From Candidatus Lutacidiplasma silvani (GTDB lineage: Archaea; Thermoplasmatota; Thermoplasmata; Lutacidiplasmatales; UBA184), in NCBI GenBank assembly GCA_022750295.1, contig JAKIVZ010000003.1, forward strand, positions 51,616 to 115,615: a DNA stretch of 64,000 bases, read 5' to 3'. Both the position numbers and the translations under genes were made by a program. Shown piece after piece: positions 1-64,000 of this stretch. Every line of letters begins with the position of its first letter. The stretch's first letter is position 1. The notes under the pieces were generated by a model. The model had not been told where the DNA came from and did no database searches. It saw only the letters and a program-made list of their open reading frames with translations.

Positions 1-2
1 CG

Positions 3-818
3 TCTATCCCCGTGGCGGTGGCGGGGGGCCTCACCTCCGAGACGGTCGCGGCCGCGACCCGGGCCGGCGCCGGGATCCTGATCGTCGGGGGCGCGATCAC
101 GAAGAGCCCCAACATCCAGGCGGCCACCGAGGCGATCCGGAAGGCGATCGCGACGAAGCAGGAGGTCGCGAGCGAGCATTTCCGGCGGTTCGTCGACGCC
201 GACGTCCGCACGGCGTTCGAGAAGGTCTCCTCCCCCAACCTCTCCGATGCGATGCAGCGGCACGGGGCGATGCACGGCCTCCACGCCCACCTTCCCCTTC
301 CCACGACCAAGGTCGTGGGACCCGCGGTCACCGTCGTGACGCGGGACGGCGACTGGGCGAAGCCGGTCGAGGCGATCGACCGGGCCGGCAAGGGCGACGT
401 GATCGTCATCGACGCGGGCGGCGGAACGACCGCGATCTGGGGCGAGCTCGCGAGCTGGAGCGCCCACGGGCGCGGGGTCTCGGGGGTCGTGATCGATGGG
501 GCGGCCCGGGACGTCGATGCAATCCTCGCGCTCGGCTTCCCCGTGTTCAGCCGCTCCGTCTCGCCGAACGCCGGCGAGCCGAAGGGACACGGGGAGATCG
601 GGGTCGAGGTCGTCGTCGGCGGCGAAAAGGTCCGCCCGGGCGACTGGATCGTCGGGGACCTCTCGGGCGTGGTCGTGGTCCCGCGCGAGCGGGCCGCCGA
701 GATCGCGAACCGGGCGCTCGACGTCCTCGAGCACGAGAACCGGGTCCGGGAAGAGATCCAGCGCGGGTCGACGTTGAGCGCCGTCCAGAAGCTCGAGCGG
801 TGGGAGCGGGTCGGGTGA
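3..818 (+). CDS. Bifunctional 3-hexulose-6-phosphate synthase / RraA (HMG aldolase-like) protein, 5'-truncated by window edge
   Basis: C-terminal end of HPS/OMPDC barrel (VAVAGGL...ILIVGGAIT) followed by RraA domain (SPNLSDAM, GDWAKPVEAID, AIWGELAS, VIDGAARD, PGDWIVGD); frame open to window start. Confidence 0.85.
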   Translation, partial: SIPVAVAGGLTSETVAAATRAGAGILIVGGAITKSPNIQAATEAIRKAIATKQEVASEHFRRFVDADVRTAFEKVSSPNLSDAMQRHGAMHGLHAHLPLPTTKVVGPAVTVVTRDGDWAKPVEAIDRAGKGDVIVIDAGGGTTAIWGELASWSAHGRGVSGVVIDGAARDVDAILALGFPVFSRSVSPNAGEPKGHGEIGVEVVVGGEKVRPGDWIVGDLSGVVVVPRERAAEIANRALDVLEHENRVREEIQRGSTLSAVQKLERWERVG

Positions 819-870
819 CCCTCCGCGCCGGCGCGAAACGCTTTACGACGGGGCCGTTCGAGCGGTCGGC

Positions 871-945
871 GCTCCCGTAGTCTAGTCCGGTCAAGGATAT
901 CGGGCCTTCGACCCGACAACGCGGGTTCGAATCCCGCCGGGAGCA
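871..945 (+). tRNA. tRNA-Glu (anticodon TTC at 907-909)
   Basis: Cloverleaf: acceptor GCTCCCG/CGGGAGC, D-arm GTCT..GGAT, anticodon stem TCGGG/CCCGA with loop CCTTCGA, T-arm GCGGG-TTCGAAT-CCCGC, discriminator A; TTTA box about 28 nt upstream. Confidence 0.85.
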
Positions 946-1026
946 CTCTGCCGGCCTCGGTCGGCCGTCGCGCCGCGAAAGGCTGGAAATATCGCCTCAC
1001 CGTTGGGCCGGACGCCGAGGGATCGA

Positions 1027-1620
1027 ATGCGGGAAGTCGTGCTGCAGATGCACATCACGCTGGACGGGGCCGCCGACACCAAGGACGGCTTCGTTCCGAT
1101 CATGGACCGTCCCTATTGGAAAGAACTCGCCGCCGCGCTGAAGGAGACGGCCGCGTCGAAGGTCGACACCCTCCTCTTGGGGAAGGGCACGTACCAGCAA
1201 TTCGCCGGATTCTGGCCGAAGACCGCCGCCGACCCCGCCTCGCCCGCCGATTGGCGCGAGCAGGCCCGGGGCCTGGACGAGACCCCGAAGGTCGTTTTCT
1301 CAAAGTCCCTTTCCCGGGCGGACTGGCGAGGGTCCACGATCGTGCGGGGCGACCTGGGCACGGAGATCGCCCGGCTGAAACGACGGCCCGGGAAGAACAT
1401 GTTGGTCCCCGGAGGCGTCGCGTTTCCTCGGGCCCTGATCGAGCAGGACCTCGTGGACGAGTACCTCCTCTCGGTGGTGCCGGTCATCAGCGGTCCGCGG
1501 CGGTATCCCCTGTTCGGGCCTCTCGCGCGCCCCCGAACGTTGCGTCACCTCCGCTGCTGGACGTTCCGGAACGGGGTCGTTCTCCACCAATACCGTCGAG
1601 GGCGCAAGTCGACCCGGTGA
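1027..1620 (+). CDS. Dihydrofolate reductase-like (RibD C-terminal domain) protein
   Basis: MHITLDG, LLLGKGTY, PKVVFSKSL, LIEQDLVDEYLLSVVPVISG motifs; ATG at 1027. Confidence 0.85.
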   Translation: MREVVLQMHITLDGAADTKDGFVPIMDRPYWKELAAALKETAASKVDTLLLGKGTYQQFAGFWPKTAADPASPADWREQARGLDETPKVVFSKSLSRADWRGSTIVRGDLGTEIARLKRRPGKNMLVPGGVAFPRALIEQDLVDEYLLSVVPVISGPRRYPLFGPLARPRTLRHLRCWTFRNGVVLHQYRRGRKSTR

Positions 1621-1837
1621 CGTGGGGGCCTTCGGAAACCTTCGGCACGACGGTCCGGCCCGCTCCCTCCACCGACGAGGCGTTCGTCGGGCGAATCGGC
1701 GGACGCCGAGTTCGGGGGGAGAAGGATCGCCTCCCGCTCGACCCCGCCGTCCGCATCCCAGACCTCGGCCTTCCGAAGCATCTTAGTCCCGGAACCCTAC
1801 CTCGCGCCGAAGGTCGCCGACACCGACGGAGAGGAAC

Positions 1838-2911
1838 ATGGAGGAGAAACCGGCGGTCGACCCGACCAAGCTGCACGAGTTCGTGTTGCGATTTGTCCAG
1901 GACTTCGGGGCCAATCTCCACGGCCCGACCATTCTCTTGGGCGCCCAGCTCGGGCTCTACCGCGCCCTCGGGGATTCGTCCGGCATGACGTCGGAGCAAC
2001 TGGCCCGGGCCACCACCACGTCGGAGCGGTACGTTCGGGAGTGGCTCGCCGCCCAAGCGGCGTCGGGGTATGTGAGCCTCCGACCGGACGGGGCCACGTT
2101 CTACCTCACGGCCGAGCAAGCGTTCACCCTGGCCGACGAATCGAGCCCGGCGTACCTTCCCGGGGCGTTCTCCATCGCCGCCGCGCTCTACAAGGACCAA
2201 CCCCGGATCTTGGAGGCGTTCCGGACCGGCACGGGGGTCGGGTGGCACGAGCACAGTCCGGAGCTGTTCGTCGGGACGGAGAAGTTCTTCCGGCCCGGCT
2301 ACGTCGCGAACCTCGTCTCCCAATGGCTGCCCGCGCTCCCCGGGATCGTCGAGAAGCTCGAGCGGGGAGGGAAGGTCGCCGATGTGGGGTGCGGCCACGG
2401 CGCGTCGACGATCGTCATGGCGAAGGCGTTCCCGAAGACGCGGTTCGTTGGGTTCGATTCCCACGAGGGGTCCATCGTCGCCGCCCGCGCGGCGGCGAAG
2501 AAGGCCGGCGTGGACGGGACCGTCGAATTCCAGGTCGCGGCCGCCCAATCGTATCCGGGACGAGAGTACGACCTGGTGGCGTTCTTCGACTGTCTCCACG
2601 ACATGGGGGACCCCAAGGGGGCGGCGGCCCATGTCCGGTCGACGCTCCGCCCCGACGGGACGTGGATGGTCGTCGAGCCGATGGCCCAGTCGAATCTCGC
2701 GGCCAACTTGAACCCCATCGGCCGGATCTTCTACAGCGCCTCGGTCGGGATCTGTACGCCCGCGTCCCTGTCGCAGGCGGGAGGATCGTCGCTCGGCGCG
2801 CAGGCGCCGGATGCGGTGCTCCAGGAGATCGCCCTCGCCGCCGGGTTCTCCCGGTTCCGACGGGCGACCGAGACCCCGTTCAACCGAGTCTTCGAGGGCC
2901 GGCTCGATTAG
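1838..2911 (+). CDS. Class I SAM-dependent methyltransferase with N-terminal wHTH (Rv2258c-like)
   Basis: ERYVREWL, VADVGCGHG, FFDCLHDMGDP, LGAQA, TPFNRVFE motifs. Confidence 0.9.
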   Translation: MEEKPAVDPTKLHEFVLRFVQDFGANLHGPTILLGAQLGLYRALGDSSGMTSEQLARATTTSERYVREWLAAQAASGYVSLRPDGATFYLTAEQAFTLADESSPAYLPGAFSIAAALYKDQPRILEAFRTGTGVGWHEHSPELFVGTEKFFRPGYVANLVSQWLPALPGIVEKLERGGKVADVGCGHGASTIVMAKAFPKTRFVGFDSHEGSIVAARAAAKKAGVDGTVEFQVAAAQSYPGREYDLVAFFDCLHDMGDPKGAAAHVRSTLRPDGTWMVVEPMAQSNLAANLNPIGRIFYSASVGICTPASLSQAGGSSLGAQAPDAVLQEIALAAGFSRFRRATETPFNRVFEGRLD

Positions 2912-2974
2912 CGGGCCGATCGAGTTCGGACCGGCCGAGGCCGCGAACGCCCGGGACCCCGGATTCGGACCCAA

Positions 2975-3032
2975 TTAGTTAGCCGAACAGCTAAATAATC
3001 CGAGGTCATTGGTTAGCCGAATGGCTAAGCAA
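2975..3032. promoter_or_regulatory. Tandem palindromic operator sites for the ArsR-family regulator
   Basis: TTAGCCGAACAGCTAA (2979-2994) and TTAGCCGAATGGCTAA (3013-3028), both TTAGC-N6-GCTAA; the second overlaps the ATG at 3021. Confidence 0.7.
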
Positions 3033-3392
3033 CCGGCGGTGGACCTCGACGCGGTGTTCGCGGCGCTGTCCCACCCGATCCGTCGCGGGATCCTCGAACA
3101 GCTCGCCGGGGGCTCCCGGGCGGTCAACGAGCTCGCCGCCCCCTACCGGGTCCGACTTCCCACGATCTCGCGCCACCTGAGCGTCCTGGGAGCCGCCGGC
3201 CTCGTGCGGGTGGACCGCGAGGGTCGGGTCCGCCGCCGCCGCCTCGACGCGGTTCCGCTGAGCGCAGCGTTCGGCTGGCTCACCCGGTACCGGGTGTTGT
3301 GGGAGGACCGATTCGACCGGATCGCCTCCCTGGTCGAAGTCCCGGGGGTCCCGCCCCCGACACGGAACCGAAGGAGGAAAACGAAGCGATGA
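3021..3392 (+). CDS. ArsR/SmtB family transcriptional regulator
   Basis: LDAVFAALSHPIRRGILEQL...ISRHLSVL..AGLV...GRVR; first gene of ArsR-SRPBCC-VOC operon. Confidence 0.9.
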   Translation: MAKQPAVDLDAVFAALSHPIRRGILEQLAGGSRAVNELAAPYRVRLPTISRHLSVLGAAGLVRVDREGRVRRRRLDAVPLSAAFGWLTRYRVLWEDRFDRIASLVEVPGVPPPTRNRRRKTKR

Positions 3393-3898
3393 GCGATCCG
3401 AACCCAACCCGACAGGACCGAATGCGCCGGGGCTCCCTCTCGCTCGTGGGCGACCGGGAAATGGTCGCCGAACGGGAGTTCCTCGCCCCGCGGCGGCGCG
3501 TCTTCGAGGCGTTCCACGACCCGTCGCTGCTCCCCCGGTGGTGGGGGCCGGCCGAGCTCACCACCACGGTGGAGCGGTACGAGGTCCGGCCCGGCGGCCG
3601 GTGGCGGGTCGTGCAGCGGGCCCCCGACGGGGCGGTGCACGGCTTCCACGGGGAGTTCCGAGAGGTCGAAGCCCCGGCGCGCGTCGTCAGCACGTTCGAG
3701 TACGAGGGGGCCCCCGGGAAGGTCCTCGAGCAGACGTTCACGTTCGAGGACCGGGGCGACCGGACGCGGGTCGTGGTACGGGTGCGGTTCCCGAGCGAAG
3801 CGACGCGACGGGCGATGGTCGACTCGGGAATGGAATCCGGAATGCGCGAGGGGTGGGCCCGGTTCGACGAGGTCCTCGCCGGGAGGGGCCCCCCGTGA
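3389..3898 (+). CDS. SRPBCC (AHSA1/START-like) domain protein
   Basis: REFLAPRRRVFEAF..P..L.RWWGP, VRPGGRWR, GMESGMREGW; ATGA overlap with ArsR. Confidence 0.88.
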   Translation: MSDPNPTRQDRMRRGSLSLVGDREMVAEREFLAPRRRVFEAFHDPSLLPRWWGPAELTTTVERYEVRPGGRWRVVQRAPDGAVHGFHGEFREVEAPARVVSTFEYEGAPGKVLEQTFTFEDRGDRTRVVVRVRFPSEATRRAMVDSGMESGMREGWARFDEVLAGRGPP

Positions 3899-4392
3899 CG
3901 ACCCGGGGCGGGGCGCGCGGGCCGCGGGTGCGGGTCGAGAGCATCACCCCGTTCCTGTGGTTCGACGACCAGGCGGAGGAGGCGGCGCGGTTCTACGTCG
4001 CCTCGTTCGCCGGCTCGAGGGTCACCGCCGTCCACCCGGGCGGTCCGGGCGGGAAGCCGCTCGTGGTGGAGTTCAAGCTCGGCGGGACTCCGTTCGTCGC
4101 GCTCAACGGCGGGCCGGAACATCGGCCGAGCCCGGCGTTCTCCATCTTCGTCGGCTGTCCCGACCAGCGGGCGGTCGACGTCCTCTGGTCCCGGCTGCTC
4201 CGCGGCGGGGAGCCCAGCCGGTGCGGGTGGCTCGTGGACCGGTACGGGCTGAGCTGGCAGATCATCCCGGCCCGGCTGATGGAGCTCCTTCGCGACCCGG
4301 ATCCGGAGCGCGCCGGGCGGGCCCTCCAGGCGATGCGGAAGATGCAGAAGATCGTGGTCCGGAAGCTCGAACGCGCGGTGGCGGGGCGCTAG
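3895..4392 (+). CDS. VOC family protein (PhnB / 3-demethylubiquinone-9 methyltransferase-like)
   Basis: ITPFLWFDDQAEEAARFY, FVALNGGP, CGWLVDRYGLSWQIIP; GTGA overlap. Confidence 0.9.
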   Translation: MTTRGGARGPRVRVESITPFLWFDDQAEEAARFYVASFAGSRVTAVHPGGPGGKPLVVEFKLGGTPFVALNGGPEHRPSPAFSIFVGCPDQRAVDVLWSRLLRGGEPSRCGWLVDRYGLSWQIIPARLMELLRDPDPERAGRALQAMRKMQKIVVRKLERAVAGR

Positions 4393-4910
4393 GCCCGGGT
4401 GCTCCGCCCGCCGGCCCGGGGCCGGCGTCCCACGGAGACGTTCGTCCGGACCGGCGACGCCGCGGCGGACCGTGCGTAGGCAGCGACGGGGCCGAGCAGG
4501 AGGGCCGCATCGTTCGGGTAGACGTCCTCCAGGCTCCGCGGCCGCCCGTCGGCGAACACCTCGTCGGCGTGGTGGCGGGTGCCGAATTGGAAGAGCGAGG
4601 TCAGGATCGGCCAGATGTCGAGCCCCTTCGTCGTCAACTCGTAGTGCGGGTGGCGGGGGTCGTTCGGCGGGACGACGCGGCGGATGAGCCCCTCCGCGCA
4701 CAGTTGGCGCAGCCGGTTCGAGAGGGTCCTCTGCCGCAGCCCGGGGTTTCCCTTCCGGATCGCCCCGAACGTCGCGTGGGGGACGAAGGCGACCTCGCGA
4801 AGGATCGTGATCGACCACTTGCGGCCGAGGGAGCCGAGCGTCGTCTCGATCGGGCACGCCGCGAACGGGACCGCGGGCGGGGAGGGGTACTGGGGGCGGC
4901 CGTCGGCCAT
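4389..4910 (-). CDS. HxlR family winged-helix regulator
   Basis: CPIETTLGSLGRKWSITILRE, RTLSNRLRQL, YELTTKG; start MADGRP. Confidence 0.85.
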   Translation of the reverse strand: MADGRPQYPSPPAVPFAACPIETTLGSLGRKWSITILREVAFVPHATFGAIRKGNPGLRQRTLSNRLRQLCAEGLIRRVVPPNDPRHPHYELTTKGLDIWPILTSLFQFGTRHHADEVFADGRPRSLEDVYPNDAALLLGPVAAYARSAAASPVRTNVSVGRRPRAGGRSTRA

Positions 4911-4998
4911 CGGGTCCCCGAGTCGGGGAACGCCCCATAAAGGGTCGCTCCCGAGTTCGTGGCCGCCCATGGTCGGGGAATGGGTTGGCCCGGTGGGC

Positions 4999-5430
4999 CT
5001 ACTTGGAGGCCATCCGGCGGAGGCCGGCGTTGTCCTCGTTGTACGCGGTCTCGAGCGAGGCCCGGACCGTCGTCTCGAGCTGGTTCGCCGGGATCATCTT
5101 CGACTGGAAGTCTCCGATGACGTTGACCCCGGTCTTCGCCCCGTTCGGCTTGTAGTACATCAGGAACTTCGACCCCGCGAGCGGTCCCTCGAGCGAGTGG
5201 ACCATCATCGCGACGGGAGGGAACATCGTCACGTGGTTCACGACCGGGACCCAGTTGCCCTGGACGTTCTGCTCCCAGGACAGGCGAACTCCCCCGGACG
5301 GGTCCGGGGCCGCGGAGACGTTCCGGCGGTCGGAGTGGGACGGCCCGTGGTCGGGCGGGGAGTCCAGGTACTTCCAGACGATGTCGAGCGGCGCGTCGAA
5401 CTCGCTTCCGAGATCCTCGATATGGACCAT
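4999..5430 (-). CDS. Hypothetical SRPBCC/START-like protein (paralogue of 33961-34392)
   Basis: FDAPLDIVWKY, LEGPLAGSKF; near co-linear with the second copy. Confidence 0.7.
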   Translation of the reverse strand: MVHIEDLGSEFDAPLDIVWKYLDSPPDHGPSHSDRRNVSAAPDPSGGVRLSWEQNVQGNWVPVVNHVTMFPPVAMMVHSLEGPLAGSKFLMYYKPNGAKTGVNVIGDFQSKMIPANQLETTVRASLETAYNEDNAGLRRMASK

Positions 5431-5533
5431 GGCGGGGGACGCGCCGGGGCGTACTTAGGTCGGTGCGGCACGCTCGGATACCATGCGGACCCGGGCCGGG
5501 GGGATTTCTGGGCCGGGCGCCTCGGTCGTCCGC

Positions 5534-5923
5534 ATGCGCGAATTCTCTCCGTCGGCGATCGAGGAGTTGGTCCCGGATGCCCGAGCCTTGTCGTCGCCCT
5601 ACCTCGAGTTCCTCCGGACCGGGCCGATGAGCGTCGGAGTGTACGTGCTGGCCGCCGGGGCGGTCGATGCGCAATCCCCCCACGCGGAGGACGAGCTGTA
5701 CTTCGTGGTCCGTGGGCAGGGGCGGTTCCGGAACGGGGAGACCGAGGGTCCCGTTCGCGCCGGGGACGTGCTCTACGTTCCGGCCCACCGGCCGCACCGG
5801 TTCGCCGCGATCGAGGAGGAATTGGTCCTGCTCGTCGTGTTCGCGCCGCCCGAGTCGGCCGCCCCGACCCCGCCCGTCGAACGCTCGGGGCCGGACCGGC
5901 CGGGTGCGCCGCCCTCCCGGTGA
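5534..5923 (+). CDS. Cupin domain protein
   Basis: QSPHAEDELYFVVRGQG...GDVLYVPAHRPHRF cupin motifs. Confidence 0.85.
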   Translation: MREFSPSAIEELVPDARALSSPYLEFLRTGPMSVGVYVLAAGAVDAQSPHAEDELYFVVRGQGRFRNGETEGPVRAGDVLYVPAHRPHRFAAIEEELVLLVVFAPPESAAPTPPVERSGPDRPGAPPSR

Positions 5924-6184
5924 CCCGTCACGGCGAGAAGAATCCCGGATGCCCCTTCGCATCCACCGCCACCGACGCGACGAGGAACCCCGCAAAGACG
6001 GCGAGGCCGGGCCACCACGGGGTCAGGAACAGGACGACCCGGCCGACCAGTCCGGGCCCGGCCGCGAGGGCCCCCGACGTTCGCGGAGTCGGACGTCCGA
6101 GCATCGTCCCCGCTCGTCGGCCGGCGTCGTACGTACCCCGCCGCCTTAAGCGACGCTCGCTCGTCGAAGGGGACGCCCCGCTCG

Positions 6185-7513
6185 ATGTCGGACGACCCCG
6201 CGCCAGTCGGAAGGCTGGGAACCCTCCTGCTCGCGCGCAGCCGCGCGCTCCTGCGGACCCGCATCGGCGCCCTGATGGTGACGTTCGTCGCGATCCTCTA
6301 CGGATTCGTCTCGCTCCTCATCGGCCAGATGCTGGTCGTCGGACCGAACGCGTACCGGACCGTCCAGGTCACGGTCTGGACCGGAGCCGGCGACCCGGCG
6401 TGGTGGAACTTCCCGGCGCTCGTCGTCACGGCCCCGGGCGCGGTCCTGGTCCTGCCGTTCCTCGCGACAGTCACGATGGTCGTCGTGTCCCTCGGCGTTG
6501 GCCTCGGAATGTCGGTGGGGCTCGTCCTCGCCTACCGTCTGATCCGCCGCCAGCGGTCCGGCGCCGCCGGGCCGGCGTCGCTCGGAACCGTTTCGGGGCT
6601 CACCCCCGCGATGATCGCCCTCGTCACCCTCGGCGCCTGCTGCTCGACGACGGTGGCGGCGACCGCGGGGATCGGCGTGGTCGCCCAGGCCAGCGGGACC
6701 TCGATCGCGAACGTCCTCTCCAATACCTGGTACCTCAACCTGTTCCAGGTCGGCGTCCTCTGGGTCGCGCTGGTCGCCCAGGAACAGCTCCTCTCGGTGT
6801 ACGGTCGCCTCCTCGGAGGCGACGTCCCCTCGGCCGGGACGTCGCCCCGGGCCACCCTCGATGGTCGGTTCGTCGCCGGGGCGCTCCTCCGGGCGGGGCT
6901 CGTGGGGGCGGGGGTGACGTGGGCGCTCGCGATGTTCGCGGAATGGACCGCCCCGAGCGCTCCCGGACCCACCGCGACGCTCGCCTACCAGTGGGTCATC
7001 CAGCACGAGCTGCTCGCGCTGTTCGCGGTCGCGGCCGGATTGTTCGTCCTCGGCACGTACCGCTGGCTGCGCGACCCAACGCACCGATCGGCCGCGCTCG
7101 CCCTGCGGGGAGCGCTCTTCGTCGGAGGGGGTTCCCTCCTCACGTGGACCCCGCCCGTGCTCGCGTCCGCGGGCGCGTACGGGTTGGTCAACGAGATCTT
7201 CGGCGCCGTCGGACTACCGGCGTCGTGGGGGGCCGTCGCTCCCCCGTCGACCGGGCCCCTTCTGCTCGCGCTCCGCTGGGGACTGCAGTTCGGTCTCCTC
7301 GGCGCGTTCGCGGTCGCCGCGGCGCTCGCTCCCGAGTCCGCCTTCCTCCCCCTGCAGTGGACGACCGAACCGCGGCCGACGCCGCCGCTTCCGGGGACGA
7401 CCTCCGGTATCCGACGGGGAACCCCGGTCGAACCCCCCGCTCCCGTCGTGCGAGAGGCGGTCCCCCACGCGGTTCTCGCCAAGGCCGAGAACGGCGGACC
7501 CGTCCAGGGTTGA
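6185..7513 (+). CDS. Multi-pass membrane protein, unknown function (contains GACCS)
   Basis: About 9-10 hydrophobic segments; CTTAAG TATA-like box upstream. Confidence 0.7.
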   Translation: MSDDPAPVGRLGTLLLARSRALLRTRIGALMVTFVAILYGFVSLLIGQMLVVGPNAYRTVQVTVWTGAGDPAWWNFPALVVTAPGAVLVLPFLATVTMVVVSLGVGLGMSVGLVLAYRLIRRQRSGAAGPASLGTVSGLTPAMIALVTLGACCSTTVAATAGIGVVAQASGTSIANVLSNTWYLNLFQVGVLWVALVAQEQLLSVYGRLLGGDVPSAGTSPRATLDGRFVAGALLRAGLVGAGVTWALAMFAEWTAPSAPGPTATLAYQWVIQHELLALFAVAAGLFVLGTYRWLRDPTHRSAALALRGALFVGGGSLLTWTPPVLASAGAYGLVNEIFGAVGLPASWGAVAPPSTGPLLLALRWGLQFGLLGAFAVAAALAPESAFLPLQWTTEPRPTPPLPGTTSGIRRGTPVEPPAPVVREAVPHAVLAKAENGGPVQG

Positions 7514-7642
7514 TTCGCCCGGGTCCCCGGGCGGTCCGGAGGGGGGCCGCTCCGCGGCTCCGACGGACGAGGGCCGTGTCGAACCGGAGGCCCGGAACTT
7601 CTACCGACGGGAGAAGGTCCCACTCTCCGACGAGACGCGGCA

Positions 7643-8572
7643 CTACGGCCGGGCCGATGCCGGGGCCCGAGCGGTCCCCGCGCCCACCACCACCGGCGCC
7701 AGGGCCCGGGGCGGGGGGGCGTTCCCGTAGCGCGCGAGCCCCTCCCGGACGAGGAACAGGAACTCCACGGCCATCGTGACGGCCATGATCGTTCCGAACG
7801 CCAACGTCGGGACCAGGGAATTGGGGTCGAGCGCAATCGCCACCCCGGCGAGGTTCATGGCAAGGAACGCGCCGACGACGAGGTTCAGTACGCGCCCAAC
7901 GCCGGCCCCGCGGCCGGTCCGGACGAGCTGGAAGGCTTCGAGGACCGTGACCGCCATCACCGCGCCCATCAGGAGCGCGCCGACCGGCGGGTCGACGGGG
8001 ACGAACGGGGCGACCACGCCGGCGGCGGCGAGGCCGAGGAGTGGGTCGCGGACGGCCCGCCGGAGCGGGACCCAGAGGAGGAGGGCGACCATCGCGGCCG
8101 CCATCGACCAGAGGAACCACGCCGACGTGAGCGTCCCCGTCAGGACCGTGGGGACGTCGAGCGCGCTCCCCCCCGCGACCGTGAAGAACAGCCCCATGAG
8201 GAGCTCGGCGGAGGTCGCCATGGCCGTGATGGCGACGGGCCAGAACCAGTCCGTCCGCTGAACGACCCGGTCCTCGAAGACGATGAGCGAGATGAACCAG
8301 AGACCGGGGGGTACGAGCATCATGAAATTGAACATCATCAGCACGATCGTGTAGCTGCTCAAATCCGGCTGCAAGAACGCGCCGAGGAGCGCCATCAGGA
8401 CCCCGGAGCTCCCGAGGAGGGCGCTCGTCCCGATGATCATCCGCGTCAGCGGAGGGGCGGGGCCGGTCCTCGGGACGATCTGGGTGAGGATGAACACCTC
8501 GGCGACGACCATCCCGATCGAGACGGCGACGTCGGCGGTCAGGTCGAAATCCAGCGTGAAGAGCGCGGGCAC
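7643..8572 (-). CDS. Multi-pass membrane protein, unknown function
   Basis: About 9-10 TM helices, coding-like composition. Confidence 0.7.
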   Translation of the reverse strand: MPALFTLDFDLTADVAVSIGMVVAEVFILTQIVPRTGPAPPLTRMIIGTSALLGSSGVLMALLGAFLQPDLSSYTIVLMMFNFMMLVPPGLWFISLIVFEDRVVQRTDWFWPVAITAMATSAELLMGLFFTVAGGSALDVPTVLTGTLTSAWFLWSMAAAMVALLLWVPLRRAVRDPLLGLAAAGVVAPFVPVDPPVGALLMGAVMAVTVLEAFQLVRTGRGAGVGRVLNLVVGAFLAMNLAGVAIALDPNSLVPTLAFGTIMAVTMAVEFLFLVREGLARYGNAPPPRALAPVVVGAGTARAPASARP

Positions 8573-8683
8573 GGGTCGGGGTTCACGACCCGCGGGCGAC
8601 TCAAATCGTGCGGGTACGAACGGACTCGGGCCCGCGGGGCGGCATCGGCAAGATTCTACTACCCTTGCCGCCTACGCCGGCCC

Positions 8684-9349
8684 GTGACGACCATCCGAGG
8701 GATCGACCGCCGGATCGCCCGCCGCCACCTGCTGAAGCACCCGTTCTACCAAGCGTGGTCCCACGGGGAGGTCGCCCTCGACACCCTGCGGTCGTACGCC
8801 GGGCAGTACTACCAGTTCGAGCGGAGCTTCCCGAAGTACGTCGCCGCGGCGTACGCCCGGGTCGACGACCCGGCCGGCCGCCGCGCGCTCTTGGGGAACC
8901 TGGTCGACGAGGAGGGACGGGACCCGACCCACCCGGAGCTCTGGCTCCGGTTCGCCGAGGGGCTCGGGGTCCCCCGCTCCGACCTCGCGTCGGCCCCCCG
9001 CCTCGCGGCGACCCGCCGTCTCCTCGGGACCTACGAGCGCCATGCGGTCCGGGGGACCGCCGGCTCCGCGCTCGGCGCCCTCTACGCCTACGAGTCGATC
9101 TTCCCCGAGGTCGCCACGGAGAAGGCCCGGGGCCTCGCGAAATTCTACGGCGTGACCGACGAGCGGTCGCTCGAGTTCTTCCGCGTCCACACGGCGGCCG
9201 ACGTCGAGCACTCGGCGGCCGAGCGGAAGCTCATCGCCGCCGAACTGGCCCGGAGCCCGGCGGCGACGGCGGTGGTCCGGTCGGTCGACGAGACGGTCGA
9301 CGCCTGGTGGGGGTTCCTCGACGCGTTCGCTCGCCCCCGCGCCGGGTAG
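8684..9349 (+). CDS. CADD-like heme-oxygenase-fold diiron protein (TenA/PqqC/CADD superfamily), putative p-aminobenzoate synthase
   Basis: HLLKHPFYQAWSHGE, YAGQYY, NLVDEEG..THPELW, ALYAYES, EKARGL, FFRVH..ADVEHS. Confidence 0.85.
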   Translation: MTTIRGIDRRIARRHLLKHPFYQAWSHGEVALDTLRSYAGQYYQFERSFPKYVAAAYARVDDPAGRRALLGNLVDEEGRDPTHPELWLRFAEGLGVPRSDLASAPRLAATRRLLGTYERHAVRGTAGSALGALYAYESIFPEVATEKARGLAKFYGVTDERSLEFFRVHTAADVEHSAAERKLIAAELARSPAATAVVRSVDETVDAWWGFLDAFARPRAG

Positions 9350-9382
9350 CCTCCCGGGGCGCCGTCGGGGTGGCGGGGCCGT

Positions 9383-10198
9383 CTACGGTCCCGCGCTCCG
9401 CCAGGTGACGACGAAGCTCGTGCCGTTCGGCGTCAGGGCGGTCGTCGTGGCCATCCACGTGGTCCCGGTCAGGGCCACCATGTTGAGCTTCTGGATCGAG
9501 CTCGCCGCGAACGAGCCGATGACACCGGTGGTCCCCGAGATCGTCGCCTCGCAGGTCGACCCGAGCCCCGTGTAGTCCTTGCCGAACTTCGCCTTCCCGA
9601 AATCGGCCAACGGGAGGACGGAGAGGAGGCTCGAGGGGGCCTCCGCGACCCACTCGGCGGAGGTCCGCTTCGCGTTCGTGACGGGGCTCGAGTGGGAGGC
9701 CGACTTGCCGGTGGTCGTGTCGGTGAGCGTGGTCGTGAATCCGACGGTGGCGTTGACGTAGGTGACCGAGGCCTTGATCAGGTCCCCCGGGTGGACGGGG
9801 ACGGTGGTCATCCGGACCGCCGCCGCCGGGTAGAACTCGTACCACGAGTAGTACGACGCCGTCCCGGGGTGGCAGTCGGCCTCGGTCCCGGTCTGCTCGA
9901 CCGTCGACGACGTGAACCCGTCGATGCCGACCCAGAACGACGAGTACTGCAGCAGCGAGCCCGCGCACGTCGCGTTCGGCTGGATCCACGACCCCTGGAC
10001 GAACGAGACGGAGTGGACCGGGCCGGTCACCGCGTAGCCGGCCCAGTTGTAGTTCGAGACGTTGGCCTGGAACGGTCCGGAGTGGAACAGGGCGCTCGAC
10101 GTTGGCGCGACCGGCGCGGACCCGGACGTCAGGGCCGCGGCGCCGGGGAGCACGAGGAGAGCGAGGACCACGGCCTGCGTCCATCCGGTACCTTGCAT
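9383..10198 (-). CDS. Secreted G1 family glutamic peptidase (eqolisin, peptidase A4)
   Basis: Signal peptide; NWAGY, WVGIDG, EQTGT (catalytic Q), WYEFYP, SAEWVAEAP (catalytic E). Confidence 0.88.
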   Translation of the reverse strand: MQGTGWTQAVVLALLVLPGAAALTSGSAPVAPTSSALFHSGPFQANVSNYNWAGYAVTGPVHSVSFVQGSWIQPNATCAGSLLQYSSFWVGIDGFTSSTVEQTGTEADCHPGTASYYSWYEFYPAAAVRMTTVPVHPGDLIKASVTYVNATVGFTTTLTDTTTGKSASHSSPVTNAKRTSAEWVAEAPSSLLSVLPLADFGKAKFGKDYTGLGSTCEATISGTTGVIGSFAASSIQKLNMVALTGTTWMATTTALTPNGTSFVVTWRSAGP

Positions 10199-10345
10199 CT
10201 CTCGGCCCACCTCGGAGCGGACAATGGCACTGACCGCTCATGACGTATGAATCCTCCCGGGCCGGCGCGCCGGAGCGGCGTCCGGCAAGACGTCGGCCGC
10301 CGGTCGAGCGCGCTCGGTAAGTAGCGCTCCCTCCCTCGTAGGAGC

Positions 10346-11500
10346 GTGCGGGCGACCGTCCCATGCGCGGCCGCCCTGGTCGTTCTTCTCCTCGTCCCGG
10401 TGGTCGCGGCGGCCGGCGGGCCGGGGCCGCTCCCCCCCCTGTCGCAGTGGCGGAACATCTCGCTCGTCAACATCCACGAGTACCCGGCCCCCCGGGCGTA
10501 CGCCGTCACCGCGTTCGATGCGTACGACGGCGTGGCGGTCGTCGTCGGGGGGCTCCTCGCCGACGGGCAGCCGTCGAACCAATCGTGGATCCAGGACGAC
10601 GGGGGATGGGAGAACGCGACCGTCTTCTTCGTCGGGCATGCGCCGTTCCTCTCCCACGCGGCGATGGCGCTCGACGTCGCCGACGACCTCGACGTGATGG
10701 TCGGCGGCCTCGGGCCCGGGAACGCCCCGAGCAACCTCACGTACGTCGAGCAGAACTTCAACTGGACGAACGCGACCCCGACGGCCGGTTTCCCCCCGCC
10801 CGCCGGGGACTCCGGCGTGATCGCGACCGACCCGGGGACCGGGGGCGCCGTCTGGGTCCCGGGCGCGGGCGTTGCCGGCGCGGGCCACACCGTGTGGCTC
10901 TTCCTCCACCGGCACTGGTCGACGGTCGCCGCCCCGGGGGGCCCGTCGGTCGACCTTGCCGGGGCCGCCTTCTTCGAGGACCCCCGGAGCGACACCGCGG
11001 TCCTCTACACGATCAACGCGAGCGGTGGTCCCCCGACGACCTGGCAGTACCGGAGCGGGAACTGGACGCTCGAGGCGACCGGCGGCCTCCCGTCGATGCT
11101 CGCGCCGGCGATGACGTACGACGCGACGATCGGCGACGTCCTTCTCGCCGGCCCCGTCGGGGGGTCGACCGACCTCTACGCGTTCGCGAACGGCACGTGG
11201 GAGAACCTGACCACGATCGCCGGGCCGGGCCCCTCGGCTCGCCTGGGGGCGGTCCTCCTGTTCGACCCGTCGGTCGACCAGGTCGTCTTCTACGGCGGCG
11301 CCCCCGCGAACGGCCCCGACGGCGCGCCCCCGCTGGGCGACACCTGGCAGTGGGGCGTCCTCGTCCCGCCCCCGAACCCGACGGTCACGGTCTCCCCCGT
11401 CCCCCCGCTCGACTGGCTCTTGGCCGCGGTCCTCCTCGCGGCGCCGCCGCTCGCCGTGCTCGCGACCCGCCGGGGACCGGGTCCCCCGGCCGTTCCGTAG
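10346..11500 (+). CDS. Secreted kelch/beta-propeller-like surface protein with C-terminal TM anchor
   Basis: Signal peptide, PSARLGAVLLFDP..VVFYGG, GDTWQW repeats, many N-x-S/T sequons, C-terminal hydrophobic helix. Confidence 0.7.
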   Translation: MRATVPCAAALVVLLLVPVVAAAGGPGPLPPLSQWRNISLVNIHEYPAPRAYAVTAFDAYDGVAVVVGGLLADGQPSNQSWIQDDGGWENATVFFVGHAPFLSHAAMALDVADDLDVMVGGLGPGNAPSNLTYVEQNFNWTNATPTAGFPPPAGDSGVIATDPGTGGAVWVPGAGVAGAGHTVWLFLHRHWSTVAAPGGPSVDLAGAAFFEDPRSDTAVLYTINASGGPPTTWQYRSGNWTLEATGGLPSMLAPAMTYDATIGDVLLAGPVGGSTDLYAFANGTWENLTTIAGPGPSARLGAVLLFDPSVDQVVFYGGAPANGPDGAPPLGDTWQWGVLVPPPNPTVTVSPVPPLDWLLAAVLLAAPPLAVLATRRGPGPPAVP

Positions 11501-11503
11501 CGC

Positions 11504-13150
11504 CTACGACCCGAGGAACGTGGTCGCCGGCGCGAACACGACGACGACCGCGAGCGCGGAGACGGTGACCGCGAGCACCGAGGCGGCGATCCGCCAGCCC
11601 GTGGGGGCGTCGAACGCCTCGAACAGGGCCCGGCGCGCCGACGAACCCGCCGGGAGCCGGGTCTGGAGCGAGGCGGACGCCTCCCGGGTCGCCGCCCAGA
11701 ACAGGCCGAGCGGGACGCCGGTCATCGCCGCGCCGAGGACCGCTCCGACCGCCGCCCCGGCTCCGAGGGCCAGCGACACGGCCACCACGACCCCGGCGGG
11801 AGCGATCGCGACGGCCCACCGAACCCGCCGGTCCGGGACGACCCCCGGGGGAGGGCGGCCAGCGGAGGCGACGACGAACGGGACGAGGGCGCCGAGGACG
11901 AGGCCGACGAGGATCCCCGGGACCCCGAGGGTGAGGTTCGCATCGACGACCTCGGCGGGGACCCCGGTGATCGAGGGGACGACGGCGGCGAGCGCGAAGA
12001 CCGTGGTGAGCGGGGCCCACGTCATCGCGACCGTGTCGAACGCTTCCGGGATGTGCCGCGGTCCTCCGCCCGGCCCGGTTCCGACCTGGAGCCCCCCGAG
12101 CCCGAGCGCGGCCCCGGTCGCGCCGACCCCGGCGAGGAGCAGCCCGAACGTCCCGTCGGGCGCGAAGGTGAGGATGGCGGCGACGGCGATGAGGGCGGAG
12201 CCGGCGATCGCGAGGATCATGACCCCCACCGCCTGGAGCCCGTTCGCGATCGACCCGATTGCGCCGAGGGCGACGCCGGCCCGCCCGATCGCGTCGGCCT
12301 GGCCCTTCTCGTACACCCCGAACCGCAGCGCGTAGAGCGTCGTCCCGGCCCCGAGCCAGCCGGCGGTCACGGCGAGCGCGATCCCGAGGTTCCAGTACCA
12401 CGTCACGACCGCGACGACGGCGATCCCGGCGGCGGCGATCCCCGCCGCCGCCACGCCCCAGTGGTACGGGCCGTGGATCCGGTCGACCGCGACGCCGATG
12501 GCCCCCGCGACCGTGGCCACGGCCCCGAACGCGAGCGGCATCAGGAGCGCGTCGGGCACGATCGACCGGAACACGGCCGCGGTGGGGACGAACGCCGTCG
12601 CGACCGCGAGGGTCGTGACGAATCCCACGAACCGGAGCCGGACGTTGAATCGGGACTCCGGCTCCCCGAGCAGGAGGACGAGCGCGGCGCCCGCGGCGAC
12701 GCCGAAGAGCCCGGCGGGCCCCGAGCCGGTCAGCAAGAGCACCGCCAGGAGGGCGAGGAGCGCCACGCCCGCCGCGCCGACTCCGCACCAGCTGCGGTCC
12801 GCGCGCAACTCCGATTCCGTGAGGCCCGGACCCTCCAGTTCGTAGCGCGGTTCGAGGACGACGACGAGGGCCGCGGCGACGAGGCCGATCGCGAGCCCCT
12901 GGTCGAACGGAACCCCGCGTCCCGCCCCGCCCTTCCAGCCGCCGATGACCAGGGCGAGGACGGCGACGACGCCCGCGGGAACGAGGGCGAGCGCGGCGGC
13001 CCGGAACCGGAGCGCCTCGTCCCGACGCGCGGGGTGGGCCAGACGCAGTGCGAGGGCGCCGCCGATCGCGCCCGCCCCGACGACGGCGACCAGCCCCTCG
13101 ATCCCGGCGAAATCGCCCGTCATCCGGTCGTCCGCCCCGACGAGGGACAC
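11504..13150 (-). CDS. Degenerate membrane-integral pyrophosphatase (HppA/mPPase) homologue lacking catalytic motifs
   Basis: TM segments align by eye with mPPase (GSIANGLQAVG; GTFGLLLAGVG; AFDTVAMT; LTLGVPGILVGLVLGALVPFVVAS; GAVLGAAMTGVPLGLFWAA) but the acidic catalytic motifs are absent. Confidence 0.65.
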   Translation of the reverse strand: MSLVGADDRMTGDFAGIEGLVAVVGAGAIGGALALRLAHPARRDEALRFRAAALALVPAGVVAVLALVIGGWKGGAGRGVPFDQGLAIGLVAAALVVVLEPRYELEGPGLTESELRADRSWCGVGAAGVALLALLAVLLLTGSGPAGLFGVAAGAALVLLLGEPESRFNVRLRFVGFVTTLAVATAFVPTAAVFRSIVPDALLMPLAFGAVATVAGAIGVAVDRIHGPYHWGVAAAGIAAAGIAVVAVVTWYWNLGIALAVTAGWLGAGTTLYALRFGVYEKGQADAIGRAGVALGAIGSIANGLQAVGVMILAIAGSALIAVAAILTFAPDGTFGLLLAGVGATGAALGLGGLQVGTGPGGGPRHIPEAFDTVAMTWAPLTTVFALAAVVPSITGVPAEVVDANLTLGVPGILVGLVLGALVPFVVASAGRPPPGVVPDRRVRWAVAIAPAGVVVAVSLALGAGAAVGAVLGAAMTGVPLGLFWAATREASASLQTRLPAGSSARRALFEAFDAPTGWRIAASVLAVTVSALAVVVVFAPATTFLGS

Positions 13151-13210
13151 CGCGCACGATAGACGCTTCGTTGGTTCGGCGGGGTCGGAGGCCGGGGTCC
13201 GGTCACGGTC

Positions 13211-14011
13211 CTACGGTTCCCGTAACGTCGCGAGGAGAACGTCCCGGATCGCCGTCGCGCGGCGTTCGTCCTCGAAGTACGTTCGCTGGATCGACGACCA
13301 CCGGGAGGTGGTGGTTGTCCATGGCCGGCCGTAGTCGACGTCCCAAAGGACCAGGGGTTCGGGCTCGGCGAGGCCGACCGTCAGCCGCCGCTCGCCGGCG
13401 AGGGCGGATCGGAACGTCGCTTCGGCGAGGTCCCCCGCGGCGACCGACCGGACCCCCGCGACGAGCTTGCGGACCATCCCCCAGACGAACGAACGCGCCG
13501 TGACCTCGAGCCGGAAGCCGCGGGATGCCGCGGTGACGTCGAACCGGTCGACGATCCGGATCGCCGGTCGGTCGGACGGGATTCCGCGCCCGAACGACCG
13601 CACGTCGATCCGCCCGACCACGGCCGAGGCCGCGGACCGGTACTCCGCGAGGGTCCCGACCGGTTCGACCTCGGCATACCGGTACGTCCGGGAGCGGGCG
13701 GCCCGGGGTCGGAACGATTCATCGACCGCGACGGCCGCGGAGAAGAACACCTCCGGCCGAACCGCGTTCAGCGCGCGGAGCAACGAAGCGGCCGGCCGAG
13801 GCGAGGTGACCGTCACGGCGTTCCCGCGCGCGCTCACCCCGCGGTCGGTTCGGCTGGCGACGTCGATCCGGGCGGCGTCGGCGCTTTCCGCGAGTCGGAA
13901 CCGCTCGATGCCGGCCCGGAGCTCCCCCTCGATCGTGCAGCGCCCCGGCTGCCGGGCCCAGCCGTGGAACGGCCGGCCGTCGTAGCCGAACCGGAGAAGC
14001 CAACGGGTCGT
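13211..14011 (-). CDS. truA: tRNA pseudouridine synthase A; start codon non-canonical or uncertain
   Basis: LRFGYDGRPFHGWARQP, ASRTDRGVSARGN (catalytic D), SRTYRY, SFVWGMVRKLV; the codon at the expected start is ACG (14011-14009). Confidence 0.85.
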   Translation of the reverse strand, partial: TTRWLLRFGYDGRPFHGWARQPGRCTIEGELRAGIERFRLAESADAARIDVASRTDRGVSARGNAVTVTSPRPAASLLRALNAVRPEVFFSAAVAVDESFRPRAARSRTYRYAEVEPVGTLAEYRSAASAVVGRIDVRSFGRGIPSDRPAIRIVDRFDVTAASRGFRLEVTARSFVWGMVRKLVAGVRSVAAGDLAEATFRSALAGERRLTVGLAEPEPLVLWDVDYGRPWTTTTSRWSSIQRTYFEDERRATAIRDVLLATLREP

Positions 14012-14033
14012 AGCGGGCCGACGGACGCCGTCC

Positions 14034-14681
14034 CTAAGACGGCTTGGCCCGGCCCTTCTTCTTGGGGGCGGGGGCCGGTGTCGGGGGCGCCGGGGCCGTT
14101 TCGGCCGCGGGAGCGGCCGGCGGCGTCTCGCCGGGCGGGCTCGCCGGGCGCTCGAGGAGGCGTCGGAACGTCTCGAAGTGGGGGATGAACCGGTCGGCCC
14201 TCCGTCGTTCCTCGAGCTCGCCGAGGGAGATCTCGAGGAGCGCCTTCGACCGGGGGTCCCCCTCCCGGGCCTTGACAAGATAGACGCAGAGAAGCTGGTA
14301 CTGGGGGAGGATGTACGCGTCGGTCCGGGGCGTGCTCATGTCGCCCTTCCGGGGCCGGTAGACCTTCTCGAGCGGGACCTTCTCGGCCACCGCCCGCCGG
14401 TGGGAGAACCCGAAGTACTTTCCCGGACCGACGACCCGCGTCACCTCCCGCACCGAGCCGTTGAACGCGTTCTGCAACCGGTCGGACTCGTGCCACAGCC
14501 ACAGCCCGAAGCCGAAGTCGCCCTCCTGGTAGGTCTCCCAAGCGCGCCCGTAGAGCACGGTCTCCTTCGCCTCCTCCGGAAGCGTCGGGTCGAGCTCGCT
14601 CCGCCAGTCGGAGACGAGGACGTCGACGCGCATCGTCGGGGAGAACGTCTTGAACGGCGGAACGCCGCCCGGCTCGGCCAT
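14034..14681 (-). CDS. Hypothetical protein
   Basis: Coding-like composition from MAEPGG; Pro/Lys-rich tail; lies between amidohydrolase and truA in the same orientation. Confidence 0.7.
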   Translation of the reverse strand: MAEPGGVPPFKTFSPTMRVDVLVSDWRSELDPTLPEEAKETVLYGRAWETYQEGDFGFGLWLWHESDRLQNAFNGSVREVTRVVGPGKYFGFSHRRAVAEKVPLEKVYRPRKGDMSTPRTDAYILPQYQLLCVYLVKAREGDPRSKALLEISLGELEERRRADRFIPHFETFRRLLERPASPPGETPPAAPAAETAPAPPTPAPAPKKKGRAKPS

Positions 14682-14706
14682 CGGCGGCCCGGACGGCCAA
14701 GGGCAC

Positions 14707-16248
14707 TTATCGTTCGCCGGAGCCCGGGCCGGCGGTCTGGGTGCCGTCCCGCCAGACCCGCCGGACGCGGCTCGACCCGGCGGAGGCGAGGGTGGGGAGG
14801 TCGGTCCCATGGCACTCAACGAGGTCGGCGACCCCGCCGACCTCGAGCGACCCGAGCCCGGGCCACCCCAGGACCGGTCCGGCGTTCTCCGTGTACATCC
14901 GGAGCGCCGACACGGCGTCGAGGGACTCGGGGGCCCGAGTCGCCCTCGGCGCGACCGCGGCGGCGATCCCCGCCCACGGGTCGAGCGATTCCACCGGCGC
15001 ATCGCTGGAGGCGGCCGGAGCGTGGCCGTGCGCGAGGTACGTCCGAAACGGGTACGTCCAGCGGGCGCGCCGGGGGCCGAGTCGTTCGACGATCCACGCA
15101 TCGCTCGGGACGAACCGCGGTTGGACCACGAGGTGGGGTCGAACCGCGTCGAGTCGCGCGAGAAGGTCCGGCGGGGCGAGGGAGGCGTGCTCGAGGCGGG
15201 GCCGGACCGTCGGCCGGAGCTTCGCGAACACCGCGAGCGTCGTCGCGAGCGCCCGGTCGCCGATCGCGTGGACCGCGAGGCCCGCCCCGAGCCCCTCGGC
15301 CTCGGACGCGATCTCCGTGAGCTCGTCCCGGGAGAGGAGCGGGAACCCGGATTCGTCCGCCCGGTCGCGATACGGCCGGCGGAGCCACGCGGTCCGGGGA
15401 CCGAACGCCCCGTCGCCGACGACCTTCAGACCGGCGAGACGGCTCGACGGGGTCGCCAGACGACGCCGGAGTCGGGGAAACTGGGCCCGCGCGTCGGCCC
15501 GCAGGTAGGCGACCAGCCGGACCGGGGGTCGACGGCGCCCGCGAACGAGACGGCCGAGCTCCTCGACCTCGGACGGGGAGGCGCTCATGGGAGCGAGGGT
15601 CGTCAGTCCCAGGGACGCCGCCCGGGCGAAAAGTTCCGGGAGGCCGAGACGCGAGTGGGCGAACGCCCGGTCGGCCCACGGCCGCAGCGGGCGGAGCGCG
15701 TTGTCGAACAGGAGGCCGTTCGGTCGTCGGTCCGGGGTGCGCCCGATCCGCCCCCCCGGCGGATCGGGCGTGGCCTCCCCGATGCCGACCTCGTCGAGGA
15801 CCGTGGCGCTGACGAGCGCGGCATGCCGACAGGCCCGGGTCAGGACCGTGGGCCGGTCCCCGACCCACCGTTCGACGTCGCGTGCGGTGGGGTAGCGACC
15901 GTCCCGGAGGCGGTCCTGGTCCCACCCGGCCCCGACGACCGGCCCATCGGGGTGGACGACGGCCCACGCGCGAACCCGACGGCCGAGTTCGCCGATCGAC
16001 CGGCTGCCGGTCAGGTCCACGCCCGCGAGGTCGCGCGCGATCTCCAGGACGTGCAGGTGGGCGTCCGTGAGGCCCGGGGTGACGATCCGGCCCCCGAGGT
16101 CGACCCGTTCCGTCCCGGTCGCGACGGACCGACGGACGGTCCGGAGGGCTCCGGCGGCCACCACGCGCCCTTCCTCGGCGGCGACCGCTTCGACGAACCG
16201 GCGGCCGGTGAAGATCCGGCCGTTCGACCAGAGCGTTCCCGCCGACAT
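14707..16248 (-). CDS. Amidohydrolase family 3 (YtcJ-like)
   Basis: VDLGGRIVTPGLTDAHLH, AVHAIGDRA, RLEHAS, SSDAPVE. Confidence 0.9.
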   Translation of the reverse strand: MSAGTLWSNGRIFTGRRFVEAVAAEEGRVVAAGALRTVRRSVATGTERVDLGGRIVTPGLTDAHLHVLEIARDLAGVDLTGSRSIGELGRRVRAWAVVHPDGPVVGAGWDQDRLRDGRYPTARDVERWVGDRPTVLTRACRHAALVSATVLDEVGIGEATPDPPGGRIGRTPDRRPNGLLFDNALRPLRPWADRAFAHSRLGLPELFARAASLGLTTLAPMSASPSEVEELGRLVRGRRRPPVRLVAYLRADARAQFPRLRRRLATPSSRLAGLKVVGDGAFGPRTAWLRRPYRDRADESGFPLLSRDELTEIASEAEGLGAGLAVHAIGDRALATTLAVFAKLRPTVRPRLEHASLAPPDLLARLDAVRPHLVVQPRFVPSDAWIVERLGPRRARWTYPFRTYLAHGHAPAASSDAPVESLDPWAGIAAAVAPRATRAPESLDAVSALRMYTENAGPVLGWPGLGSLEVGGVADLVECHGTDLPTLASAGSSRVRRVWRDGTQTAGPGSGER

Positions 16249-16267
16249 CGATCCCGAGGGGCCGCCT

Positions 16268-18676
16268 CTACGGCTCGGCCGGGGGCGTGCCGGTCGGAGG
16301 AGGCGATTCGGCCGGGGGGACCCCGACCGGGGCCGGACGCTGCCGGTACCGGACGAGGAGCGCCGTCGCCGCGGCGGCCACGATGATGAGGGCGCTCAGG
16401 ACCACCGGGTTGAGGAGGAATCCGGTCAGGAGGGAAACCGAGGGACCGATCGTCAGGTTGAGGGTCCGGGCCGCCGAGCCGCCGGCGCTGTCGTTCCACC
16501 AGGCGATGACGGTGTACGTTCCCGCGGAGGTGTACGAGTGCGTTCCATTGTGCCCGGTTCCGGACGAGCCGTCCCCGTAGGTCCAGACGAAGGACGCACC
16601 GCCGACCCCCCCGGTGGTCGCGGGAACGAACGTGACCGTGGTCCCCGCGGTCGGAAGGGAAGGGGTGGTCGCGACGCCGGTGATCACGGGGGTGGCGGCG
16701 ACGGAGACGTTCAAGGTGCCCGGGGCGGTGAACCCTCCGGCGTCGGCGACGGTCACCGAGACCGTTCGGACCACCGGCCCGGTGGTGAAGCTGTGGATGG
16801 GACCCGGACCGAACCCGGAGTCTCCGTCGCCGAATTGCCAGGTGAAGTTGTCCGGTGCGGTCCCGCCAACGACGTTCGCGAGCAGCGTCGTCGAGACGCC
16901 CGCGTCGGCGACGGCCCGACCCCCGACCGAGAACTCCGGGACAATCGTCACGGTCGGGTCCGGGGCGACGGTGACGTTCGTAACCGCCGAGCCGTGGAGG
17001 CCGAGCGCGTCGACGAGACTCGCGGTCACCGTGACGTTCCCGGGTAGGGAGAATGTGCGCGCAACGGAGGCGCCGTACTCGACCGAACCACTCCCGAACG
17101 ACCACGTGACATTGTACGGCGTCGTTCCCGTCCCCTCGACGGGGGCGGCGGTGAACACGTCCCGGACCCCGACGTCGACTCCGGGGTAGCTCACGGTGAT
17201 CGTGGCGGACGGGCCGCCGTGGACGAACAGCTGCAGGGAGTGGATGTTCGCCGACCCGTTCGGGTCGGTGAGGCCGATCGTGGCGTTGTAGACCCCGGCG
17301 GCCGCGAAGACGTGGACGCCATTCCCTGACGAGGCGACGTCCGACGTGCCATCGCCCCACAGGAACCGGAACGTCGGGTCGACCGACGCGACGGCGCTGG
17401 CGTTCAGGTACACCGACCGCCCCACTTCCTGGGGCGCGGGAGCGACTGCGACGTTGAGGTCCGGGAGGGCCGCGTAGACGAACGTCGCGTTCGTGGGCGC
17501 CCCGGAACCGGTCGCGCCCCCGAGCGAGATCGGGTCGGCCCCCGAGGTGTTCGAGGGAACGGCGGCCCCGACGAGCCCGGGCCCCGACCCGAAGAGAGGG
17601 CCGGTCCAGTTGCACGAGGACCCGGATCCCGAGCAGACGAGGGCGAACGTCGAGGTCGAGGGGACGCCGCCCGGCGTCGCCGATCCCCCGCTGAGGAGCA
17701 GCTCCTGGCGGGCGGGATCCCACGTGAGGGATCCGAGCGCGCGGGCCGGGGGCGCGACGCCTCCGATCGAAGCGGTGGCGTTCGACCATCCGCTCGCATT
17801 GTAGAGCCAAGTGTCCGATTGGGTGCAGTCGCTGCGCCCGCACTCGCCGGTGCCGCCGAACAGGACGTTCGCCCGGAGCACTGGGTCGTACGCCATCGCG
17901 GCGCCAAACCGCGCGGAGGGTCCGGAGATGTTCAGCGCGGCCCAAGTAGAGAGGTTCGCATCGAACTCCCAGCTCTCCCCCTCGAAGGTCGTGCAACTGG
18001 GGGTGGAAACGCACCCCCCGAAGAGAAGGGAGACGTTGGCCGCCGGGTCGTACGCGAGGCTCCCGTGGCTGAGCGCGGGCACGCAGTCGGAGGGGCCCCG
18101 GTCGCACTGGCTCGTGCTGTTGTGCCATCCGTCCGTACGGAACACCCAGGTATCGTTCCCGAGGACGTCGGAGCCCCCCGGTCCGGGTTCGGCGCCGCCG
18201 AACACGAGGACCGACCCGTTGGCGCTCTCCGGAGGGGTGGGCTCGAAGAACTCGCTCATCGCACCGGCCCGGGGCGGGGGAGCGAGCGATAGACCCGCGG
18301 AATCGTTCCGCCACGTGCCGTTTTGGAGAAGCCACGTCCCGTTCCCTGTGCAGCCAGCGTCCTGGCAGCCGCCGAACCAGACGAACTCCTGCAGGTTCCC
18401 GTCGTCCACCATGACGGCCCCGACGGCGGCCGGGGGAAGGTTGCCGAACTGCTCCGGAGTAACGTTCTGCCAGTCGATGGCCGCTGCGGCCGGCACCTGC
18501 CGAGGGGCGACCCCGGCACGGCACGCGTCGCACGGCACACCGGTAGTCAACGCGGCCGGCCCCGGAGCTCCGGTCCCCAGGCTCCCGAGTCCAAATGGAA
18601 GGGCAAGCAGAATCGCAAGGAGGACGACCGCCCAGCGACGGAGCGGCGTCGATCGAACCAGGTGGGCGGCGGCCAT
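16268..18676 (-). CDS. Secreted kelch-repeat + PKD-domain surface glycoprotein, C-terminal TM
   Basis: Signal peptide; FGG/DTW kelch repeats; WGDG/WQFGDG/WTYGDG PKD motifs; TM anchor. Confidence 0.85.
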   Translation of the reverse strand: MAAAHLVRSTPLRRWAVVLLAILLALPFGLGSLGTGAPGPAALTTGVPCDACRAGVAPRQVPAAAAIDWQNVTPEQFGNLPPAAVGAVMVDDGNLQEFVWFGGCQDAGCTGNGTWLLQNGTWRNDSAGLSLAPPPRAGAMSEFFEPTPPESANGSVLVFGGAEPGPGGSDVLGNDTWVFRTDGWHNSTSQCDRGPSDCVPALSHGSLAYDPAANVSLLFGGCVSTPSCTTFEGESWEFDANLSTWAALNISGPSARFGAAMAYDPVLRANVLFGGTGECGRSDCTQSDTWLYNASGWSNATASIGGVAPPARALGSLTWDPARQELLLSGGSATPGGVPSTSTFALVCSGSGSSCNWTGPLFGSGPGLVGAAVPSNTSGADPISLGGATGSGAPTNATFVYAALPDLNVAVAPAPQEVGRSVYLNASAVASVDPTFRFLWGDGTSDVASSGNGVHVFAAAGVYNATIGLTDPNGSANIHSLQLFVHGGPSATITVSYPGVDVGVRDVFTAAPVEGTGTTPYNVTWSFGSGSVEYGASVARTFSLPGNVTVTASLVDALGLHGSAVTNVTVAPDPTVTIVPEFSVGGRAVADAGVSTTLLANVVGGTAPDNFTWQFGDGDSGFGPGPIHSFTTGPVVRTVSVTVADAGGFTAPGTLNVSVAATPVITGVATTPSLPTAGTTVTFVPATTGGVGGASFVWTYGDGSSGTGHNGTHSYTSAGTYTVIAWWNDSAGGSAARTLNLTIGPSVSLLTGFLLNPVVLSALIIVAAAATALLVRYRQRPAPVGVPPAESPPPTGTPPAEP

Positions 18677-18735
18677 CCGCCGGCGGAGCGGACGGCCGCC
18701 TTAAATGGGTACGGCGGGGCAGTCCGAGCGCGCGC

Positions 18736-20226
18736 CTAGACGTCGAGGTACCGGTAGAACTCGTACGGGTGCGGCCGCAGATTCAGCTGGAGCTGCTCCT
18801 CCCGCTTGATCTCCCGGAACGAGTCGAGGACCTCGGAATCGAACACCGGCTTCAGGAACGCCTCGTCGGAACTGAGGCACTCGAGCGCCTCGCCGAGCGA
18901 CCCCGGGAGCTCCCGGATCTCGAGTTCCTTCCTTCGGGCCGCCGTGAGCTTGTAGATGTCCGCGTCGACCGGCGCGGGGGGTTCGATCTTCCGCCGGATC
19001 CCGTCGAGGCCCGCCATCGAGAGCGCCGCCTCGGTGAGGTAGATGTTCGCGGCGGAATCCGGGGTCCGGTACTCGATCCGCTTCGCCTCCATCCGGCCCT
19101 TGTGGTAGAACGGGATCCGGACGTTCGCCGAGCGGTTCGACTTGCTCCAGGCGATGAAGACGGGCGCCTCGTACCCGGGGACGAGCCGCCGGTAGGAGTT
19201 CGTGGTTGGGTTCGTGATCGCGCAGAGGGCCCGCGCGTGCGTCAGCAGGCCCCCGATGTAGTACCGGCACGTCTGGCTCACCTCGGCGTACGAGTCGTTC
19301 GGGTCGAAGAACGTGTTCTTCCCCGCGCTCCAGAGCGACTGGTTCATGTGCATGCCGAGGCCGTTGTCGCCGAACACCGGTTTCGGCATGAACGTCGCGA
19401 CCTTCCCGTGCTGGGCGGCGACGTTCTTGATGACGAATCGGACGTCCTGGACGTGGTCGGCCGCGGGGACGAGTTCGTCGAACCGGAGGTTGATCTCGCC
19501 CTGACCGGCGGTCGCCACCTCGTGGTGGTGGGCGTCCATCCGGATGTGGAAGTCGTCCGACAGAATGTTGCAGACCTCGCTCCGCATCCCCTCGAGGATG
19601 TCGTGGGGGGCGGCGCGGTGGTACCCCTCCTTGAACCGGATCGAGCCGTGGCCGTCGGACGCCGCCCAGGGAGCTTCGGCGCTTTCCAGAAGATACCCGG
19701 CCCCGCCCCACGCGTCCCGGACCGAATCGGCCGAGGGGATCAGCTTGACCGAGTCGAAGACGAAGAACTCGATCTCGGGGCCCCAGTACGACAGGTCGTA
19801 GCCGGCGTCGGCGAGGACGGTGTTCGTCCGTCGGGCGATGCCGCGCGGGTCGTGGCTGTACGCCTCCTTCGCGCCGCCGGTGAGGATGTCGCAGATGAAC
19901 CGGGCGGTCCCACCGTGGGCGGCGCCCCAGGGGACGACGCCGAAGGTCGCGGGGTCGGGCAGGAGGACCATGTCGGACTCGAAGATTTCGCGGAACCCAC
20001 GGACCGATGAGCCGTCGAGCTTCGGGATTCCACCGACGAACGCGTCCTCCTCGATCGTCTCGGCCGGGAGATGGATGTGGTTGAATCCGCCGAGGAGGTC
20101 GGTGTAGAACAGCTCGACCCACCGGAGCTTCCGGGCGCGGATCTCCTCGAGGATCCGAAGGCCGTGTTCTGCCCGCGATTCTCCCGTGCCCCCCGTCGAC
20201 CCGACCGACCGTTCTGCGACCGCCAT
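18736..20226 (-). CDS. glnA: Glutamine synthetase type I
   Basis: LDGSSVRGF..IFESDM, GPEIEFF, HHHEVATAGQGEI, TFMPKP..GDNGLGMH, NSYRRLVPGYEAP, NRSANVRIP, RIEYRTPD. Confidence 0.97.
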   Translation of the reverse strand: MAVAERSVGSTGGTGESRAEHGLRILEEIRARKLRWVELFYTDLLGGFNHIHLPAETIEEDAFVGGIPKLDGSSVRGFREIFESDMVLLPDPATFGVVPWGAAHGGTARFICDILTGGAKEAYSHDPRGIARRTNTVLADAGYDLSYWGPEIEFFVFDSVKLIPSADSVRDAWGGAGYLLESAEAPWAASDGHGSIRFKEGYHRAAPHDILEGMRSEVCNILSDDFHIRMDAHHHEVATAGQGEINLRFDELVPAADHVQDVRFVIKNVAAQHGKVATFMPKPVFGDNGLGMHMNQSLWSAGKNTFFDPNDSYAEVSQTCRYYIGGLLTHARALCAITNPTTNSYRRLVPGYEAPVFIAWSKSNRSANVRIPFYHKGRMEAKRIEYRTPDSAANIYLTEAALSMAGLDGIRRKIEPPAPVDADIYKLTAARRKELEIRELPGSLGEALECLSSDEAFLKPVFDSEVLDSFREIKREEQLQLNLRPHPYEFYRYLDV

Positions 20227-20345
20227 CCGACGCCCCTCGGCGCTTGGGACGAAGCCCCGGTACATGAACCCTCGCCCGGGAAAAATGGACGCGCGTCCAC
20301 AATCTGCCGATAGTCTAATTACTTTGTGCGCTGTTGCAGTGAATT

Positions 20346-20840
20346 ATGGGACGAACGTCCAGCCTCGACACGCTCGACCGCGGGATCCTCGAAGAGTTGA
20401 ACGTCGACGCCCGGCGGAGCCACCGGGAGATCGCCGAGCGGTTGAAGGTCTCGCCGACCACGATCGGGATGCGGATCGAGCGCATGGAACGGGACGGGAT
20501 CATCCGGGGGTACGTTCCCCTCCTCGACGACGAGGCCCTCGGGTGGGAGCTCTCGGCGACGATCGGGATCCGAATCTCCAAGGGCAAACTTCGGGAGGTC
20601 GAGGAGCGGCTCGCGAAGGACCCGCGGGCGTACGCGATTTACGATGTGACCGGCGATTTCGATGCTCTTCTCATCGGACGATTCCGGGACCGACGCGACC
20701 TCGACCGGTTCGTCAAGCACGCCCTGCAGGACCCGCAGGTCGAGCGGACGAACACCCAGGTCGTCCTCAACCGAGTGAAGGAAGACCGCCGCGTGCCGGT
20801 CCCCGCCCGGTCGACGGACCGGTCGGCGGGAAACGCATAA
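20346..20840 (+). CDS. Lrp/AsnC family transcriptional regulator, divergent from glnA
   Basis: LDTLDRGILEELNVDARRSHREIA, YDVTGDFD, RTNTQVVL. Confidence 0.92.
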   Translation: MGRTSSLDTLDRGILEELNVDARRSHREIAERLKVSPTTIGMRIERMERDGIIRGYVPLLDDEALGWELSATIGIRISKGKLREVEERLAKDPRAYAIYDVTGDFDALLIGRFRDRRDLDRFVKHALQDPQVERTNTQVVLNRVKEDRRVPVPARSTDRSAGNA

Positions 20841-20874
20841 GAGCCGCCGCCTCGGTGGCCGGCCGGGTACGACG

Positions 20875-21696
20875 ATGGACTGGGGGCTGAGGAACCGAAT
20901 CACCCGGATGTTCCCGTCGGGTTCCGGCCGTTCGGTCATGCTCGCCGTCGACCACGGCTACTTCATGGGACCGACCCGGAACCTCGAAAACGCGGCCGCC
21001 ACGATCCTCCCCCTCCTCCCCCACGCCGATGCGATCGCGCTCACTCGGGGGATCCTCCGGACGTCGGTCCCCCCCACCGCGACGACCCCGATCGTCCTCC
21101 GGGTTTCGGGCGGGGCGACGATCCTGAAGGACGACCTCTCCGACGAAACGATCACGACCTCGATGGAGGAGGCGGTCCGGCTCAACGTCGCCGCCGTCGC
21201 CTTGTCGGTGTTCGTCGGCTCGTCCCATGAGCACCAATCGCTGGCCAATCTGGGGACGCTCGTCGACGAGGGCGAGGCATACGGAGTGCCGGTCCTCGCG
21301 ATCACCGCGGTCGGCAAGGAGCTGGAGAAGCGGGATGCCCGATACCTCGCCCTCGCCTGTCGCGTCTCGGCCGAGCTCGGGGCGCATCTCGTCAAGACCT
21401 ACTACTGCGAAGGGTTCTCGAAGGTCGTCGACTCATGCCCCGTACCGATTGTCGTCGCCGGCGGCCCGAAGCTCGACTCGATCGAGGCGGCGCTCACCCT
21501 CGCACACCATGCGATCGACGAGGGGGCGAAAGGGATCGACATGGGGCGGAACATCTGGCAGTCGGAGCACCCCGTCGCGATGCTGAAGGCGCTCCGGACG
21601 ATCGTGCACGACGGGGCGACCGTTCGCGAGGCGCTTACTACGTTCCACGCGGCGACGGCGGAAATCCCGTTGGTAGCGCCGCCGGCCTCGAGATGA
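20875..21696 (+). CDS. lsrF: LsrF-type class I aldolase/thiolase (DhnA family)
   Basis: MDWGLRNR, VMLAVDHGYFMGPT, AELGAHLVKTYY (Schiff-base K), IVVAGGPK, GIDMGRNIWQ. Confidence 0.85.
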   Translation: MDWGLRNRITRMFPSGSGRSVMLAVDHGYFMGPTRNLENAAATILPLLPHADAIALTRGILRTSVPPTATTPIVLRVSGGATILKDDLSDETITTSMEEAVRLNVAAVALSVFVGSSHEHQSLANLGTLVDEGEAYGVPVLAITAVGKELEKRDARYLALACRVSAELGAHLVKTYYCEGFSKVVDSCPVPIVVAGGPKLDSIEAALTLAHHAIDEGAKGIDMGRNIWQSEHPVAMLKALRTIVHDGATVREALTTFHAATAEIPLVAPPASR

Positions 21697-21747
21697 GTTC
21701 CACCCGGGCGCAAGGTTTCATATCTCGCGGCCAGTAGAACGGTCCGC

Positions 21748-21832
21748 GCGGGGATCGCCCAGCTTGGTCAAAGGCGCCAGATTCAGGGTCTGGTCTCGTA
21801 GGAGTTCGTGGGTTCAAATCCCTCTCCCCGCA
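21748..21832 (+). tRNA. tRNA-Leu (anticodon CAG)
   Basis: GCGGGGA/TCCCCGC acceptor, anticodon arm CCAGA-TTCAGGG-TCTGG, long variable arm, GGTTCAAATCC T-loop. Confidence 0.95.
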
Positions 21833-22714
21833 GTTTCCTATTATTAATATGTGCTGTTTTGGCCGGCTGGTGAAATCTGCAGGGCAAGCGGACCATCGGA
21901 ACACCTGCTGCGCTGGGGTGCGAGTGAATGGATTTAGAGGTCCGGGCGCGGCATTGGTCAGCAGAACGTTTCAGGGATTCCGGACCCTCGTGAGAGACCC
22001 GACACATTCTACTGCCGACGGTTCGGCAACGAGCCGTCGTACCGGGTGCTAGGCGAGGCACGGGCGATCCCCATCATCCGCGCTCCGACGACCCGACTCC
22101 GCTACGGCGGAGCGGCGCTGTTCCCGTAGCACCGGTGGCTGATCCGGAAGCTCGAGGATGCGGTCGAGGGTCGGCCCGATGCCTCGGGGTTCGTCGTCCA
22201 CGAGGGGGCGTTGCGGTCGGCCACCGTTCTCGAGCTGTTGCGGGGAGCGAACGTCCGAAGACTCGTGGTCATCCTCGAGATCGATCGACGGTGGAAATTC
22301 CCCTGGCGACTGCGAGCCGTGGGGATCAACCCATCGTGACGTCAGAGTCTCGATGGCCAAGCACTCGAACCGCCGTGACGTGCCAACTCTCGATCGCCTC
22401 GTAGACCGTGTCTGATGAACCGCAGCGGCCGAGTCTGGGTCGGCGGGGACAACTCGATCGCCATCGGGCTCGACGGCACAGTTTGCGAGGGGACGGGGAG
22501 AATTCGACCGATCCCACTCAACGCTGGGCTCCTGCTCGACGTGCTTAGTTGCAAGAGCCGAGAATGAGAAGCGCGCATCCGGCGCCCACCGTCGGCGTAT
22601 CTCCGTTGGGTCGTTGACCGCGGCGAACGGAGCGACCTCCCCGACCGCCGCCCCCGTGCTTCAGGGCCACGGGGCGCGTCGTTTTACGGGGAATCGACAT
22701 TTGGCGGCGAGTCC

Positions 22715-25700
22715 GTGCTCCGGCCGCGGCGGTCTCCGTTAGGGTTGCTTCTGGTCCTCGGCGTGCTCGTCGCGTCGCCCGCTGGTCTTCTTGCAGGCCA
22801 CGCTCCCCCGGCGGGTTCGTCTGAAGCCCGAACACTGACCGGAAGCGAACGCTCCACCGGGCCCTTCACCGCTTCGGCGGCGCAGCTCAGTTCGTCGCCG
22901 ACGCTTCCTACAGCCGAGAACGCTTCGAACACGCTCGTCGGCGGGACCGCCTGGTACGGGGATCGACCGACACTGCCGTCTGCGAGTCCCTCCTTCTTCG
23001 CCTCGTCCGCGTCGATTCAGGCGGCCGTGTACGACGCGGCGAACCAGGCGCTCTACTTCTCCGGCCTTCGGACCGACGAGGTCGGTGTGCTGAACGCCAC
23101 GACCCTCGCCCCTATCGCGATGATTTCGGGCTCGGGAGGGGTGGCGATGGCGCTGGATGCCTCCGCGCAGCGCCTTTTCGTCGCGGGATATTGGAACGAC
23201 ACCCTAGCCGTGATCAACTGCACCGATAATCGGTTGGTGGCGACCGTGACACTCCCATCGAACCCGGAGTTCGTCGCCCTCGGCCCTCACGACCGGACAG
23301 CGTACGTGCCGAACGGCGACGGTGTCTCGTTCGTCAACACGTCGACCCTCCAACTAGAATCGACCCTGCAAGCCTCCGGGTTCGGACTCCTGACCGGCGC
23401 CGCCTTCGACCCGCGAGACGGCCTCCTCTACGTCTCGAACACGTCGGACGGGGTCACGCCGATTAACGTGACCACCGACACGTGGGCTGGCGGAAACACC
23501 ACGATCGTGGGTCAGGGACAGTTCGGCAGCCTTTGGTTCGACCCTCTGAGCGGCTCGCTCTACCTGACGGACAACCTCTCCAGTACGATGTGGATCGTCA
23601 ACGTGAGCGCGGGGGGGAACATCACCAGCCTCCCGATAGGGGGCGAAGGCCTGGCAGGGCTCGCCTGGGACCCTGCGACCCGTACGGTGTTCTTGCCGCA
23701 GATGTTCGGAACGAGCGTGCTCCTACTCAACGCGTCCACTGGCGCGGAGGACGCTCGCTCGGTCCCCGTGGGCGTGGGCTCGTCCGTGGCGGTCTTCGAC
23801 CCCTCCCGCCGACAGATGGCGGTGTTCAACGACGCGACCCCCAACCTGACCCTCATCAACCCATCCAACCTCACCGTGACCGCGACCTTCGACCTGAGCC
23901 CGCAGTTCGGCGACGGAGTCGCGGTGCCGGGTTCGTCCTGGCTCGTACTGGCCGACCCGAGCGGAAACGCGCTATACGCGTACAACCGCTCCGATGGACA
24001 GTTCCTTCCGGCCCCCATCCCGGTCGGGGACAATCCCCGCCAGCTGGTCTACGACCCGGCGAGCAATGAGGTGTTCTCGGCGAGCGCGTCGGATGGGACT
24101 GTCTCCGGAACGTTCGTCGGAAACTGGACTCCGGGCGGCCCTCCGACCCGTGTCGGAGCGGACCCCGACGGACTCGCCCTCGGCCCGAATGGAACCATCG
24201 TGGCGGTCAGTTGCCTGTCCGGCACCCTCGAGGGACTTGCCCGCAACGGCGCTCCGCTGCCGAACGCCCCCGTCGACCTCGGCGGATGTCCGGTCGCGGT
24301 CGCCGCGGACCCGGCCGCGGCGACGGCCTACGTCGCGAACGCCGGTGACGACTCCGTGTCAATCGTCAATCTGTCGACGTACCGGACGGTCGGAACGCCG
24401 TGGGCTCTTCCCGGCCAGCCCTCGACCCTCGGGTACGACCCCTCGACCGGCGACTTGTTCGTCGGGTACGCTGATCGGGGGAACCTCACCATCCTAAGCC
24501 CGACGGGAGTGGTCCTCGCGACCCTCCGGTTCCCCTCGTACGAATCGACCCAGTCGTTCTCCTTCGACCCGCTGACGGGGCTGGTCTACGTCACGAACGA
24601 CAGTGGGATCGCGGTCTTCCAGAACTTGACCGAAGTGGCGGGGGTCCCGATCCGGGGGTCGCTCGCCCAGAACGCCACGAGGTACCGAGTGATTCCGGGG
24701 ACCTCGGGTTCCCCGGCGTACGTCACGAGCGGCCTTTCGGGAATCGAGTTCCTCTCGGACGCGCCCGAGCTCGCGCCGTTGCAGGTCGAACCCTCGACCA
24801 CCCTCGCTGGGCGGACGGTTCTCGTCACGACCGCCCCGCTGGGTCCTGAGACGGCGCTCCGGTACACGTACTTGGGACTACCCCCGGGCTGCCGGTCCGC
24901 CGACCTCCCGGCATTGTCGTGCCGGCCGTCGACCAGCGGCACCTTCTCGATTTCTGTCAACGCGTCCGACGCATTCGGCAACTGGGTGCGGAGCTCGACG
25001 CAGCTGACCGTTGCCGCCGCCAACCTTTCGGGGGTGGCTATCGCGGTATCCCCGCCGGTCGTCGATGTCGGCCAGACAGTGACGCTCGCGTCGACAGTGA
25101 AGGGAGAGGGTCCCAATGAGAGCTTCGCCTATGCGGGCCTCCCTTCGGGCTGCGGCACTGCGAACGCGAGTTCCTTCGAGTGTCGACCGAGCGCGCCGGG
25201 CACGTCGCTCATAACCGTCTCCGTCCGGGACGCGTTCGGTGAGCAGGCGAACGGGAGCAGTGTACTCGAGGTCTACCCGCCACCGGGGATCCAGGGGTTC
25301 GGCGCGTTCCCACCAACGACTTCAGTGGGCGGAACGGTAGAGTTCCTTCTCGCGGTGACCGGCGGCGCGCCTGGTACGCCGCGCCTCTCGGTGACCGGCC
25401 TTCCCCCCGGGTGCGCCCCACCTTCCGGCGAGCTGTGGAGCTGCGAGCCAGTCGAGGCCGGAACATTCCGGGTGTCGGCGACGGTCGAGGATTCGACCGG
25501 GACGAACGCGACCGCGGAAACGACGCTCACGGTCGGAGCGTCTGCCGCAGCTCTCCCGCCTCCCGCGATCCTGAGTGCGTTCGCCGCGCCAGACGACATC
25601 CCCGTCGGGGGAACCGTTACGATTGCGGTGGTCGCGCAGGGCGGGGCGACTCCCTTGCATTACTCATATGCGGGACTTCCCCCGGGTTGTGTCTCCACGA

Positions 25701-25987
25701 ACTCCAGCGTCCTCTCATGCCATCCCGCGGCCAGCGGCACGTTCACCGTGAACGCGACGGTCTCGGACAGCTTAGGGCGCTCTGCATCCGCGCTCGTGTC
25801 CCTGGTCGTCACGCCCTTGGCGGCGACCCCGGCCCCCGGCACGACAGGCAGCCCGGCATTCTCTCTCGCCGAACTCGGCGTTGTGGCAATCGCTGCCGGG
25901 GGCTTCGCTGGCGCAACCGCGGCGGCCATCGTTGTCGCATTGGTGCGGAGGGCCAAGGATAGTCCAAGGCATAGGTCGGATCCGTAA
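22715..25987 (+). CDS. Large secreted YncE/YVTN beta-propeller protein with Cys-containing Ig-like repeats and C-terminal TM
   Basis: Signal peptide; IPVGDNPRQLVYDP, AYVANAGDDSVSIVN; four GLP(P/S)GC...C.P...GT repeats; TM anchor. Confidence 0.85.
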   Translation: MLRPRRSPLGLLLVLGVLVASPAGLLAGHAPPAGSSEARTLTGSERSTGPFTASAAQLSSSPTLPTAENASNTLVGGTAWYGDRPTLPSASPSFFASSASIQAAVYDAANQALYFSGLRTDEVGVLNATTLAPIAMISGSGGVAMALDASAQRLFVAGYWNDTLAVINCTDNRLVATVTLPSNPEFVALGPHDRTAYVPNGDGVSFVNTSTLQLESTLQASGFGLLTGAAFDPRDGLLYVSNTSDGVTPINVTTDTWAGGNTTIVGQGQFGSLWFDPLSGSLYLTDNLSSTMWIVNVSAGGNITSLPIGGEGLAGLAWDPATRTVFLPQMFGTSVLLLNASTGAEDARSVPVGVGSSVAVFDPSRRQMAVFNDATPNLTLINPSNLTVTATFDLSPQFGDGVAVPGSSWLVLADPSGNALYAYNRSDGQFLPAPIPVGDNPRQLVYDPASNEVFSASASDGTVSGTFVGNWTPGGPPTRVGADPDGLALGPNGTIVAVSCLSGTLEGLARNGAPLPNAPVDLGGCPVAVAADPAAATAYVANAGDDSVSIVNLSTYRTVGTPWALPGQPSTLGYDPSTGDLFVGYADRGNLTILSPTGVVLATLRFPSYESTQSFSFDPLTGLVYVTNDSGIAVFQNLTEVAGVPIRGSLAQNATRYRVIPGTSGSPAYVTSGLSGIEFLSDAPELAPLQVEPSTTLAGRTVLVTTAPLGPETALRYTYLGLPPGCRSADLPALSCRPSTSGTFSISVNASDAFGNWVRSSTQLTVAAANLSGVAIAVSPPVVDVGQTVTLASTVKGEGPNESFAYAGLPSGCGTANASSFECRPSAPGTSLITVSVRDAFGEQANGSSVLEVYPPPGIQGFGAFPPTTSVGGTVEFLLAVTGGAPGTPRLSVTGLPPGCAPPSGELWSCEPVEAGTFRVSATVEDSTGTNATAETTLTVGASAAALPPPAILSAFAAPDDIPVGGTVTIAVVAQGGATPLHYSYAGLPPGCVSTNSSVLSCHPAASGTFTVNATVSDSLGRSASALVSLVVTPLAATPAPGTTGSPAFSLAELGVVAIAAGGFAGATAAAIVVALVRRAKDSPRHRSDP

Positions 25988-26016
25988 GGGACCTACCTGT
26001 CCCACGCGTCCTACGC

Positions 26017-26070
26017 GGGATTTGAACCGCCGGGCGGTTCAAATCCCTCTCCCCGCAGTTTCCTATTATT
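26017..26070 (+). repeat. att-like site 2: 31-bp palindrome plus tRNA-Leu 3' duplication
   Basis: GGGATTTGAACCGCC-G-GGCGGTTCAAATCCC (26017-26047); 26036-26070 is identical to 21811-21845 (35 bp). Confidence 0.92.
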
Positions 26071-26189
26071 TCTCGATGTTCCTATCGGAGAATCCTGAAC
26101 CGAGCTCGCCGCCGCGGCCACCAAGCGCGCCGCTCGCTCCGTTCATGCACATAGCAAGCTATATGGGTGCCATAGACGATGCTTCCGCC

Positions 26190-26426
26190 ATGATCACGAC
26201 CATCCAGCTAACCCCGCAGACCCGCTCCCGCCTCGCCGAACTGAAGCAGAGTCCTCGGGAGTCCTACGACGAAGTCCTCACCAAGCTTCTCTCGCTTGTC
26301 CCCGAAGGGGATGAGGAAGGGGCATACTCCCAGCCTTTCCGCGTCGCCCTCCTTCGCTCTCGACTGGAGATTCGCGAGGGTCGGACACTCTCCCACGCTC
26401 GGCTCAAGCGACGGCTGGGCCTCTGA
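26190..26426 (+). CDS. Putative antitoxin (archaeal RHH-like, RelB partner)
   Basis: MITTIQL...RLAELK..PRESYDEVLTKLL...EIREGRTLSHARLKRRLGL; directly upstream of RelE. Confidence 0.8.
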   Translation: MITTIQLTPQTRSRLAELKQSPRESYDEVLTKLLSLVPEGDEEGAYSQPFRVALLRSRLEIREGRTLSHARLKRRLGL

Positions 26427-26677
26427 GGGCCTGGTCCATCGTCTGGTCGGAGACAGCGGCGCGAGACCTCTCGGGTCTCGACCTCCCGGTCGCAAGACGC
26501 GTGGTCCGAAAGCTCGAACAAGCCGCCTCGGATCCCGAGCGGTACTTCGAACGACTGGTCGCTTCCGAGGATTGGAAGCTACGGATGGGGGATTATCGGC
26601 TCTTGGCGCTGCTCAGTCCTTCGTCTCGCACGATCCTTGTAGAGCGAGTCGACCACCGATCCCGCGTGTACCGGTAA
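26423..26677 (+). CDS. relE: RelE/ParE family toxin with lost or non-canonical start codon (not in ORF track)
   Basis: Manual translation: AWSIVWSETAARDLSGLDLPVARRVVRKLEQAASDPERYFERLVASEDWKLRMGDYRLLALL...VDHRSRVYR*; begins CTG AGG GCC overlapping the antitoxin TGA. Confidence 0.8.
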   Translation: MRAWSIVWSETAARDLSGLDLPVARRVVRKLEQAASDPERYFERLVASEDWKLRMGDYRLLALLSPSSRTILVERVDHRSRVYR

Positions 26678-26733
26678 CCGGCAGCCCAACCCCGGGTCGG
26701 AGCACGAAAGCTCCGAGCCCTCGAGTCTGGTTC

Positions 26734-26787
26734 GGGATTCAACCCGCCGAGCGGTTCGAATCCCTCGCCCCGCAGTCTCCTAGTATT
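26734..26787 (+). repeat. att-like site 3 (diverged palindrome plus tRNA-Leu 3' copy)
   Basis: GGGATTCAACCCGCC-G-AGCGGTTCGAATCCC followed by TCGCCCCGCAGTCTCCTAGTATT. Confidence 0.85.
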
Positions 26788-26931
26788 AACAGTAATGCCT
26801 TACCCCGAACGGTGGACTTTCAAGGTGCAGACGTCCCTGGTTGAATCTCGGGATCCCAGCCTCGTCCGTTGTCTCGGGAGAGCAAGCGGGACGCAAGTCG
26901 TAAGGCCCACCACCGATTGGCCCCCCTGCCG

Positions 26932-27672
26932 ATGCGCCAAGTTCGCGGGAAAGGCCCGGTTGGCATCGCCGGAGTTTCGCTCTTAGTCGTGACCATGTTG
27001 CTTCCCGCCAGTGCTTCGGCGAATTCGGGTGCCGGGCCCTCCCTCCACCCCCCGTTCTCGGGCACATGGAGTCGAACGATCTCTGGCGGCGCGGTTGGAT
27101 GCGGAACCGGTTCCATTCACGACGGCGCCCACTCCTTCAATGCCACGGCCGGGGCGGCTCACCTCCTTTCTCGGTCGTTCGGCTCAAATCGTGGCTGCCC
27201 CGGCCTGCCCGCCTACACCACGGTAAACGGTTCGACCTTGATCGAGTTCGTTGCAAGTCCGATTCGTTTGGCCGCAGGGCTTCACGACGTAGTCGCGCGT
27301 TGGTCCATCGCTTGGACCGAGGAAGTGAACGAAACTATCCGCTCGGTAGGCAATCCTCCCTCGGCCTGCGTCGTGCTGACTCTAACGACGTATCTCCGGA
27401 GTCCCAATGGGACGAACTACAGCAACTACTACAACGAGTGGGGGCCCGGGGCCGTATGCTTGAACCTCGGGAACGCGACACTCTCAGGGCACAGCAGGTT
27501 TGCCCTCTCGAACAACATCACTCTCCCGAGCGCAGGGCGATACTCGTTCGTCGCAGATTTTACCGCATGGACGGGTGTCTACGTTGACGGATTCGGGAAT
27601 ACCGCGTCGGCTACCTGCAACATTGGGACTGATGGGAACTACGCGAAGCTTCTCTCAGTCCGAATTTCCTAG
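26932..27672 (+). CDS. Secreted hypothetical protein (Cys pairs, N-glycosylation sequons)
   Basis: Signal peptide (GIAGVSLLVVTMLLPASASA); lower-GC codon usage. Confidence 0.7.
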   Translation: MRQVRGKGPVGIAGVSLLVVTMLLPASASANSGAGPSLHPPFSGTWSRTISGGAVGCGTGSIHDGAHSFNATAGAAHLLSRSFGSNRGCPGLPAYTTVNGSTLIEFVASPIRLAAGLHDVVARWSIAWTEEVNETIRSVGNPPSACVVLTLTTYLRSPNGTNYSNYYNEWGPGAVCLNLGNATLSGHSRFALSNNITLPSAGRYSFVADFTAWTGVYVDGFGNTASATCNIGTDGNYAKLLSVRIS

Positions 27673-28171
27673 CCAATCCACGGTATGGCCGTTGGCCCCG
27701 GAACCTGAGATTCCGTGCAATCGGGTCCCGACGCCACGGCGCCTATCTTGGGACCGGTTCTGATAGACACGGTCGCATTGGTCAGGCCCAAATCCCTAAA
27801 TGAACGCAGCCCGTGGAAACGCGTGGTTCACGGGACCGTTCCGTTCTACTTGCCGGGAGGAATGAGTCGCGGCTGTTCGATTGGAACCGCCGGTCGGCTG
27901 ACTCTGAACCCCCCCGACCGATCGAACCACTCGAACGCCTCGACCGATTCGCTCGGGAACTGGGCTGGCAGGTCTCCGAAACCCGGCCCGCCCGAAGCGG
28001 TCAGCAATTCTTCTGCACCGGCACTGACGAAACACCTTGCCGCCGAGTCTCCCAGAATATCCGACCTCCCTGGAGCGGACAGATTGCAGGGTCGACTTCC
28101 GCGTCGATCAGCCCATCACGGGCCTATGTGCTACGTATAGTCTCATATAGCATCGAGCGGCTCTAGGATCC

Positions 28172-28363
28172 GTGGCCGCGACGACAATCCAGCTTGATTC
28201 GTCCACCCGGGAACAGCTCAAGGCGGTCGGGCGGAAGGGGGAGACGTACGACCAGATCGTGCGTCGCCTCCTCGAGGCCGCCGAGTACTCCGACTTCATG
28301 GACGAGCAATACCGGATTCTCCACGAGGAGAAACACTGGGTTCGCCTCCGAGCTCCGGCGTGA
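28172..28363 (+). CDS. Putative antitoxin (archaeal RHH-like)
   Basis: ATTIQLDSSTREQLKAVGRKGETYDQIVRRLLE; GTGA overlap with RelE. Confidence 0.8.
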   Translation: MAATTIQLDSSTREQLKAVGRKGETYDQIVRRLLEAAEYSDFMDEQYRILHEEKHWVRLRAPA

Positions 28364-28623
28364 TTCGCGCTATTCTCCTGTCGGATTCGGCGAACCGGGA
28401 GTACTCGCGACTTCCGACCAAGGTGCGGGAGCGAATCCACGCCGCGCTCCAGGAACTGGCGGGATCGGAGCGAGGGGACGTCAAGCGGTTGAAGGGAACT
28501 CGGGGACGGGAGGACCTCTTCCGACTCCGGGTCGGGGACTATCGAGTCCTCTTCGCGCGCTCGCGCGGCGAGATTAGAGTGACTCGAATCCTGCATCGAA
28601 GTGAGGGGTACGACTGGCTATGA
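28360..28623 (+). CDS. relE: RelE/ParE family toxin
   Basis: DVKRLKG...LFRLRVGDYRVLF...IRVTRILHRSEGYD. Confidence 0.9.
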   Translation: MIRAILLSDSANREYSRLPTKVRERIHAALQELAGSERGDVKRLKGTRGREDLFRLRVGDYRVLFARSRGEIRVTRILHRSEGYDWL

Positions 28624-28666
28624 TTGGAGTGGATTCGCTGGTGAAGCGTCAGGTCGTAGAGGGTCA

Positions 28667-28704
28667 GATTTGAACCGCCCGGCGGTTCAAATCCCTCTCC
28701 CCGC
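28667..28704 (+). repeat. att-like site 4 (distal end of array)
   Basis: GATTTGAACCGCC-C-GGCGGTTCAAATC (perfect 13-bp arms) followed by CCTCTCCCCGC. Confidence 0.9.
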
Positions 28705-29124
28705 GTGAACCTCGATTCTCCTGGTTTCTGAATGAGGGGGACTACATTCGAGGTCACGTTCGGTTCGGAGTGGGGTCGGGTCCCTGACGTAAGGATTTCC
28801 GAGCGCCTCCGTGAAGCGTCGTCGAGGATCCGGGACCTGCGGCCTCGCCGAACGGGTTCCCGCTCTTGGAAGGGAGTGCGATTCCTTGAGAATCTCAGCC
28901 GAGTGCTCCGCCATGCCGCCGGATTGCTCGAGGTCGACCCACGGGGGTCGGTCGAAATGACCTCCCCCGGCCGGATGGGCTGAGTTCGCGGGAGGTGACG
29001 TCGGCCGACGGTCAGGACCCGCGAGGGCGGTTCGGCGGAGTGCATTCAATTTGACGAAGGGCTTTACCCCCCGTCATGGTGCGACCCTTCGAGGGCCGCT
29101 CGGCGGCCCTCAGAAGGGAGAACC

Positions 29125-29868
29125 ATGGGATTTGTACCGTTCGTGGACGACTTGGGCCTCATTGTCGCATTGATTTTGGCGGCGGCCGCGGTGTTCACGT
29201 ACACCTCGCTCCGCGTGTTCCTGGCGATCTACCGGAACGATTCCAGGGGAGTACGGGCCATCTTGAAGGCATCGGCGATCCCGACCGGGATCCTGGGCGG
29301 CGTTTCGTTGCTCCTCGGACTCTTCATCGAGTTCACCTGGCCGTTCCTCCTCTCGGACGGACTCGGGGCCTACGACATTTTCTTCGGGGACGTCGTGATG
29401 CTGTTCGCGATGGTCCTGATCGTGTACGCGATCGTCGCGTACCTGGGACTCCGGCTCGAGTATGCGGGGCTCTTCGCCCTGGTCGCCGGGATCACGACGG
29501 CGTGGTACGGGTACTGGGGGTACACGACCCTGGTCAGCCCGGGAACGCTCGGCCTGACCAAGGACCCCCTGGAGACGTTCCTGCTCTACGGAGCGTTCGC
29601 GGCGGCCGGTTTCTTCGCCTTCCCGGCGACGTTGGCCGTCGACTGGTTCCTCGCGCACCCCGGCCCCCGCTGGACCCCGTTCAGTTTCGCGCTGCGGCCC
29701 GTCACGGAGGAGAGCGAAGTTCCGACCCCCGGCACCGGACCGTACCGGGTACCGGCCTCGTTCTACCTCGTGGCCGTGTGGTTCCCGATCTTCGTCTTCC
29801 TGGCGTTCGTAGCGGCGTGGTTCTACATGGGAGCGATCCTTCCGGCCCATCTCACCAGCCCGCCCTGA
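29125..29868 (+). CDS. DUF981 family membrane protein
   Basis: FVDDLGL, FTWPF....GAYDIFFGD, multiple TM helices, C-terminal PAHL. Confidence 0.7.
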   Translation: MGFVPFVDDLGLIVALILAAAAVFTYTSLRVFLAIYRNDSRGVRAILKASAIPTGILGGVSLLLGLFIEFTWPFLLSDGLGAYDIFFGDVVMLFAMVLIVYAIVAYLGLRLEYAGLFALVAGITTAWYGYWGYTTLVSPGTLGLTKDPLETFLLYGAFAAAGFFAFPATLAVDWFLAHPGPRWTPFSFALRPVTEESEVPTPGTGPYRVPASFYLVAVWFPIFVFLAFVAAWFYMGAILPAHLTSPP

Positions 29869-29988
29869 CGGGACGCGCGGAACGGCACGACGGGCCGGGA
29901 CCGTCCGGGGGAGGGACCCGGCCACGCGCCCGGGGGGAGACCCGGGGCCCGAGATTCGCCCGACCTCTCGGTCCCGGTCGGGGAGGGG

Positions 29989-31077
29989 CTAGTGTGCTGT
30001 ACCAGCCAGACCTAAGCTTATCCGGCTCCGGGTGACTTTGACGAGGATCTCGTCGGCGGTCGCCCGCCATTGGAACGGTCGAGGGACCTCGTTGTACCGC
30101 TCGATGTAGAGCTTCAACGTCTCGATCAGTTCCCGCTCGCTGTGGAACGTTCCTCGTCGGATCTGGCGGTGGGTCAGGTCGTGGAACCACCGCTCGACCT
30201 GGTTCAGCCACGACGACCCCGTCGGGACGAAATGGAAGTGGAAGCGGGGGTGACGCAGGACCCACCGTTTCACTTCCGGGGTCTTGTGCGTCGACAGATT
30301 GTCGAGCACGAGGTGGAGGTCGAGTTCGGGCGGAGTGTTCCGGTCGAGGGTCCGAAGGAAGGCGAGGAACTCCCTCACTCGATGCCGTTTGTGGCACTCG
30401 CCGATGATTCGCCCCTCGACGACGTCAAGGGCGGCGAACAGGTCGCTGGTGCCGTTCCGTCGATAGTCGTGGGTCTGCCGCTCGGGAACCCCGGGACGGA
30501 GGGAAAGGATCGCGGGAGTTCGGTCGAGCGCCTGGATCTGGGTCTTCTCGTCGACGCTGAGCACGAGCGCGTGCTCAGGGGGGTTGAGGTAGAGGCCCAC
30601 CACGTCGCGCAACTTCTCCTCGAACAGGTGGTCGGTGCTGAGCTTGTAGTGCTCGAGTCGATGCGGCTGAAGTCGACGGGCTTTCCAGATCCGGGCCACC
30701 GTGTCCGGGCTGACTCCGTGCCGGGCCGCCATCAGGCGAACCGACCACTGGGTGGCATTGTGCGGTTTGGTGCGGAGGGTGTCGTGAACGATGGCCCGGA
30801 TCTTCGAGTCGGGGAGGGTGGAGGGGCCCCCGGGTCGAGGGGCATCCTGCTCGATGCCGGCGAGGCGGAGACGACGGAATCGACCCCTCCAAAGGGCACT
30901 GGTGCTGCGTTGAGTGTTCAGCTCGGTCGCGATCTGCTTGTCCTGAAGTCCGTCGGCGGCGCGGAGGACAATCTTGGCCCGGAGGACGATGCGAAAGGGA
31001 GTGGATCGACCCCGGGCCCACGACTCCAGCTGGCGTCGTTCGTTGGGAGCGAGAGAGACCGGCGCGGCGACCCGCAC
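29989..31077 (-). CDS. IS630 transposase
   Basis: SVDEKTQIQALDR, HDYRRNGT, LVLDNLSTHK, SWLNQVERWF (DDE); stop codon lies in the target duplication; TTTTATA box about 25 nt upstream. Confidence 0.95.
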   Translation of the reverse strand: MRVAAPVSLAPNERRQLESWARGRSTPFRIVLRAKIVLRAADGLQDKQIATELNTQRSTSALWRGRFRRLRLAGIEQDAPRPGGPSTLPDSKIRAIVHDTLRTKPHNATQWSVRLMAARHGVSPDTVARIWKARRLQPHRLEHYKLSTDHLFEEKLRDVVGLYLNPPEHALVLSVDEKTQIQALDRTPAILSLRPGVPERQTHDYRRNGTSDLFAALDVVEGRIIGECHKRHRVREFLAFLRTLDRNTPPELDLHLVLDNLSTHKTPEVKRWVLRHPRFHFHFVPTGSSWLNQVERWFHDLTHRQIRRGTFHSERELIETLKLYIERYNEVPRPFQWRATADEILVKVTRSRISLGLAGTAH

Positions 31078-31134
31078 ATGGGCAGGAGGGGTGGCCCGGC
31101 TATAAAACTACCTATTCATCGGACAGCACACTAG
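29989..31134 (-). mobile_element. IS630 family insertion sequence, apparently intact
   Basis: Terminal inverted repeats CTAGTGTGCTGT(A/C)C at both ends with CTAG/TA target duplication (29989-29992, 31131-31134). Confidence 0.93.
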
Positions 31135-31281
31135 TGTCCACCACCGACCGCCGCGTCCCGGAGGATCACCGACGCGGGCCGAAGGGGTCCCGTGCGCGCT
31201 CTCCCGGAACGACGGCGGAAAGCGAATGCGGACTCGAGTGCGGCTGAAGACTCTAATCCTGAACCGGGGTACCCTCCGACG

Positions 31282-31749
31282 GTGCCGATCTCGTTCGTTT
31301 CCAAGCTCCTTCGGCCCGACGTGGTCGGCGCGTGGACGTTCGCGCCCATCCCGAACGCGGCGGCGGCGAGCGGTGGATTCCGGGCTCGCCTCCGGGTGAA
31401 GGGAACGATCGAAGGGATCCCGTTCCGGAGTTCGCTCATCCCCCGCGGAGGGGGCGAACTGTTCGTGGTCGTCAATTCCGAGGTGCGAGATCGAATCGGA
31501 AAGTCGGACGGAGCGACCGTCCGTCTGGAGCTCGAGCTCGATTCGACCCCGGTCGTGGTCGACGTACCCCCGTCCCTTCGGCGTGCCCTCCAGCGCGACC
31601 CTCCGGCCCGGGCGATCTTCGCGAAGTTCACGGCGTCCCAACAATCCGCCTATGCGCGGTGGGTCGCCGGCGCCAAGCAGGACGCCACCCGCGAGCGACG
31701 CGTCGCGGCGGCGCTCGAAAAGATTCGCCGGGGAGAGAAGCTGAACTGA
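31282..31749 (+). CDS. DUF1905 / YdeI-OmpD-associated (OmdA) family protein
   Basis: GAWTF, VKGTIEGIPFRSSLIP, VPPSLRRAL, WVAGAKQDATRERRV; start uncertain (ORF opens at 31192). Confidence 0.82.
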   Translation: MPISFVSKLLRPDVVGAWTFAPIPNAAAASGGFRARLRVKGTIEGIPFRSSLIPRGGGELFVVVNSEVRDRIGKSDGATVRLELELDSTPVVVDVPPSLRRALQRDPPARAIFAKFTASQQSAYARWVAGAKQDATRERRVAAALEKIRRGEKLN

Positions 31750-31828
31750 GCGCGCCGCAGCGAACCGGTCGTCGGCCAATCCCCCGGGAGGGGCCGGACC
31801 CAACGACGACCCCCAACGGGTCGGGTCG

Positions 31829-32311
31829 CTACGGCGCGGCTCCCGACATCGTCGCTGTGGCCTCGGTCCCATGGTGGGAGGTAGGGCCCCGGAGGAGGAA
31901 CGCCCCGAGCAGGACTCCGAGGAACCCGACCGCCATCACGAACGACGCATCCGGAGCTTGACCGTCGAACGCGAACGTCCACCCGGCCCCGGTCGCCACG
32001 ATCGCCGACACGAGCGCCACGCCGGCGGCCACGAGAGGCCCGCGCTCCGACTCCCGGCGGGCGAGGACGAGGGCCCGTGCCGAGATCCCGATGAGGGCCA
32101 ACGCGAGGAGGATGTGAAGGTCGAGAACCGGGGTGGAGACGAGGATCGCGACGACCCCGGCCCCCATCGGCAGGCTCACGAATAGGGCGAGGGCCATCCC
32201 GAGGAGGAACTCGAGTGCGAGCAGGGCGAACATCCCGACCGCCAGTCGGTCGAGCGTCATCCCACCCCGGCCAATCCTGGCCGTCGGGCCCCCCCTCGCG
32301 CCGGCGGTCAT
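31829..32311 (-). CDS. Small 4-TM membrane protein
   Basis: Four hydrophobic helices; ATGA overlap with the SDR gene. Confidence 0.65.
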   Translation of the reverse strand: MTAGARGGPTARIGRGGMTLDRLAVGMFALLALEFLLGMALALFVSLPMGAGVVAILVSTPVLDLHILLALALIGISARALVLARRESERGPLVAAGVALVSAIVATGAGWTFAFDGQAPDASFVMAVGFLGVLLGAFLLRGPTSHHGTEATATMSGAAP

Positions 32312-33099
32312 GCCCACCCCGCCAACCGGCCGCCGTCGATGGGAAGCGTCGCTCCCGTGACGAATCCGGACGAATCCGAACACAGCCAGGCGACCGCCTC
32401 GCCCACCTCGGTTCCCGTCCCGAGCCGCCGGGCCGGGACCGCTTGCCGGGTCCGTTCCCGATACTCCTCGGGGAGGTCTCGAAGTCGGTGCGAATCGATC
32501 GGACCGGGTGCGACCGCGTTGACGCGGACATTTCGCGTCGCGTAGTCGAGGGCCGCCGCCTTCGTCAAGCCGAGGATCGCGTGCTTCGCCGCCACGTACG
32601 GGCCACCCCCCCGGAAGGCGGAGAGGCCCGCGGTTGACGACATGTTCACGATCGCCCCGCCACCGGACTCGAGCATGAGGGGGATCTCCTGCTTCATCGC
32701 GAGGAACGTGCCCCGGACCGAGACCTGAAACACCCGGTCAAAGGCGTCGGTCGGGACGTCGGCCAGGTCGGTCGGGGGGAACCCCTCGCCCGAGTTGTTG
32801 AACGCCAGGTCCAGACGACCGAACCGGGACCGGATCTCCCGAGCCACGGCGGTGACGGCCGCCTCGTCAGTGAGGTCGAGCGGGAGGACGGCCGTCTCGC
32901 CGCCGGCGTCGCGGATCTCGCCGCCCACCGATTCGAGCCCGGCGACGTCCCGGGAGGAGAGGACGACCTGGGCCCCGCGCCGGGCGAACACCCTCGCGGT
33001 ATCGGCCCCGATCCCCTTGCTCGCTCCGATCACCCAGGCGACCTTGCCCCGGAACTCGCTCCGGCCCTCGGACGGGCGGACGGAACTTTCGCGCGTCAT
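32308..33099 (-). CDS. Short-chain dehydrogenase/reductase
   Basis: GASKGIG, NNSG, IVNMSS, YVAAK, VNAVAPG, DGG. Confidence 0.93.
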   Translation of the reverse strand: MTRESSVRPSEGRSEFRGKVAWVIGASKGIGADTARVFARRGAQVVLSSRDVAGLESVGGEIRDAGGETAVLPLDLTDEAAVTAVAREIRSRFGRLDLAFNNSGEGFPPTDLADVPTDAFDRVFQVSVRGTFLAMKQEIPLMLESGGGAIVNMSSTAGLSAFRGGGPYVAAKHAILGLTKAAALDYATRNVRVNAVAPGPIDSHRLRDLPEEYRERTRQAVPARRLGTGTEVGEAVAWLCSDSSGFVTGATLPIDGGRLAGWA

Positions 33100-33109
33100 T
33101 AATATTGGA

Positions 33110-33124
33110 TAGACTGTAAGTCTA
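33110..33124. promoter_or_regulatory. Candidate TetR operator between divergent SDR and TetR genes
   Basis: TAGACT-GTA-AGTCTA palindrome in an AT-rich intergenic region. Confidence 0.55.
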
Positions 33125-33173
33125 AATAAGTCTGACGGGTTCCCTCATATCGCCCGCCGGTTCGGAGGTTCGG

Positions 33174-33854
33174 ATGTCCCCTCGGAAGTACGACCTCGGA
33201 CGCCGCCGGGACAGTTCCGACGCCACCCGCGAGAAAATCCTGGAAGCCACCCGGGCGCTGTTCGGCGGGAGGGGCGACCTCGACGGCTTCTCAATGGAGG
33301 CCGTCGCGGCCAAGGCCGGGGTGGCCCGGATGACGGTGTACAACCAGTTCCATTCCCAGGGACTCCTCCTCGAGGCGCTCGCCGACCACCTCGCCACCCG
33401 GGCCGGGATGCCGAGGATCGCCGAGGCGTTCCAGGAGCCGCGGCCGGACGAAGCGCTCCGCAAGTTCGTCGCGACGTTTGTCACGCTCTGGGCGTCCGAC
33501 CGCGTGGTCCTCCGGCGGCTACGGGCCATGGGAGTCCTGGTCCCGAGCCTCTACCGGAAGGTCCGGGATCGCGACGAATGGCGGCGAGAGGCGGCCCGCA
33601 ATCTCGTGGCGAGGATCGGGATTCCAGCCGCCGCCGAGCGCGCGAGCGATCCGAACTGGCCGGTCGACCTTCTCACGTCGGCCACCAGCTTCGAGACGTT
33701 CGATGCCCTGTGCGACGATCGGCGACCCGCCCCGGTCGTCGCCCACCTCCTCTCGGAGGAGATCGTCCGGCGGTGGGGTCTCGCTCCCCCCGATCGGCGG
33801 GCGCGCGGTCTGGATCCCTCGCGGACGAGCCGGTCTCGCCGCCGACCTGGGTAG
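33174..33854 (+). CDS. TetR/AcrR family regulator
   Basis: TREKILEA...FSMEAVAAKAGVARMTVYNQF. Confidence 0.9.
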   Translation: MSPRKYDLGRRRDSSDATREKILEATRALFGGRGDLDGFSMEAVAAKAGVARMTVYNQFHSQGLLLEALADHLATRAGMPRIAEAFQEPRPDEALRKFVATFVTLWASDRVVLRRLRAMGVLVPSLYRKVRDRDEWRREAARNLVARIGIPAAAERASDPNWPVDLLTSATSFETFDALCDDRRPAPVVAHLLSEEIVRRWGLAPPDRRARGLDPSRTSRSRRRPG

Positions 33855-33960
33855 GCGCGAATCCAAATTCTCTTCGCGCTCGTCGAGCGAGATCGCGCGC
33901 GAGGATCGACCCGGCGACGGCGGTCCAGGAAGGGGTTGGCCCATCCGAGTCCCGAGGCCG

Positions 33961-34392
33961 CTACTTCTTGCCGGCCATCTCCTGGATGGCCGAGTTGTCC
34001 GACTCGAACGCCTCTTGGAGGAACTTCAGCACCGTCTGGTGGAGCTGCGCCTCGGGGATCATCTTCGAGGTGAACTCCCCGACGATGGTGACCTCGGTCT
34101 TGTTGCCCTTCGGCGTGTAATAGTTGAAGAATTTCGACCCGGCGAGCGGACCGTCCAAGACCTCGATCGCCATCCCGGTCGGCGGCAGGGTCGTCATCCG
34201 GTTGGAGATCTTCACCCATGTTCCCTCGATCTCCTGCTCCCACGACACCTGGAACTGGTTCTCCGAGATCGGCTTCATCTCGGAGTTCCGGTGCTTGTGG
34301 GCGCGGTTGTGGTCGTCCGGCGATTGGTTGTACTTCCAGACCACGTCGAGCGGCGCGTCGAAGTGGCTCCCTTCGTCCTTGATGTGGACCAT
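33961..34392 (-). CDS. Hypothetical SRPBCC/START-like protein (paralogue of 4999-5430)
   Basis: FDAPLDVVWKY, LDGPLAGSKF; TTTATA box upstream. Confidence 0.72.
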   Translation of the reverse strand: MVHIKDEGSHFDAPLDVVWKYNQSPDDHNRAHKHRNSEMKPISENQFQVSWEQEIEGTWVKISNRMTTLPPTGMAIEVLDGPLAGSKFFNYYTPKGNKTEVTIVGEFTSKMIPEAQLHQTVLKFLQEAFESDNSAIQEMAGKK

Positions 34393-34607
34393 GGAATGTG
34401 GGACGGTTTCACACTATAAACAACTTGGCGGGATCCCCTTCGAACGTCGACGGAAACTCCGAGCCGCCCGTGGGGAACCGGCGCCGTCCGGACGGGTCGT
34501 CGGGCCCGGACTCCGGTCAAACTCCGGCGGAATTCGGGTCGAATTGGGGCGGGAATCGGACGGGACCTCGGCGTAGCGGTATGGCCCATCCGTCGGGTGG
34601 GCGACCG

Positions 34608-35759
34608 ATGAAGCGACCGAGCGCCCTCTGGTGGATCCCGGTGGCAGCCGCCCTGCTGCTGCTGGTCCCCCTCGCCGCGTCCGCCCAAACGACGACCTCG
34701 CCTCCCATCTCGGCGTCCCCCCTCGGCGCCGGCGGTTCGGTGTTCGTGATGTCGAACGCCGTCGCCGGCAACGTCGTGATCGCCTACCACATCGGACCCG
34801 GCGGCGCCCTCGTCCCGGCGGGCCACTTCGCGACCCGCGGCACCGGCACCGGCGCGAGCCTCGCCGATGCGAACTCCGTCGTCCTCGCGAAGGACCACCG
34901 GTTCCTCCTCGTGGTCAACGCCGGGAGCAACACGGTCACCGTCTTCCGCGTCCACGCGCCGGGATCGGGGAGCCCGCTCCTGACGTTCGTCGACCGGGCG
35001 AGCTCCCGCGGGGTCTCCCCCGTCAGCCTCGCGGTCCACGGGTCCGTCGTGTACGTCCTGAACGCCGGCAACGCGACCGTCGCCGGCAACGTCGCCGGCT
35101 TCCTCCTGGCCGACCACGGGCTGCTGCTCGCCCTCCCGCATTCGGTCGAGCCGCTCAGCACGCGAGCTCCGACCGGCCCGGCCCAGGTGGGGTTCAACCC
35201 CGCCGGCACCGTCCTCGTCGTCACCGAGAAGAACACGAACGAGATCGACACCTACGCCGTCAACGGCTGGGGGATCGCCCAGTCCCCGACGTTCACGACG
35301 TCGAACGGCACCACCCCCTACGGGTTCGCCTTCGACCCGAACGGCGCGCTCCTCGTCAGCGACGCGGCGTCCGACGCCCTCTCCTCCTACACCGTCGCGA
35401 GCTCGGGGGCCCTCACTCTGGTGAGCGGTTCGGTGGCGGACGGCCAGACGGCGCCGTGCTGGGTCGCGGTGACCCCGAACGGGACGATCGCGTACACGTC
35501 CGACGCCCACAGCAACAACCTCTCGTCGTACGCCGTCGGCCCGGGAGGCGCGCTCACCCTGATCGCCTCGTCCGCGGCCACGACGGGCGCGGCCGACACC
35601 GACCTCGCGATCGCCGGCAGCCACGGACAGTACCTGTTCGTGACCGACGCGGGCGCCGCCGAGGTCCAGGAGTTCCACATCGGGTCGGCGGGGGGCCTCA
35701 CCCTGCTCGAGACGGTTTCGGCGCTGCCGAGCACCGTGGAGGGGATGGCGGCGTTCTGA
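34608..35759 (+). CDS. Secreted lactonase-family 7-bladed beta-propeller protein
   Basis: Signal peptide; VVNAGSNTVTVF, VYVLNAG, PAQVGFNPAG, TPYGFAF, APCWVAVTP; start could be 34581. Confidence 0.82.
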   Translation: MKRPSALWWIPVAAALLLLVPLAASAQTTTSPPISASPLGAGGSVFVMSNAVAGNVVIAYHIGPGGALVPAGHFATRGTGTGASLADANSVVLAKDHRFLLVVNAGSNTVTVFRVHAPGSGSPLLTFVDRASSRGVSPVSLAVHGSVVYVLNAGNATVAGNVAGFLLADHGLLLALPHSVEPLSTRAPTGPAQVGFNPAGTVLVVTEKNTNEIDTYAVNGWGIAQSPTFTTSNGTTPYGFAFDPNGALLVSDAASDALSSYTVASSGALTLVSGSVADGQTAPCWVAVTPNGTIAYTSDAHSNNLSSYAVGPGGALTLIASSAATTGAADTDLAIAGSHGQYLFVTDAGAAEVQEFHIGSAGGLTLLETVSALPSTVEGMAAF

Positions 35760-35832
35760 GGTCGACGGCCCACCCCGCCGCGACGGAGGGGAGTTCCCTG
35801 ATAAGGAGCGGGCCGCTCGGCCGGGACGCGCC

Positions 35833-36192
35833 ATGAGTCCCGGCTTCCGCTCCCTGATGTGGTACGTCCTCTTCGGCACCCGCGGCGGGCCGAACCGCCG
35901 CCGGATCCTCGACGAACTCCTTCGCTCCCCCGCCAACGCCCACCAGTTGGCGGGGGCGCTCTCCCTCGACTACCGGACCGTCCGGCACCACCTTCGGCTC
36001 CTCGAACAGAGCGGCGCCGTGGTCCGCCCGGTCGGGGACGCGTACGCGACGCCGTACGAGATCGCCGACTCCGCGGCCGCGTACCTCGAGACCCTGGACG
36101 GATCGCCGGCGTCGGCGAATCCCCGCCCCGGTCCCGTGGTCGCTCGTCCCTCCGCGCGCCCCGACGCAACGGCGACGGGAGGCCGGCGATGA
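35833..36192 (+). CDS. ArsR-like winged-helix regulator (archaeal)
   Basis: LMWYVLFGTRGGPNRRRIL...NAHQLA..L.LDYRTVRHHL. Confidence 0.85.
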   Translation: MSPGFRSLMWYVLFGTRGGPNRRRILDELLRSPANAHQLAGALSLDYRTVRHHLRLLEQSGAVVRPVGDAYATPYEIADSAAAYLETLDGSPASANPRPGPVVARPSARPDATATGGRR

Positions 36193-36476
36193 GCGACCTC
36201 CTGATGGAGGCGAGCGTCGCCCTCGGGCTCGTCAGCATCGTCCTCGCCGGCGGCCTCTTCCTGCTCTACCGCCGGATCTACGCGCAGACCCAGACCGGGT
36301 TCGGCCTCGCCCTCCTCGTCTTCGCCGGGGCGTTCGTCGTCCAGAGCGCGCTCACCGTCTACTCGTACCTCGCCGCGATGCCGATCATTCCGGATTCGTT
36401 CGCGCCGTTCCTGTTCGGGATCGGGCTCTGCGAGGCGACCGGCCTGGCGGCGGTCGTCTGGACCGCGTCCCGGTAG
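36189..36476 (+). CDS. Small 3-TM membrane protein coupled to the wHTH regulator
   Basis: ATGA overlap; three hydrophobic helices. Confidence 0.7.
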   Translation: MSDLLMEASVALGLVSIVLAGGLFLLYRRIYAQTQTGFGLALLVFAGAFVVQSALTVYSYLAAMPIIPDSFAPFLFGIGLCEATGLAAVVWTASR

Positions 36477-36518
36477 GCTCTGCTGCCGCGGGGAGGCGGA
36501 CGGGCGACCGCGCCCGGT

Positions 36519-37607
36519 TCACCCCGAGGGAGGTTCGCGGAGTCCGGCGGCGATCCCGCGGGCCAGGACCAGAGTGAGGGGACCCCATCGGAGGTCCCGC
36601 CGCAGAACGAACGCGACCTGCTGGGCGAGGAGGAACCCCATCGCGTGGCGAAGCGCCGTGAACCGGGTCGCGACCGAGTCCCCGTGGAGACGGCGCTCGT
36701 ACACGAACCAGTCGTGGACCTCGAAGAACAACCGCTCGGCATCGACCGAGTGCTCGGCCCAGAACGCCCGGGTCCCCGGGGGGTCGACGTCGTGGCGGAT
36801 GAACGCCGAGGTATCCGCCCAGACGGCCCAGCCGGCCCGTTTGAGCCGTTGGCAAAAGTCGCCCGAGCTCCCGATCGGCAGGCGGGGGTCGAACCCGCCG
36901 ACCTCCCTCGCCGCCTCGGTCCGAACGAGCGAGGCGTTCGGGAGCGCATCGGTCGGCAGGAGCCGGTTCTCGAGCTCCGCCGAGCGGAGGCGGTTCCGCC
37001 CGAGGAGGTCGTACCCCCACCGACCGGGAAGGAACGGGGTCGCGTACACCCAGACGAGGTCGGGAGACCGGTGATAGAGGACGGCGACTTGCAGGGCCCC
37101 GACGCGGGCGTCCGAGCGGATCCGGCCGAGCGGCTCCGCGATCGTGGACGGGTCGACGAGGTTGTCGTCGTCGATGAAGTACACGAACTCGGTCTCGACC
37201 CGGGCGAGGCCGGCGTTCTTGGCCTCGGAGATGAAGACCCGGCGGGGGAGTTTCCAATGGTCGATCGAAAGGGCCGGAAACTCGGCCGCGAAATCCGGCG
37301 GGGCGCCGGAGTCGTCAACGATCACGATCCGGCGCGGTCGGGGGCACCCGTCCCGTAGGAACGAACCGAGGAGGGCCCGGACCCGCTCGGGGCGGTCGTG
37401 GGTGACCGTGAGGACGGTCAGGTCGTCGGCGGTCTCGACCGTCGCTGCTCCCCGGGGTCGGCGGACGTCGTTCCGGAGCGGCCCCGCACCTTCGAGTCGA
37501 TCCCCCGACACCGCGCCTTCCGGCCCACGTCGTGGGGAACACCCCCCTCCTTTTGGAGGCGCGGGGCCGCGCGAGCGGCCCCGCGTGAGGTCGGCCGCGG
37601 ACCCCAT
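36519..37607 (-). CDS. Glycosyltransferase family 2 (true start probably downstream of 37607)
   Basis: VLTVTHDR, IVIVDDS, AKNAGL, VYFIDDDN (DxD), VGGFD, DFCQRL. Confidence 0.85.
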   Translation of the reverse strand: MGSAADLTRGRSRGPAPPKGGGCSPRRGPEGAVSGDRLEGAGPLRNDVRRPRGAATVETADDLTVLTVTHDRPERVRALLGSFLRDGCPRPRRIVIVDDSGAPPDFAAEFPALSIDHWKLPRRVFISEAKNAGLARVETEFVYFIDDDNLVDPSTIAEPLGRIRSDARVGALQVAVLYHRSPDLVWVYATPFLPGRWGYDLLGRNRLRSAELENRLLPTDALPNASLVRTEAAREVGGFDPRLPIGSSGDFCQRLKRAGWAVWADTSAFIRHDVDPPGTRAFWAEHSVDAERLFFEVHDWFVYERRLHGDSVATRFTALRHAMGFLLAQQVAFVLRRDLRWGPLTLVLARGIAAGLREPPSG

Positions 37608-37617
37608 CAGGGATTAG

Positions 37618-38139
37618 ATGGGGCCGGCCGTGCCCCGCTCGATGGAGCTCCTGTCCCCGGGGATCCGGGTGACCCAGCTCGACCGTTCGCTCCGATTCTA
37701 CACGAAGACCCTTGGCCTTCGGGAAGTCCGGCGCGGCGACACCCGGTCCTGGGGCGGGGGGATCCGGGTCCTGCTCGAGGACCCCAAGTCCCGCCAGCGG
37801 GTCGAGCTGAACTGGTACCCGAAGGGCTCGATCTTCCATGGGCCGTTCCGGCCCGGGGACGCGCTCGACCATCTCGACTTCGACCTGGGGCCGGTCCCGG
37901 TCTCCGCGCCGGAGCGGGCGTACCGGCGTCTTCTCCGGGGCGGCGCCCGCGCGACCCGGTATCATGCCGCGACGACCGCCGGCTGGATGGCGAGCGCCAT
38001 CGACCCGAACGGCATCTGGATCGTCCTGACCCGCCGGCCTACGCCCAAGGAACAGCGGGCGATGGAGGCGGTGGACACCGCTCCGGTTTCGACGGCCGCG
38101 GGTTCCCCCGGAACCCGTCGCCGGCGGGCGAAGGCGTAG
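37618..38139 (+). CDS. VOC/glyoxalase family protein
   Basis: GIRVTQLDRSLRFYTKTLGL, VELNWY, LDHLDF, DPNGIWI. Confidence 0.85.
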   Translation: MGPAVPRSMELLSPGIRVTQLDRSLRFYTKTLGLREVRRGDTRSWGGGIRVLLEDPKSRQRVELNWYPKGSIFHGPFRPGDALDHLDFDLGPVPVSAPERAYRRLLRGGARATRYHAATTAGWMASAIDPNGIWIVLTRRPTPKEQRAMEAVDTAPVSTAAGSPGTRRRRAKA

Positions 38140-38152
38140 GCGGCCCGAGGCC

Positions 38153-38548
38153 ATGGCGAGCGAGGTCGTCCCCCGCCTCTTCGTCGGCGGCCGGCCCGAC
38201 GCGGCCCGGTTCCCCGGAGTTCGGCTCTCGGTGCTCGAAGACCTCGGGGACCCGACCCCGGCCGAAGTTCGGATCCCGATCCTGGTCGCCGAGCGAGGGG
38301 GCGCGGACCGACACGCGCTCGACCGGGTGGCCGACGTAATCGAGCGGGCGCTCCGCGGCGACCGCCCGGTGTTGGTCTACTGCGGCCACGGGGTGCGACG
38401 GAGCCCGCTCGCGGTCGCGTGGTACCTCCACCGCCGGAGGGGGCTTCCTCTCGATGCGGCGTACGCGGCGCTCCAGGCCGCCCGACCCGAGGTCGAGCCG
38501 GCCGTCGGGTGGCTCTCCAACTGGGGGGACCTGGTCCGCACCGAGTAG
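38153..38548 (+). CDS. Minimal dual-specificity protein phosphatase-like protein
   Basis: EVVPRLFVG; C-x5-R loop VLVYCGHGVRRS; AWYL...AY..L..ARP. Confidence 0.8.
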   Translation: MASEVVPRLFVGGRPDAARFPGVRLSVLEDLGDPTPAEVRIPILVAERGGADRHALDRVADVIERALRGDRPVLVYCGHGVRRSPLAVAWYLHRRRGLPLDAAYAALQAARPEVEPAVGWLSNWGDLVRTE

Positions 38549-38557
38549 CGGCGAAGG

Positions 38558-38902
38558 TCACTCCGTCGCCCGGCGCCGGAGCCGTTCCGGGTCGGCGAGG
38601 AGCGCGTCCCACGCCTTCCGGGTCTCGCCGATCGGCGAGCTCCGGACCGCGACGAGGATCGCGTCGGCGGTCCCGTCGCTCCACTCGAGGAACGCCTGCG
38701 GGATGACGTAGTCGTCCTTCCACGCCCCGAACGCACGGACGAGCCGGTCGGCCTCGTCCTCCGAAGCCGGGAGATCGATGTCGAGGAGTCGGAACGGAAC
38801 GCCGAGCCGCTTCGCGAGCACGGGGGCCCGGTCGGTCGAGGTCGGGACGCAGTACGGGCACCACGAGGCGGAGACGAGGGTCAGCCGGATCGGTTCCGCC
38901 AT
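38558..38902 (-). CDS. Thioredoxin/glutaredoxin-like protein
   Basis: WCPYC motif, IPQ cis-Pro loop. Confidence 0.75.
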   Translation of the reverse strand: MAEPIRLTLVSASWCPYCVPTSTDRAPVLAKRLGVPFRLLDIDLPASEDEADRLVRAFGAWKDDYVIPQAFLEWSDGTADAILVAVRSSPIGETRKAWDALLADPERLRRRATE

Positions 38903-39002
38903 CGGTCCCCTCCTCCGACGACCGATGCCGCCGAGTCGCCATATCGGTGTCGCGGGCGCTGGCGTAGGGACCACCAAATAGCCCCCCGAGGTGGCCTCGC
39001 CG

Positions 39003-39305
39003 ATGCCGACGAAGCCCCGAGCGCCCCGTCACCGGCGGACGCGACCCCCCCCCCGGCGACGCCCGGCGCCGACGCCGTCGGCCGTGCCCCGGCCCGCGAA
39101 CCTCCCGCTCGCGACCGCGCCCACGGGCCACCTGGTCTGCCGGTCGTGCGGGCGGATCGTCCGGCTCGAGCTCGCCGAAGGGGACGGGCCGAACCTCGCG
39201 GCGTTCGCCGACCGGCGGCCGGACGGCTGGTCCGCCGAATCGGTGAGCCTCACCGTTACGGGACTCTGCGCCGCCTGCCGTGCAGGACCGGCCCCCCCGC
39301 CGTAG
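39003..39305 (+). CDS. Stand-alone Fur/Zur C-terminal (Zn/dimerisation) domain protein
   Basis: GHLVCRSCGRIVRL...SLTVTGLCAAC; N-terminus is Pro/Arg low-complexity rather than a wHTH. Confidence 0.6.
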   Translation: MPTKPRAPRHRRTRPPPRRRPAPTPSAVPRPANLPLATAPTGHLVCRSCGRIVRLELAEGDGPNLAAFADRRPDGWSAESVSLTVTGLCAACRAGPAPPP

Positions 39306-39324
39306 AACCGAGTCGTCGAGACCG

Positions 39325-40482
39325 ATGCAGGGCGTCTTCACCGCACCCCGGATCGTCGCCGGCGCCGGGGCGATCGAGGCGCTGAGCGGCCTCGCCGCCC
39401 TCCGCCCGCTCGTGGTCGCCGACCCGGCGATCGCGAAGACGACCGGGGTCCGAAGGGTCGTCGAGGAGCTCGAGAAGACTCCCGATGCGGTCGTCACCGC
39501 GGTCTCGGACGTCACCGTCGAACCGACCCTCGCCGACGTCGAACGGGGCGTCGCCGCCGTCCGGTCCGCTTCGCCCGACCTGATCGTCGCGGTCGGCGGC
39601 GGGAGCACGATCGACACCGCGAAGGGGCTCTGGGTCCGATTCGTCCGACCGGACGTGGCCCTCGATGCGGTCACCCCGCTCGTCGAGCTCGGACTCCGCG
39701 CCCGGACCGGGTTCGCGGCGATCCCGACCACGAGCGGGAGCGGCAGCGAAGCGACGTGGACGGCCGAGCTCAGGGCCGACGACGGCCGGCCGGTCGACCT
39801 CGCCACGCGCGAGCTCGTGCCGGACTGGGCCCTGCTCGATGCCTCCCTCGCGGCCTCGGCCCCCGCGACGGCCCGGGCCGACGCCGCGGCCGACCTCCTC
39901 GGTCACGCGGTCGAGGCGCTGGGGTCGGAGTGGGCGAACGCGTTCTCCGACGCCGCCGGCCGGGACGCGCTCGCGACGGCCCTCACCGTCCTCCCGAAGC
40001 TCGCGAAGCATCCCGACGACGACGACGCCCGCAGCGCGCTCCACCACGCCGCGACGCTCGCGGGTCTCGCCGCGTCGAACGCCCAGGTCGGGGTCGCCCA
40101 CGCGCTGGCCCGCGCGCTCCGGCCGTCGACCGGCCTCTCCCACGGCCGACTCGTCGGGATCCTGCTCCCGTACGCGACCGAGTTCAACTATCCGAGCGCG
40201 CGGGACCGGTACGCCCGCCTGGCCGGCCCCCTCGCCCCGCCGCTCGCCCCGAATCGGAGCGCGCTCGCCGAGCGGCTCCGGGCGGTCCTCGGACCGCTCG
40301 GCGTGCCGCGCACGCTCGCCGACGCCGGGGTCGACCGGCTCCGGGCCGATGGGGGCCGGGCGACCGCCATCGCCCGCGCCGCCCGGACGCCGGCCGCGAT
40401 CGCGAACCCCCGGGTCCCGTCCGAGGACGAGCTCGGGCGACTGTTGGACGCCGCGTGGGCCGGGACCGCGGTCTCGTTCTGA
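39325..40482 (+). CDS. Iron-containing alcohol dehydrogenase family
   Basis: AVGGGSTIDTAK, IPTTSGSGSEAT, DLLGHAVEA, GVAHAL, SHGRL. Confidence 0.9.
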   Translation: MQGVFTAPRIVAGAGAIEALSGLAALRPLVVADPAIAKTTGVRRVVEELEKTPDAVVTAVSDVTVEPTLADVERGVAAVRSASPDLIVAVGGGSTIDTAKGLWVRFVRPDVALDAVTPLVELGLRARTGFAAIPTTSGSGSEATWTAELRADDGRPVDLATRELVPDWALLDASLAASAPATARADAAADLLGHAVEALGSEWANAFSDAAGRDALATALTVLPKLAKHPDDDDARSALHHAATLAGLAASNAQVGVAHALARALRPSTGLSHGRLVGILLPYATEFNYPSARDRYARLAGPLAPPLAPNRSALAERLRAVLGPLGVPRTLADAGVDRLRADGGRATAIARAARTPAAIANPRVPSEDELGRLLDAAWAGTAVSF

Positions 40483-40527
40483 CCGTCGTCGCGCACCGGA
40501 CCGGTGGGGGCCGGGGGTCCGGGTGTC

Positions 40528-41589
40528 TCAGGGCGTGGCGACGATCGGGGGAACGGTCGTTCCGCTCTCCCGCTGCGCGACCGCGTGGTTGATCGCGATC
40601 TCGGCGAGGTCGCTCGCGTACGACGCGGAGCGTTCCACGCTCTCGAGGACGTAGGCGAGGGAGACGGCGACCCGGCCGCGCTTCGTCGCGAGCTCGTGGA
40701 GGATCTTCTGCCGCTCCCGGGTCACCCGGTGCGCGGTGTCGACGACCGCGTTCGCGCGGTCGATGTCTCCGGAATCGAGCGCGTCGAGCGCCTCGGAGAG
40801 GCCGTTCGCGGCGATCGCGTGGAGCTTGTCGAGGGAGTCGACGACCGCCTGGGGCGGCTCCTCCTTCCCGAGCATATCGATCGTCTCCGCAATCTTCACC
40901 GCGTGGTCGGCGATCCGCTCGAGGACCCGGGAGGCGAGGAGGAACGTCGCGCAGTCCGGCAGCGTGAGGCCGAGGCTCGTCAGGGTCCGGGCGTCCCGGA
41001 GCGCGGTCGTCACCTGCTTCTCCACGAACCAGTGGAGCCGGTCGACCTCCCAGTCCCGCTCGACGACGTCCTTCGCGATCGATGGGTCGCGGGTGTGGAA
41101 GGCGGCCATCGCGTCGGTCTGCATCGCCCGGACCATCTGGTGCATCCGCCGGATGACCGAGGGGATCGGGAGCGGGTTCGCCCCGACGACGTCCTGGAGG
41201 ACGACCGCGTCGCCCGTCTCTTCGAGGATCTCGGGGCCGATCATCCGCTGCGCGAAGCCGCGGACGACGTTCCGGGTCTTCGGGCTCATCCGGCCCGGCG
41301 TCCGGACCTCGAGGAGCGGGGCCCCCGCGATGTACTCCGCGATGAGCCGGCGGAACAGGTGGTCCTCGTCCATGTCGTTCGTGACCTCGACCGTCCGCTT
41401 CACCCCCTCCGAGCGGGGACCTTCGTCCGCGTAGAGGGTGAGGGACCCATCCGAGCGGGGCGAGAACAGGAGGACGTCCCCCTCGTGGAGGCCCCGGCTC
41501 GTCACCCAGTTCTTGGGCAACGAGACGATGAACGTCGATCCACCGGTCTTCTGGATCCGACGACCGTGGAACCCGCCGGTGCTCCGCAT
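40528..41589 (-). CDS. phoU: Archaeal phosphate-uptake regulator (AbrB + tandem PhoU domains)
   Basis: RRIQKTGGSTFIVSLPKNWV, RDWEVDR, LERIADHA, ESVERSASY. Confidence 0.9.
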   Translation of the reverse strand: MRSTGGFHGRRIQKTGGSTFIVSLPKNWVTSRGLHEGDVLLFSPRSDGSLTLYADEGPRSEGVKRTVEVTNDMDEDHLFRRLIAEYIAGAPLLEVRTPGRMSPKTRNVVRGFAQRMIGPEILEETGDAVVLQDVVGANPLPIPSVIRRMHQMVRAMQTDAMAAFHTRDPSIAKDVVERDWEVDRLHWFVEKQVTTALRDARTLTSLGLTLPDCATFLLASRVLERIADHAVKIAETIDMLGKEEPPQAVVDSLDKLHAIAANGLSEALDALDSGDIDRANAVVDTAHRVTRERQKILHELATKRGRVAVSLAYVLESVERSASYASDLAEIAINHAVAQRESGTTVPPIVATP

Positions 41590-41734
41590 CTGAGGGGGCG
41601 ACCACCCATCTCTATACTTTATAGATTTGCGCGTGCGGCCCGTTCCGGGCGAGGAAAACCGACGTCCGGCCGGCGACGGTCCCGCCCGCGGCGGACGTCC
41701 TAAATAGGAACGCGGACGCTGGCGAGCCGGACCC

Positions 41735-43354
41735 ATGGACCCCGCGCCCGATCCGCGTCCCGGCGCCGGCGCTCCCGGCCCGGACCTTCGGTCGCTGCGG
41801 ACCCGGTCCACCCGGTACCACCGGCCGAGGGCGCCGTTCTGCGGCGTCGGGTACTGCACGAACTGCCTCGTCCGGGTGAACGGCGTCCCGAACGTCCGGG
41901 CGTGCCGCACCCCGTTCGCCCCGACCGACAGGGTCGAGGTCGAGAACGCTTGGCCGTCGTCCCGCTTCGACCTCCTCGCCGCGTTCGACGTCGTGTTTCC
42001 GCACGGGATCGACACGCTCCGAGGGTTCCGCCGCCCGGCGTTCGCCCGCGGATTCTACCAGCGTGTCGTCCGTCGCCTCGCCGGCACGGGCGCGTTGCCC
42101 ACGCCGACCCGTCCGGTCGGGACCGCGCCGGCCCGCACGATCGAGACCGACGTCGTGATCGTCGGCGCCGGGACCGCCGGACGGGCGTGCGCCGGGGCCG
42201 TGGTCGGGGCCGGCGGACGACCGGTGGTCCTGGAGCGCGAACCCGGCGCGGCCGCGGTCGACGGGGCCGAAGTCGTCGTGGGGACCACCGCGGTGTTCCT
42301 GCCGCCCCCGGTCCTCGGTCGACCGTTTCCGTTCCAATTGATCGCGAGCGCTCCCGGGGGCTCGGCCACCGAGGTCCACGCCCGGCGCGTCGTCGTGGCC
42401 GTCGGCGGATACGACGCGTCGCTCTGGTTCGCCGGCAGCGACCGGCCGGGCGTCCTCACGGCGGACGGGGCCGAACGGATGCACCCGGCGAAGCGCCCGG
42501 GGTTCCACCGGGCGGTGGTGTTCGGCGGCGGCCCGCGGGCGCTCGAGATGCTGAACCGGTTCCCCGAGCACGTCGACGCCGTGGTCGCCCCGGGGACGAT
42601 CGACCCGGACGTGAGCCGCCGCGCGTCGGAGCTCGACATTCCGCTGTACCCTCGTACCCTCGTCCTCGGAGCCCTCGGCCGGTCGCGGGTCGAACGGGTT
42701 CGGCTCACTCGCCGTGGAGGGAGCTCGCCGACGTTCGAGATCCCCGTCGACGCGGTCGTGCTCGCGCACCGGCGACTTCCGCACGCCCAGCTGTTCTTCC
42801 AAGCCGGGGCCCGGATGGCGTGGCGTCCGGACGTCGGCGCGTACTCCCCCGCGATTGGGGCCTGCGGGGAGACGAGCGTACCCGGACTCTTCGCCGCCGG
42901 CGAGCCGGCCGGGGCGGCCCGTCCGGACGACGCCGTTCGAAGCGGGGAGGTAGCGGGGGCCGCCGTCGTGGCCGGAGGGCCGTCGCCCTCCCTCCCGGTC
43001 GCACCTGCTCCCGAGGGTCGTCACGAGCTCGAGGGGTACTACCAGGAATGGCTCGCCGCCGGACCCGGCCCCGGCAAGGTCGTGGTCTGCCCGTGCGAGG
43101 ACGTCCTCCTCCCCGAGCTCCTCGACGCCACCGACCGGGGATACCGCGGGATCGAGGTGATCAAGCGGTACACCGGCCTCGGAACCGGGCTCTGCCAGGG
43201 CCGCTACTGCCTGCCCGACGCGCTCTTCGTCCTCGCCGCCCGCGAACGAAGACCGGTCCCGGAGGTTGGGTACATCACCCAGCGACCGCCCGTGGTGCCG
43301 ACCTCGCTCGGGGCCCTCGCGGGGCTCCCGGAGCCGGGAGGGCCCCCGCCATGA
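41735..43354 (+). CDS. Sarcosine oxidase/proline dehydrogenase alpha-like subunit (2Fe-2S, FAD, BFD-like domain)
   Basis: FCGVGYCTNCLVRVNG.PNVRAC; VGAGTAG; CPCEDV...KRYTGLGTGLCQGRYC; TQRPP. Confidence 0.88.
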   Translation: MDPAPDPRPGAGAPGPDLRSLRTRSTRYHRPRAPFCGVGYCTNCLVRVNGVPNVRACRTPFAPTDRVEVENAWPSSRFDLLAAFDVVFPHGIDTLRGFRRPAFARGFYQRVVRRLAGTGALPTPTRPVGTAPARTIETDVVIVGAGTAGRACAGAVVGAGGRPVVLEREPGAAAVDGAEVVVGTTAVFLPPPVLGRPFPFQLIASAPGGSATEVHARRVVVAVGGYDASLWFAGSDRPGVLTADGAERMHPAKRPGFHRAVVFGGGPRALEMLNRFPEHVDAVVAPGTIDPDVSRRASELDIPLYPRTLVLGALGRSRVERVRLTRRGGSSPTFEIPVDAVVLAHRRLPHAQLFFQAGARMAWRPDVGAYSPAIGACGETSVPGLFAAGEPAGAARPDDAVRSGEVAGAAVVAGGPSPSLPVAPAPEGRHELEGYYQEWLAAGPGPGKVVVCPCEDVLLPELLDATDRGYRGIEVIKRYTGLGTGLCQGRYCLPDALFVLAARERRPVPEVGYITQRPPVVPTSLGALAGLPEPGGPPP

Positions 43355-44517
43355 CCCCCCCTACGCGCCGGTCGTACCGGGTCGCGATCGTCGGGGGCGG
43401 GATCGTCGGGCTGTTCACGGCGTACCATCTCCTCCGGGCCGGCGCCGGTCCGGTCGTGGTGCTCGAGCGGGGGTTCCTCTCCTCGGGCGCCTCGGGCCGG
43501 AACGGCGGCGGGGTCCGGCAACAGTGGGACACCCGGGCGACGGTCCGGCTGATGCGAGAGGCGGTCGGCGCCTGGAAGCGGTTCGGCCGCGAGTTCGGCA
43601 CGAACGTCTGGTTTCGGCAGGGAGGCTACCTGTTTCTGGCGACGACCCCGGACGAGGTCGGACGGCTCCACAAGGTGACGGAGGCCGTCCGGGCGGAGGG
43701 GCTCGATGGGCGTCTCCTCGACGCGACCGACGTCCCCCGCCACGCGCCCGCGCTCTCGCTGGACGGGGTGCTTGGCGCGACGTTCCTGCGGACCGACGGG
43801 ACCCTCTACCCGTTCCCGGGGGTGTGGGGGGTCTACGAGGCGGTCCGGGCGCTCGGCGGCGAGGTGTGCCTCGGCGTCGAGGTCACCGGGGTCCGGATCG
43901 AGGGCGGCCGCGCCGTCGGTCTTACCACGTCCGCGGGCCCGGTCGACGCGACCACCGTCGTGAATGCGGCCGGGGGATGGTCGGCCGACGTCTCCCGGTT
44001 GGCCGGGCTCGCGGTCCCGAACGTGGCGAGCCGCCACGAGATCCTGGCCACCGAGCCGCTGAAGCCGTTCCTGGATCCGATGGTGATCCGGCTCTCCGAC
44101 GGACTCTACTTCAGCCAGACGATGCGCGGGGAGGTCGTCGGCGGGCTCGCCGTGCCCCATCCGACCGGGACCCGGGCCGGCGTCCCGACGTCGGTCGCGT
44201 TCCTCGGGTCGATGTCCCGGTCGCTCGTCCGGCTCGTGCCGGCGCTGGCGCCGGTGGGCGTGCTCCGCGCGTGGTCCGGGTACTACGACGATACGCCGGA
44301 CGGGTTCCCGGTGATCGGGGAAGACCCGCGGCTCCCCGGGTTCGTCCACGCGAACGGGTTCAGCGGCCACGGGTTCATGCTCTCCCCCGCCTCGTCGAAG
44401 CGGGTCGCGAAGGCGGTGATGGGCGAACCGACCGACCTCGACCCCGCGCAGTTCTCCCCGGGCCGGTTCCTCGACCCGCACCGGGCGGCGACTCCCGAAG
44501 GGCTGCAGCCGGGGTAG
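43351..44517 (+). CDS. FAD-dependent oxidoreductase, sarcosine oxidase/proline dehydrogenase beta-like subunit
   Basis: IVGGGIVG, GASGRNGGGVR, VNAAGGWS, WSGYYDDTPD, GFSGHGFMLSP. Confidence 0.92.
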   Translation: MTPPTRRSYRVAIVGGGIVGLFTAYHLLRAGAGPVVVLERGFLSSGASGRNGGGVRQQWDTRATVRLMREAVGAWKRFGREFGTNVWFRQGGYLFLATTPDEVGRLHKVTEAVRAEGLDGRLLDATDVPRHAPALSLDGVLGATFLRTDGTLYPFPGVWGVYEAVRALGGEVCLGVEVTGVRIEGGRAVGLTTSAGPVDATTVVNAAGGWSADVSRLAGLAVPNVASRHEILATEPLKPFLDPMVIRLSDGLYFSQTMRGEVVGGLAVPHPTGTRAGVPTSVAFLGSMSRSLVRLVPALAPVGVLRAWSGYYDDTPDGFPVIGEDPRLPGFVHANGFSGHGFMLSPASSKRVAKAVMGEPTDLDPAQFSPGRFLDPHRAATPEGLQPG

Positions 44518-44575
44518 GGCGCCGACCGCCCGCCCCATCGGCAAACCGTTTCCCCCCCGTCCCGGTCGGGAGTCC

Positions 44576-45883
44576 GTGTTCGACCGGTCGCCGGCGAATC
44601 CGTTCCCCGGGCCGACGCCCGAGGGGAAGGGGGCCGACGCGATGCACGCGACGGCGTTCCGGGCGGCGGTGGAGGGGGCCGACGCGTACCATGGCGTCCG
44701 GTCCGCGCTGCGGCGCGACGGGCCGACCGTCCGGCTCGGGAACCGGTTCGCCCCGATCGCCCGCTTCCGGGAGATCGCGTTCGTTTCGGTCGGGAACGCC
44801 GCGATCTCGGCGGCGTACGGGGCGCACGACGCGCTCGGGTCTGCGATCACCCAGGGGTACATGGCCGGGCCGAACCCGGTCCCCCCGGAGATCCCGTTCC
44901 GCGGCACCGTCGTGCCCCCCGGTCGGCCCGGCCGGGCCGGGGCCGACGCCGCTCTCGCCGACATCCTCGAGCTCGCCGCCGGTCTCGGCGAGAAGGACCT
45001 CCTCGTCCTCCTCGTGACCCCGGGGGCGGTCGTGACGCTGGCCGCGCCTCCCCCGGGGTTCGACGGCCCGGCGTGGAGCGAATGGCTCTCGTCCCTCTCC
45101 GCCGCCGGGGCGTCGTCGGCCGAGGTCGCGGTCGTCGTGCGGGCGCTCGGCCGGGGCGGCGTCGGAGGTCGAGTGGCCGCCGCCGCGTCGGCCGCGGAGG
45201 TCCTCCCGCTCGTCGTCGACCGGGGGGAGGGGGGCGTCCGGGTCGGGGGGGGCCCCAGCGTGGCGGTCTCCCCGACCGAGCGGGCCGAGGCCCGGGCGAC
45301 GCTGGAGCGGCTCGGGCGGCTCGCCGGCCTTCCCGCGGAGGCCCGGGCCACGTTGGCCCCGGACCCGTCCCTTCCCCGGTCGATCTCCCGCAAGCTCCAC
45401 CGTCCCGTGGCGGTCGCCGGCCCGTCGGAAGCGCTCCGCTCGGCGGGCGATGCGATCACCACCCGCGGCTACACGTCCCGGCTCGCGGCGATGACGATCG
45501 GAGGCAACGCGCCGACCGCCGCCGCCGACTTCGTGGACCGGGCCGACGGCGTCGTCGCGTCGGCCCTCGGCGGGGGGGCGCCGAAGTCGAAGGGCGTCGT
45601 CGTGTTCGCGCCGTCGACCCTGAACGTCCCGGAGGGCGACGACGAGCGGACCCAATTCGTCGCGTTCGCGGCCGCGGCTTCGGCCCGGATCCGCCGCCGC
45701 GGGATGACCGTCGGCGTCTACCAGACCGGCGCTCTCCCCGAGCCGAAGGGGGCGGCGGGCGTCGTCGTCGACGCCGCGGGGAGCGCCGGCCCGGCGGTGC
45801 CGCGACCGCTCGCGATGCGGCCCGGGATCACCGACGTCGGCTGCCTCCTCGTCGCGGTTGCGCCGTCGGAGCCGACGCCGTGA
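44576..45883 (+). CDS. Degenerate glycerate 2-kinase (DUF4147/MOFRL) homologue
   Basis: Class II glycerate kinase layout with substituted motifs (VGNAA, PNPVP, LVTPGA, GGGPS, GITDVG). Confidence 0.65.
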   Translation: MFDRSPANPFPGPTPEGKGADAMHATAFRAAVEGADAYHGVRSALRRDGPTVRLGNRFAPIARFREIAFVSVGNAAISAAYGAHDALGSAITQGYMAGPNPVPPEIPFRGTVVPPGRPGRAGADAALADILELAAGLGEKDLLVLLVTPGAVVTLAAPPPGFDGPAWSEWLSSLSAAGASSAEVAVVVRALGRGGVGGRVAAAASAAEVLPLVVDRGEGGVRVGGGPSVAVSPTERAEARATLERLGRLAGLPAEARATLAPDPSLPRSISRKLHRPVAVAGPSEALRSAGDAITTRGYTSRLAAMTIGGNAPTAAADFVDRADGVVASALGGGAPKSKGVVVFAPSTLNVPEGDDERTQFVAFAAAASARIRRRGMTVGVYQTGALPEPKGAAGVVVDAAGSAGPAVPRPLAMRPGITDVGCLLVAVAPSEPTP

Positions 45884-47133
45884 GCCTCGGCGGACCCGAG
45901 GTCCCCGTCCGAGGGGGCGGGTTCGCCGCCTACCGCCGGCTCTTCCGGCAGCGCCGGTTCACGTGGTTCTTCCTCTCGCAGGCGGCCGGCGACGCGGGGT
46001 ACGCGATCTACACGATCGCGATCCCGTTCCTCGCCTACCGGATCTCGGGGAGCTTCGCCGTCGCCGGACTCGTCCTCGGGATCGAGTTCGCCGTCTACGC
46101 GCTCTCGTTCCTCGCCGGTCCGGTCGTCGACAAAGTCGCCGACCTGCGGACGATCCTCCTGATCGGGTACCCGATCCAGGGCGCGTTCGCCCTCGTCCTG
46201 GGCTGGCTCGCCGGGACCGGGACGCTGACGGTCCCGCTCCTCCTCGCCCTCGTGGTCGCGATCTCGGTCCCGTGGAACTTCACGTGGACCGCGACGAACG
46301 CGATCCCCCCGAAGATCGTCGGCCCCGAGGAGCTGTTCCCGGCGAGCTCGCTCCTCTCGGTCGTCTCCGACGCCACCCAGGTCGTCGGGTATGCGGCCGG
46401 GGCGGCCCTCATCCTCTTCCTGAGCGCCGCCGCCGGCCCGGTCCTCTACGGGGTCGCCAACTTCGCGGCCGCCGCGTTCGCGATCCCCGTGCTCGTCCCC
46501 CAGGCGAGCGTCGCCCGTGCGTGGTGGCACGACCTGGTCGAGGGGCTGCGGGCGTTCGCCCACGGCGGCGGGCGGCCGCTCGTCGCCCTCAGCTCGTTCT
46601 CGGCGGCCGAGGCGTTCCTCGGGGCGGGTCCGCCCCTCCTGATCCTCGCCGCCGCGAACGCGCGGGCCGCGGCCGCCGCGGGGACGTACGGCGTCCTGTT
46701 CACGGCGTTCGCGGTCGGCGGGGTCGTCGGCGCCCTCGGGCTCGGCGCCGCGAACCCGCGGGCCCGGCTCGGCGTCACGCTCGTCGCGGCGACCGTGGCC
46801 GAGGGGGTCCTGATCACCGGAGCCGTCGTCCTCGCGCCGTACGGCGTCTTCGCCGCACCTCTTTGGTTCGGGGTCGGGGCCGTCGACCTCGTGTTCTACC
46901 AGGTCGTCGTCGTCTTCCTCCAGGCGACGAGCCCGCCCGACCTCGTCGGACGGACATTGACGAACCACTACCTGTTCCGGGGAACCGGGCGCGCCGCCGG
47001 GGCGACCGCGATCGGCGGGCTCCTCGCGCTCGCCCCACTGGTCGTGATCGGCGTGGCGAGCGGGCTCGCGTTCCTCGTCGTCGCGGGGCTCGCCGTCGTC
47101 CTGATCCCGACGGTCCGGCGACTGGCGTTCTAG
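45880..47133 (+). CDS. MFS transporter
   Basis: About 12 TM; AGPVVDK.DLR motif A; LQATSP..LVGR; GTGA overlap. Confidence 0.88.
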   Translation: MSLGGPEVPVRGGGFAAYRRLFRQRRFTWFFLSQAAGDAGYAIYTIAIPFLAYRISGSFAVAGLVLGIEFAVYALSFLAGPVVDKVADLRTILLIGYPIQGAFALVLGWLAGTGTLTVPLLLALVVAISVPWNFTWTATNAIPPKIVGPEELFPASSLLSVVSDATQVVGYAAGAALILFLSAAAGPVLYGVANFAAAAFAIPVLVPQASVARAWWHDLVEGLRAFAHGGGRPLVALSSFSAAEAFLGAGPPLLILAAANARAAAAAGTYGVLFTAFAVGGVVGALGLGAANPRARLGVTLVAATVAEGVLITGAVVLAPYGVFAAPLWFGVGAVDLVFYQVVVVFLQATSPPDLVGRTLTNHYLFRGTGRAAGATAIGGLLALAPLVVIGVASGLAFLVVAGLAVVLIPTVRRLAF

Positions 47134-47729
47134 GTCGACGCGGGGGGCGCTTCGGGGGGGCCGAAATGCCGCTTGAGCGCCATGTACTCCTCGTACGAGA
47201 TCTGGCGACGCGCCCGGACGGCCCCGGCCTGCCGGAGCGATTCGATCCGGTACTGGGACAGGAGCTCCGTCACCGGGCGGGCCCGGCTCGGCGTCCGGTC
47301 GTTCTCGAGCGGCGCGGCCGCGATCGGCCGGTCGGTGACGGGGATCTCCTCCACGCGGGCCGGCATCGGTGCGCCGGCGACGACGGGACCGGCGAGGTAG
47401 CCGCGGAGCGCTTCGGCCTCCCCCGACGTCAACTCGCCCTCGGCCAGGAGCAGCTCGACGAGCTCGCTCTGCCGGGGCCGATACGTTTCGACGAGCTCGG
47501 TGAGCGTGCGGTCGTCCCGCGGGGGGGTCGTCGGAGCGAACCCGGCGAGCCGGGACGCCTCGGCGAGGTCGCGGTCGAGGGTGGCGATCGCCTCCCCCAG
47601 CTCGGCGACCGTCGGACCGGACGCCGACGCCGGAAACCGGGCCTCGAGCCGCAGCCGTCGCGGGGGTTCGCCGGTCCGGGCCGCCTCCCCCTCGACGCTG
47701 ACGACGACCTCGGTCCGCTCCGGTGCCAT
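47130..47729 (-). CDS. Hypothetical protein
   Basis: Coding-like from MAPERTE; C-terminal RARRQISYEEYMALKRHF. Confidence 0.65.
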   Translation of the reverse strand: MAPERTEVVVSVEGEAARTGEPPRRLRLEARFPASASGPTVAELGEAIATLDRDLAEASRLAGFAPTTPPRDDRTLTELVETYRPRQSELVELLLAEGELTSGEAEALRGYLAGPVVAGAPMPARVEEIPVTDRPIAAAPLENDRTPSRARPVTELLSQYRIESLRQAGAVRARRQISYEEYMALKRHFGPPEAPPAST

Positions 47730-47797
47730 CGACGGGACGGAGCCGGCCCGAGGGAAAAGGAGTTCGCGCCGCCGGGGCCCATCGTCCACCCTAAAAC

Positions 47798-47810
47798 TTA
47801 CCTTCGGTAA
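47798..47810. promoter_or_regulatory. Candidate HxlR operator
   Basis: TTACC-TTC-GGTAA palindrome in an AT-rich divergent intergenic region. Confidence 0.45.
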
Positions 47811-47852
47811 TCTGATATTGTTAGATGACGTGATATAGCACAGTAACTATTT

Positions 47853-48365
47853 ATGGCCCGCTCGCCTCTAGCTTCCTCGAGGTTCCCTATGTCGTATCGT
47901 GAATCCGCCCGTCGTGTTCCCCCCTCCGGCGCGCCCGACGGCATGTGCGCCCCGGGCGAGGCGTCGCTCTGCCCCGTCCTGGCCGCCGTCGGCGTGATCG
48001 GCACCGAATGGCGTCTCGCCATCGTGCACCGGCTGCTCGCCGGCCCCCAGCGGTTCAGCGAGCTCCTCCGGTCCAACTCCCGCCTGAACGCGAAGACGCT
48101 CAGCGCGACGCTGAAGTTCCTCGAGAACTCCGGCGTGGTCCAGCGGACGGTCGTGAGCACGCGTCCGTTCTCCGTCGTCTATTCCCTGACGGAGATGGGA
48201 CTCGGGCTCGCCCCCGCGGCCCGCGAGCTCCGGGCGTGGGGCGAGCGCTGGCTCCTCCCGCGCGCGGCCTCGGGACAGCGCCCACCGGTCCCGCGGACTC
48301 CCGCCATCCAGGGCGAACTCCCGCGGATCGTCGTCTCCGACAGCCCGATCCGGCGCGCCTCCTAG
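47853..48365 (+). CDS. HxlR family regulator (start may be 47889 or later)
   Basis: CPVLAAVGVIGTEWRLAIV..L..GPQRFSEL, KTLSATLK.LE, VYSLTEMG. Confidence 0.88.
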   Translation: MARSPLASSRFPMSYRESARRVPPSGAPDGMCAPGEASLCPVLAAVGVIGTEWRLAIVHRLLAGPQRFSELLRSNSRLNAKTLSATLKFLENSGVVQRTVVSTRPFSVVYSLTEMGLGLAPAARELRAWGERWLLPRAASGQRPPVPRTPAIQGELPRIVVSDSPIRRAS

Positions 48366-49171
48366 CCGGACTCCGCCGGGCGAAGCGGTCCCTGACGGGA
48401 CCGTTTCGCCCCCTCCCATCCGCGCTTGAAATACCCGGGAGACGAACTTCTTCCTGCAACCACCCCGGAAGGGTCCCCTTACATCCCCAAGGAGACGGCA
48501 CCGCGTCTCGGGAGTGCGGGGGACCCTTCCAACCCCCCCCTCGTCGGAAGGTCCCTGTCCTGTTCGTTTCTCATCGTACCGTTCCCCGCGAGGCTCGACC
48601 CGAATCGATCCCGCACGCCACTTCCGAGGCCGGCATCGAAGCCCGATTCTCCGCTCCGAGGCGCGACTTCGGCTCGGCGGCACCGTTCAACGTTCGGGCT
48701 CGTGCGAACGAACCACTCCCCCGGAGTGCTCGTCCCGTCCGCACCCCCGAACGAGGATCGACCGGTACCCCGTCGCGAGGCCCCGCTCTCCGCGGCCCAT
48801 CGCCACGTCACCGCTCGCGCCTCCGAATCCCCACGGCCCGCTCGGTCGACGCGACCCCCGTCGCTTCGCCCGACCTGGCCAACGACCGGACCCGACGACC
48901 GGCCGGAGCGAGGGACCGCTCTGACCTCCGCCGCGCGCTGAGCGGGAACGCTACCGGGAGACGGTAGCGGCGTCCCCGGCCGGCGAGTCGTCCGATCCGC
49001 GATCTTCCCGGTGATCCCACCGGACCCGGAACTCCCCGCGTCGCCGCCCGACCCCGGGCGGCGGCCGGACGTCGGGGAGGACCGTCGACCCACCGACCGG
49101 ACGGGCCGTCGCCCCGTCCCCGAGCGCCCCCCGGTCGGTCGTCCGACGGCCGGGGGGCAGGATGGTTTCGA

Positions 49172-49489
49172 ATGTCGTCGTCGCGAAGCGCCGTACGGCG
49201 CCCCCCAGAACCGGTTCGTCTCCCCATCGCCGAACTCGCCCCGTCGTCCGGCCGCGTCCGTCGCCTCGGCCGGATCCGGCTTCCGCTTTCGCTCCGCCAG
49301 CGCCCCTGGGCGACCGCGTACCGGCTCCCCGACGGCCGCACGATCTGGTGCGTGCGCCTCTGCCGGGACGGCGAGGTCGTCCGCTCGGTCGTCTCGACCG
49401 CGACCCTTCGCGCCTACGCCGGGCGCTCCGGCCTCGACGGCCTCGCCGAGGCCGTCGACGCCATCGTCGGAGCGGAGGTCGTCCGGTGA
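49172..49489 (+). CDS. Small hypothetical protein coupled to the VirD4-like ATPase
   Basis: PWATAYRLPDGRTIWCVRL; its TGA overlaps the GTG start of the ATPase. Confidence 0.6.
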   Translation: MSSSRSAVRRPPEPVRLPIAELAPSSGRVRRLGRIRLPLSLRQRPWATAYRLPDGRTIWCVRLCRDGEVVRSVVSTATLRAYAGRSGLDGLAEAVDAIVGAEVVR

Positions 49490-52089
49490 CCGCCGACCGC
49501 CCGACCTCCGCGCTTTGGTTCGAGCCGCGCAGCGACACCTGGTCGGGAGAGTTCCTCGGCCGGCTCGCCTCGCTCGCCTCCGCCGCCCCGTTCGGGACCG
49601 GCTGGCTCGTCGCCCGGCGCACCGGATTTCCCGGTGTGGCCGTGGTCGGCGGCGACCGGGTCGCCCGCGAGGTGGCGGTCGCCGCGGCCGGTCCCTGGCC
49701 CGGCCGGATCGCCACCGTCGGTTCCGCGGTGTTCGGGGTTCCCGACCCGGCGGACCGGTTCGCGGCGCTCGCCCGCCCCGGCTGGGGGTGGCGGTCGCCC
49801 GACCCGGCCGAACCGGCGCCGGGGCCGCGCCCTGTCGAGCCGGTCCGCCCCCGACTCGAGGTCGCGGTCCCGTCGGCCCGCCCGTCCGGTGGGCGGCAGT
49901 GCCATTGGTTCTCGACGGGCACCGGGCGGCTCGCGGTGCGGGTCCGGGTCTGGGCCCGGGACGACCGGTGCTCGCCGTCTGGGTCGCTCGCGCGTCTCGC
50001 CGGCGACGCGCTCGAGACGCTCCGTACCGCGGGAGTGCCGGCCGAGCTCCGCGAGCTCCCGAACACCGCGCGCCGCCGGGACGCGTGGGGGGGTGGCCGC
50101 GTCGGGTCGTTCGCCGCCGGCCCGCTCGAGCGGTTGACCCCGGGGGTGGCGGCCGCGGTCGCGCTCGGGCCCCGTCCGCCGGTCGTCCTCGACGACGTGG
50201 CGGTCGGTCGCCACATCGTCGTGGTCGGGGCGTCCGGGGCGGGGAAGACCTCGCTGCTCGCCGAGGTCGCTGCGAACCGGGTCGAGCGGGGCGCGCCGGT
50301 CGTCGCGTTCGACCTGCACGGCGACCTCGCGCCCGCGATCGCGGCGCGCCTCACGCCCCCGGCGCTCGCCCGCCTCGTCGCCATCGACGCCGGCGGGCCG
50401 CTCGACCGGATCCCCGGCGTCCGGCTCCTCGGCGAGGTCGGCCCGGCCGACGCCGGACCGGCCGCCGCCCACGTGGTCGCCGCGCTGAAGCGGCTCACTT
50501 CCGACTCGGGGGACGTCTACTGGGGGTTCCGGCTCGAACGGACCCTCGACGCGTTCGTCCGGCTCGCCCAGGAGGAGGGCGGTGGCCTCGTCGACGTCTA
50601 CGCGCTCCTCACCGACCCGCGGCGGCGGGACGCCGCCCGGCTGACGACCCGGCAGCCGGCGCTCGCCGCCTTCCTCGACGAACTTCCCGCGCTCCTGCGG
50701 CGGAATGCGGAATACCTGGCCCCCGCGACGGCCCGGGTCGCCAAGGTCGCCCTCGCGCCCCGGATCGCCCGGCTCCTCGACCCGGACGGCCCCGGGCTTC
50801 CCGTCGTCCCGTTGCTGGGCGCGGGGCGCTCGATCGTCTGGCGGATCCCGTTCGCCGACCTCGGCCCGGAGGGGGCGGGGTTCGCCGCGACGCTCCTCGC
50901 CACGCACGTGTACCTCGCGCTCGCCTCGCTCGGGGCGACCGCGGACGGCGCGGTGCGGGCGGCGTTCGTGGTCGACGAGGCGTCGTCGATCTCGCCCCGG
51001 CTCCTCGCGGAGATCCTCGCCGACGGACGGAAGTTCGGGGTGGGGGCGGTCGTGGCGACGCAGTACCCCGGTCGGCTCGCACCGGAGGCCCGGGCCGCCG
51101 CGGAGGGGGCGGCCGGCACCCACGTCGTGTTCCGGGTGCCGGCGCCGGTGGCGGCCGCCACCGCCGAGTGGGCGGGGCTCGACCGGTCGGCCGAGCCGCT
51201 CCTCTCGGCGCTGCCGGACGGGACCGCGGTCGCGGTCCGGTCCGGCGACGGCGGATCCCGCGGCGCGGTCGACGTCCGGGCGGGGAGCGCCGACGGTGGG
51301 GTCGCGTGGGAGTCGGCCCGCGCGGCGAGCGCCGAGGCGTGGGGGGCCCCCGGAGACGATCGGGGGGACGCCGCTCGGACGCTGACCGACGCGGTCGCGT
51401 TCGCGCTCGCCCCCGGGCCGTGCGAGTTCCCGACGTTGGTCGAGCGGACCGGGGCGGCGCTCGGCGCCCCCGTCGATCCGGCGGCCGTCGCGGCGACCGT
51501 CGAGCGGCTCCACCAGCGCGGTTGGGTCGCGGGAGACTCCCGCCACGTCGACCTGACCGACGCCGGGGCCCGGTACCTCGGGGTCGGCGCCCCGACCGGG
51601 GCGACGAGCGAGGGCGCGGAGCACCGGGCGCTCCTCTACGCGACGTTCGCGATCCTCGCCCGCCGCGGGGCCCGTCTCGACCTCGTCCGTCAGGGCGGGT
51701 TCGACCGGCGGCTCCCCGACGGGGTCGTACGGCTCCTGCCTGCGGGGGCGGGGGACCGGTCGCCCGGCGAGCTCGACTTAGCGATCCGGGCGGCCCGCAC
51801 GACGTGGGCGTGGCGGTCGTTCGGCGGTCGGGACGCCGATGTCGAGGCGGAGGTGAGCGGCGCCGTACGGCCGGACCGGATCCGCCGGAACCTGGAGAAG
51901 GCCCGGAGCCGCGGACACTTTGCGCTGTTCGTGGTCGCCGACCCGGCGAAGGCCCGGAAGGTCCGCTCGGTCCTGGCCGCCGAGGGGGTCGGCGTCCGCG
52001 ACGCTCAGGTCTGGACGGTGTCGCGCGCCCGGATCGCGGGCGGGTCGTCGACGGCCGCGTCCCGGGGGGAACGCGGGGCCGGCCCGTGA
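49486..52089 (+). CDS. VirD4/TraD/HerA-like ATPase with C-terminal wHTH and putative PD-(D/E)xK nuclease domain
   Basis: Walker A GASGAGKT, FDLHGDL, YWGFRLE, Walker B FVVDEA, GRKFGV..VVATQ; C-terminal EHR...LPDG...VEAE...IRRNLEKA. Confidence 0.82.
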   Translation: MTADRPTSALWFEPRSDTWSGEFLGRLASLASAAPFGTGWLVARRTGFPGVAVVGGDRVAREVAVAAAGPWPGRIATVGSAVFGVPDPADRFAALARPGWGWRSPDPAEPAPGPRPVEPVRPRLEVAVPSARPSGGRQCHWFSTGTGRLAVRVRVWARDDRCSPSGSLARLAGDALETLRTAGVPAELRELPNTARRRDAWGGGRVGSFAAGPLERLTPGVAAAVALGPRPPVVLDDVAVGRHIVVVGASGAGKTSLLAEVAANRVERGAPVVAFDLHGDLAPAIAARLTPPALARLVAIDAGGPLDRIPGVRLLGEVGPADAGPAAAHVVAALKRLTSDSGDVYWGFRLERTLDAFVRLAQEEGGGLVDVYALLTDPRRRDAARLTTRQPALAAFLDELPALLRRNAEYLAPATARVAKVALAPRIARLLDPDGPGLPVVPLLGAGRSIVWRIPFADLGPEGAGFAATLLATHVYLALASLGATADGAVRAAFVVDEASSISPRLLAEILADGRKFGVGAVVATQYPGRLAPEARAAAEGAAGTHVVFRVPAPVAAATAEWAGLDRSAEPLLSALPDGTAVAVRSGDGGSRGAVDVRAGSADGGVAWESARAASAEAWGAPGDDRGDAARTLTDAVAFALAPGPCEFPTLVERTGAALGAPVDPAAVAATVERLHQRGWVAGDSRHVDLTDAGARYLGVGAPTGATSEGAEHRALLYATFAILARRGARLDLVRQGGFDRRLPDGVVRLLPAGAGDRSPGELDLAIRAARTTWAWRSFGGRDADVEAEVSGAVRPDRIRRNLEKARSRGHFALFVVADPAKARKVRSVLAAEGVGVRDAQVWTVSRARIAGGSSTAASRGERGAGP

Positions 52090-52637
52090 GCCGCCGACGT
52101 CGCCCGTTCGGCGGTCGCCCGGTGCCGGAGCTCCTCGCCGACCGCCTGGCTCAGGTAGGCGAGGCCGGCGTCGTTCAGCCGGTCGAGGTGGAGGAGGAGG
52201 TAGTGGAGGTAGATCCGTTCCGGACGGTGCGACGGGCCCGGGGACCGACCGGGGGGCGCGGAAGCGCGGGCCGGATCCGGAGCGACGGTCGCGAGCGTTT
52301 CGGCGTGGTGCTCCGCCTCGGACCCGTGGAGCGCCCGTCCGGTCGCCCCGACGAGGGGAGGATAGACGTGGCCGACCGGGTCGACCGGTTCCTCCGGGGC
52401 TATCTCGGCGGCGCGCGCGGCCGCCGCCGCGGCGGCGTCGAGCCGCCACTGCATGTACGGGTGGGTCGGCCGGTTCGGGTCCTGGAACTCGGCGATCGGC
52501 CGTCCGCCGACGTCCTCGACGATCGACTTCAGGCTCCAGCTATCGCGCCGGCGGCCCGGGCCGTCCGGGGTGGCGACCGGCTCCGCGGACACGAGGGGGG
52601 CGAGCCCCGAGCCCGACTCATAAACGTGGTGTTCCAT
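52005..52637 (-). CDS. Hypothetical protein, last gene of the T4SS-like operon
   Basis: From MEHHVY; PERIYLHYLLLHLDRL; overlaps the VirB4 3' end. Confidence 0.6.
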   Translation of the reverse strand: MEHHVYESGSGLAPLVSAEPVATPDGPGRRRDSWSLKSIVEDVGGRPIAEFQDPNRPTHPYMQWRLDAAAAAAARAAEIAPEEPVDPVGHVYPPLVGATGRALHGSEAEHHAETLATVAPDPARASAPPGRSPGPSHRPERIYLHYLLLHLDRLNDAGLAYLSQAVGEELRHRATAERATSAAHGPAPRSPRDAAVDDPPAIRARDTVQT

Positions 52638-54285
52638 CGGGCGGGTCGTCGGCGTCCGGGGCCCGCCGGATGGCCCTACCAAGGAGCTCGAACTCCGGGG
52701 TCGACGCGACCACGGCGACGGGAAGGTGCGACGGCCCGAACCGCAGGAGCCCCTCCGAGTACCCCGCCTCGCGGGGGAGCCGGCACTGCGGGAGCCACGC
52801 CGCCTCCGCGTCGGTGAGGGCGAAGAACCGCCGGGTGGCGTCGGAGACCTCCGCGAGATGCAGGAGGAGGGTCGCCCGGAGGTTCCGAACCAGCGACCGG
52901 CCCCCCTCGGTCGAGAGGAAGTCGTCCGGGTTCTGGCTGAGGACGAGGACGCCGGTCCGGTAGTGCCGGACGTGCCGGACGAGCCGGTCGAGGAACTCGG
53001 CGGTCCGCGGGTCGCGGGCGAGGAGGTGGGCCTCGTCGATCACGAGCAGCTTCGGCCGGTCGTCGCGCCGGATCCGGCCGTAGATCGCGTCGAGGACGAC
53101 CGCGAGGTGGAACGCCCGCTGCTCGGTCGGCACCGCGTGGAGGTCGAGGACGAGCGACCCCGGGGGCGGCGGGGCCGCGGCGCTCGAGTCGAGGTACGCG
53201 AGCGAGCCGGAGACGAACACCTCGAGGAGGCCGGGGAGTCGGCCGGGGGCGTCGGAGCTCCGGACGATCGCGGCGAGCTTGGCGAACGTCGGGGTCGCGG
53301 CACCGGCGAAGAGCCGGGCGACCGACGCGTCGAGGAGCGCGACCTCCTCGTCGGCGAGCGACGGGAACGCGGCCCGGAGTGCGGTGACGACCCGCGACGC
53401 CTTCTCCGCCACGTCGCCGCCCGTCGACCCCGGGTCGAGCGGGTGGAACCGGGACGGCGCCCCCGGCCCGACGCCGACGACCGTCGCCCCGAGCGGACCG
53501 GCGAGCCCCGCGAACTCCCCGAGCGGGTCGACGACGTACACCTCGAGACCGTCGGTCATCCACCGGGTGCGCAGCGCGAGGAGCCCCGCGGCGAACGACT
53601 TTCCGGACCCGGTCGCGCCGAAGATCCCCCAGGAGTACGACCCGTGCCGCCACCGGTCGAGGAACACGGGGGCCGCGTCGTCGAGGAGGAGGCCGACCAG
53701 GACGCCGCCGGGCTCGGCGACCGCCTCGTCGACGAACGGAAAGAACGCGGCGACGGCGTCGGTGGGGAGGGTCTGCCAGTACCCCATCGGCCGCGGCTCG
53801 CTCCCGTCGAGGGCCGGCGGCGCCGCGGCCGCGGCGGTCTGGTAGTGCGGGATCGAGGCTCCGAACCCGAGCGCCGCGAGCCGTCGGACGAGCTCGGCCC
53901 GCTCCCGCTCGAGCGCGGCCGGGCGGCCGGCGGTCGCGTGGAACGAGACGCCGACGCGGAACAGGTGCTGCTCGTTCGCCGCGAGGCGGCGCTCGAGGTC
54001 GTGGGCGCTTTCGGCCTCGAGCTCGATCTCGGCGACCTCGCGGGTCGCGCCGGAGGCGATCTCCGCCTCGGCGACCGCGGCCGCCGACCGGACCATGTCG
54101 ACCGCCCGGTCCCGCGCGATCCGGTAGAGCTGCATCCGGAACTCGAACGCCCGGCTCGTCGGCAGGACCCGCGAGAGGAATCCGAACGGCACCGCCTTGG
54201 GGAGCCGACGGACGAGGACGGGACCGTCGAGACGCCCGCGCCGGACCACGAACTGGGGGGCCTCGTGGTCGGGGGGTTCGCTCAT
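52618..54285 (-). CDS. virB4: VirB4/TraC-like ATPase
   Basis: AAFFPF, PVFLDRW, Walker A GATGSGKS, VVDPLGEF, Walker B LLVIDEAH, RHVRHY..VLVLSQ.P.DF. Confidence 0.88.
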   Translation of the reverse strand: MSEPPDHEAPQFVVRRGRLDGPVLVRRLPKAVPFGFLSRVLPTSRAFEFRMQLYRIARDRAVDMVRSAAAVAEAEIASGATREVAEIELEAESAHDLERRLAANEQHLFRVGVSFHATAGRPAALERERAELVRRLAALGFGASIPHYQTAAAAAPPALDGSEPRPMGYWQTLPTDAVAAFFPFVDEAVAEPGGVLVGLLLDDAAPVFLDRWRHGSYSWGIFGATGSGKSFAAGLLALRTRWMTDGLEVYVVDPLGEFAGLAGPLGATVVGVGPGAPSRFHPLDPGSTGGDVAEKASRVVTALRAAFPSLADEEVALLDASVARLFAGAATPTFAKLAAIVRSSDAPGRLPGLLEVFVSGSLAYLDSSAAAPPPPGSLVLDLHAVPTEQRAFHLAVVLDAIYGRIRRDDRPKLLVIDEAHLLARDPRTAEFLDRLVRHVRHYRTGVLVLSQNPDDFLSTEGGRSLVRNLRATLLLHLAEVSDATRRFFALTDAEAAWLPQCRLPREAGYSEGLLRFGPSHLPVAVVASTPEFELLGRAIRRAPDADDPPDGTPRL

Positions 54286-54635
54286 CGGTCGCCCTCCCCG
54301 AACGGGGGGACCGTCCGGGTCGTCCACGCGAGCGCGAACGTCGTCGCCCCGAGCAGCGCCCCCCGCACCCCGTCCCACGGGGGGCCGGCGAGGAGCGCGA
54401 ACGCGCCGGCGACCCCGACCGACCCCGCCACGGCCCAGTTGGTCGCGGCCCGACGGCCGCCGCGCGGGGAGACCCGGGACGCCCACGCGACGAGCGAGAT
54501 CGCGGCGAGCGCCCCGGTCAGCCCAACGAAGTACGGCTCGACCAGCGACGCGGTCCCCGCGAGCGCCGCGAACCCGCCCGACGCCCGGAGCGGGTCGATC
54601 CCCGTCGGGGCGCGGAGGAGGTCCGCGAACTTCAT
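54282..54635 (-). CDS. Small membrane protein in the T4SS-like operon
   Basis: From MKFADLL; 3-4 hydrophobic helices; ATGA overlaps on both sides. Confidence 0.65.
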   Translation of the reverse strand: MKFADLLRAPTGIDPLRASGGFAALAGTASLVEPYFVGLTGALAAISLVAWASRVSPRGGRRAATNWAVAGSVGVAGAFALLAGPPWDGVRGALLGATTFALAWTTRTVPPFGEGDR

Positions 54636-55408
54636 GCCGACCCCGGGGGCCGGAGATCGAGCCGGTCGAGCTCGGACCGGAGGTCGGACCCGGTCAGGCG
54701 GTCGGCGGCGACACCGAACGTACGGAGCGCTTCGAGCGTCGCGGCGAGCCGCACCTCGAGCCGGGCGGCGCCGGCCGGGTCGGCCGGCTCCCACAGGACG
54801 AGCGCGACGCGACGGACCCTCCGACGGCGGAGCAGGAGCTGGACGACGTCGGAGTACCCCGCGCGGGCGAGGGATTCGGCGGGCCCGCTCGCCGGGGGAG
54901 CGACCGGCCGGAACGGCCCCGGGTCGACCGATTCGGCCCGGGCGACGAGGTAGAGGGGGCCGTCCAACGCCGCGAGCCACCGTCGGGCCAGCTCGAACAG
55001 CGCCCGCGCGTCGGCCGGTGGCAGGTACTGGACCGGAACGCCCCCGGTCCGGACGACGGCCGCCACGCGGGCCCCCACGACCCGCATCGTACGGGCCCCG
55101 GCCCGGGTCGGACGTCCGGCCCCGCGCCCGCCCGGCCGGCGGGTGCGGCGCCGCCAGCGCCACCCGAGGTAGCCCGTGACCCGTTCGTCGAGCGACCGGC
55201 CGTCCCGTCGGTGGACGGCGACGACGAAGCCGAGGGCCGCGAACGGAACGATCGCGACCGGGCCCGCGAGCGGCATCGCGACGAGCCCGGCGGCCGCGAA
55301 GCCCGCGAACTTGAGCGCGTCCCGGGCCGACGGGAACGGACCGAGATGGAGCCGCCGGTCGACCGGTCGCGGGATCGCGACGGTCCAACTCTCGCTCTCC
55401 TCCGGCAT
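54632..55408 (-). CDS. PrgI/VirB3-like membrane protein
   Basis: IPRPVDRRLHLGPF, two TM helices, DGRSLDE; position upstream of VirB4. Confidence 0.65.
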   Translation of the reverse strand: MPEESESWTVAIPRPVDRRLHLGPFPSARDALKFAGFAAAGLVAMPLAGPVAIVPFAALGFVVAVHRRDGRSLDERVTGYLGWRWRRRTRRPGGRGAGRPTRAGARTMRVVGARVAAVVRTGGVPVQYLPPADARALFELARRWLAALDGPLYLVARAESVDPGPFRPVAPPASGPAESLARAGYSDVVQLLLRRRRVRRVALVLWEPADPAGAARLEVRLAATLEALRTFGVAADRLTGSDLRSELDRLDLRPPGSA

Positions 55409-55412
55409 CGGT

Positions 55413-56555
55413 TCACCACTGGTCCGTGAGCGGCAGGGGCTTCGGACCGTCGACCCCCGGGAACTTCCGGGCGGCGGCGGCGAGCCGGGACCCCTTCAGG
55501 TGACCGAACATCGCCTCGGCGCCCCGCCCGAGCCCCTCGGCGGCGAGGAGCGGGGCGGCGAACGGGATCGGGGCGCGCGCCACCGTGGCGCTCACCCCCT
55601 GGACGGCCCGGGCGGTGCCGGCGGAGCGGCCCGACGCCGCGAGCGGTCGGACGATCGACGTCGCGCCGGCCGAGACGGCGGCGAGTCCCCGCTCGACCCC
55701 GCCCGTCAGCGCCGACCCGGCCGACGGGAATCCGATCCGGCCCAGCTGGACCCCCGCGACGTTCAGCAGCGACGGGGCCCCGAGGGCGATCGTGAGGTAC
55801 GCGACGAGGAGGAGGATCGAGGGGGCGCCGACCGCGAGCTCGAGCGGGACGACGACGACGACCGGGAGGAACGCGAGTTCGCCGAACAGAAGCCACGACC
55901 GCCGCGCGAGCGGGGCGAGCACGGGGATCGGCGCGAGGAGGCTGAACGCGGGAAGGAGGACGAGGAGCACGGCGAGCATCGCATCCCGGGCGGCAACGGC
56001 GATCGCGAGGAGGAGCACGAGCGAGAACAGCACGAACGAGAGGACGAACGCGAGGAGGCCGTTGTCCCAGTAGTACCGGAGCCCGGCGACGCCGGTCAGG
56101 TTCACCCACGACTGCCAGGCGCCGCCGTCGAAGCCGGCCACGACCGGGTACACCGCCCCCGCGAGGTCGAGGATCGCCGCGGCGACGGGGAGCGTCACGT
56201 TCGCGAGGACGATCGAGACGACGAGCCGGGGGAGGAGCGACTCGAGCCGGACCCGGGTGGGCGCGGTGACGGCCCGGGCCAGGTAGACCGCGCCGACCGC
56301 GAGGACGACGAGGGCGACCGCCGGGTCGACGACGTTCGCGACGAGGAACTCGGAGAACCGGGCGGCGAGGGCCAGGAACGACGACGAACTCCCCGCCCCC
56401 GGTCCGAGCAGGATGGGGTACGCGGCGCCGGGAAGGAGTTCGGGGACGAGGAGGTCGTTGTATGTCGGCAGGGTCACCGCCCACAGGACCCCGGTCAGGA
56501 CCGCGAACAAGGCGAACACCACGGCCTGGACGACCGACGAGACCGACGCGCCCAT
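55413..56555 (-). CDS. VirB6/TrbL/CedA-like polytopic membrane protein
   Basis: About 7 TM; RLVVSIVLAN; ARDAMLAVLLVLLPAFSLL; Gly/Ala-rich C-terminal tail. Confidence 0.72.
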   Translation of the reverse strand: MGASVSSVVQAVVFALFAVLTGVLWAVTLPTYNDLLVPELLPGAAYPILLGPGAGSSSSFLALAARFSEFLVANVVDPAVALVVLAVGAVYLARAVTAPTRVRLESLLPRLVVSIVLANVTLPVAAAILDLAGAVYPVVAGFDGGAWQSWVNLTGVAGLRYYWDNGLLAFVLSFVLFSLVLLLAIAVAARDAMLAVLLVLLPAFSLLAPIPVLAPLARRSWLLFGELAFLPVVVVVPLELAVGAPSILLLVAYLTIALGAPSLLNVAGVQLGRIGFPSAGSALTGGVERGLAAVSAGATSIVRPLAASGRSAGTARAVQGVSATVARAPIPFAAPLLAAEGLGRGAEAMFGHLKGSRLAAAARKFPGVDGPKPLPLTDQW

Positions 56556-56563
56556 CGGGCCTC

Positions 56564-56932
56564 CTAGCCGCCGGTGAGGACCCACTGGGCGAGGCCCCAG
56601 ATCAGTCCGGAGAGGGCGGCGGCGAACAGGAGCGTGCCCACGAGCGCGTCGCGGGCCCGGTCCTTCGCCTGGATCTTCTTCGTGACGTCGTTCGAGAACC
56701 ACGAGAGCGCGACGCGGGCCCACACGATCGCGAGGAGGCCGCCGCCGGAGAGCCCGAGGAGGACGACGATCCGGTGGACGACCTGGGAGAAGTTCGCGAC
56801 CGCGGAGTTGTTCGTGACCGCCGAACGGACGGTCGAGTGGGGACTTCCGACCGGGGTCGGGGGAGCGGCCGCGCCGGCGAACCCGGCGACGAGGACGACG
56901 GCGGCGAGGACCCCCGCGACGGCCGCGTTCAT
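56564..56932 (-). CDS. VirB2/TrbC-like conjugative pilin
   Basis: Signal peptide then two hydrophobic helices separated by a charged loop (WFSNDVTKKIQAKDRARDALVG). Confidence 0.72.
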   Translation of the reverse strand: MNAAVAGVLAAVVLVAGFAGAAAPPTPVGSPHSTVRSAVTNNSAVANFSQVVHRIVVLLGLSGGGLLAIVWARVALSWFSNDVTKKIQAKDRARDALVGTLLFAAALSGLIWGLAQWVLTGG

Positions 56933-58743
56933 CCGTCCTCCGGGAGGGAAGGGCCGGGAGTCGCCGCGGGCCCGACCGCCGGGGTCGGGGAGGCGACCCA
57001 TCGAACCACCTCCCGGCCATCCCCGTCGTCCTCGAGGCGGACCCGACCGGCCTTCTGCCAGGCCGCGATCCCCCGCGCCACCTCCTCCGTCGAGACGTGG
57101 CGTTCCTCGGCGAGGAGCTCCAGGGTCGACCGGTCGATCCCATCGTCGGCCCCGGCGAGGAGTTCGCGGACGACCGACCGACCGGCGGTCCCGGCGGCCG
57201 GGGGGTCGCGCCGGGGCCACGGCCATCGGACCCATCGACGGACGACGAACCCCCCGAACAGCGCGAGCAGGGCGCCCGCGATGGCGCCCCCCAGCAGCCA
57301 GCCGGCGCCGATCGAGGGGGCGGTGGGGAGCGCCGGCCCCGAAGGGGCGACCCCGGCGCCGGCGACGTAGAGCGTGAACGTGACGTTCGCCGCCCGGCCG
57401 GTCGAATCGGTCACGGAGCCGCGCAGGGTGAGGTACCCGGCGGCGACGGGTTCGGCGGTCCACGGTACGACCCCCGTCGACGAGACGTTGCCCGCGGTCG
57501 ACTCCCCGTCGGAGAGGCTGAGGGCGTACCGGTACGGGGGGAGCCCGCCGGAGATCGTGGCGTGGACCGGAACGCCGGCCCCGGCGAGGGGGGCGCTCGT
57601 GCCGAGGGCGACCGTGAGGTTCAACCCGGGCGCGACGTCGACCGTGACGTTCGCGCTCGCGGAGAGGCCAGACCCGTCGACGACCGTGACGGGGAGCTCC
57701 ACCGTTCCCGGCTGGTCGAACGTGACGGCGAGCGCCAACGTGCCGTCCGAAGCCAGCGTCCCCTCCGAGGGAGACTCGGCCGAGACGTCCGCGACCGGGG
57801 GAATCGACCAAGCGAACGGCGGGGTGCCATCCGCGACCTCGACCGAGACCGCGGTCCGGTAGCCGACCTCCGCGAACGGCACGCTCGCCGGCGCGAGGAC
57901 CGGCGGGGCCATCGCCCGGCCCACCGGGGTGAGGCCGTCGAAGCTTCGGTTCCAGGAGTCGATGACCGACCCGAGGACCCAGACGGGTCCGGGCGCGACC
58001 GGGACCACCGCGAGGGCGTACGTCCCGTCCGACGGGACGATCGCCGAGCCGTTCGACTCGCCCCCGGAGAGGAGCCAGTGGAGGGTGAACGGCCCGGCGC
58101 CGCCGGTCAGGTTGGCGTCGAAGACGAACGGTACCCCGACGTCCCCCAACCCTCCGGAGCTGCCGAGTTCGAGGAACGGCGGAGCCACGACGTCGATGTT
58201 CGCCGTCGCCGACGCCGTCTCTCCGTTCTCGTCATGGACCTCGAAGAGGACGGCGACCGTGCGGGCTGCGTCGGGCGCCGTCCAGTGGACCGACCAACCG
58301 TCCGTTACGGTGCCAAAGCTGAGGATCCAGAACGGGGTCTCCGTCCCCAGGCCCCCGGTGGCCGAACCGCTGAGGGTCACCGTGACCCCGACATCGACGG
58401 TTTGCGGAGCGCTCTCGATGTGGGCGGCCAAGCCGTCCGGGGCCACGGACCCCGAGACCGTCCGGGCCGGGCGAGGGGTCGACGCGTTCCGGGCGGCGCC
58501 GGGGACGGCCGACGCGCCCGACCGAAATTCGGACGCCGTCGCCCGCGCCGTCCCGGTCGAGGGTTCGGATCCCGCGCGCGGGCGACCCGGCGCGCCCCGA
58601 ACCGTCCGGTCGTCGTGCCCGACGAGGGGGGCGGTTCCGCCCGGTCCCGAGAGCGGGAGCGCGGTCAACAGGAGCAGCACGGCAACGGGTCCGACCAGCC
58701 AGGCATCCACGGTTCGCGTCGAGGGCGTTCGCACAGCAACCAC
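56929..58743 (-). CDS. Ig/PKD-like repeat surface protein with TM and cytoplasmic wHTH-like tail; first gene of the T4SS-like operon
   Basis: Signal peptide; GG..P(F/Y) Ig repeats; TM; GIDRSTLELLA...WQKAGRV; ATGA overlap with the pilin. Confidence 0.75.
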   Translation of the reverse strand: MVAVRTPSTRTVDAWLVGPVAVLLLLTALPLSGPGGTAPLVGHDDRTVRGAPGRPRAGSEPSTGTARATASEFRSGASAVPGAARNASTPRPARTVSGSVAPDGLAAHIESAPQTVDVGVTVTLSGSATGGLGTETPFWILSFGTVTDGWSVHWTAPDAARTVAVLFEVHDENGETASATANIDVVAPPFLELGSSGGLGDVGVPFVFDANLTGGAGPFTLHWLLSGGESNGSAIVPSDGTYALAVVPVAPGPVWVLGSVIDSWNRSFDGLTPVGRAMAPPVLAPASVPFAEVGYRTAVSVEVADGTPPFAWSIPPVADVSAESPSEGTLASDGTLALAVTFDQPGTVELPVTVVDGSGLSASANVTVDVAPGLNLTVALGTSAPLAGAGVPVHATISGGLPPYRYALSLSDGESTAGNVSSTGVVPWTAEPVAAGYLTLRGSVTDSTGRAANVTFTLYVAGAGVAPSGPALPTAPSIGAGWLLGGAIAGALLALFGGFVVRRWVRWPWPRRDPPAAGTAGRSVVRELLAGADDGIDRSTLELLAEERHVSTEEVARGIAAWQKAGRVRLEDDGDGREVVRWVASPTPAVGPAATPGPSLPEDG

Positions 58744-58849
58744 CGTCGGACGGAGCGGGGGGCCGAGTACTTGGGCGGGAATCTCCGGGCGAACGGTGAA
58801 CGAAGCCGAACCCCGGGTCGCGGGCGGGGTCGGCCGCCGCCGTTCCCGT

Positions 58850-59500
58850 CTACGTTCCGACGAGGAGCGCGAGGTGCTCCCGGGAGAACGGCCCGAGCTC
58901 GGTGGCGAAGACGACGCGGTGACCGGCGGCGGCGAGTTCGCGTCGAGCGGCCCGGCCCACCTCGGCCGGGGGAAGACGCTGGGTGACGGAGCGGGTCTTC
59001 AGCATGAGGAGCCCCCGCCGCGCCCGGCACACCGAGGCGTTCTCCTGGTAGATCCGGGTCTGGTCCCGCTGGGCGACGTCCTGGTACAGGAGGTCGACCG
59101 GCCCGACGTCGGCGGCGTACCGCTCGGGGAGCTGGGCGTCCGCGAGGATCGGAAGGATGTTCGCCCGTCGGCGCGCGAGGGCGAGCAGCGGAGCGAACAC
59201 GGTGGGGCTTTTTTCGATGGCGAAGATCGTCGCGTCCGGGAGCGCGTCGGAGAGATGGCTCACCGTGGTGCCGTGCGCGGCCCCGAGATAGAGGACGGTC
59301 CGGACCCCGTCGAAGAGCGGCCCCGACGGCGACTTCGTCAGGTACGCGGCCAGCTTGGAGCGCCACGGGTCCCAGAGCCGGAACTCCGCCCCGGACTCCG
59401 ACCGGAGCTCCTCCCCGTACACCGATTCGCCCGGCACCGCGTTCCGGGTGTACAGGTCCCGGCCGATCCGGAAGACGCCGGGCCACTCGGTGGGTTCCAC
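58850..59500 (-). CDS. flpA: Fibrillarin-like rRNA/tRNA 2'-O-methyltransferase
   Basis: SVYGE, RLWDPWRSKLAA, VLYLGAAHGTTVSHLSD, NILPILADA, YQDVAQRDQ. Confidence 0.95.
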   Translation of the reverse strand: MEPTEWPGVFRIGRDLYTRNAVPGESVYGEELRSESGAEFRLWDPWRSKLAAYLTKSPSGPLFDGVRTVLYLGAAHGTTVSHLSDALPDATIFAIEKSPTVFAPLLALARRRANILPILADAQLPERYAADVGPVDLLYQDVAQRDQTRIYQENASVCRARRGLLMLKTRSVTQRLPPAEVGRAARRELAAAGHRVVFATELGPFSREHLALLVGT

Positions 59501-59511
59501 GGATGGCGTCC

Positions 59512-59976
59512 TCAGCCGAGTCGCGCGAGGAGCTCGACCTCGACGCAGGCGCCGAGGGGCAATGCGGGTACCCCCATCGCCACGCGTGCGGGGCGACCGT
59601 TCTCGCCGAAGACCCGGATCAGGAGTTCCGTCGCCCCGTTGCCGACGTCCGGGTGCTGGGTGAACTCGGGCGACGACGCGACGTAGACGGCGACGCGGAC
59701 GATCTGCCGGACCCGGTCGAGCGTGCCGAGTTCGGCCTGGAGCGCGCTTAGCGCCTGGAGCGTGGCCTGCTCGGCCGCCGCCCTCGCCGAGGGGAGGTCC
59801 ACGGTCGTGCCGACGACGCCGGGATGGAGGAGTTTCCCGTCGATCCGGGGAATCTGGCCCGAGACGTACGCGTGGTCGCCGTCGACGACGACCGGCCGGT
59901 ACGTCCCGGCCGGGGGCGGCGGCGGGGGGAGCGTGATCCCGAGCTCGCGCAGCCGTTCGGCGACCCCACCGGACAT
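59512..59976 (-). CDS. RidA/YjgF family protein
   Basis: YVSGQIP, VGNGATELL..VFG..GRPARVAMGV..LP...CVEVE. Confidence 0.9.
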   Translation of the reverse strand: MSGGVAERLRELGITLPPPPPPAGTYRPVVVDGDHAYVSGQIPRIDGKLLHPGVVGTTVDLPSARAAAEQATLQALSALQAELGTLDRVRQIVRVAVYVASSPEFTQHPDVGNGATELLIRVFGENGRPARVAMGVPALPLGACVEVELLARLG

Positions 59977-60076
59977 CGGGGGCGGGACCGACCTCCGTGA
60001 GAAAAGCGTGATGGACCGACCGCGACGGGGACCTCCCGTTCGATGCCGCTATAGTCGGAGAAACGTACAACCGACG

Positions 60077-60565
60077 ATGTCCGGCCTCCTCCGCCGGTTC
60101 CGCCGTCCGAAGCCGAAGGACGAGGACGACGAACCGGCCGCGACTCCCTCTGGCGGCGAGGTCGAGGAATCGGACATCTACCCGCACCGGGGCCCCGCCC
60201 GCTCGGGGGACCCGGATATTGAGCCGGCGCCCGAACGTCCGAGCCCCGCCCCGTCGGACGACGAAGGGGTCGCCCCGTCACCGGCGGTTCCGGACGAGAT
60301 CGGTCCGGCGCCGACCACGGAGCCGCAAGGTTCGGAGCCCCATACCGGGCCGGATGCGTCTCCGGCCGCGCCGGCCATCGAGCCCGTCCCGGTCGAGCCG
60401 GGGGTGGAGGTCCCGATCTCCGCCCCGCCCCCGCTTCCCGAGGCCGAGGCGGGAAGTGGCCGGAACGTGCACCGCCCGCTCAGCGCGCCCACCCGATGCT
60501 TCCTCTGCGGGACCGAGATGAACGGCTCGTTCTGCCCGACGTGCCGGATGAGCTGGAACGACTAG
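60077..60565 (+). CDS. Acidic Pro-rich protein with C-terminal zinc ribbon
   Basis: CFLCG...FCPTC at the C-terminus; disordered-looking body. Confidence 0.65.
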   Translation: MSGLLRRFRRPKPKDEDDEPAATPSGGEVEESDIYPHRGPARSGDPDIEPAPERPSPAPSDDEGVAPSPAVPDEIGPAPTTEPQGSEPHTGPDASPAAPAIEPVPVEPGVEVPISAPPPLPEAEAGSGRNVHRPLSAPTRCFLCGTEMNGSFCPTCRMSWND

Positions 60566-60644
60566 TCCGTCGTTGGGGGAGGGGGCGACCGTCGTCCCCG
60601 CGGGGCTCCCCCTCATATGGGCGGGAGCCCCCTCGGAGGGGTCC

Positions 60645-62279
60645 ATGCCGGGCCACGCTTCTCCGTCGGTGGAATTCGACCAGCTCGAGCGGGACGTCGT
60701 CGACCACTTCTTCGAGCTCCAGCCCGGGTACGCCGTCTTTCTTGGCCTCCACCAGTACGACGGCCGAGTCCCGGACCTCTCTCGCGCCGCGACCGACGCG
60801 TGGGTGGCGAAGGCCGACACGCTCCTCGCCCGCCTGAAGGCGGTCGGCTCGGCGGAGCTCGCCCCCGCCCGGGCGATCGACCGGTCGCTCCTCGAGCTCC
60901 TGCTCTCGTCCCCCCGCTTCGACCTCGTCGACAGCCGCGACCTCGAGCGGAACCCGATGACGTACGTCGGCGGGATCTCGCTCACGCAGTACATGGTCCG
61001 GGACTACGCGCCGGTCGCCGACCGGGCCCGGGCGATCGTCCAGACCCTCGAGGCGGCCCCGAAGATGCTCGCCGACGGCGCCCACCGGTTGGACGCGGTC
61101 GTCGCGAGGCCGTTCCTCACGCTCTCGCTCGCGATCGGGAGTGGGCTGGCGTCCCACTTCGAGGAGGCCGAGGCGTTCGCCCGGAAGGAGTCGGGCACCC
61201 TCGGCGACCAGGTCCACGCGGCCCGGGAACGGGCCGACGCCGCGGTCCAGGAGTTCCTCGCCCGGATCCGGAGCGAGTGGATGCCGAGGGCCACCGACGA
61301 CTTCGCCCTCGGGGCGGAGCGGTACCAGAAGCTCCTGTGGGTCCGGGAGGGGATCCGAACCCCGTTCGAGGAGATCCGCCGGTCCGGCGAGGCCGACCTC
61401 GCGCGTAACCAGGCCCGCCTCGAGGCGATCGCGGGCGGGCCGGGGGGGGTCGCGGAACGGTTCGAGACGCTGTACCAAGACCACTCGACCGCGGCCGACC
61501 TGGTCCCGACCGCCCAGCGGTTCGTCGACGAGACGAAGCAGTTCGTCCGGGACCACGACCTCGTGACGATCCCGGAGCCGTCGTTCTGCCGGGTCGAGGA
61601 GACCCCGACGTACGGCCGGGCGCTCTCGACGGCCAGCATGAACCCTCCGGGACCGTTCGACGTCGGCCGGGCCGACGGAATCTACTTCGTGACGCCGGTC
61701 GACTCCGCGTGGCCGGCCCCGCGCCAGGAAGAGTGGCTCCGATCGTTGAACCGGGTGATGCTGAAGAACATCACCGTGCACGAAGTCTGGCCGGGCCACT
61801 ATCTCCAGTTCCTCCACTTCCGGCACTCGGTCGGGTCGCTCACGCGGAAGGTGTTCCTCTCGCCGTCGTTCACGGAGGGGTGGGCCCACTACTGCGAGCA
61901 GCTCGCCATCGAGGCCGGGATCGGCGGGACCGACTGGAAGGCGGAGGTCGCTCAGATCCACGACGCCCTCCTCCGCGATTGCCGGCTCCTCGCCTCGATC
62001 GGTCTCCACACGGGCGGGATGACGCTCCCGGAGGCGACCCAGCTTTTCGTCGACCGGGCCCACTTCGAGCAATTGCCGGCGGAGCGCGAGGCGATCCGCG
62101 GCACGTTCAACCCGGAGTACTTCTGCTACACGCTCGGGAAGCTCCGGATCCTCGAGGCCCGCGAGGCGCTCCTCGACCGGGAGTTCCACGGCTCGCTGAA
62201 GGCGTTCCACGACCGGCTGCTGTCGACCGGGGCGCCGCCCGTCGGCTTGCTCGAGACGCTGCTCACGGTCCGAGGCTAA
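60645..62279 (+). CDS. DUF885 family putative metallopeptidase
   Basis: HEVWPGHYLQ, FTEGWAHYCE, YTLGKLRI, KAFHDRLL..G..P. Confidence 0.9.
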   Translation: MPGHASPSVEFDQLERDVVDHFFELQPGYAVFLGLHQYDGRVPDLSRAATDAWVAKADTLLARLKAVGSAELAPARAIDRSLLELLLSSPRFDLVDSRDLERNPMTYVGGISLTQYMVRDYAPVADRARAIVQTLEAAPKMLADGAHRLDAVVARPFLTLSLAIGSGLASHFEEAEAFARKESGTLGDQVHAARERADAAVQEFLARIRSEWMPRATDDFALGAERYQKLLWVREGIRTPFEEIRRSGEADLARNQARLEAIAGGPGGVAERFETLYQDHSTAADLVPTAQRFVDETKQFVRDHDLVTIPEPSFCRVEETPTYGRALSTASMNPPGPFDVGRADGIYFVTPVDSAWPAPRQEEWLRSLNRVMLKNITVHEVWPGHYLQFLHFRHSVGSLTRKVFLSPSFTEGWAHYCEQLAIEAGIGGTDWKAEVAQIHDALLRDCRLLASIGLHTGGMTLPEATQLFVDRAHFEQLPAEREAIRGTFNPEYFCYTLGKLRILEAREALLDREFHGSLKAFHDRLLSTGAPPVGLLETLLTVRG

Positions 62280-63012
62280 GATCGCTCGGCGGCTCCAGGA
62301 CGTCGCCCGCGATCGTCGAGGTTGCCCCCGTCGACGTGCCATCGTTCGGGAGGATCGTTTTGAACGACCGGCCGGAGCCGCTCTTGCTCTCCCAGTTCGC
62401 CGAGGCGACGTGCGCGGCCCCGACCGTGACCGCGATGACGCGCGGGTTCCCGAGGTCGGGCGTGGAACGGACGACCGCGGAGTAGGCGACGAAGGCGACC
62501 TCGCTGTCGAACGTGCCGTACTGCGGGCCGAACCAGATCATGCCGAAGAAGCCAGCGCAGAACGCGAGGAGGCTCCCCAGAGCAAGGAGGGTCGTGCCCA
62601 GAAGGAAGAACCCCGCGAGTCCGGGGACCAACAGGACGACCGAACCGATCGTCTTGACCAGAGCCTTCCTTCGACGGACGAGGTCGAGGTGGAGGCCGCG
62701 TTCTCCCACCACGATCCCGCTCACTGGAATCCCTTGCGGGTGCGACCTCAATTGGGGCGGGATCTCCGCGGGGACGTCGAGGACGACCGGATACCCTGCC
62801 CGGGCGAGAGCCTCCACGGCGCGGGTGCGGATCTCCGCGAGCGAGTTGCCATCGACGTTCTGGCTCACGGCGAACGGAAACTTCCGCTTCGGGAGCGAAC
62901 GGTCGGTCCACCGAAACGCCTTCCCGGCCGCCGAGAGTTCGGCAGAACTCGGAGACGTCCCGCCGGCGTCTCCGGAGCGAAGGGGCCCTGTGGCGACGGA
63001 GCCGGTCACCAC
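62263..63012 (-). CDS. Hypothetical membrane protein (2 TM)
   Basis: Two adjacent hydrophobic helices mid-protein. Confidence 0.55.
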   Translation of the reverse strand: MVTGSVATGPLRSGDAGGTSPSSAELSAAGKAFRWTDRSLPKRKFPFAVSQNVDGNSLAEIRTRAVEALARAGYPVVLDVPAEIPPQLRSHPQGIPVSGIVVGERGLHLDLVRRRKALVKTIGSVVLLVPGLAGFFLLGTTLLALGSLLAFCAGFFGMIWFGPQYGTFDSEVAFVAYSAVVRSTPDLGNPRVIAVTVGAAHVASANWESKSGSGRSFKTILPNDGTSTGATSTIAGDVLEPPSDLSLGP

Positions 63013-63158
63013 CGACGAAACTCGCGACTCCCCGATAAAGCGGTAACCCGGTCCGGAACTCTGCGACTCCGTCGCATATGACGGACTCTTGCGGTCTATA
63101 GAAGCGTCTATAGTCTAAATCATAATTCTATATATCCCCACGTGCGGGTCGCCGACCG

Positions 63159-64000
63159 ATGCCCCGCGTCGAGGCTGCGAAGACCGCTCCCCGCTCCCCG
63201 GCGGTCGAGCTCGGGCCCGACGTGGAAGAGCGCCGGCTCCACCGGCTCGGCTCGGTCAGCATCGGGATCGCGCTGCCCCGCCGGTGGGTCGCGCGACACG
63301 GGCTCGCGAGCGGGGGAGCGGTCTACGTCTCCACGCGGCCGGACGGGACCATCCTCGTCCGGGACGGCCGGGACCTCCCCGCCGCGGCCACCGCCCAACT
63401 GCACGTTCCTCCCGGCGGGACCCCCGAACACCTGTTCCGCCAGCTGCTCCGCGCGTACCTGTCCGGGGCCCAGCGGTTCGAGGTCGTCGAGGCCGACGGA
63501 CTCTCCCCCGCGACCCGGAGCGCGGTCGCCGATTTCGTCCGGCGGACGATCCGTCCCGAGGTCGTGAACGACGACGGCCACCAGATCGTCGTCGCCGACG
63601 TCAGCCGGGGCGCCGACCTCGCCGTCGGTCCGGTCCTCCGTCGAATGGCCCAGGTCGTCCTCGAGCGGATCCGCCACGCGGGCCGCTCGTGGGTCGACGC
63701 CCACGGGACGCGGGGCGACGACTGGCGGGCCCGCGACGACGAGGTCGACCGGCACGCGTGGCTGATCGAGCGGATCCTGGTCCTGCGCCCGTGGCCCGAG
63801 GCCGGCCCCGGCGGCTTCCCTTCGGCGCTCTCCGAGACGTTCGCCCCACTGTTCCACGCGCGCTCGCTCGAGCGGGCCGCCGACCACGCGGTCCTGATCG
63901 CAGAACGGGGCGCCCGGCTTCGCGAGGCGAACCTCCCGGACGCGACGTACCGGGCCCTCACCGCCTATCACAAGCAGGTCGTCGACCACCTCGAGCTGGC
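63159..64000 (+). CDS. Second AbrB-PhoU family regulator, 3'-truncated by window edge (not in ORF track)
   Basis: Manual translation from ATG 63159: EERRLHRLGSVSIGIALPRRWV...LFRQLLRAYLSG...RDDEVDR...LERAADHA. Confidence 0.8.
   Translation, partial: MPRVEAAKTAPRSPAVELGPDVEERRLHRLGSVSIGIALPRRWVARHGLASGGAVYVSTRPDGTILVRDGRDLPAAATAQLHVPPGGTPEHLFRQLLRAYLSGAQRFEVVEADGLSPATRSAVADFVRRTIRPEVVNDDGHQIVVADVSRGADLAVGPVLRRMAQVVLERIRHAGRSWVDAHGTRGDDWRARDDEVDRHAWLIERILVLRPWPEAGPGGFPSALSETFAPLFHARSLERAADHAVLIAERGARLREANLPDATYRALTAYHKQVVDHLEL

Follow-up and report, generated by a model that had tools for sequence, protein, structure and literature searches.

Introduction

Bacterial integrons and elements that exploit host Xer recombinases collect accessory genes without mobility machinery for each gene. 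The attC sites of integrons are imperfect palindromes of roughly 57-141 bp with inverse-core and core heptamers. Elements of the IMEX type have no recombinase of their own, use host Xer recombinases at dif, and stack in tandem at one chromosomal site (e.g., the CTX/TLC arrays of Vibrio cholerae), and some carry a folded palindromic attP. At tRNA genes, islands, plasmids, and viruses are integrated by tyrosine integrases, and the available parts of two sources describe such cases, including tandem arrays, in archaea (PMC8371274) and Thaumarchaeota (PMC6563490). The smallest cryptic element in the accessible portion of the Thaumarchaeota survey measures 2.6 kb and still encodes an integrase (PMC6563490). 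The available text on streptococcal CIMEs describes them as mobile if a related integrase is present (PMC5704250). For archaeal integrons and CALINs, the corresponding text reports no integrase on the same contig in most cases, and the words 'tRNA' and 'Thermoplasma' are absent from the main text in its available form (PMC9668308), as is the term IMEX from the accessible part of the review of archaeal tyrosine recombinases (PMC8371274). Archaeal integrated elements have been catalogued almost wholly via their integrases, an approach that by its nature would overlook cassettes without one. The locus described here is best read as three (perhaps four) att-bounded cassettes arrayed in tandem at the 3' end of a tRNA-Leu(CAG) gene, without a recombinase of its own.

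Anatomy of the Array

The window is the whole 64,000-nucleotide stretch of DNA that was analyzed; its genome (G000), from an uncultured soil archaeon, is a 2.10-Mb assembly of 29 contigs and a Thermoplasmata MAG, as the first-pass annotation had supposed. The boundaries and sites of the array are as follows:

21748-21832, + strand: tRNA-Leu(CAG), the intact target gene and left (attL-like) array boundary (ARAGORN; Rfam tRNA, 44.5 bits)
21832-21845, + strand: first tail copy, the P'-side sequence opening unit 1 (tail match)
26017-26056, + strand: site 2, a perfect 15+1+15 palindrome (26017-26047) overlapping a core copy (26036-26056)
26734-26773, + strand: site 3, a diverged palindrome (26734-26764) and a core with two mismatches (26753-26773)
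27878-27916, + strand: possible decayed fifth site, with one mismatch in the left arm (27879-27891) and a degenerate right side
28667-28704, + strand: site 4, the right (attR-like) boundary, a perfect 13+1+13 palindrome (28667-28693) and an exact core (28684-28704)

The 21-base core corresponds to the last 21 bases of tRNA-Leu(CAG) (21811-21831 within the gene). It is found without mismatch at 21811, 26036, and 28684 and with two mismatches at 26753, giving four matches in the window versus 0.01 expected, a number reached by none of 100 shuffles. The core-to-core distances are 4225, 717, and 1931 bp. The three downstream cores each follow an inverted T-arm copy, a 13-mer that is exact at 26019-26031 and 28667-28679 and carries three mismatches at 26736-26748. 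At the three-mismatch level this 13-mer is common in the window (22 matches versus 16.2 expected), so the evidential weight of the arms lies in the two exact copies and in their placement immediately before the cores. The palindromes that the arms form with the cores are 27-31 bp long across the array sites. A shared 14-base tail occurs in the window only at 21832, 26057, and 26774 (three matches versus 0.01 expected), following the tRNA and the two inner sites, and site 4 passes into the chromosomal flank without a tail. The first-pass annotation had described these repeats, unit lengths, inverted copies (diverged in site 3), and tails from the letters alone, and each was recovered by measurement; the asymmetry of arm and tail that it had pointed out takes the form B-core-P', P-core-P', P-core-B', which fits tandem site-specific integration.

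Folding of single-stranded DNA predicts hairpins on the two strands of -16.5 and -17.0 kcal/mol at site 2 (z -4.7 and -4.6) and -15.9 and -16.3 kcal/mol at site 4 (z -5.4 and -5.3), and weaker ones at site 3 (-9.9 and -12.5 kcal/mol; z -1.7 and -2.3). The candidate fifth site aligns to site 2 with a local score of 35.0, compared with a null maximum of 34.0 from as many as 2000 90-mers placed at random in the window (starts within the array region were skipped), and no stable hairpin is predicted there (z -1.6). The alignment hints weakly at a site that would divide unit 3 into a secreted-protein unit and a toxin-antitoxin unit of ~0.8 kb.

Across the whole assembly the palindrome is confined to this locus. 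Elsewhere, the core is found in five places with two to four mismatches, mostly at tRNA-like 3' ends, and the tail gives a single two-mismatch match on another contig. No Rfam family matched the array sites.

Cargo of the Units

The units and their genes, which agree gene by gene with the cargo named in the first-pass annotation, are:

21833-26035, + strand: unit 1, 4225 bp core to core; the first ~880 bp hold no recognizable gene and are followed by the surface-protein gene
22715-25987, + strand: surface protein with a signal peptide, YncE-like beta-propeller repeats, PKD/Ig-like domains, and a C-terminal membrane anchor
26057-26752, + strand: unit 2, 717 bp core to core, opening with the tail (26057-26070) and holding one toxin-antitoxin pair
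26190-26426, + strand: DUF7557 protein, putative antitoxin of unit 2 (Pfam PF24434, 7.2e-09, 35.4 bits versus a cut-off of 25)
26423-26677, + strand: ParE/RelE-type putative toxin of unit 2 (Pfam PF05016, 7.1e-09; PHROG RelE-like, 6e-13)
26774-28683, + strand: unit 3, 1931 bp core to core, opening with a tail variant (26774-26787); perhaps two units
26932-27672, + strand: secreted protein, its N-terminal signal peptide read from the translation
28172-28363, + strand: DUF7557 protein, putative antitoxin of the second pair (Pfam, 8.5e-09)
28360-28623, + strand: ParE/RelE-type putative toxin of the second pair (Pfam, 8.1e-08)

The surface protein matches Pfam PKD (3e-10) and YNCE (7e-05) as well as NCBIfam propeller repeats, and the secreted protein has no match in Pfam, NCBIfam, or PHROGs. 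With PF05016 scores of 36.6 and 33.2 bits for the toxins (cut-off 23), DUF7557 scores of 35.4 and 35.1 bits for the antitoxins (cut-off 25), and a four-base overlap between antitoxin and toxin genes in each case, both pairs have the predicted features of type II toxin-antitoxin systems of the ParE/RelE superfamily. The toxin gene of unit 2 has no ATG, GTG, or TTG where its start is expected. The two antitoxins are 36% identical over 39 residues and the two toxins 35% identical, values so low that local duplication is not the origin of the pairs.

The units are compact, each site in the window lying 30-57 bp beyond the preceding stop codon. The GC content is 0.59-0.64 over 26000-28750 versus 0.69-0.76 over 15000-18500 and 0.70 genome-wide, a foreign composition. 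A PHROGs scan of the array returned RelE-like matches only, and searches with PF00589, Pfam, and PHROGs found no recombinase gene within 21811-28704 and no integrase or viral remnants in the units, contrary to the decayed large proviruses by which the first-pass annotation said its reading would be refuted.

Recurrence in Related Thermoplasmata

At least 15 congeneric Thermoplasmata genomes have palindrome-plus-core sites in the same stretch downstream of tRNA-Leu(CAG), and their arrays range from one to eight or more units with sizes of 716 to 12103 bp (e.g., at least eight sites across about 23 kb in G153). All of the genomes are MAGs, with completeness of 53-100%. In 356,743 bases from 22 loci, 54 palindromes were counted when up to four mismatches were allowed, and none in the reversed sequences. 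Of 150 genomes of the genus, 53 contain a general form of the palindrome (the backward control gave no matches), and in a class-wide sample it was found in three of 201 genomes, all of the same family, and in none of the 177 outside it. In two genomes (G007 and G162), a tRNA-Arg(CCT) gene is followed by the same site design with that tRNA's own acceptor sequence. The anatomy thus recurs with different cargo at tRNA-Leu(CAG) and tRNA-Arg(CCT) in the same family, and a recombinase in cis is absent.

Cargo in the relatives includes toxin-antitoxin pairs, ion pumps and metal uptake systems (Kdp, Znu), a methylase paired with an HNH-domain protein, and surface proteins. The 30 cargo proteins scanned contained no integrase, replication, or virus genes and are ordinary cellular-type accessory genes. 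Two generalizations of the first-pass annotation hold for the window and fail beyond it. All cargo in G000 lies on the + strand, and toxin-antitoxin pairs in G023, G126, and G162 are on the opposite strand, so that co-orientation is not a rule; the 717-bp unit of G000 is small, and in relatives many units reach the size of operons (as much as 6.5-12 kb). Several sites are degenerate. Covariation between the arms of Leu-type sites is weak (88.7% of cells paired versus 87.1% in shuffles), and for one variable arm pair the fully complementary combination was found once.

Sharing and Turnover of Cassettes

Unit 2 is matched in four other species (G130, G064, G162, and G128) at 83-86% identity with boundaries at the sites, over all 696 bases in G130 and G162, 668 in G064, and 623 in G128. 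The homologue is first in the array in these four genomes and second in G000. The flanking core genes are 80-91% identical to those of the relatives, close to the value for unit 2, which may have been inherited vertically. A homologue of unit 1 adjoins the tRNA in G023, with a surface protein 84% identical to that of the window, and the first cassette of G141 corresponds to an internal cassette of G138 (89.5% identity over 875 bp). In G070 the surface protein of the first cassette is only 28% identical to that of G000, yet the flanking proteins are 88-89% identical, and G070 and G064 hold different cassettes, with 90.7% identity across 4.5 kb of their downstream flanks. Content and order differ among relatives, contrary to the uniform arrangement by which the first-pass annotation said its reading would be refuted, and cassettes turn over between equally related genomes. 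None of the cassettes common to the sampled species exceeds 91% identity, which gives no sign of recent horizontal movement. Much of the variation in the clade of G000 could have been produced by deletions from a larger ancestral array.

Variation was also seen in a soil metagenome. A contig of run X2 (151 bases, depth 2, no mismatches) joins 21810 to 26036 and thereby skips unit 1 exactly, and the same run holds pieces of unit 1 at 99.5-100% identity. The skip could equally have been produced by recombination between the 35-bp repeats or represent an ancestral state that preceded unit 1. Independent metagenome contigs span the junctions between units 2 and 3 and between unit 3 and the flank. 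Neither junction of unit 1 was seen among the contigs of three metagenome runs, and no circular or excised cassette was seen among metagenome contigs.

Search for a Recombinase

A loose PF00589 search of the whole genome gave one candidate, located on another contig, in agreement with the first-pass annotation that the array itself encodes none. This gene is a XerA equivalog (234.8 bits versus a cut-off of 220) and falls below the cut-offs of the integron-integrase models (TIGR02249, 148.6 versus 265; NF011946, 88.1 versus 435). A XerA-like gene is the sole tyrosine recombinase in G000, G118, G080, G122, and G042, and PF00239 is also absent from the last four. None of 20 palindrome-bearing relatives has a PF00589 gene within 20 kb of a site. 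Chromosomal XerA is the only recombinase present in every sufficiently complete array-bearing genome, and it is a candidate for the trans-acting enzyme of the array. A search for dif found none; the palindrome is missing from 97 of the 150 genus genomes and so is not dif itself.

No autonomous element with a matching att design was found in the 20 relatives, which are incomplete MAGs whose plasmids or viruses may be unbinned. The site design gave no matches in viral contigs and three in metagenome contigs, each the integrase-free arrangement. These searches thus gave no source for the postulated trans-acting enzyme.

A canonical integron was rejected as the identity of the locus: there is no IntI, the sole PF00589 gene of the genome is XerA, and the 27-31-bp sites are derived from a tRNA and do not fit attC. 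The core letters of the array sites depart from the attC consensus, and relative to the heptamers the outer letters show one extra base.

Proposed Mechanism and Alternatives

The cassettes probably accreted by site-specific recombination with an enzyme supplied in trans. A cassette site would comprise, on the P side, a GC-centered palindrome with T-arm half-sites, paired in inverted orientation, as its arms; in the middle, the tRNA sequence copied from the T-loop through the 3' end; and, on the P' side, a short tail. Conservative site-specific recombination into the tRNA 3' end would restore the gene and shift the displaced 3' end, now behind the palindrome, to the far side, and repeated events would lead to the order tRNA-tail ... 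palindrome-core-tail ... palindrome-core-flank. New units would enter adjacent to the tRNA, and their small size would result from recombination rather than decay, the enzyme acting in trans. In four relatives (G070, G153, G084, and G128) the T-loop letter of the sites differs from that of the resident tRNA, so the T-loop of the sites would come from the element and the crossover would lie 3' of it.

The main rival holds that each unit is the remnant of a larger plasmid, provirus, or island that entered the tRNA by means of its own tyrosine integrase and afterward lost integrase and backbone, leaving immobile scars that differ by vertical inheritance and deletion. The degenerate sites, the lack of circles among metagenome contigs, and a toxin-antitoxin unit about as diverged as its flanks are all compatible with such scars. 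There are also precedents: in the available parts of the literature, loss of the integrase is presumed for archaeal integrated elements that have none, and tandem integration at one locus is known (PMC8371274), and a bacterial route from integration through decay to a CIME and then accretion is described (PMC5704250). However, integrase loss would be needed independently in every unit of every array (none of the 20 relatives has one within 20 kb), and neither backbone genes nor their pseudogene traces are present, as judged by the single PF00589 candidate elsewhere in G000, the PHROGs scan limited to RelE-like matches, and the 30 cellular-type cargo proteins. The compactness of the units in the window and the 717-bp unit that retains its site boundaries in five species argue in the same direction, and we consider decay to be an unlikely origin for the array.

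The palindromes could instead mainly serve a function in the DNA or RNA of the tRNA locus (e.g., as terminators, processing signals, or protein-binding sites) and have spread by local duplication or gene conversion, with the repeats of the tRNA end as a by-product. Several cassette-free relatives do carry a half or whole palindrome within a few bases after the tRNA-Leu gene, the hairpins predicted on both strands are strong, and tails are similar within one genome and different between clades. Against this, the acceptor strand of the tRNA is always part of the repeats, in direct orientation, and the cargo between them is unrelated, the same logic applies at tRNA-Arg(CCT) with its own acceptor copy, the sites match no Rfam family, and a terminator role leaves the exact skip of unit 1 unexplained; such an origin is highly improbable. 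An assembly mis-join at short repeats or a simple tandem segmental duplication is more improbable still: the source genome is a MAG, its 35-45-bp repeats could confuse an assembly graph, and none of the three metagenome runs showed either junction of unit 1, but two array junctions (unit 2/unit 3 and unit 3/flank) are crossed by independent contigs, the same architecture appears in many independent assemblies, some of 2-10 contigs, and the units are unrelated in sequence, with toxin-antitoxin pairs 35% identical.

Beyond accretion in trans, a wider reading is possible, and we advance it tentatively. The family would have its own gene-capture system, in which the fixed entry sites are tRNA genes (Leu-CAG and Arg-CCT at minimum) and cargo-only cassettes with T-arm palindromes are inserted, shuffled, and excised by an off-array XerA working away from dif or by an unrecognized enzyme, making the system an integron analogue of independent archaeal origin. 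Array content differs between closely related soil archaea, and if the units are mobile they would represent a route of niche adaptation invisible to current surveys. The short, highly conserved site provides a handle for finding the enzyme and for testing whether archaeal XerA acts beyond dif.

Comparison with Known Systems

Like islands at tRNA genes, the array has a tRNA 3' part as its target and leaves the gene restored, with a displaced direct repeat as its far boundary (in G000, the intact tRNA forms the left border, and its 3' part recurs in direct orientation at the right one), and several elements can be stacked at one tRNA. Unlike islands, the array units have no integrase inside or nearby, reach down to 0.7 kb with cargo only, and are bounded by sites that each have a perfect or near-perfect palindrome from an inverted T-arm copy.

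The integrons and CALINs described in the available text, including cases from archaeal MAGs, resemble the array in consisting of cargo-only cassettes that each end in a palindromic site, in the frequency of toxin-antitoxin cassettes, and in content that varies between strains (PMC9668308). New units seem to enter at a fixed end in both systems, which is a tRNA gene here and attI beside intI there. The sites also differ, with a 27-31-bp palindrome plus 12 bases of tRNA acceptor here and a 57-141-bp attC there, as does the cargo, which in relatives is of mixed orientation with some units being whole operons.

The CIMEs and accretion arrays of streptococcal ICEs and IMEs are similar to the locus in that att-flanked units devoid of recombination genes are stacked where a target gene ends, and the units here lack transfer genes as well. 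In the accessible description, CIMEs are decayed ICEs or IMEs found beside related autonomous elements (PMC5704250), whereas no autonomous partner was found here in the 20 relatives or in viral and metagenome contigs. The array further differs in its archaeal hosts, its far smaller and more numerous units, and its palindromic sites.

An IMEX at dif was rejected, given that the target is a tRNA gene and the palindrome is missing from 97 of 150 genus genomes; the odd-length center of the palindrome also departs from the 11-6-11 layout given for dif in the available part of the review (PMC8371274). The likeness to IMEX lies in the lack of an own recombinase and in tandem stacking, with XerA the only recombinase common to the array-bearing genomes. 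Set beside these systems, the locus looks to be a site for collecting genes, of a kind for which no archaeal example has yet been described.

Structure and content of the array

The array occupies 21811-28704 and consists of three units behind tRNA-Leu(CAG), divided by copies of the last 21 bases of the tRNA (the core), which are exact at 26036 and 28684 and carry two mismatches at 26753. Four core matches occur in the window against 0.01 expected, and none of 100 shuffles reached four. Each of the three downstream copies is directly preceded by an inverted copy of the T-arm, and a shared 14-base tail follows the tRNA and the two inner sites and is absent after the last site (three matches versus 0.01 expected). 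Three elements of the first-pass annotation, namely the recurrence of the tRNA end, the inverted copy before sites 2-4 with its divergence in site 3, and the uneven distribution of the tail, are thus borne out, and the array is a real observation far beyond chance.

Features of the array and its units
21748-21832: tRNA-Leu(CAG) (ARAGORN; Rfam tRNA, 44.5 bits)
26017-26047: site 2, perfect palindrome (15+1+15)
26734-26764: site 3, diverged palindrome
28667-28693: site 4, perfect palindrome (13+1+13)
Unit 1: a single large surface protein (signal peptide, propeller repeats, PKD domains, C-terminal anchor)
Unit 2 (717 bp): one DUF7557/ParE pair
Unit 3: a secreted protein without known family and a second DUF7557/ParE pair

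The palindrome is confined to this locus in the assembly as a whole (29 contigs, 2.10 Mb, GC 0.70), and the tail has a single further match, with two mismatches, on another contig. The array is poorer in GC than the DNA around it: unit 1 has a GC content of 0.65-0.70 and units 2-3 of 0.59-0.64, versus 0.69-0.76 upstream. The predicted folding energy of sites 2 and 4 as single-stranded DNA is about -16 to -17 kcal/mol for both strands (z -4.6 to -5.4), with a weaker predicted hairpin at site 3. A left arm with one mismatch at 27879 is followed by a degenerate right side, a faint resemblance that may mark a decayed site dividing unit 3.

The two DUF7557/ParE pairs are only 35-36% identical to each other and were therefore acquired separately. 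The ParE gene of unit 2, at 26423-26677 (+), has no ATG, GTG or TTG at its overlap with the antitoxin stop, and the first usual start gives just 58 residues; since the same 58-residue ORF is called in the related genomes G128, G130 and G064, the missing usual start is conserved, and an unusual start codon or coupling to the antitoxin may be involved. An IS630-type transposase with DDE_3 and HTH domains, at 29992-31077 (-), lies 1.3 kb past the last site and has a relative (cluster C13) near an array of G007, another congeneric genome. Upstream of the tRNA are genes for a glutamine synthetase, an Lrp/AsnC regulator and a DeoC aldolase; these are the conserved genes there, and an integron-like integrase platform in that position is rejected.

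Occurrence in related genomes

Tallies for the genus refer to 150 genomes, in which the unpublished G019, G147 and G148 count in denominators only. A tRNA-type core match (<=3 mismatches) occurs in 148 of the 150, and the strict pattern for core copies outside tRNAs has matches in 26. T-loop-like copies were judged present in 17 relatives, and 18 stretches were taken from these and from G064. In 15 relatives (from the 18 stretches together with G023 and G007), tRNA-Leu(CAG) is followed downstream by additional sites on the same stretch; in G041, G043 and G135 the contig stops before any tRNA, and in G064 and G108 the sites are degenerate. All sites share the same left arm and centre, followed by a copy of the T-arm and acceptor, with a mean column identity of 85% in an alignment of 37 distinct sites.

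Units of 716-718 bp are found in five genomes, and the remaining units measure 778, 1009, 1076, 1373, 1567, 1665, 2244, 2296, 2704, 2910 and 3679 bp, with larger ones of 4001, 4190, 4225, 4699, 6475, 9211 and 12103 bp; a looser scan divides some of the larger intervals further. At least eight sites are spread across ~23 kb in G153. Upstream synteny is kept in 13-15 loci, and the downstream flank is not kept. Proof of an empty site by way of this flank failed: no clean empty site was found, and the gene at 29125-29868 adjoins the array only in the window's genome (G000) and in G162, lying elsewhere in other genomes.

Thirty cargo proteins encoded in relatives' larger units were scanned and comprise KdpABC, a ZnuABC-type uptake system with its repressor, a chloride channel, a HAD ATPase, cyclase-TPR proteins, a dehydrogenase, a phosphatase, regulators, a DNA methylase with an HNH partner and a glyoxalase, the rest being ParE toxins and proteins of no family; integrase, replication and virus proteins were absent from these 30. 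The cassette with the methylase and its MTaX1/HNH partner is that of G135 (11394-13492 of the fetched stretch L050), and it is likely a restriction-modification or defence module carried as cargo. In G068 (stretch L042, oriented), two complete tRNA-Leu(CAG) genes, at 3928-4012 and 13917-14003, lie 9.9 kb apart, with a small toxin-antitoxin unit and 9.2 kb of ordinary genes between them; the pair could reflect a segmental duplication or an element carrying a whole tRNA copy.

Unit boundaries and possible turnover

The comparison of cassette content between relatives, proposed in the first-pass annotation, reveals different cassettes at the same tRNA-Leu(CAG). G070 and G064 have downstream flanks that are 90.7% identical over 4.5 kb, and their cassettes differ. 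The surface-protein unit of G000 is shared with G023 (84% protein identity), and in the equally related G070 the surface protein in the same position is just 28% identical, with flanking proteins at 88-89%. The 717-bp unit of G000 has counterparts at 83-86% identity in G130, G064, G162 and G128, with site-to-site alignments of 696 bases (all) in G130 and G162, 668 in G064 and 623 in G128; it stands first in these four genomes and second in G000. Likewise, the first cassette of G141 is an internal cassette of G138 (89.5% identity, 875 bp). Two results speak against recent horizontal movement: the divergence of the 717-bp unit is close to that of the flanking genes (80-91% identity), and no cassette is common to species representatives at >91% identity.

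Reads came from three soil runs of one study, the only runs in which parts of the stretch are present, in small shares (0.05-0.07); they were placed at 85% likeness, uncovered parts being uninformative. Read mapping, a further check proposed in the first-pass annotation, supported the array in part. One contig (record 17) spans site 3, the junction of units 2 and 3, with one mismatch, and another (record 6) crosses site 4 and reaches the flank, with two mismatches; neither junction of unit 1 is covered in the three runs. A third contig (record 7, from the soil run X2; 151 bases, depth 2, no mismatches) joins 21810 to 26036, running from the tRNA straight into unit 2 and skipping exactly unit 1, and the same run contains pieces of unit 1 at 99.5-100% identity. 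Because its 44 bases of unit 2 match G000 exactly, unlike the G130 version, this contig comes from a G000-like strain. On the basis of this one low-depth contig, unit 1 is present or absent at site boundaries within one population; the join could equally have arisen by recombination between the 35-bp repeats, or represent a locus into which unit 1 had not yet inserted.

Search for a recombinase

No recombinase is encoded in the array, in agreement with the first-pass annotation; the sole PF00589 match of G000 is a XerA equivalog on another contig, PF16795 has no match in that genome, and one serine recombinase lies on a further contig. An SSV-type split integrase is rejected: there is no PF00589 or PF16795 signal across the window, and neither the ~880-bp head of unit 1 (21833-22714) nor the stretch 27709-28166 contains an ORF with a Pfam or PHROG match. 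The head of unit 1 has no counterpart in the homologous unit of G023, apart from the start of the surface-protein gene.

When positions of PF00589 matches and sites were compared in 20 palindrome-bearing relatives, none (0/20) had a match within 20 kb of a site. The nearest match is 24 kb away, beside tRNA-Thr in G126; in G007, a nearly closed genome, >380 kb separate either array from the nearest integrases, and in G162 the nearest is 130 kb from the array at tRNA-Arg. G118, G080, G122 and G042 (84-91% complete), like G000, have only a XerA-like gene as a PF00589 match, and in G120 PF00589 has no match. PF00239 is present in 66 of the 150 genus genomes, and a serine recombinase as an enzyme acting in trans finds no support, this family being missing from the array- or palindrome-bearing G042, G080, G118, G122, G130, G137 and G141. 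Searches for an autonomous element or free circle gave no matches to two patterns among viral contigs and three matches among metagenome contigs, all in chromosomal arrangement.

The palindrome as a lineage motif

A general palindrome pattern (9-base arms, 7-base centre, <=1 mismatch) is found in 53 of the 150 genus genomes, with no match of the backward control in any genome. Sampling across the class gave 3 genomes of 201 with this pattern, all of the same family, and 0 of 177 from other families. The GC-rich inner arms vary between versions and remain complementary, keeping the symmetry. One version accompanies tRNA-Leu and another tRNA-Arg(CCT) in G007 and G162, and further copies bear the end of an untyped tRNA. 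The tRNA-Arg(CCT) sites (L067 7742-11150 in G007; L068 in G162) lie 0.5-4.7 kb downstream, each with a copy of its own species' tRNA-Arg acceptor. Within Leu-type sites, arm covariation is weak (88.7% of cells paired versus 87.1% in shuffles, with many T-G combinations), and covariation as proof of a hairpin is not sustained.

Many cassette tails have a second palindrome directly behind the core or ~40 bases behind it. Several cassette-free relatives have half or whole T-arm palindromes 3-8 bases past tRNA-Leu (L011, L013, L017, L018, L025, L035); these may have been left by lost cassettes or may belong to the entry site in its native form. In G007, a truncated resolvase-domain fragment (C2:1704807-1705351, stretch L073; E 3.3e-8) lies ~0.4 kb from a lone palindrome, the flank of which does not match the nearby tRNA-Gln.

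Proposed mechanism

The asymmetry of arm and tail is the expected outcome of conservative site-specific recombination, a step that rests on the established behaviour of tyrosine integrases at tRNA genes (PMC8371274). Such recombination would leave the tRNA followed by P' (one element-side half of the site), inner sites of P, core and P', and an end site of P, core and chromosomal flank. In G070, G153, G084 and G128 the T-loop letter of the sites differs from that of the resident tRNA, and therefore the T-loop of the site would come from the element, placing the exchange 3' of the T-loop, probably within the acceptor and trailer. The palindrome would then belong to the P arm and, in the simplest case, would serve a recombinase dimer or an accessory protein as a symmetric binding site, with a folded single-strand substrate as a possible alternative.

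Under site-specific recombination, new units would enter beside the tRNA and push older units outward. The position of the 717-bp unit in G000 versus four relatives, the X2 contig and the G141/G138 pair all fit such entry; deletion histories can mimic the same pattern.

Of all recombinases, only XerA is found in every array-bearing genome that is complete enough to judge, and it is a candidate enzyme in trans. According to PMC8371274, XerA proteins of archaea need no partner for recombination in vitro, and that of Pyrococcus shows weak binding to stem-loop att sites. A scan of G000 for dif (short dif-like core, 11-6-11 palindromes) gave no convincing candidate, and the palindrome itself, judged by distribution and geometry, is not dif, since it is missing from 97 of the 150 genomes and has an odd-length centre. 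The enzyme might also come from a visiting plasmid or virus that was not binned; none appeared in the viral or metagenome contigs.

Comparison with known systems

In the literature consulted on archaeal integrases and integrons, thaumarchaeal integrated elements and bacterial CIMEs, no account came to light of cassette arrays that lack an integrase and bear T-arm palindromes at tRNA genes of archaea, and supplements could list such loci. That the arrays are a gene-capture system which arose independently in archaea and is driven by a recombinase of the host or of an unrecognised kind is a tentative proposal that we consider rather doubtful. The initial reading of an integron-like gene-capture system was right in outline, with 'integron' holding as an analogy only: the array differs from an integron in having no IntI and sites that do not fit attC, and cargo, co-oriented in the window as the first-pass annotation has it, is not uniform in orientation across relatives. 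The array likewise does not qualify as an integrase-bearing island nor, its target not being dif, as an IMEX. In its working, the array resembles tRNA-targeted integration with accretion, and in appearance it resembles a CALIN or an array of CIMEs.

Follow-up and report, generated by a model that had tools for sequence, protein, structure and literature searches.

A chromosomally fixed, T4SS-derived operon of the Lutacidiplasmatales and its candidate role in archaeal DNA exchange

Gene order and coding pattern of the locus

We analysed a stretch of 64,000 nt (the window) from the genome of Candidatus Lutacidiplasma silvani, an uncultured Thermoplasmata archaeon from soil, whose assembly (G000; 2.1 Mb, 72% GC) is 91% complete. 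Positions are counted from the first nucleotide of the window. The features of the locus are the following.

56929..58743, minus strand: Ig-repeat surface protein, 604 aa (Big_9 and tandem-95 matches, hydropathy)
56564..56932, minus strand: candidate VirB2/T4SS-type pilin, 122 aa (PF18895 in the family, AF2 hairpin, hydropathy)
55413..56555, minus strand: VirB6-like polytopic membrane protein, 380 aa (fold matches to T4SS subunits)
54632..55408, minus strand: p258, predicted N-terminal portion of a VirB3-VirB4-type ATPase, here a separate protein (SCO6880_fam, fused homologue)
54282..54635, minus strand: small membrane protein, 117 aa (4-nt overlaps on both sides, hydrophobic segment)
52618..54285, minus strand: VirB4 ATPase body, 555 aa (conju_CD1110, 4ag5)
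52005..52637, minus strand: conserved soluble protein of no known family, ∼210 aa (17/17 genus loci)
49172..49489, plus strand: small ORF, 105 aa (coupled to the VirD4/HerA-like gene, tblastn)
49486..52089, plus strand: soluble ATPase of the VirD4/HerA superfamily, 867 aa (TrwB_AAD_bind and DUF87 on the P-loop)
58850..59500, minus strand: second fibrillarin-family methyltransferase paralogue, context only (Pfam Fibrillarin, E 1.4e-51)
59512-59976: RidA, upstream of the fibrillarin paralogue, context only

All the genes that an earlier note had named from the sequence of the window were found at these positions with the coding pattern of the host (GC3 0.84–0.90, GC1 > GC2), and the GC and codon pattern of the locus resembled those of the host, as had been claimed for GC. 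The minus-strand genes form a single operon of seven translationally coupled genes (52005–58743). The tight coupling reported for them was evident from the junctions, which are 4-nt overlaps, gaps of 4–8 nt or, in one case, a 20-nt overlap. The plus-strand pair does converge on this operon in the window, but among the 17 same-genus loci this arrangement was common to G023 alone.

Proteins of the operon

The best sequence matches of the VirB4 protein were to two NCBIfam models, conju_CD1110 (E 3e-34, model positions 215–733 of 752) and the Mbov_0397 ICE ATPase. As its score against conju_CD1110 was 118 bits, under the equivalog cut-off of 325, it is assigned at the level of the family and not of the equivalog. 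In the PDB profile search it matched VirB4 (4ag5, E 3.7e-39). Its Walker A motif reads GATGSGKS, and the pattern G-x-x-G-x-GK[ST] is invariant in alignment A1. Judged from these matches, this ATPase body is the predicted motor of the machine.

The gene product described earlier as PrgI/VirB3-like, p258, has a membrane hairpin (aa 34–66) followed by a soluble domain. Seven of the 21 members of its family matched the NCBIfam model SCO6880_fam (best E 7.4e-6), and the PrgI match was weak (4/21 members, E ≥ 0.11). The p258 profile is collinear over 237 columns with residues 4–281 of an 867-aa open frame in G085 (L191), a genome of the same family (hhalign probability 70.5%, E 3.9e-5; hmmsearch 5.7e-10), and residues 313–838 of that frame are VirB4. 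Since this fused form exists, we read p258 as the N-terminal part of VirB4. The profile had 0 matches among the PDB sequences and, by hhalign, none to the longer VirB4 of family f20 at its N-terminus; longer fused forms were absent from a database search, which is weak evidence. The alignments show a VirB4 motor that is predicted to be split into a membrane-anchored N-terminal piece and an ATPase body.

The VirB6-like family had no meaningful Pfam match. Its AF2 model has a pLDDT of 71.5. In Foldseek, the top 6 of 350,542 chains all belonged to entries of the R388 stalk (TrwJ/VirB5-TrwI/VirB6; E 0.07–0.5, the best being 0.07, with probabilities up to 0.97). VIA-align, run on 48,161 chains, placed first 7o3v_F (Z 9.8, 210 aligned, rmsd 5.3), which from its residue range we take to be TrwI/VirB6, and second the Legionella DotA protein (9ngy, Z 9.7), followed by a third match at Z 7.0; the best Z falls below the caution threshold for helical bundles of ∼13. 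The top matches of two aligners were T4SS membrane subunits, in agreement with the assignment in the earlier note, and the models make this protein a candidate translocation channel or pilus base.

The candidate pilin consists of a variable leader and two hydrophobic helices with the basic loop KKxQAKDRARD between them (alignment A2, hydropathy), and a conserved N-x-S/T sequon is present at N47. Ten of the 25 family members matched PF18895 (T4SS_pilin, best E 7.9e-5) and 2/25 matched TrbC/VirB2; the window's own copy had no Pfam match. AF2 modelled the pilin as a helical hairpin (pLDDT 77). Foldseek against the PDB gave no match at E ≤ 0.001, CedA1 (8dfu) being at rank 9 with E 2.5, the wide VIA-align search returned generic helical hairpins only, which fold searches cannot discriminate, and the pilin profile had 0 matches among the PDB sequences. 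The VirB2-like identity proposed earlier is consistent with the PF18895 matches and with the topology and hairpin fit of the family, but the fold searches and the Pfam search with the window's own copy added nothing to it.

The small membrane protein has one hydrophobic segment, and its gene overlaps each neighbour by 4 nt. It was found by tblastn in only 3/17 genus loci (48%, 42% and 37% identity), and in the loci with no such match a gap of ∼350–450 nt lies between p258 and VirB4. Its place in the operon is kept, with a poorly conserved sequence.

The Ig-repeat protein matched Pfam Big_9 (E 2.1e-6) and the NCBIfam tandem-95 repeat (2.8e-8). It is laid out as an N-terminal hydrophobic segment, Ig-like repeats, a TM helix (aa 477–502) and a cytoplasmic tail of ∼100 aa, and has 8 N-x-S/T sequons. 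Its gene evolves fastest in the operon (27–58% identity, dN/dS 0.28–0.41), gave no tblastn match in 3/17 genus loci and is multiplied in genera g21–g24. We consider the protein a candidate adhesin or mating-partner recognition factor. The soluble protein encoded by the last gene (52005–52637) had no Pfam match and no TM segment in hydropathy; it contains three conserved motifs (alignment A5), is present in 17/17 genus loci, where its gene always closes the operon, and has a dN/dS of 0.16–0.36.

Distribution, chromosomal site and neighbours

VirB4 was found in 161/179 other genomes of the family (Lutacidiplasmatales/UBA184), including all 7 genera. Within the genus it was present in 32/36 other genomes and, in a larger set, in 132/149. 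For the VirB4-negative genome G002, operon loss was ruled out, as the contig stops ∼120 nt from the flank. Four other VirB4-negative genomes of the genus also have no linked DUF885 and fib2, so that in these loss and an assembly gap are equally likely.

The operon occupied the site DUF885-RidA-fib2-operon-hyp in 17/17 genus loci and the same site in 3/3 full-length loci from g25 and g26, i.e. in 20/20 loci of three genera. The far flank (DNA methylase, HPS/RraA) was kept in 16/17 genus loci, and the DNA methylase is thereby a conserved convergent neighbour of the operon; a distant DNA methylase (28% identity) adjoins VirB4 in another family. The earlier note had drawn attention to a fibrillarin gene ∼100 bp away and to its possible synteny with the operon. 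A fibrillarin-family gene does lie upstream of the Ig gene, ending 106 nt from it, but it is the second paralogue (G000 has two copies, on C11 and C19), and its use as a marker of core-genome context was not borne out. The paralogue adjoins the operon, at the same site, only in genera g1, g25 and g26. It is unlinked in g21–g24, for which reason it was rejected as a part of the module; in the other genera, 4/5 genomes have two fibrillarin copies, and none lies on the VirB4 contig in g22, g23 and g24.

The VirB4 tree of 20 genomes shares 6 of 17 splits with the tree of the unlinked aEF-2, a number that 0/2000 label shuffles reached, and the patristic distances correlate with r = 0.89 (Mantel 0/5000); the 11/17 splits in which the trees differ are mostly weakly supported. 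VirB4 therefore tracks a species marker, a congruence to which the earlier note had attached weight. From five pairs, four of them with dS near saturation, dN/dS was 0.08–0.33 for the pilin, VirB6 and VirB4 and reached 0.43 in p258, as compared to 0.08–0.30 for the flanks at similar dS. Across three genera the operon has kept its gene order, its chromosomal site and purifying selection.

Outside the family, the order pilin-VirB6-(p258)-VirB4 was kept in other Thermoplasmata families of 30–56% GC. VirB4 was present in 38/38 genomes of f20, 5/5 of f21 and 7/8 of f10, and all 38/38 genomes of the low-GC family f20 have pilin-VirB6-VirB4 modules. By sequence, the module is family-wide in several other families of the class; counted together, it is family-wide in at least 5 families spanning 30–75% GC.

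We searched the locus and the genome for features of mobility. The assembly has one tyrosine recombinase, on another contig (C16), and the nearest tRNAs are at window positions 871 and 21748. On either side of the locus, a search for att-like direct repeats found none: exact repeats were absent, and all repeats had ≤86% identity. The relaxase families PF03432, PF08751 and PF02486 had no match in the 91%-complete genome; to our knowledge, archaeal conjugative elements generally have no recognisable relaxases. The statement in the earlier note that integrase, att site and relaxase are missing was upheld in this search. A conserved non-coding element gave no Rfam match at the gathering threshold, the rows obtained in E-value mode being at chance level. 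No RNA sequencing runs containing the locus were listed, and seven soil or rhizosphere DNA runs contain ≤0.29 of the sampled words.

These data bear on the possibility that the operon is the remnant of an ICE or a plasmid, mobile or decaying, that came to lie near housekeeping genes by chance. Its VirB4 is of the CD1110/ICE type, within the class its distribution is patchy from family to family, in-frame stops or frameshifts are seen in a few MAGs (G022, G025, G032), and short contigs of G085 and further g21 and g23 genomes carry extra VirB4 copies. Because of these extra copies, mobile relatives may coexist with the operon in some family members. The single site in 20/20 full-length loci, where the earlier note would have had a remnant patchy at variable loci with flanking integrase or att sites, the agreement of the VirB4 and aEF-2 trees, purifying selection equal to that of the flanks, the host-like GC and codon pattern, the negative search for integrase, att repeat and relaxase, and the single VirB4 copy in G000 all argue against a remnant, which is largely refuted and in our estimate very improbable. 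The operon is chromosomal, vertically inherited, relaxase-less and T4SS-derived.

The plus-strand pair has a different history. The small ORF ends in a stop codon that overlaps the GTG start codon of the VirD4/HerA-like gene (867 aa), and has a codon-position GC of 0.75/0.62/0.88. It was located by tblastn directly 5' of the ATPase gene in G023 (63%) and in G036, G022, G069, G003 and G001 (40–51%), and is a conserved partner of this gene. The ATPase consists of an N-terminal domain, a P-loop core, a wHTH and a conserved acidic C-terminal domain. In Pfam, TrwB_AAD_bind and DUF87 match only the P-loop of the window's protein; the homologue P0008 matches TrwB_AAD_bind over 230–552 (E 5e-8), and homologues carry HVO_A0261_N. 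The C-terminal part gave scores of 0.76 in the ESM Atlas with no families and no structure, and a nuclease-like reading of its acidic motif is for this reason conjectural.

The earlier note had proposed two ATPases in one system, in which the small ORF and the VirD4/HerA-like ATPase would be integral as a coupling or DNA-processing module. In G000 and G023 the pair lies next to the operon and converges on it, 11 genomes have both units on a single contig at distances of 27–200 kb, VirB4 and the ATPase are each present in 40/44 family genomes of the class sample, and the ∼320 residues spanned by TrwB_AAD_bind in one homologue, together with the wHTH and the acidic C-terminal domain, would suit such a role. 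The adjacency, however, is derived: an inversion of ∼53 kb in this lineage, with breakpoints between dn200 and the ATPase and between the methylase and hyp, brought the pair next to the operon (inverted repeats at the end points were short chance matches only). In the genus, the ATPase is present in 48/60 genomes elsewhere on the chromosome from the operon, with a conserved neighbourhood of its own (MFS, hyp219, HxlR and the small ORF). Hydropathy gave no TM segment, unlike canonical coupling proteins, and the weak, P-loop-confined PDB matches were equal for HerA-type helicases and TrwB; in the search for a membrane-anchored coupling protein (VirD4/TraG/TcpA), this soluble protein was the sole candidate. 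Its full-length form (threshold E 1e-20) was found in only 1/38 f20, 2/8 f10, 0/5 f21 and 0/6 f15 genomes, all of them families in which the VirB4 module occurs. We therefore regard a two-ATPase machine as somewhat unlikely. The pair is best described as a separate conserved unit, and any functional link to the operon is putative.

Interpretation and comparison with known systems

We interpret the locus as a domesticated MPF-FATA-like T4SS that is fixed in the chromosome and vertically inherited in the Lutacidiplasmatales and that may serve DNA exchange in the manner of Ced and Ted (probability of roughly 0.55). That it is a T4SS-derived, host-fixed and functional machine is highly probable. 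That its cargo is DNA, a view based on analogy, has a chance approaching even. By the same analogy, the locus would likely be a third archaeal system of cell-to-cell DNA exchange beside Ced and Ted. The Ced/Ted analogue suggested for Thermoplasmata in the earlier note was thus substantiated as to a chromosome-fixed, vertical, relaxase-less operon of T4SS origin, but its DNA transfer is still inferred.

In the mechanism that we propose, VirB4 would power the removal of the signal-peptide-bearing and probably N-glycosylated pilin from the membrane and its assembly into a polymer on a VirB6/p258 platform. The fast-evolving Ig protein would recognise, or adhere to, conspecific cells, and the pilus or channel would move chromosomal DNA between cells with no relaxase, for recombination and repair, as in Ced and Ted.

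Passages of the published descriptions give Ced and Ted as combinations of a pilin, a VirB6-like protein and a VirB4-like ATPase that import DNA (PMC9905601, PMC11868833). In the Ted system of Thermoproteales these are TedC, TedA and TedB, respectively, according to the relevant part of Beltran et al. 2023 (PMC9905601). Like Ted, the locus is chromosomal and relaxase-less, and its minimal trio comprises a pilin whose signal sequence looks cleavable, a VirB6-like protein and an ATPase of the true VirB4 clade; both have HerA-like ATPases encoded close by or at other places in the genome, and the function of Ted is itself inferred from Ced. Unlike Ted, it belongs to a different phylum and to mesophilic, acidic soil instead of hot springs, its VirB4 is predicted to come in two pieces, of which the N-terminal one bears a VirB3-like membrane hairpin, an Ig-repeat adhesin is encoded in the operon, and ParA/VirC1 or Rad50 neighbours are absent; the two were set side by side by description.

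Ced (CedA, CedA1, CedA2, CedB, CedD, CedE), the system of Sulfolobales/Desulfurococcales, is likewise domesticated and conjugation-derived; its pilin is CedA1 and its VirB6-like channel CedA, and its ATPases are VirB4/HerA-like. The relevant passages of PMC11868833 have CedB and CedD jointly covering the VirB4 N-terminal domain, and report VirB3 homologues as absent from Ced-type systems. The division of the motor function between two polypeptides is common to Ced and the locus. The ATPase of the locus, unlike those of Ced, is of the VirB4 CD1110 type and outside the CedB/CedD clades: the NCBIfam CedD and CedB models scored 42 and 23.5 bits against cut-offs of 600–700, on P-loop stretches only, and the CedA and CedA1 models had no match to the operon proteins at E ≤ 0.1.

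The locus resembles most closely in VirB4 sequence the MPF-FATA conjugative T4SS of monoderms (CD1110/Tn916-ICE VirB4, PrgH/VirB6, PrgI/VirB3, T4SS_pilin). Its pilin family has members that match PF18895, a candidate PrgI/SCO6880-like N-terminal hairpin is present, and the architecture suits a single membrane. It differs from these systems in having no relaxase, membrane-anchored coupling protein, integrase or replication gene, in that no VirB1- or VirB8-like gene was detected, and in being vertically inherited and not on a mobile element.

The same domesticated machine could instead have a non-DNA role, as an adhesive or aggregation pilus or as a contact-dependent protein translocator. No relaxase, DNA-binding protein, recombination gene or other DNA-processing gene lies within the operon, and the operon is headed by a large, fast-evolving Ig adhesin that is multiplied in g21–g24. 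A precedent exists in Patescibacteria, where T4SS that are lineage-wide, chromosomal, mostly relaxase-less and FATA-related, with VirB2-like pilins detected via the same PF18895, are thought to be co-opted by the host for other roles (passages in PMC12102498). Those systems are bacterial, occur in epibionts, have another component set and gene order, and are assigned in these passages a function other than conspecific DNA exchange. Against a non-DNA role, both archaeal precedents with the minimal trio, Ced and Ted, as far as described in the passages cited above, serve DNA transfer; a DNA methylase lies beside the operon in 16/17 genus loci, with its 28%-identity counterpart in another family; and the VirD4/HerA-like ATPase with its wHTH is kept family-wide. 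None of these points is decisive, and we consider a non-DNA role somewhat unlikely.

The reading as a domesticated system for DNA exchange can also be taken further, to a third independent domestication throughout Thermoplasmata, with relaxase-free chromosomal DNA exchange between conspecific cells, mating specificity set by the hypervariable Ig protein, and, in Lutacidiplasmatales, the DNA substrate supplied and fed by the small partner and the soluble VirD4/HerA-like ATPase with its wHTH and acidic, nuclease-like C-terminal domain. The family-wide occurrence of the module in other families is consistent with this extended version, which we hold to be quite doubtful.

The earlier note knew of no description of such a locus. 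A listing does exist: for Cuniculiplasma, the T4SS passage of PMC5155288 gives the components arCOG04034 (VirB4), arCOG05369 (multipass) and arCOG05340 (membrane protein), together in one cluster, and a separate locus with the VirD4-like ATPase arCOG04816. This is probably the same kind of module, likened here by annotation. The listing is at the level of annotation, and the passage leaves it uninterpreted, claiming neither domestication nor DNA exchange.

Domesticated conjugation machines have so far been detailed only for hyperthermophilic Crenarchaeota (Ced and Ted). At the locus, evolution would have reached this outcome again in a further phylum of archaea, in mesophilic soil organisms, from a different ancestor that was monoderm FATA-like, and its novelties relative to Ced and Ted would be the VirB3-like anchor on a split VirB4 and the adhesin encoded in the operon. 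As it is near-universal in the family and the module is present in other families, it is a candidate for a general route of gene flow in abundant uncultured archaea. Cultured relatives carrying the module would make chromosomal DNA exchange in non-crenarchaeal archaea experimentally approachable. On the extended reading above, and if f20 (38/38) corresponds to the cultured Thermoplasmatales, gene flow in wall-less acidophiles would acquire a molecular basis that can be tested directly.

Layout of the locus and identity of the operon proteins

In a composition scan the GC content ranged from 62 to 79% across the window and, because it is so high, most of the long ORFs are spurious. Genes were called from codon-position GC and cross-checked against ORF translations. 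The locus description in the earlier note proved accurate: its seven-gene minus-strand run and its plus-strand small ORF and ATPase gene were all recovered at their coordinates. The genes are as follows.

Genes of the operon and its neighbourhood (window coordinates)
49172-49489, plus strand: small ORF, 105 aa, overlapping the start of the ATPase gene
49486-52089, plus strand: P-loop ATPase (VirD4/HerA-like), 867 aa
52005-52637, minus strand: last operon gene, protein of ~210 aa
52618-54285, minus strand: operon gene, VirB4, 555 aa
54282-54635, minus strand: operon gene, membrane protein, 117 aa
54632-55408, minus strand: operon gene, p258, a protein of 258 aa
55413-56555, minus strand: operon gene, polytopic membrane protein, 380 aa
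56564-56932, minus strand: operon gene, pilin-like protein
56929-58743, minus strand: operon gene, Ig-repeat protein
58850-59500, minus strand: fibrillarin-family gene, directly upstream of the operon on the same strand
59512-59976, minus strand: RidA, upstream of the operon beside the fibrillarin-family gene, same strand
60573-62279, divergent from the operon: DUF885

Junctions within the operon are overlaps of 4 nt, gaps of 4-8 nt or an overlap of 20 nt. Between RidA and DUF885 (~60083-60565, plus strand) the ORF translation shows a small protein whose low-complexity region is acidic and rich in proline, and whose C-terminal CxxC...CxxC end resembles a zinc ribbon.

The VirB4 identity of the 555-aa protein is secure. 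Its match to the NCBIfam model conju_CD1110 (E-value 3e-34) spans positions 215-733 of the 752 in the model, and a profile of 18 homologues matched the solved VirB4 C-terminal domain 4ag5 with an E-value of 3.7e-39. No sequence family was found for the 380-aa membrane protein. The earlier note had proposed a fold search for this VirB6 candidate, and when an AlphaFold2 model based on 25 homologues (pLDDT 71.5) was compared with known structures, T4SS membrane subunits ranked first with both aligners. With Foldseek, entries of the R388 stalk (VirB5-VirB6) took ranks 1-6 of 350,542 chains (E 0.07-0.5, probability up to 0.97), and with VIA-align, run against 48,161 representatives, 7o3v_F led (Z 9.8, 210 residues, rmsd 5.3), followed by Legionella DotA (Z 9.7) and a next match at Z 7.0; the scores of both aligners lie under the safe level for helical bundles. 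The model thus points to a VirB6-like fold, though not with full certainty.

After its variable leader, the pilin candidate has two hydrophobic helices and a basic loop; an N-x-S/T sequon is conserved. Pfam T4SS_pilin matched 10 of 25 members of its family (best 7.9e-5) and TrbC/VirB2 matched two of the 25; the window's own copy had no match in this search. The pilin was modelled as a helical hairpin (pLDDT 77), a shape whose many instances fold searches are unable to distinguish from one another. The last operon protein has three conserved motifs; neither a TM segment nor a known family was found for it.

The protein p258 has a membrane hairpin at aa 34-66 and weak matches of the SCO6880/PrgI type. 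When it was compared with the N-terminus of the longer VirB4 found in family f20, nothing matched, and no fused forms were found in the protein database. A second VirB4 copy in a genome of the same family (L191, G085:C43:1-6324), on the other hand, is one open frame of 867 aa. The p258 profile is collinear with residues 4-281 of this frame (hhalign 237 columns, probability 70.5%, E 3.9e-5; hmmsearch 5.7e-10), and the VirB4 part occupies residues 313-838. Because of this fused collinear form, p258 and the 555-aa VirB4 together appear to make up a single VirB3-VirB4-type ATPase. Ced-type systems differ in having no VirB3 homologues, according to passages of PMC11868833.

Vertical inheritance and the chromosomal site

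The congruence of the VirB4 tree, a check named in the earlier note, was assessed in 20 genomes against aEF-2, which is unlinked and lies on other contigs. The two trees had 6 of 17 splits in common (label shuffles gave a mean of 0.30, and 0 of 2000 reached 6), the 11 discordant splits being mostly poorly supported. Patristic distances correlated with r = 0.89 (0.755 without the outgroup), and none of 5000 permutations in a Mantel test matched this. VirB4 evolved about 4 times faster than aEF-2.

Across five genome pairs, dN/dS was 0.08-0.33 for the pilin, VirB6 and VirB4, 0.13-0.43 for p258 and the last operon gene, 0.28-0.41 for the Ig protein and 0.08-0.30 for the flanking DUF885, RidA and fibrillarin genes; dS was alike in operon and flanks, and close to saturation in all pairs but the closest one.

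An ICE, or the decaying remnant of one, is a very unlikely source of these genes, since the operon contig carries no integrase (the only one in the whole genome is on C16), no att-like repeats were found around the operon, and three relaxase families searched in the genome had no match. What the operon encodes is an assembly derived from a T4SS, embedded in the membrane and powered by VirB4; it includes a pilin-like subunit and a candidate adhesin, is fixed in the host and evolves under selection.

The order DUF885 / RidA-fibrillarin-(Ig)-pilin-VirB6-p258-VirB4-last gene was kept in all 17 same-genus loci of ~20 kb, 16 of which have an N6/N4 DNA methylase and then HPS/RraA as the far flank. 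The site was identical in 3/3 full-length loci from two further genera (g25, g26). Five loci of four other genera also have the operon, there with Ig genes that are larger or multiplied, and no fibrillarin lay within ~9 kb of it. The synteny with fibrillarin that the earlier note had wished to see followed therefore holds in the genus and two others and breaks down in these four. That neighbour is in fact a second host paralogue: the genome of the window (G000) has two fibrillarin-family genes, at 58850-59500 (minus strand) and at G000:C11:50824-51465, and the operon-side copy is only ~46% identical to the other. Of five genomes representing other genera, four likewise had two copies, a duplication that sequence comparison places across the family, and in three of those genera neither copy was on the contig bearing VirB4. 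The linkage of this paralogue to the operon is clade-specific.

The methyltransferase is a convergent conserved neighbour of the last operon gene in the genus and in g25 and g26 (L022:7594-8448, with equivalents in 16/17 genus loci). A distant methylase of 28% identity adjoins VirB4 in a genome of another family (L038:8097-8801, G054). A functional link between DNA methylase and operon is possible.

The ATPase pair and an inversion beside the operon

The earlier note had counted two ATPases in one system. The small ORF and the VirD4/HerA-like ATPase are indeed real and coupled, the former being a conserved partner of the latter; the pair is, however, a separate conserved unit, placed beside the operon by an inversion. 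It was present in 48/60 genus genomes (20/21 of high quality), lies 27-200 kb from the operon in other genomes and is preceded by conserved neighbours of its own (MFS, a 219-aa protein, HxlR). An inversion separates the gene orders of G036, another genome, and G000, with breakpoints exactly downstream of the ATPase gene and of the methylase gene, at their 3' ends. In G000 the methylase and HPS/RraA are found at C19:50.3-52.4 kb, shortly before the window begins, which puts the length of the inverted segment at ~53 kb; the segment covers window 1-52089 (G000:C19 ~50.3-103.7 kb) and is inverted relative to most of the genus, G023 sharing the derived state. The 85-nt overlap of the 3' ends of the ATPase gene and the last operon gene (52005-52089) results from this inversion. 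No inverted repeats were found at its end points.

The ATPase is soluble, with no TM segment, and its TrwB and HerA matches are equal and mostly at the P-loop. In one homologue the TrwB_AAD_bind match spans ~320 residues; a wHTH is present in several homologues. Full-length forms were found in 40/44 genomes of G000's family and 2/2 of family f3, and were rare or not found in other families with the VirB4 module. The pair may be functionally linked to the operon.

A conserved non-coding element (48381-48530, plus strand) lies in the interval that separates HxlR (47853-48365) from the small ORF (49172-49489). Its nucleotide identity in nine genus genomes is 72-88%, above that of adjacent coding DNA. 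Three features make it up: at 48381-48408 an inverted repeat or hairpin, near 48429 a TATA-like TTGAAATA/TTCAAATA, and over 48467-48530 a stem-loop of 64 nt. RNAalifold predicted 35 pairs, 14 with compensatory changes, and no Rfam match was found. Possible readings of the element are an sRNA, an operator with a promoter, or a structured 5' leader belonging to the small-ORF/ATPase unit.

Distribution and proposed role of the system

VirB4 is single-copy in G000 and was present in 32/36 same-genus species genomes, 132/149 genus genomes and 161/179 family genomes, in all seven genera; three genomes marked as unpublished (G019, G192, G193) are counted here, and no claim depends on them alone. Most of the VirB4-negative genus genomes are incomplete, with a listed completeness of 56-93%. 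In the one checked, G002, the contig stops ~120 nt beyond a flank match of 94% identity, and five of the VirB4-negative genomes also lack the linked DUF885 and fibrillarin paralogue; for these reasons loss of the operon is not demonstrated. Many MAGs have contig breaks no more than a few hundred bases from the VirB4/last-gene end (G002:C7 end, G006:C24:203, G033:C38:207, G024:C54:257, G034:C61:6). Such breaks make absence look more common than it is, and strain-level variation beside the locus may lie behind them.

Some genomes of g21 and g23 have two to four VirB4 matches, with multiple matches in G092 and G094. One copy, on a short contig of G085 (L191), is the fused 867-aa frame, and another lies inside a 1447-aa open frame; L192 (G085:C152:1-12036) is an extra VirB4 locus listed with L191. 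The extra copies of g21 and g23 could be relatives of the fixed operon, as mobile elements or as paralogous modules.

Among 300 Thermoplasmata genomes, each at least 80% complete, relatives of VirB4 occurred in 40/44 genomes of the window's family (f1), 38/38 of f20, 5/5 of f21, 7/8 of f10, 3/6 of f15, 1/2 of f3 and 1/33 of f17, and in none from the 24 other families sampled (e.g. f6 0/33, f8 0/40, f27 0/23). Profiles recovered the order pilin-VirB6-(p258)-VirB4 in loci of f20, f15, f10 and f3, which had been left out of profile building and have a GC of 30-56%; in f21 detection was limited to p258 and VirB4. The module flanks are common to two f20 genera. Between genera of f20 (L178-L181) the pilin is 53-63% identical, compared to 28-40% for VirB6 and 26-31% for VirB4, an order that holds between two genera whose flanking genes are at 42-84%. 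Locus L038 (G054:C1:1005700-1025300), in a single-contig genome of 1.49 Mb from another Thermoplasmata family, carries a tandem array of pilin paralogues, five to six in number, upstream of VirB6-p258-VirB4. Passages of two published reports list a cluster of the same kind in a Cuniculiplasma genome (PMC5155288) and a VirB4 gene in 'E-plasma' (PMC10354927).

By the definition given in Beltran et al. 2023 (PMC9905601), Ced and Ted are domesticated T4SS; PMC11868833 adds CedD and CedE and records that VirB8 homologues, like VirB3, are absent in Ced-type systems. Chromosomal, relaxase-poor T4SS of the FATA type are described for Patescibacteria in PMC12102498. The main text of the Lutacidiplasmatales genome paper (PMC9287336) mentions no conjugation, secretion, VirB, pili/pilus or DNA transfer, and a search of full-text literature, whose coverage stops short of supplements and subscription journals, found no paper with a Ced/Ted-like interpretation of the Thermoplasmata cluster.

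The main rival is that the same machine is used in adhesion or protein transfer instead of DNA transfer. By analogy with Ced and Ted, we infer that the assembly would build a pilus or channel linking cells of the same species, through which chromosomal DNA would be moved without a relaxase, and that the hypervariable Ig protein would then be the specificity determinant.
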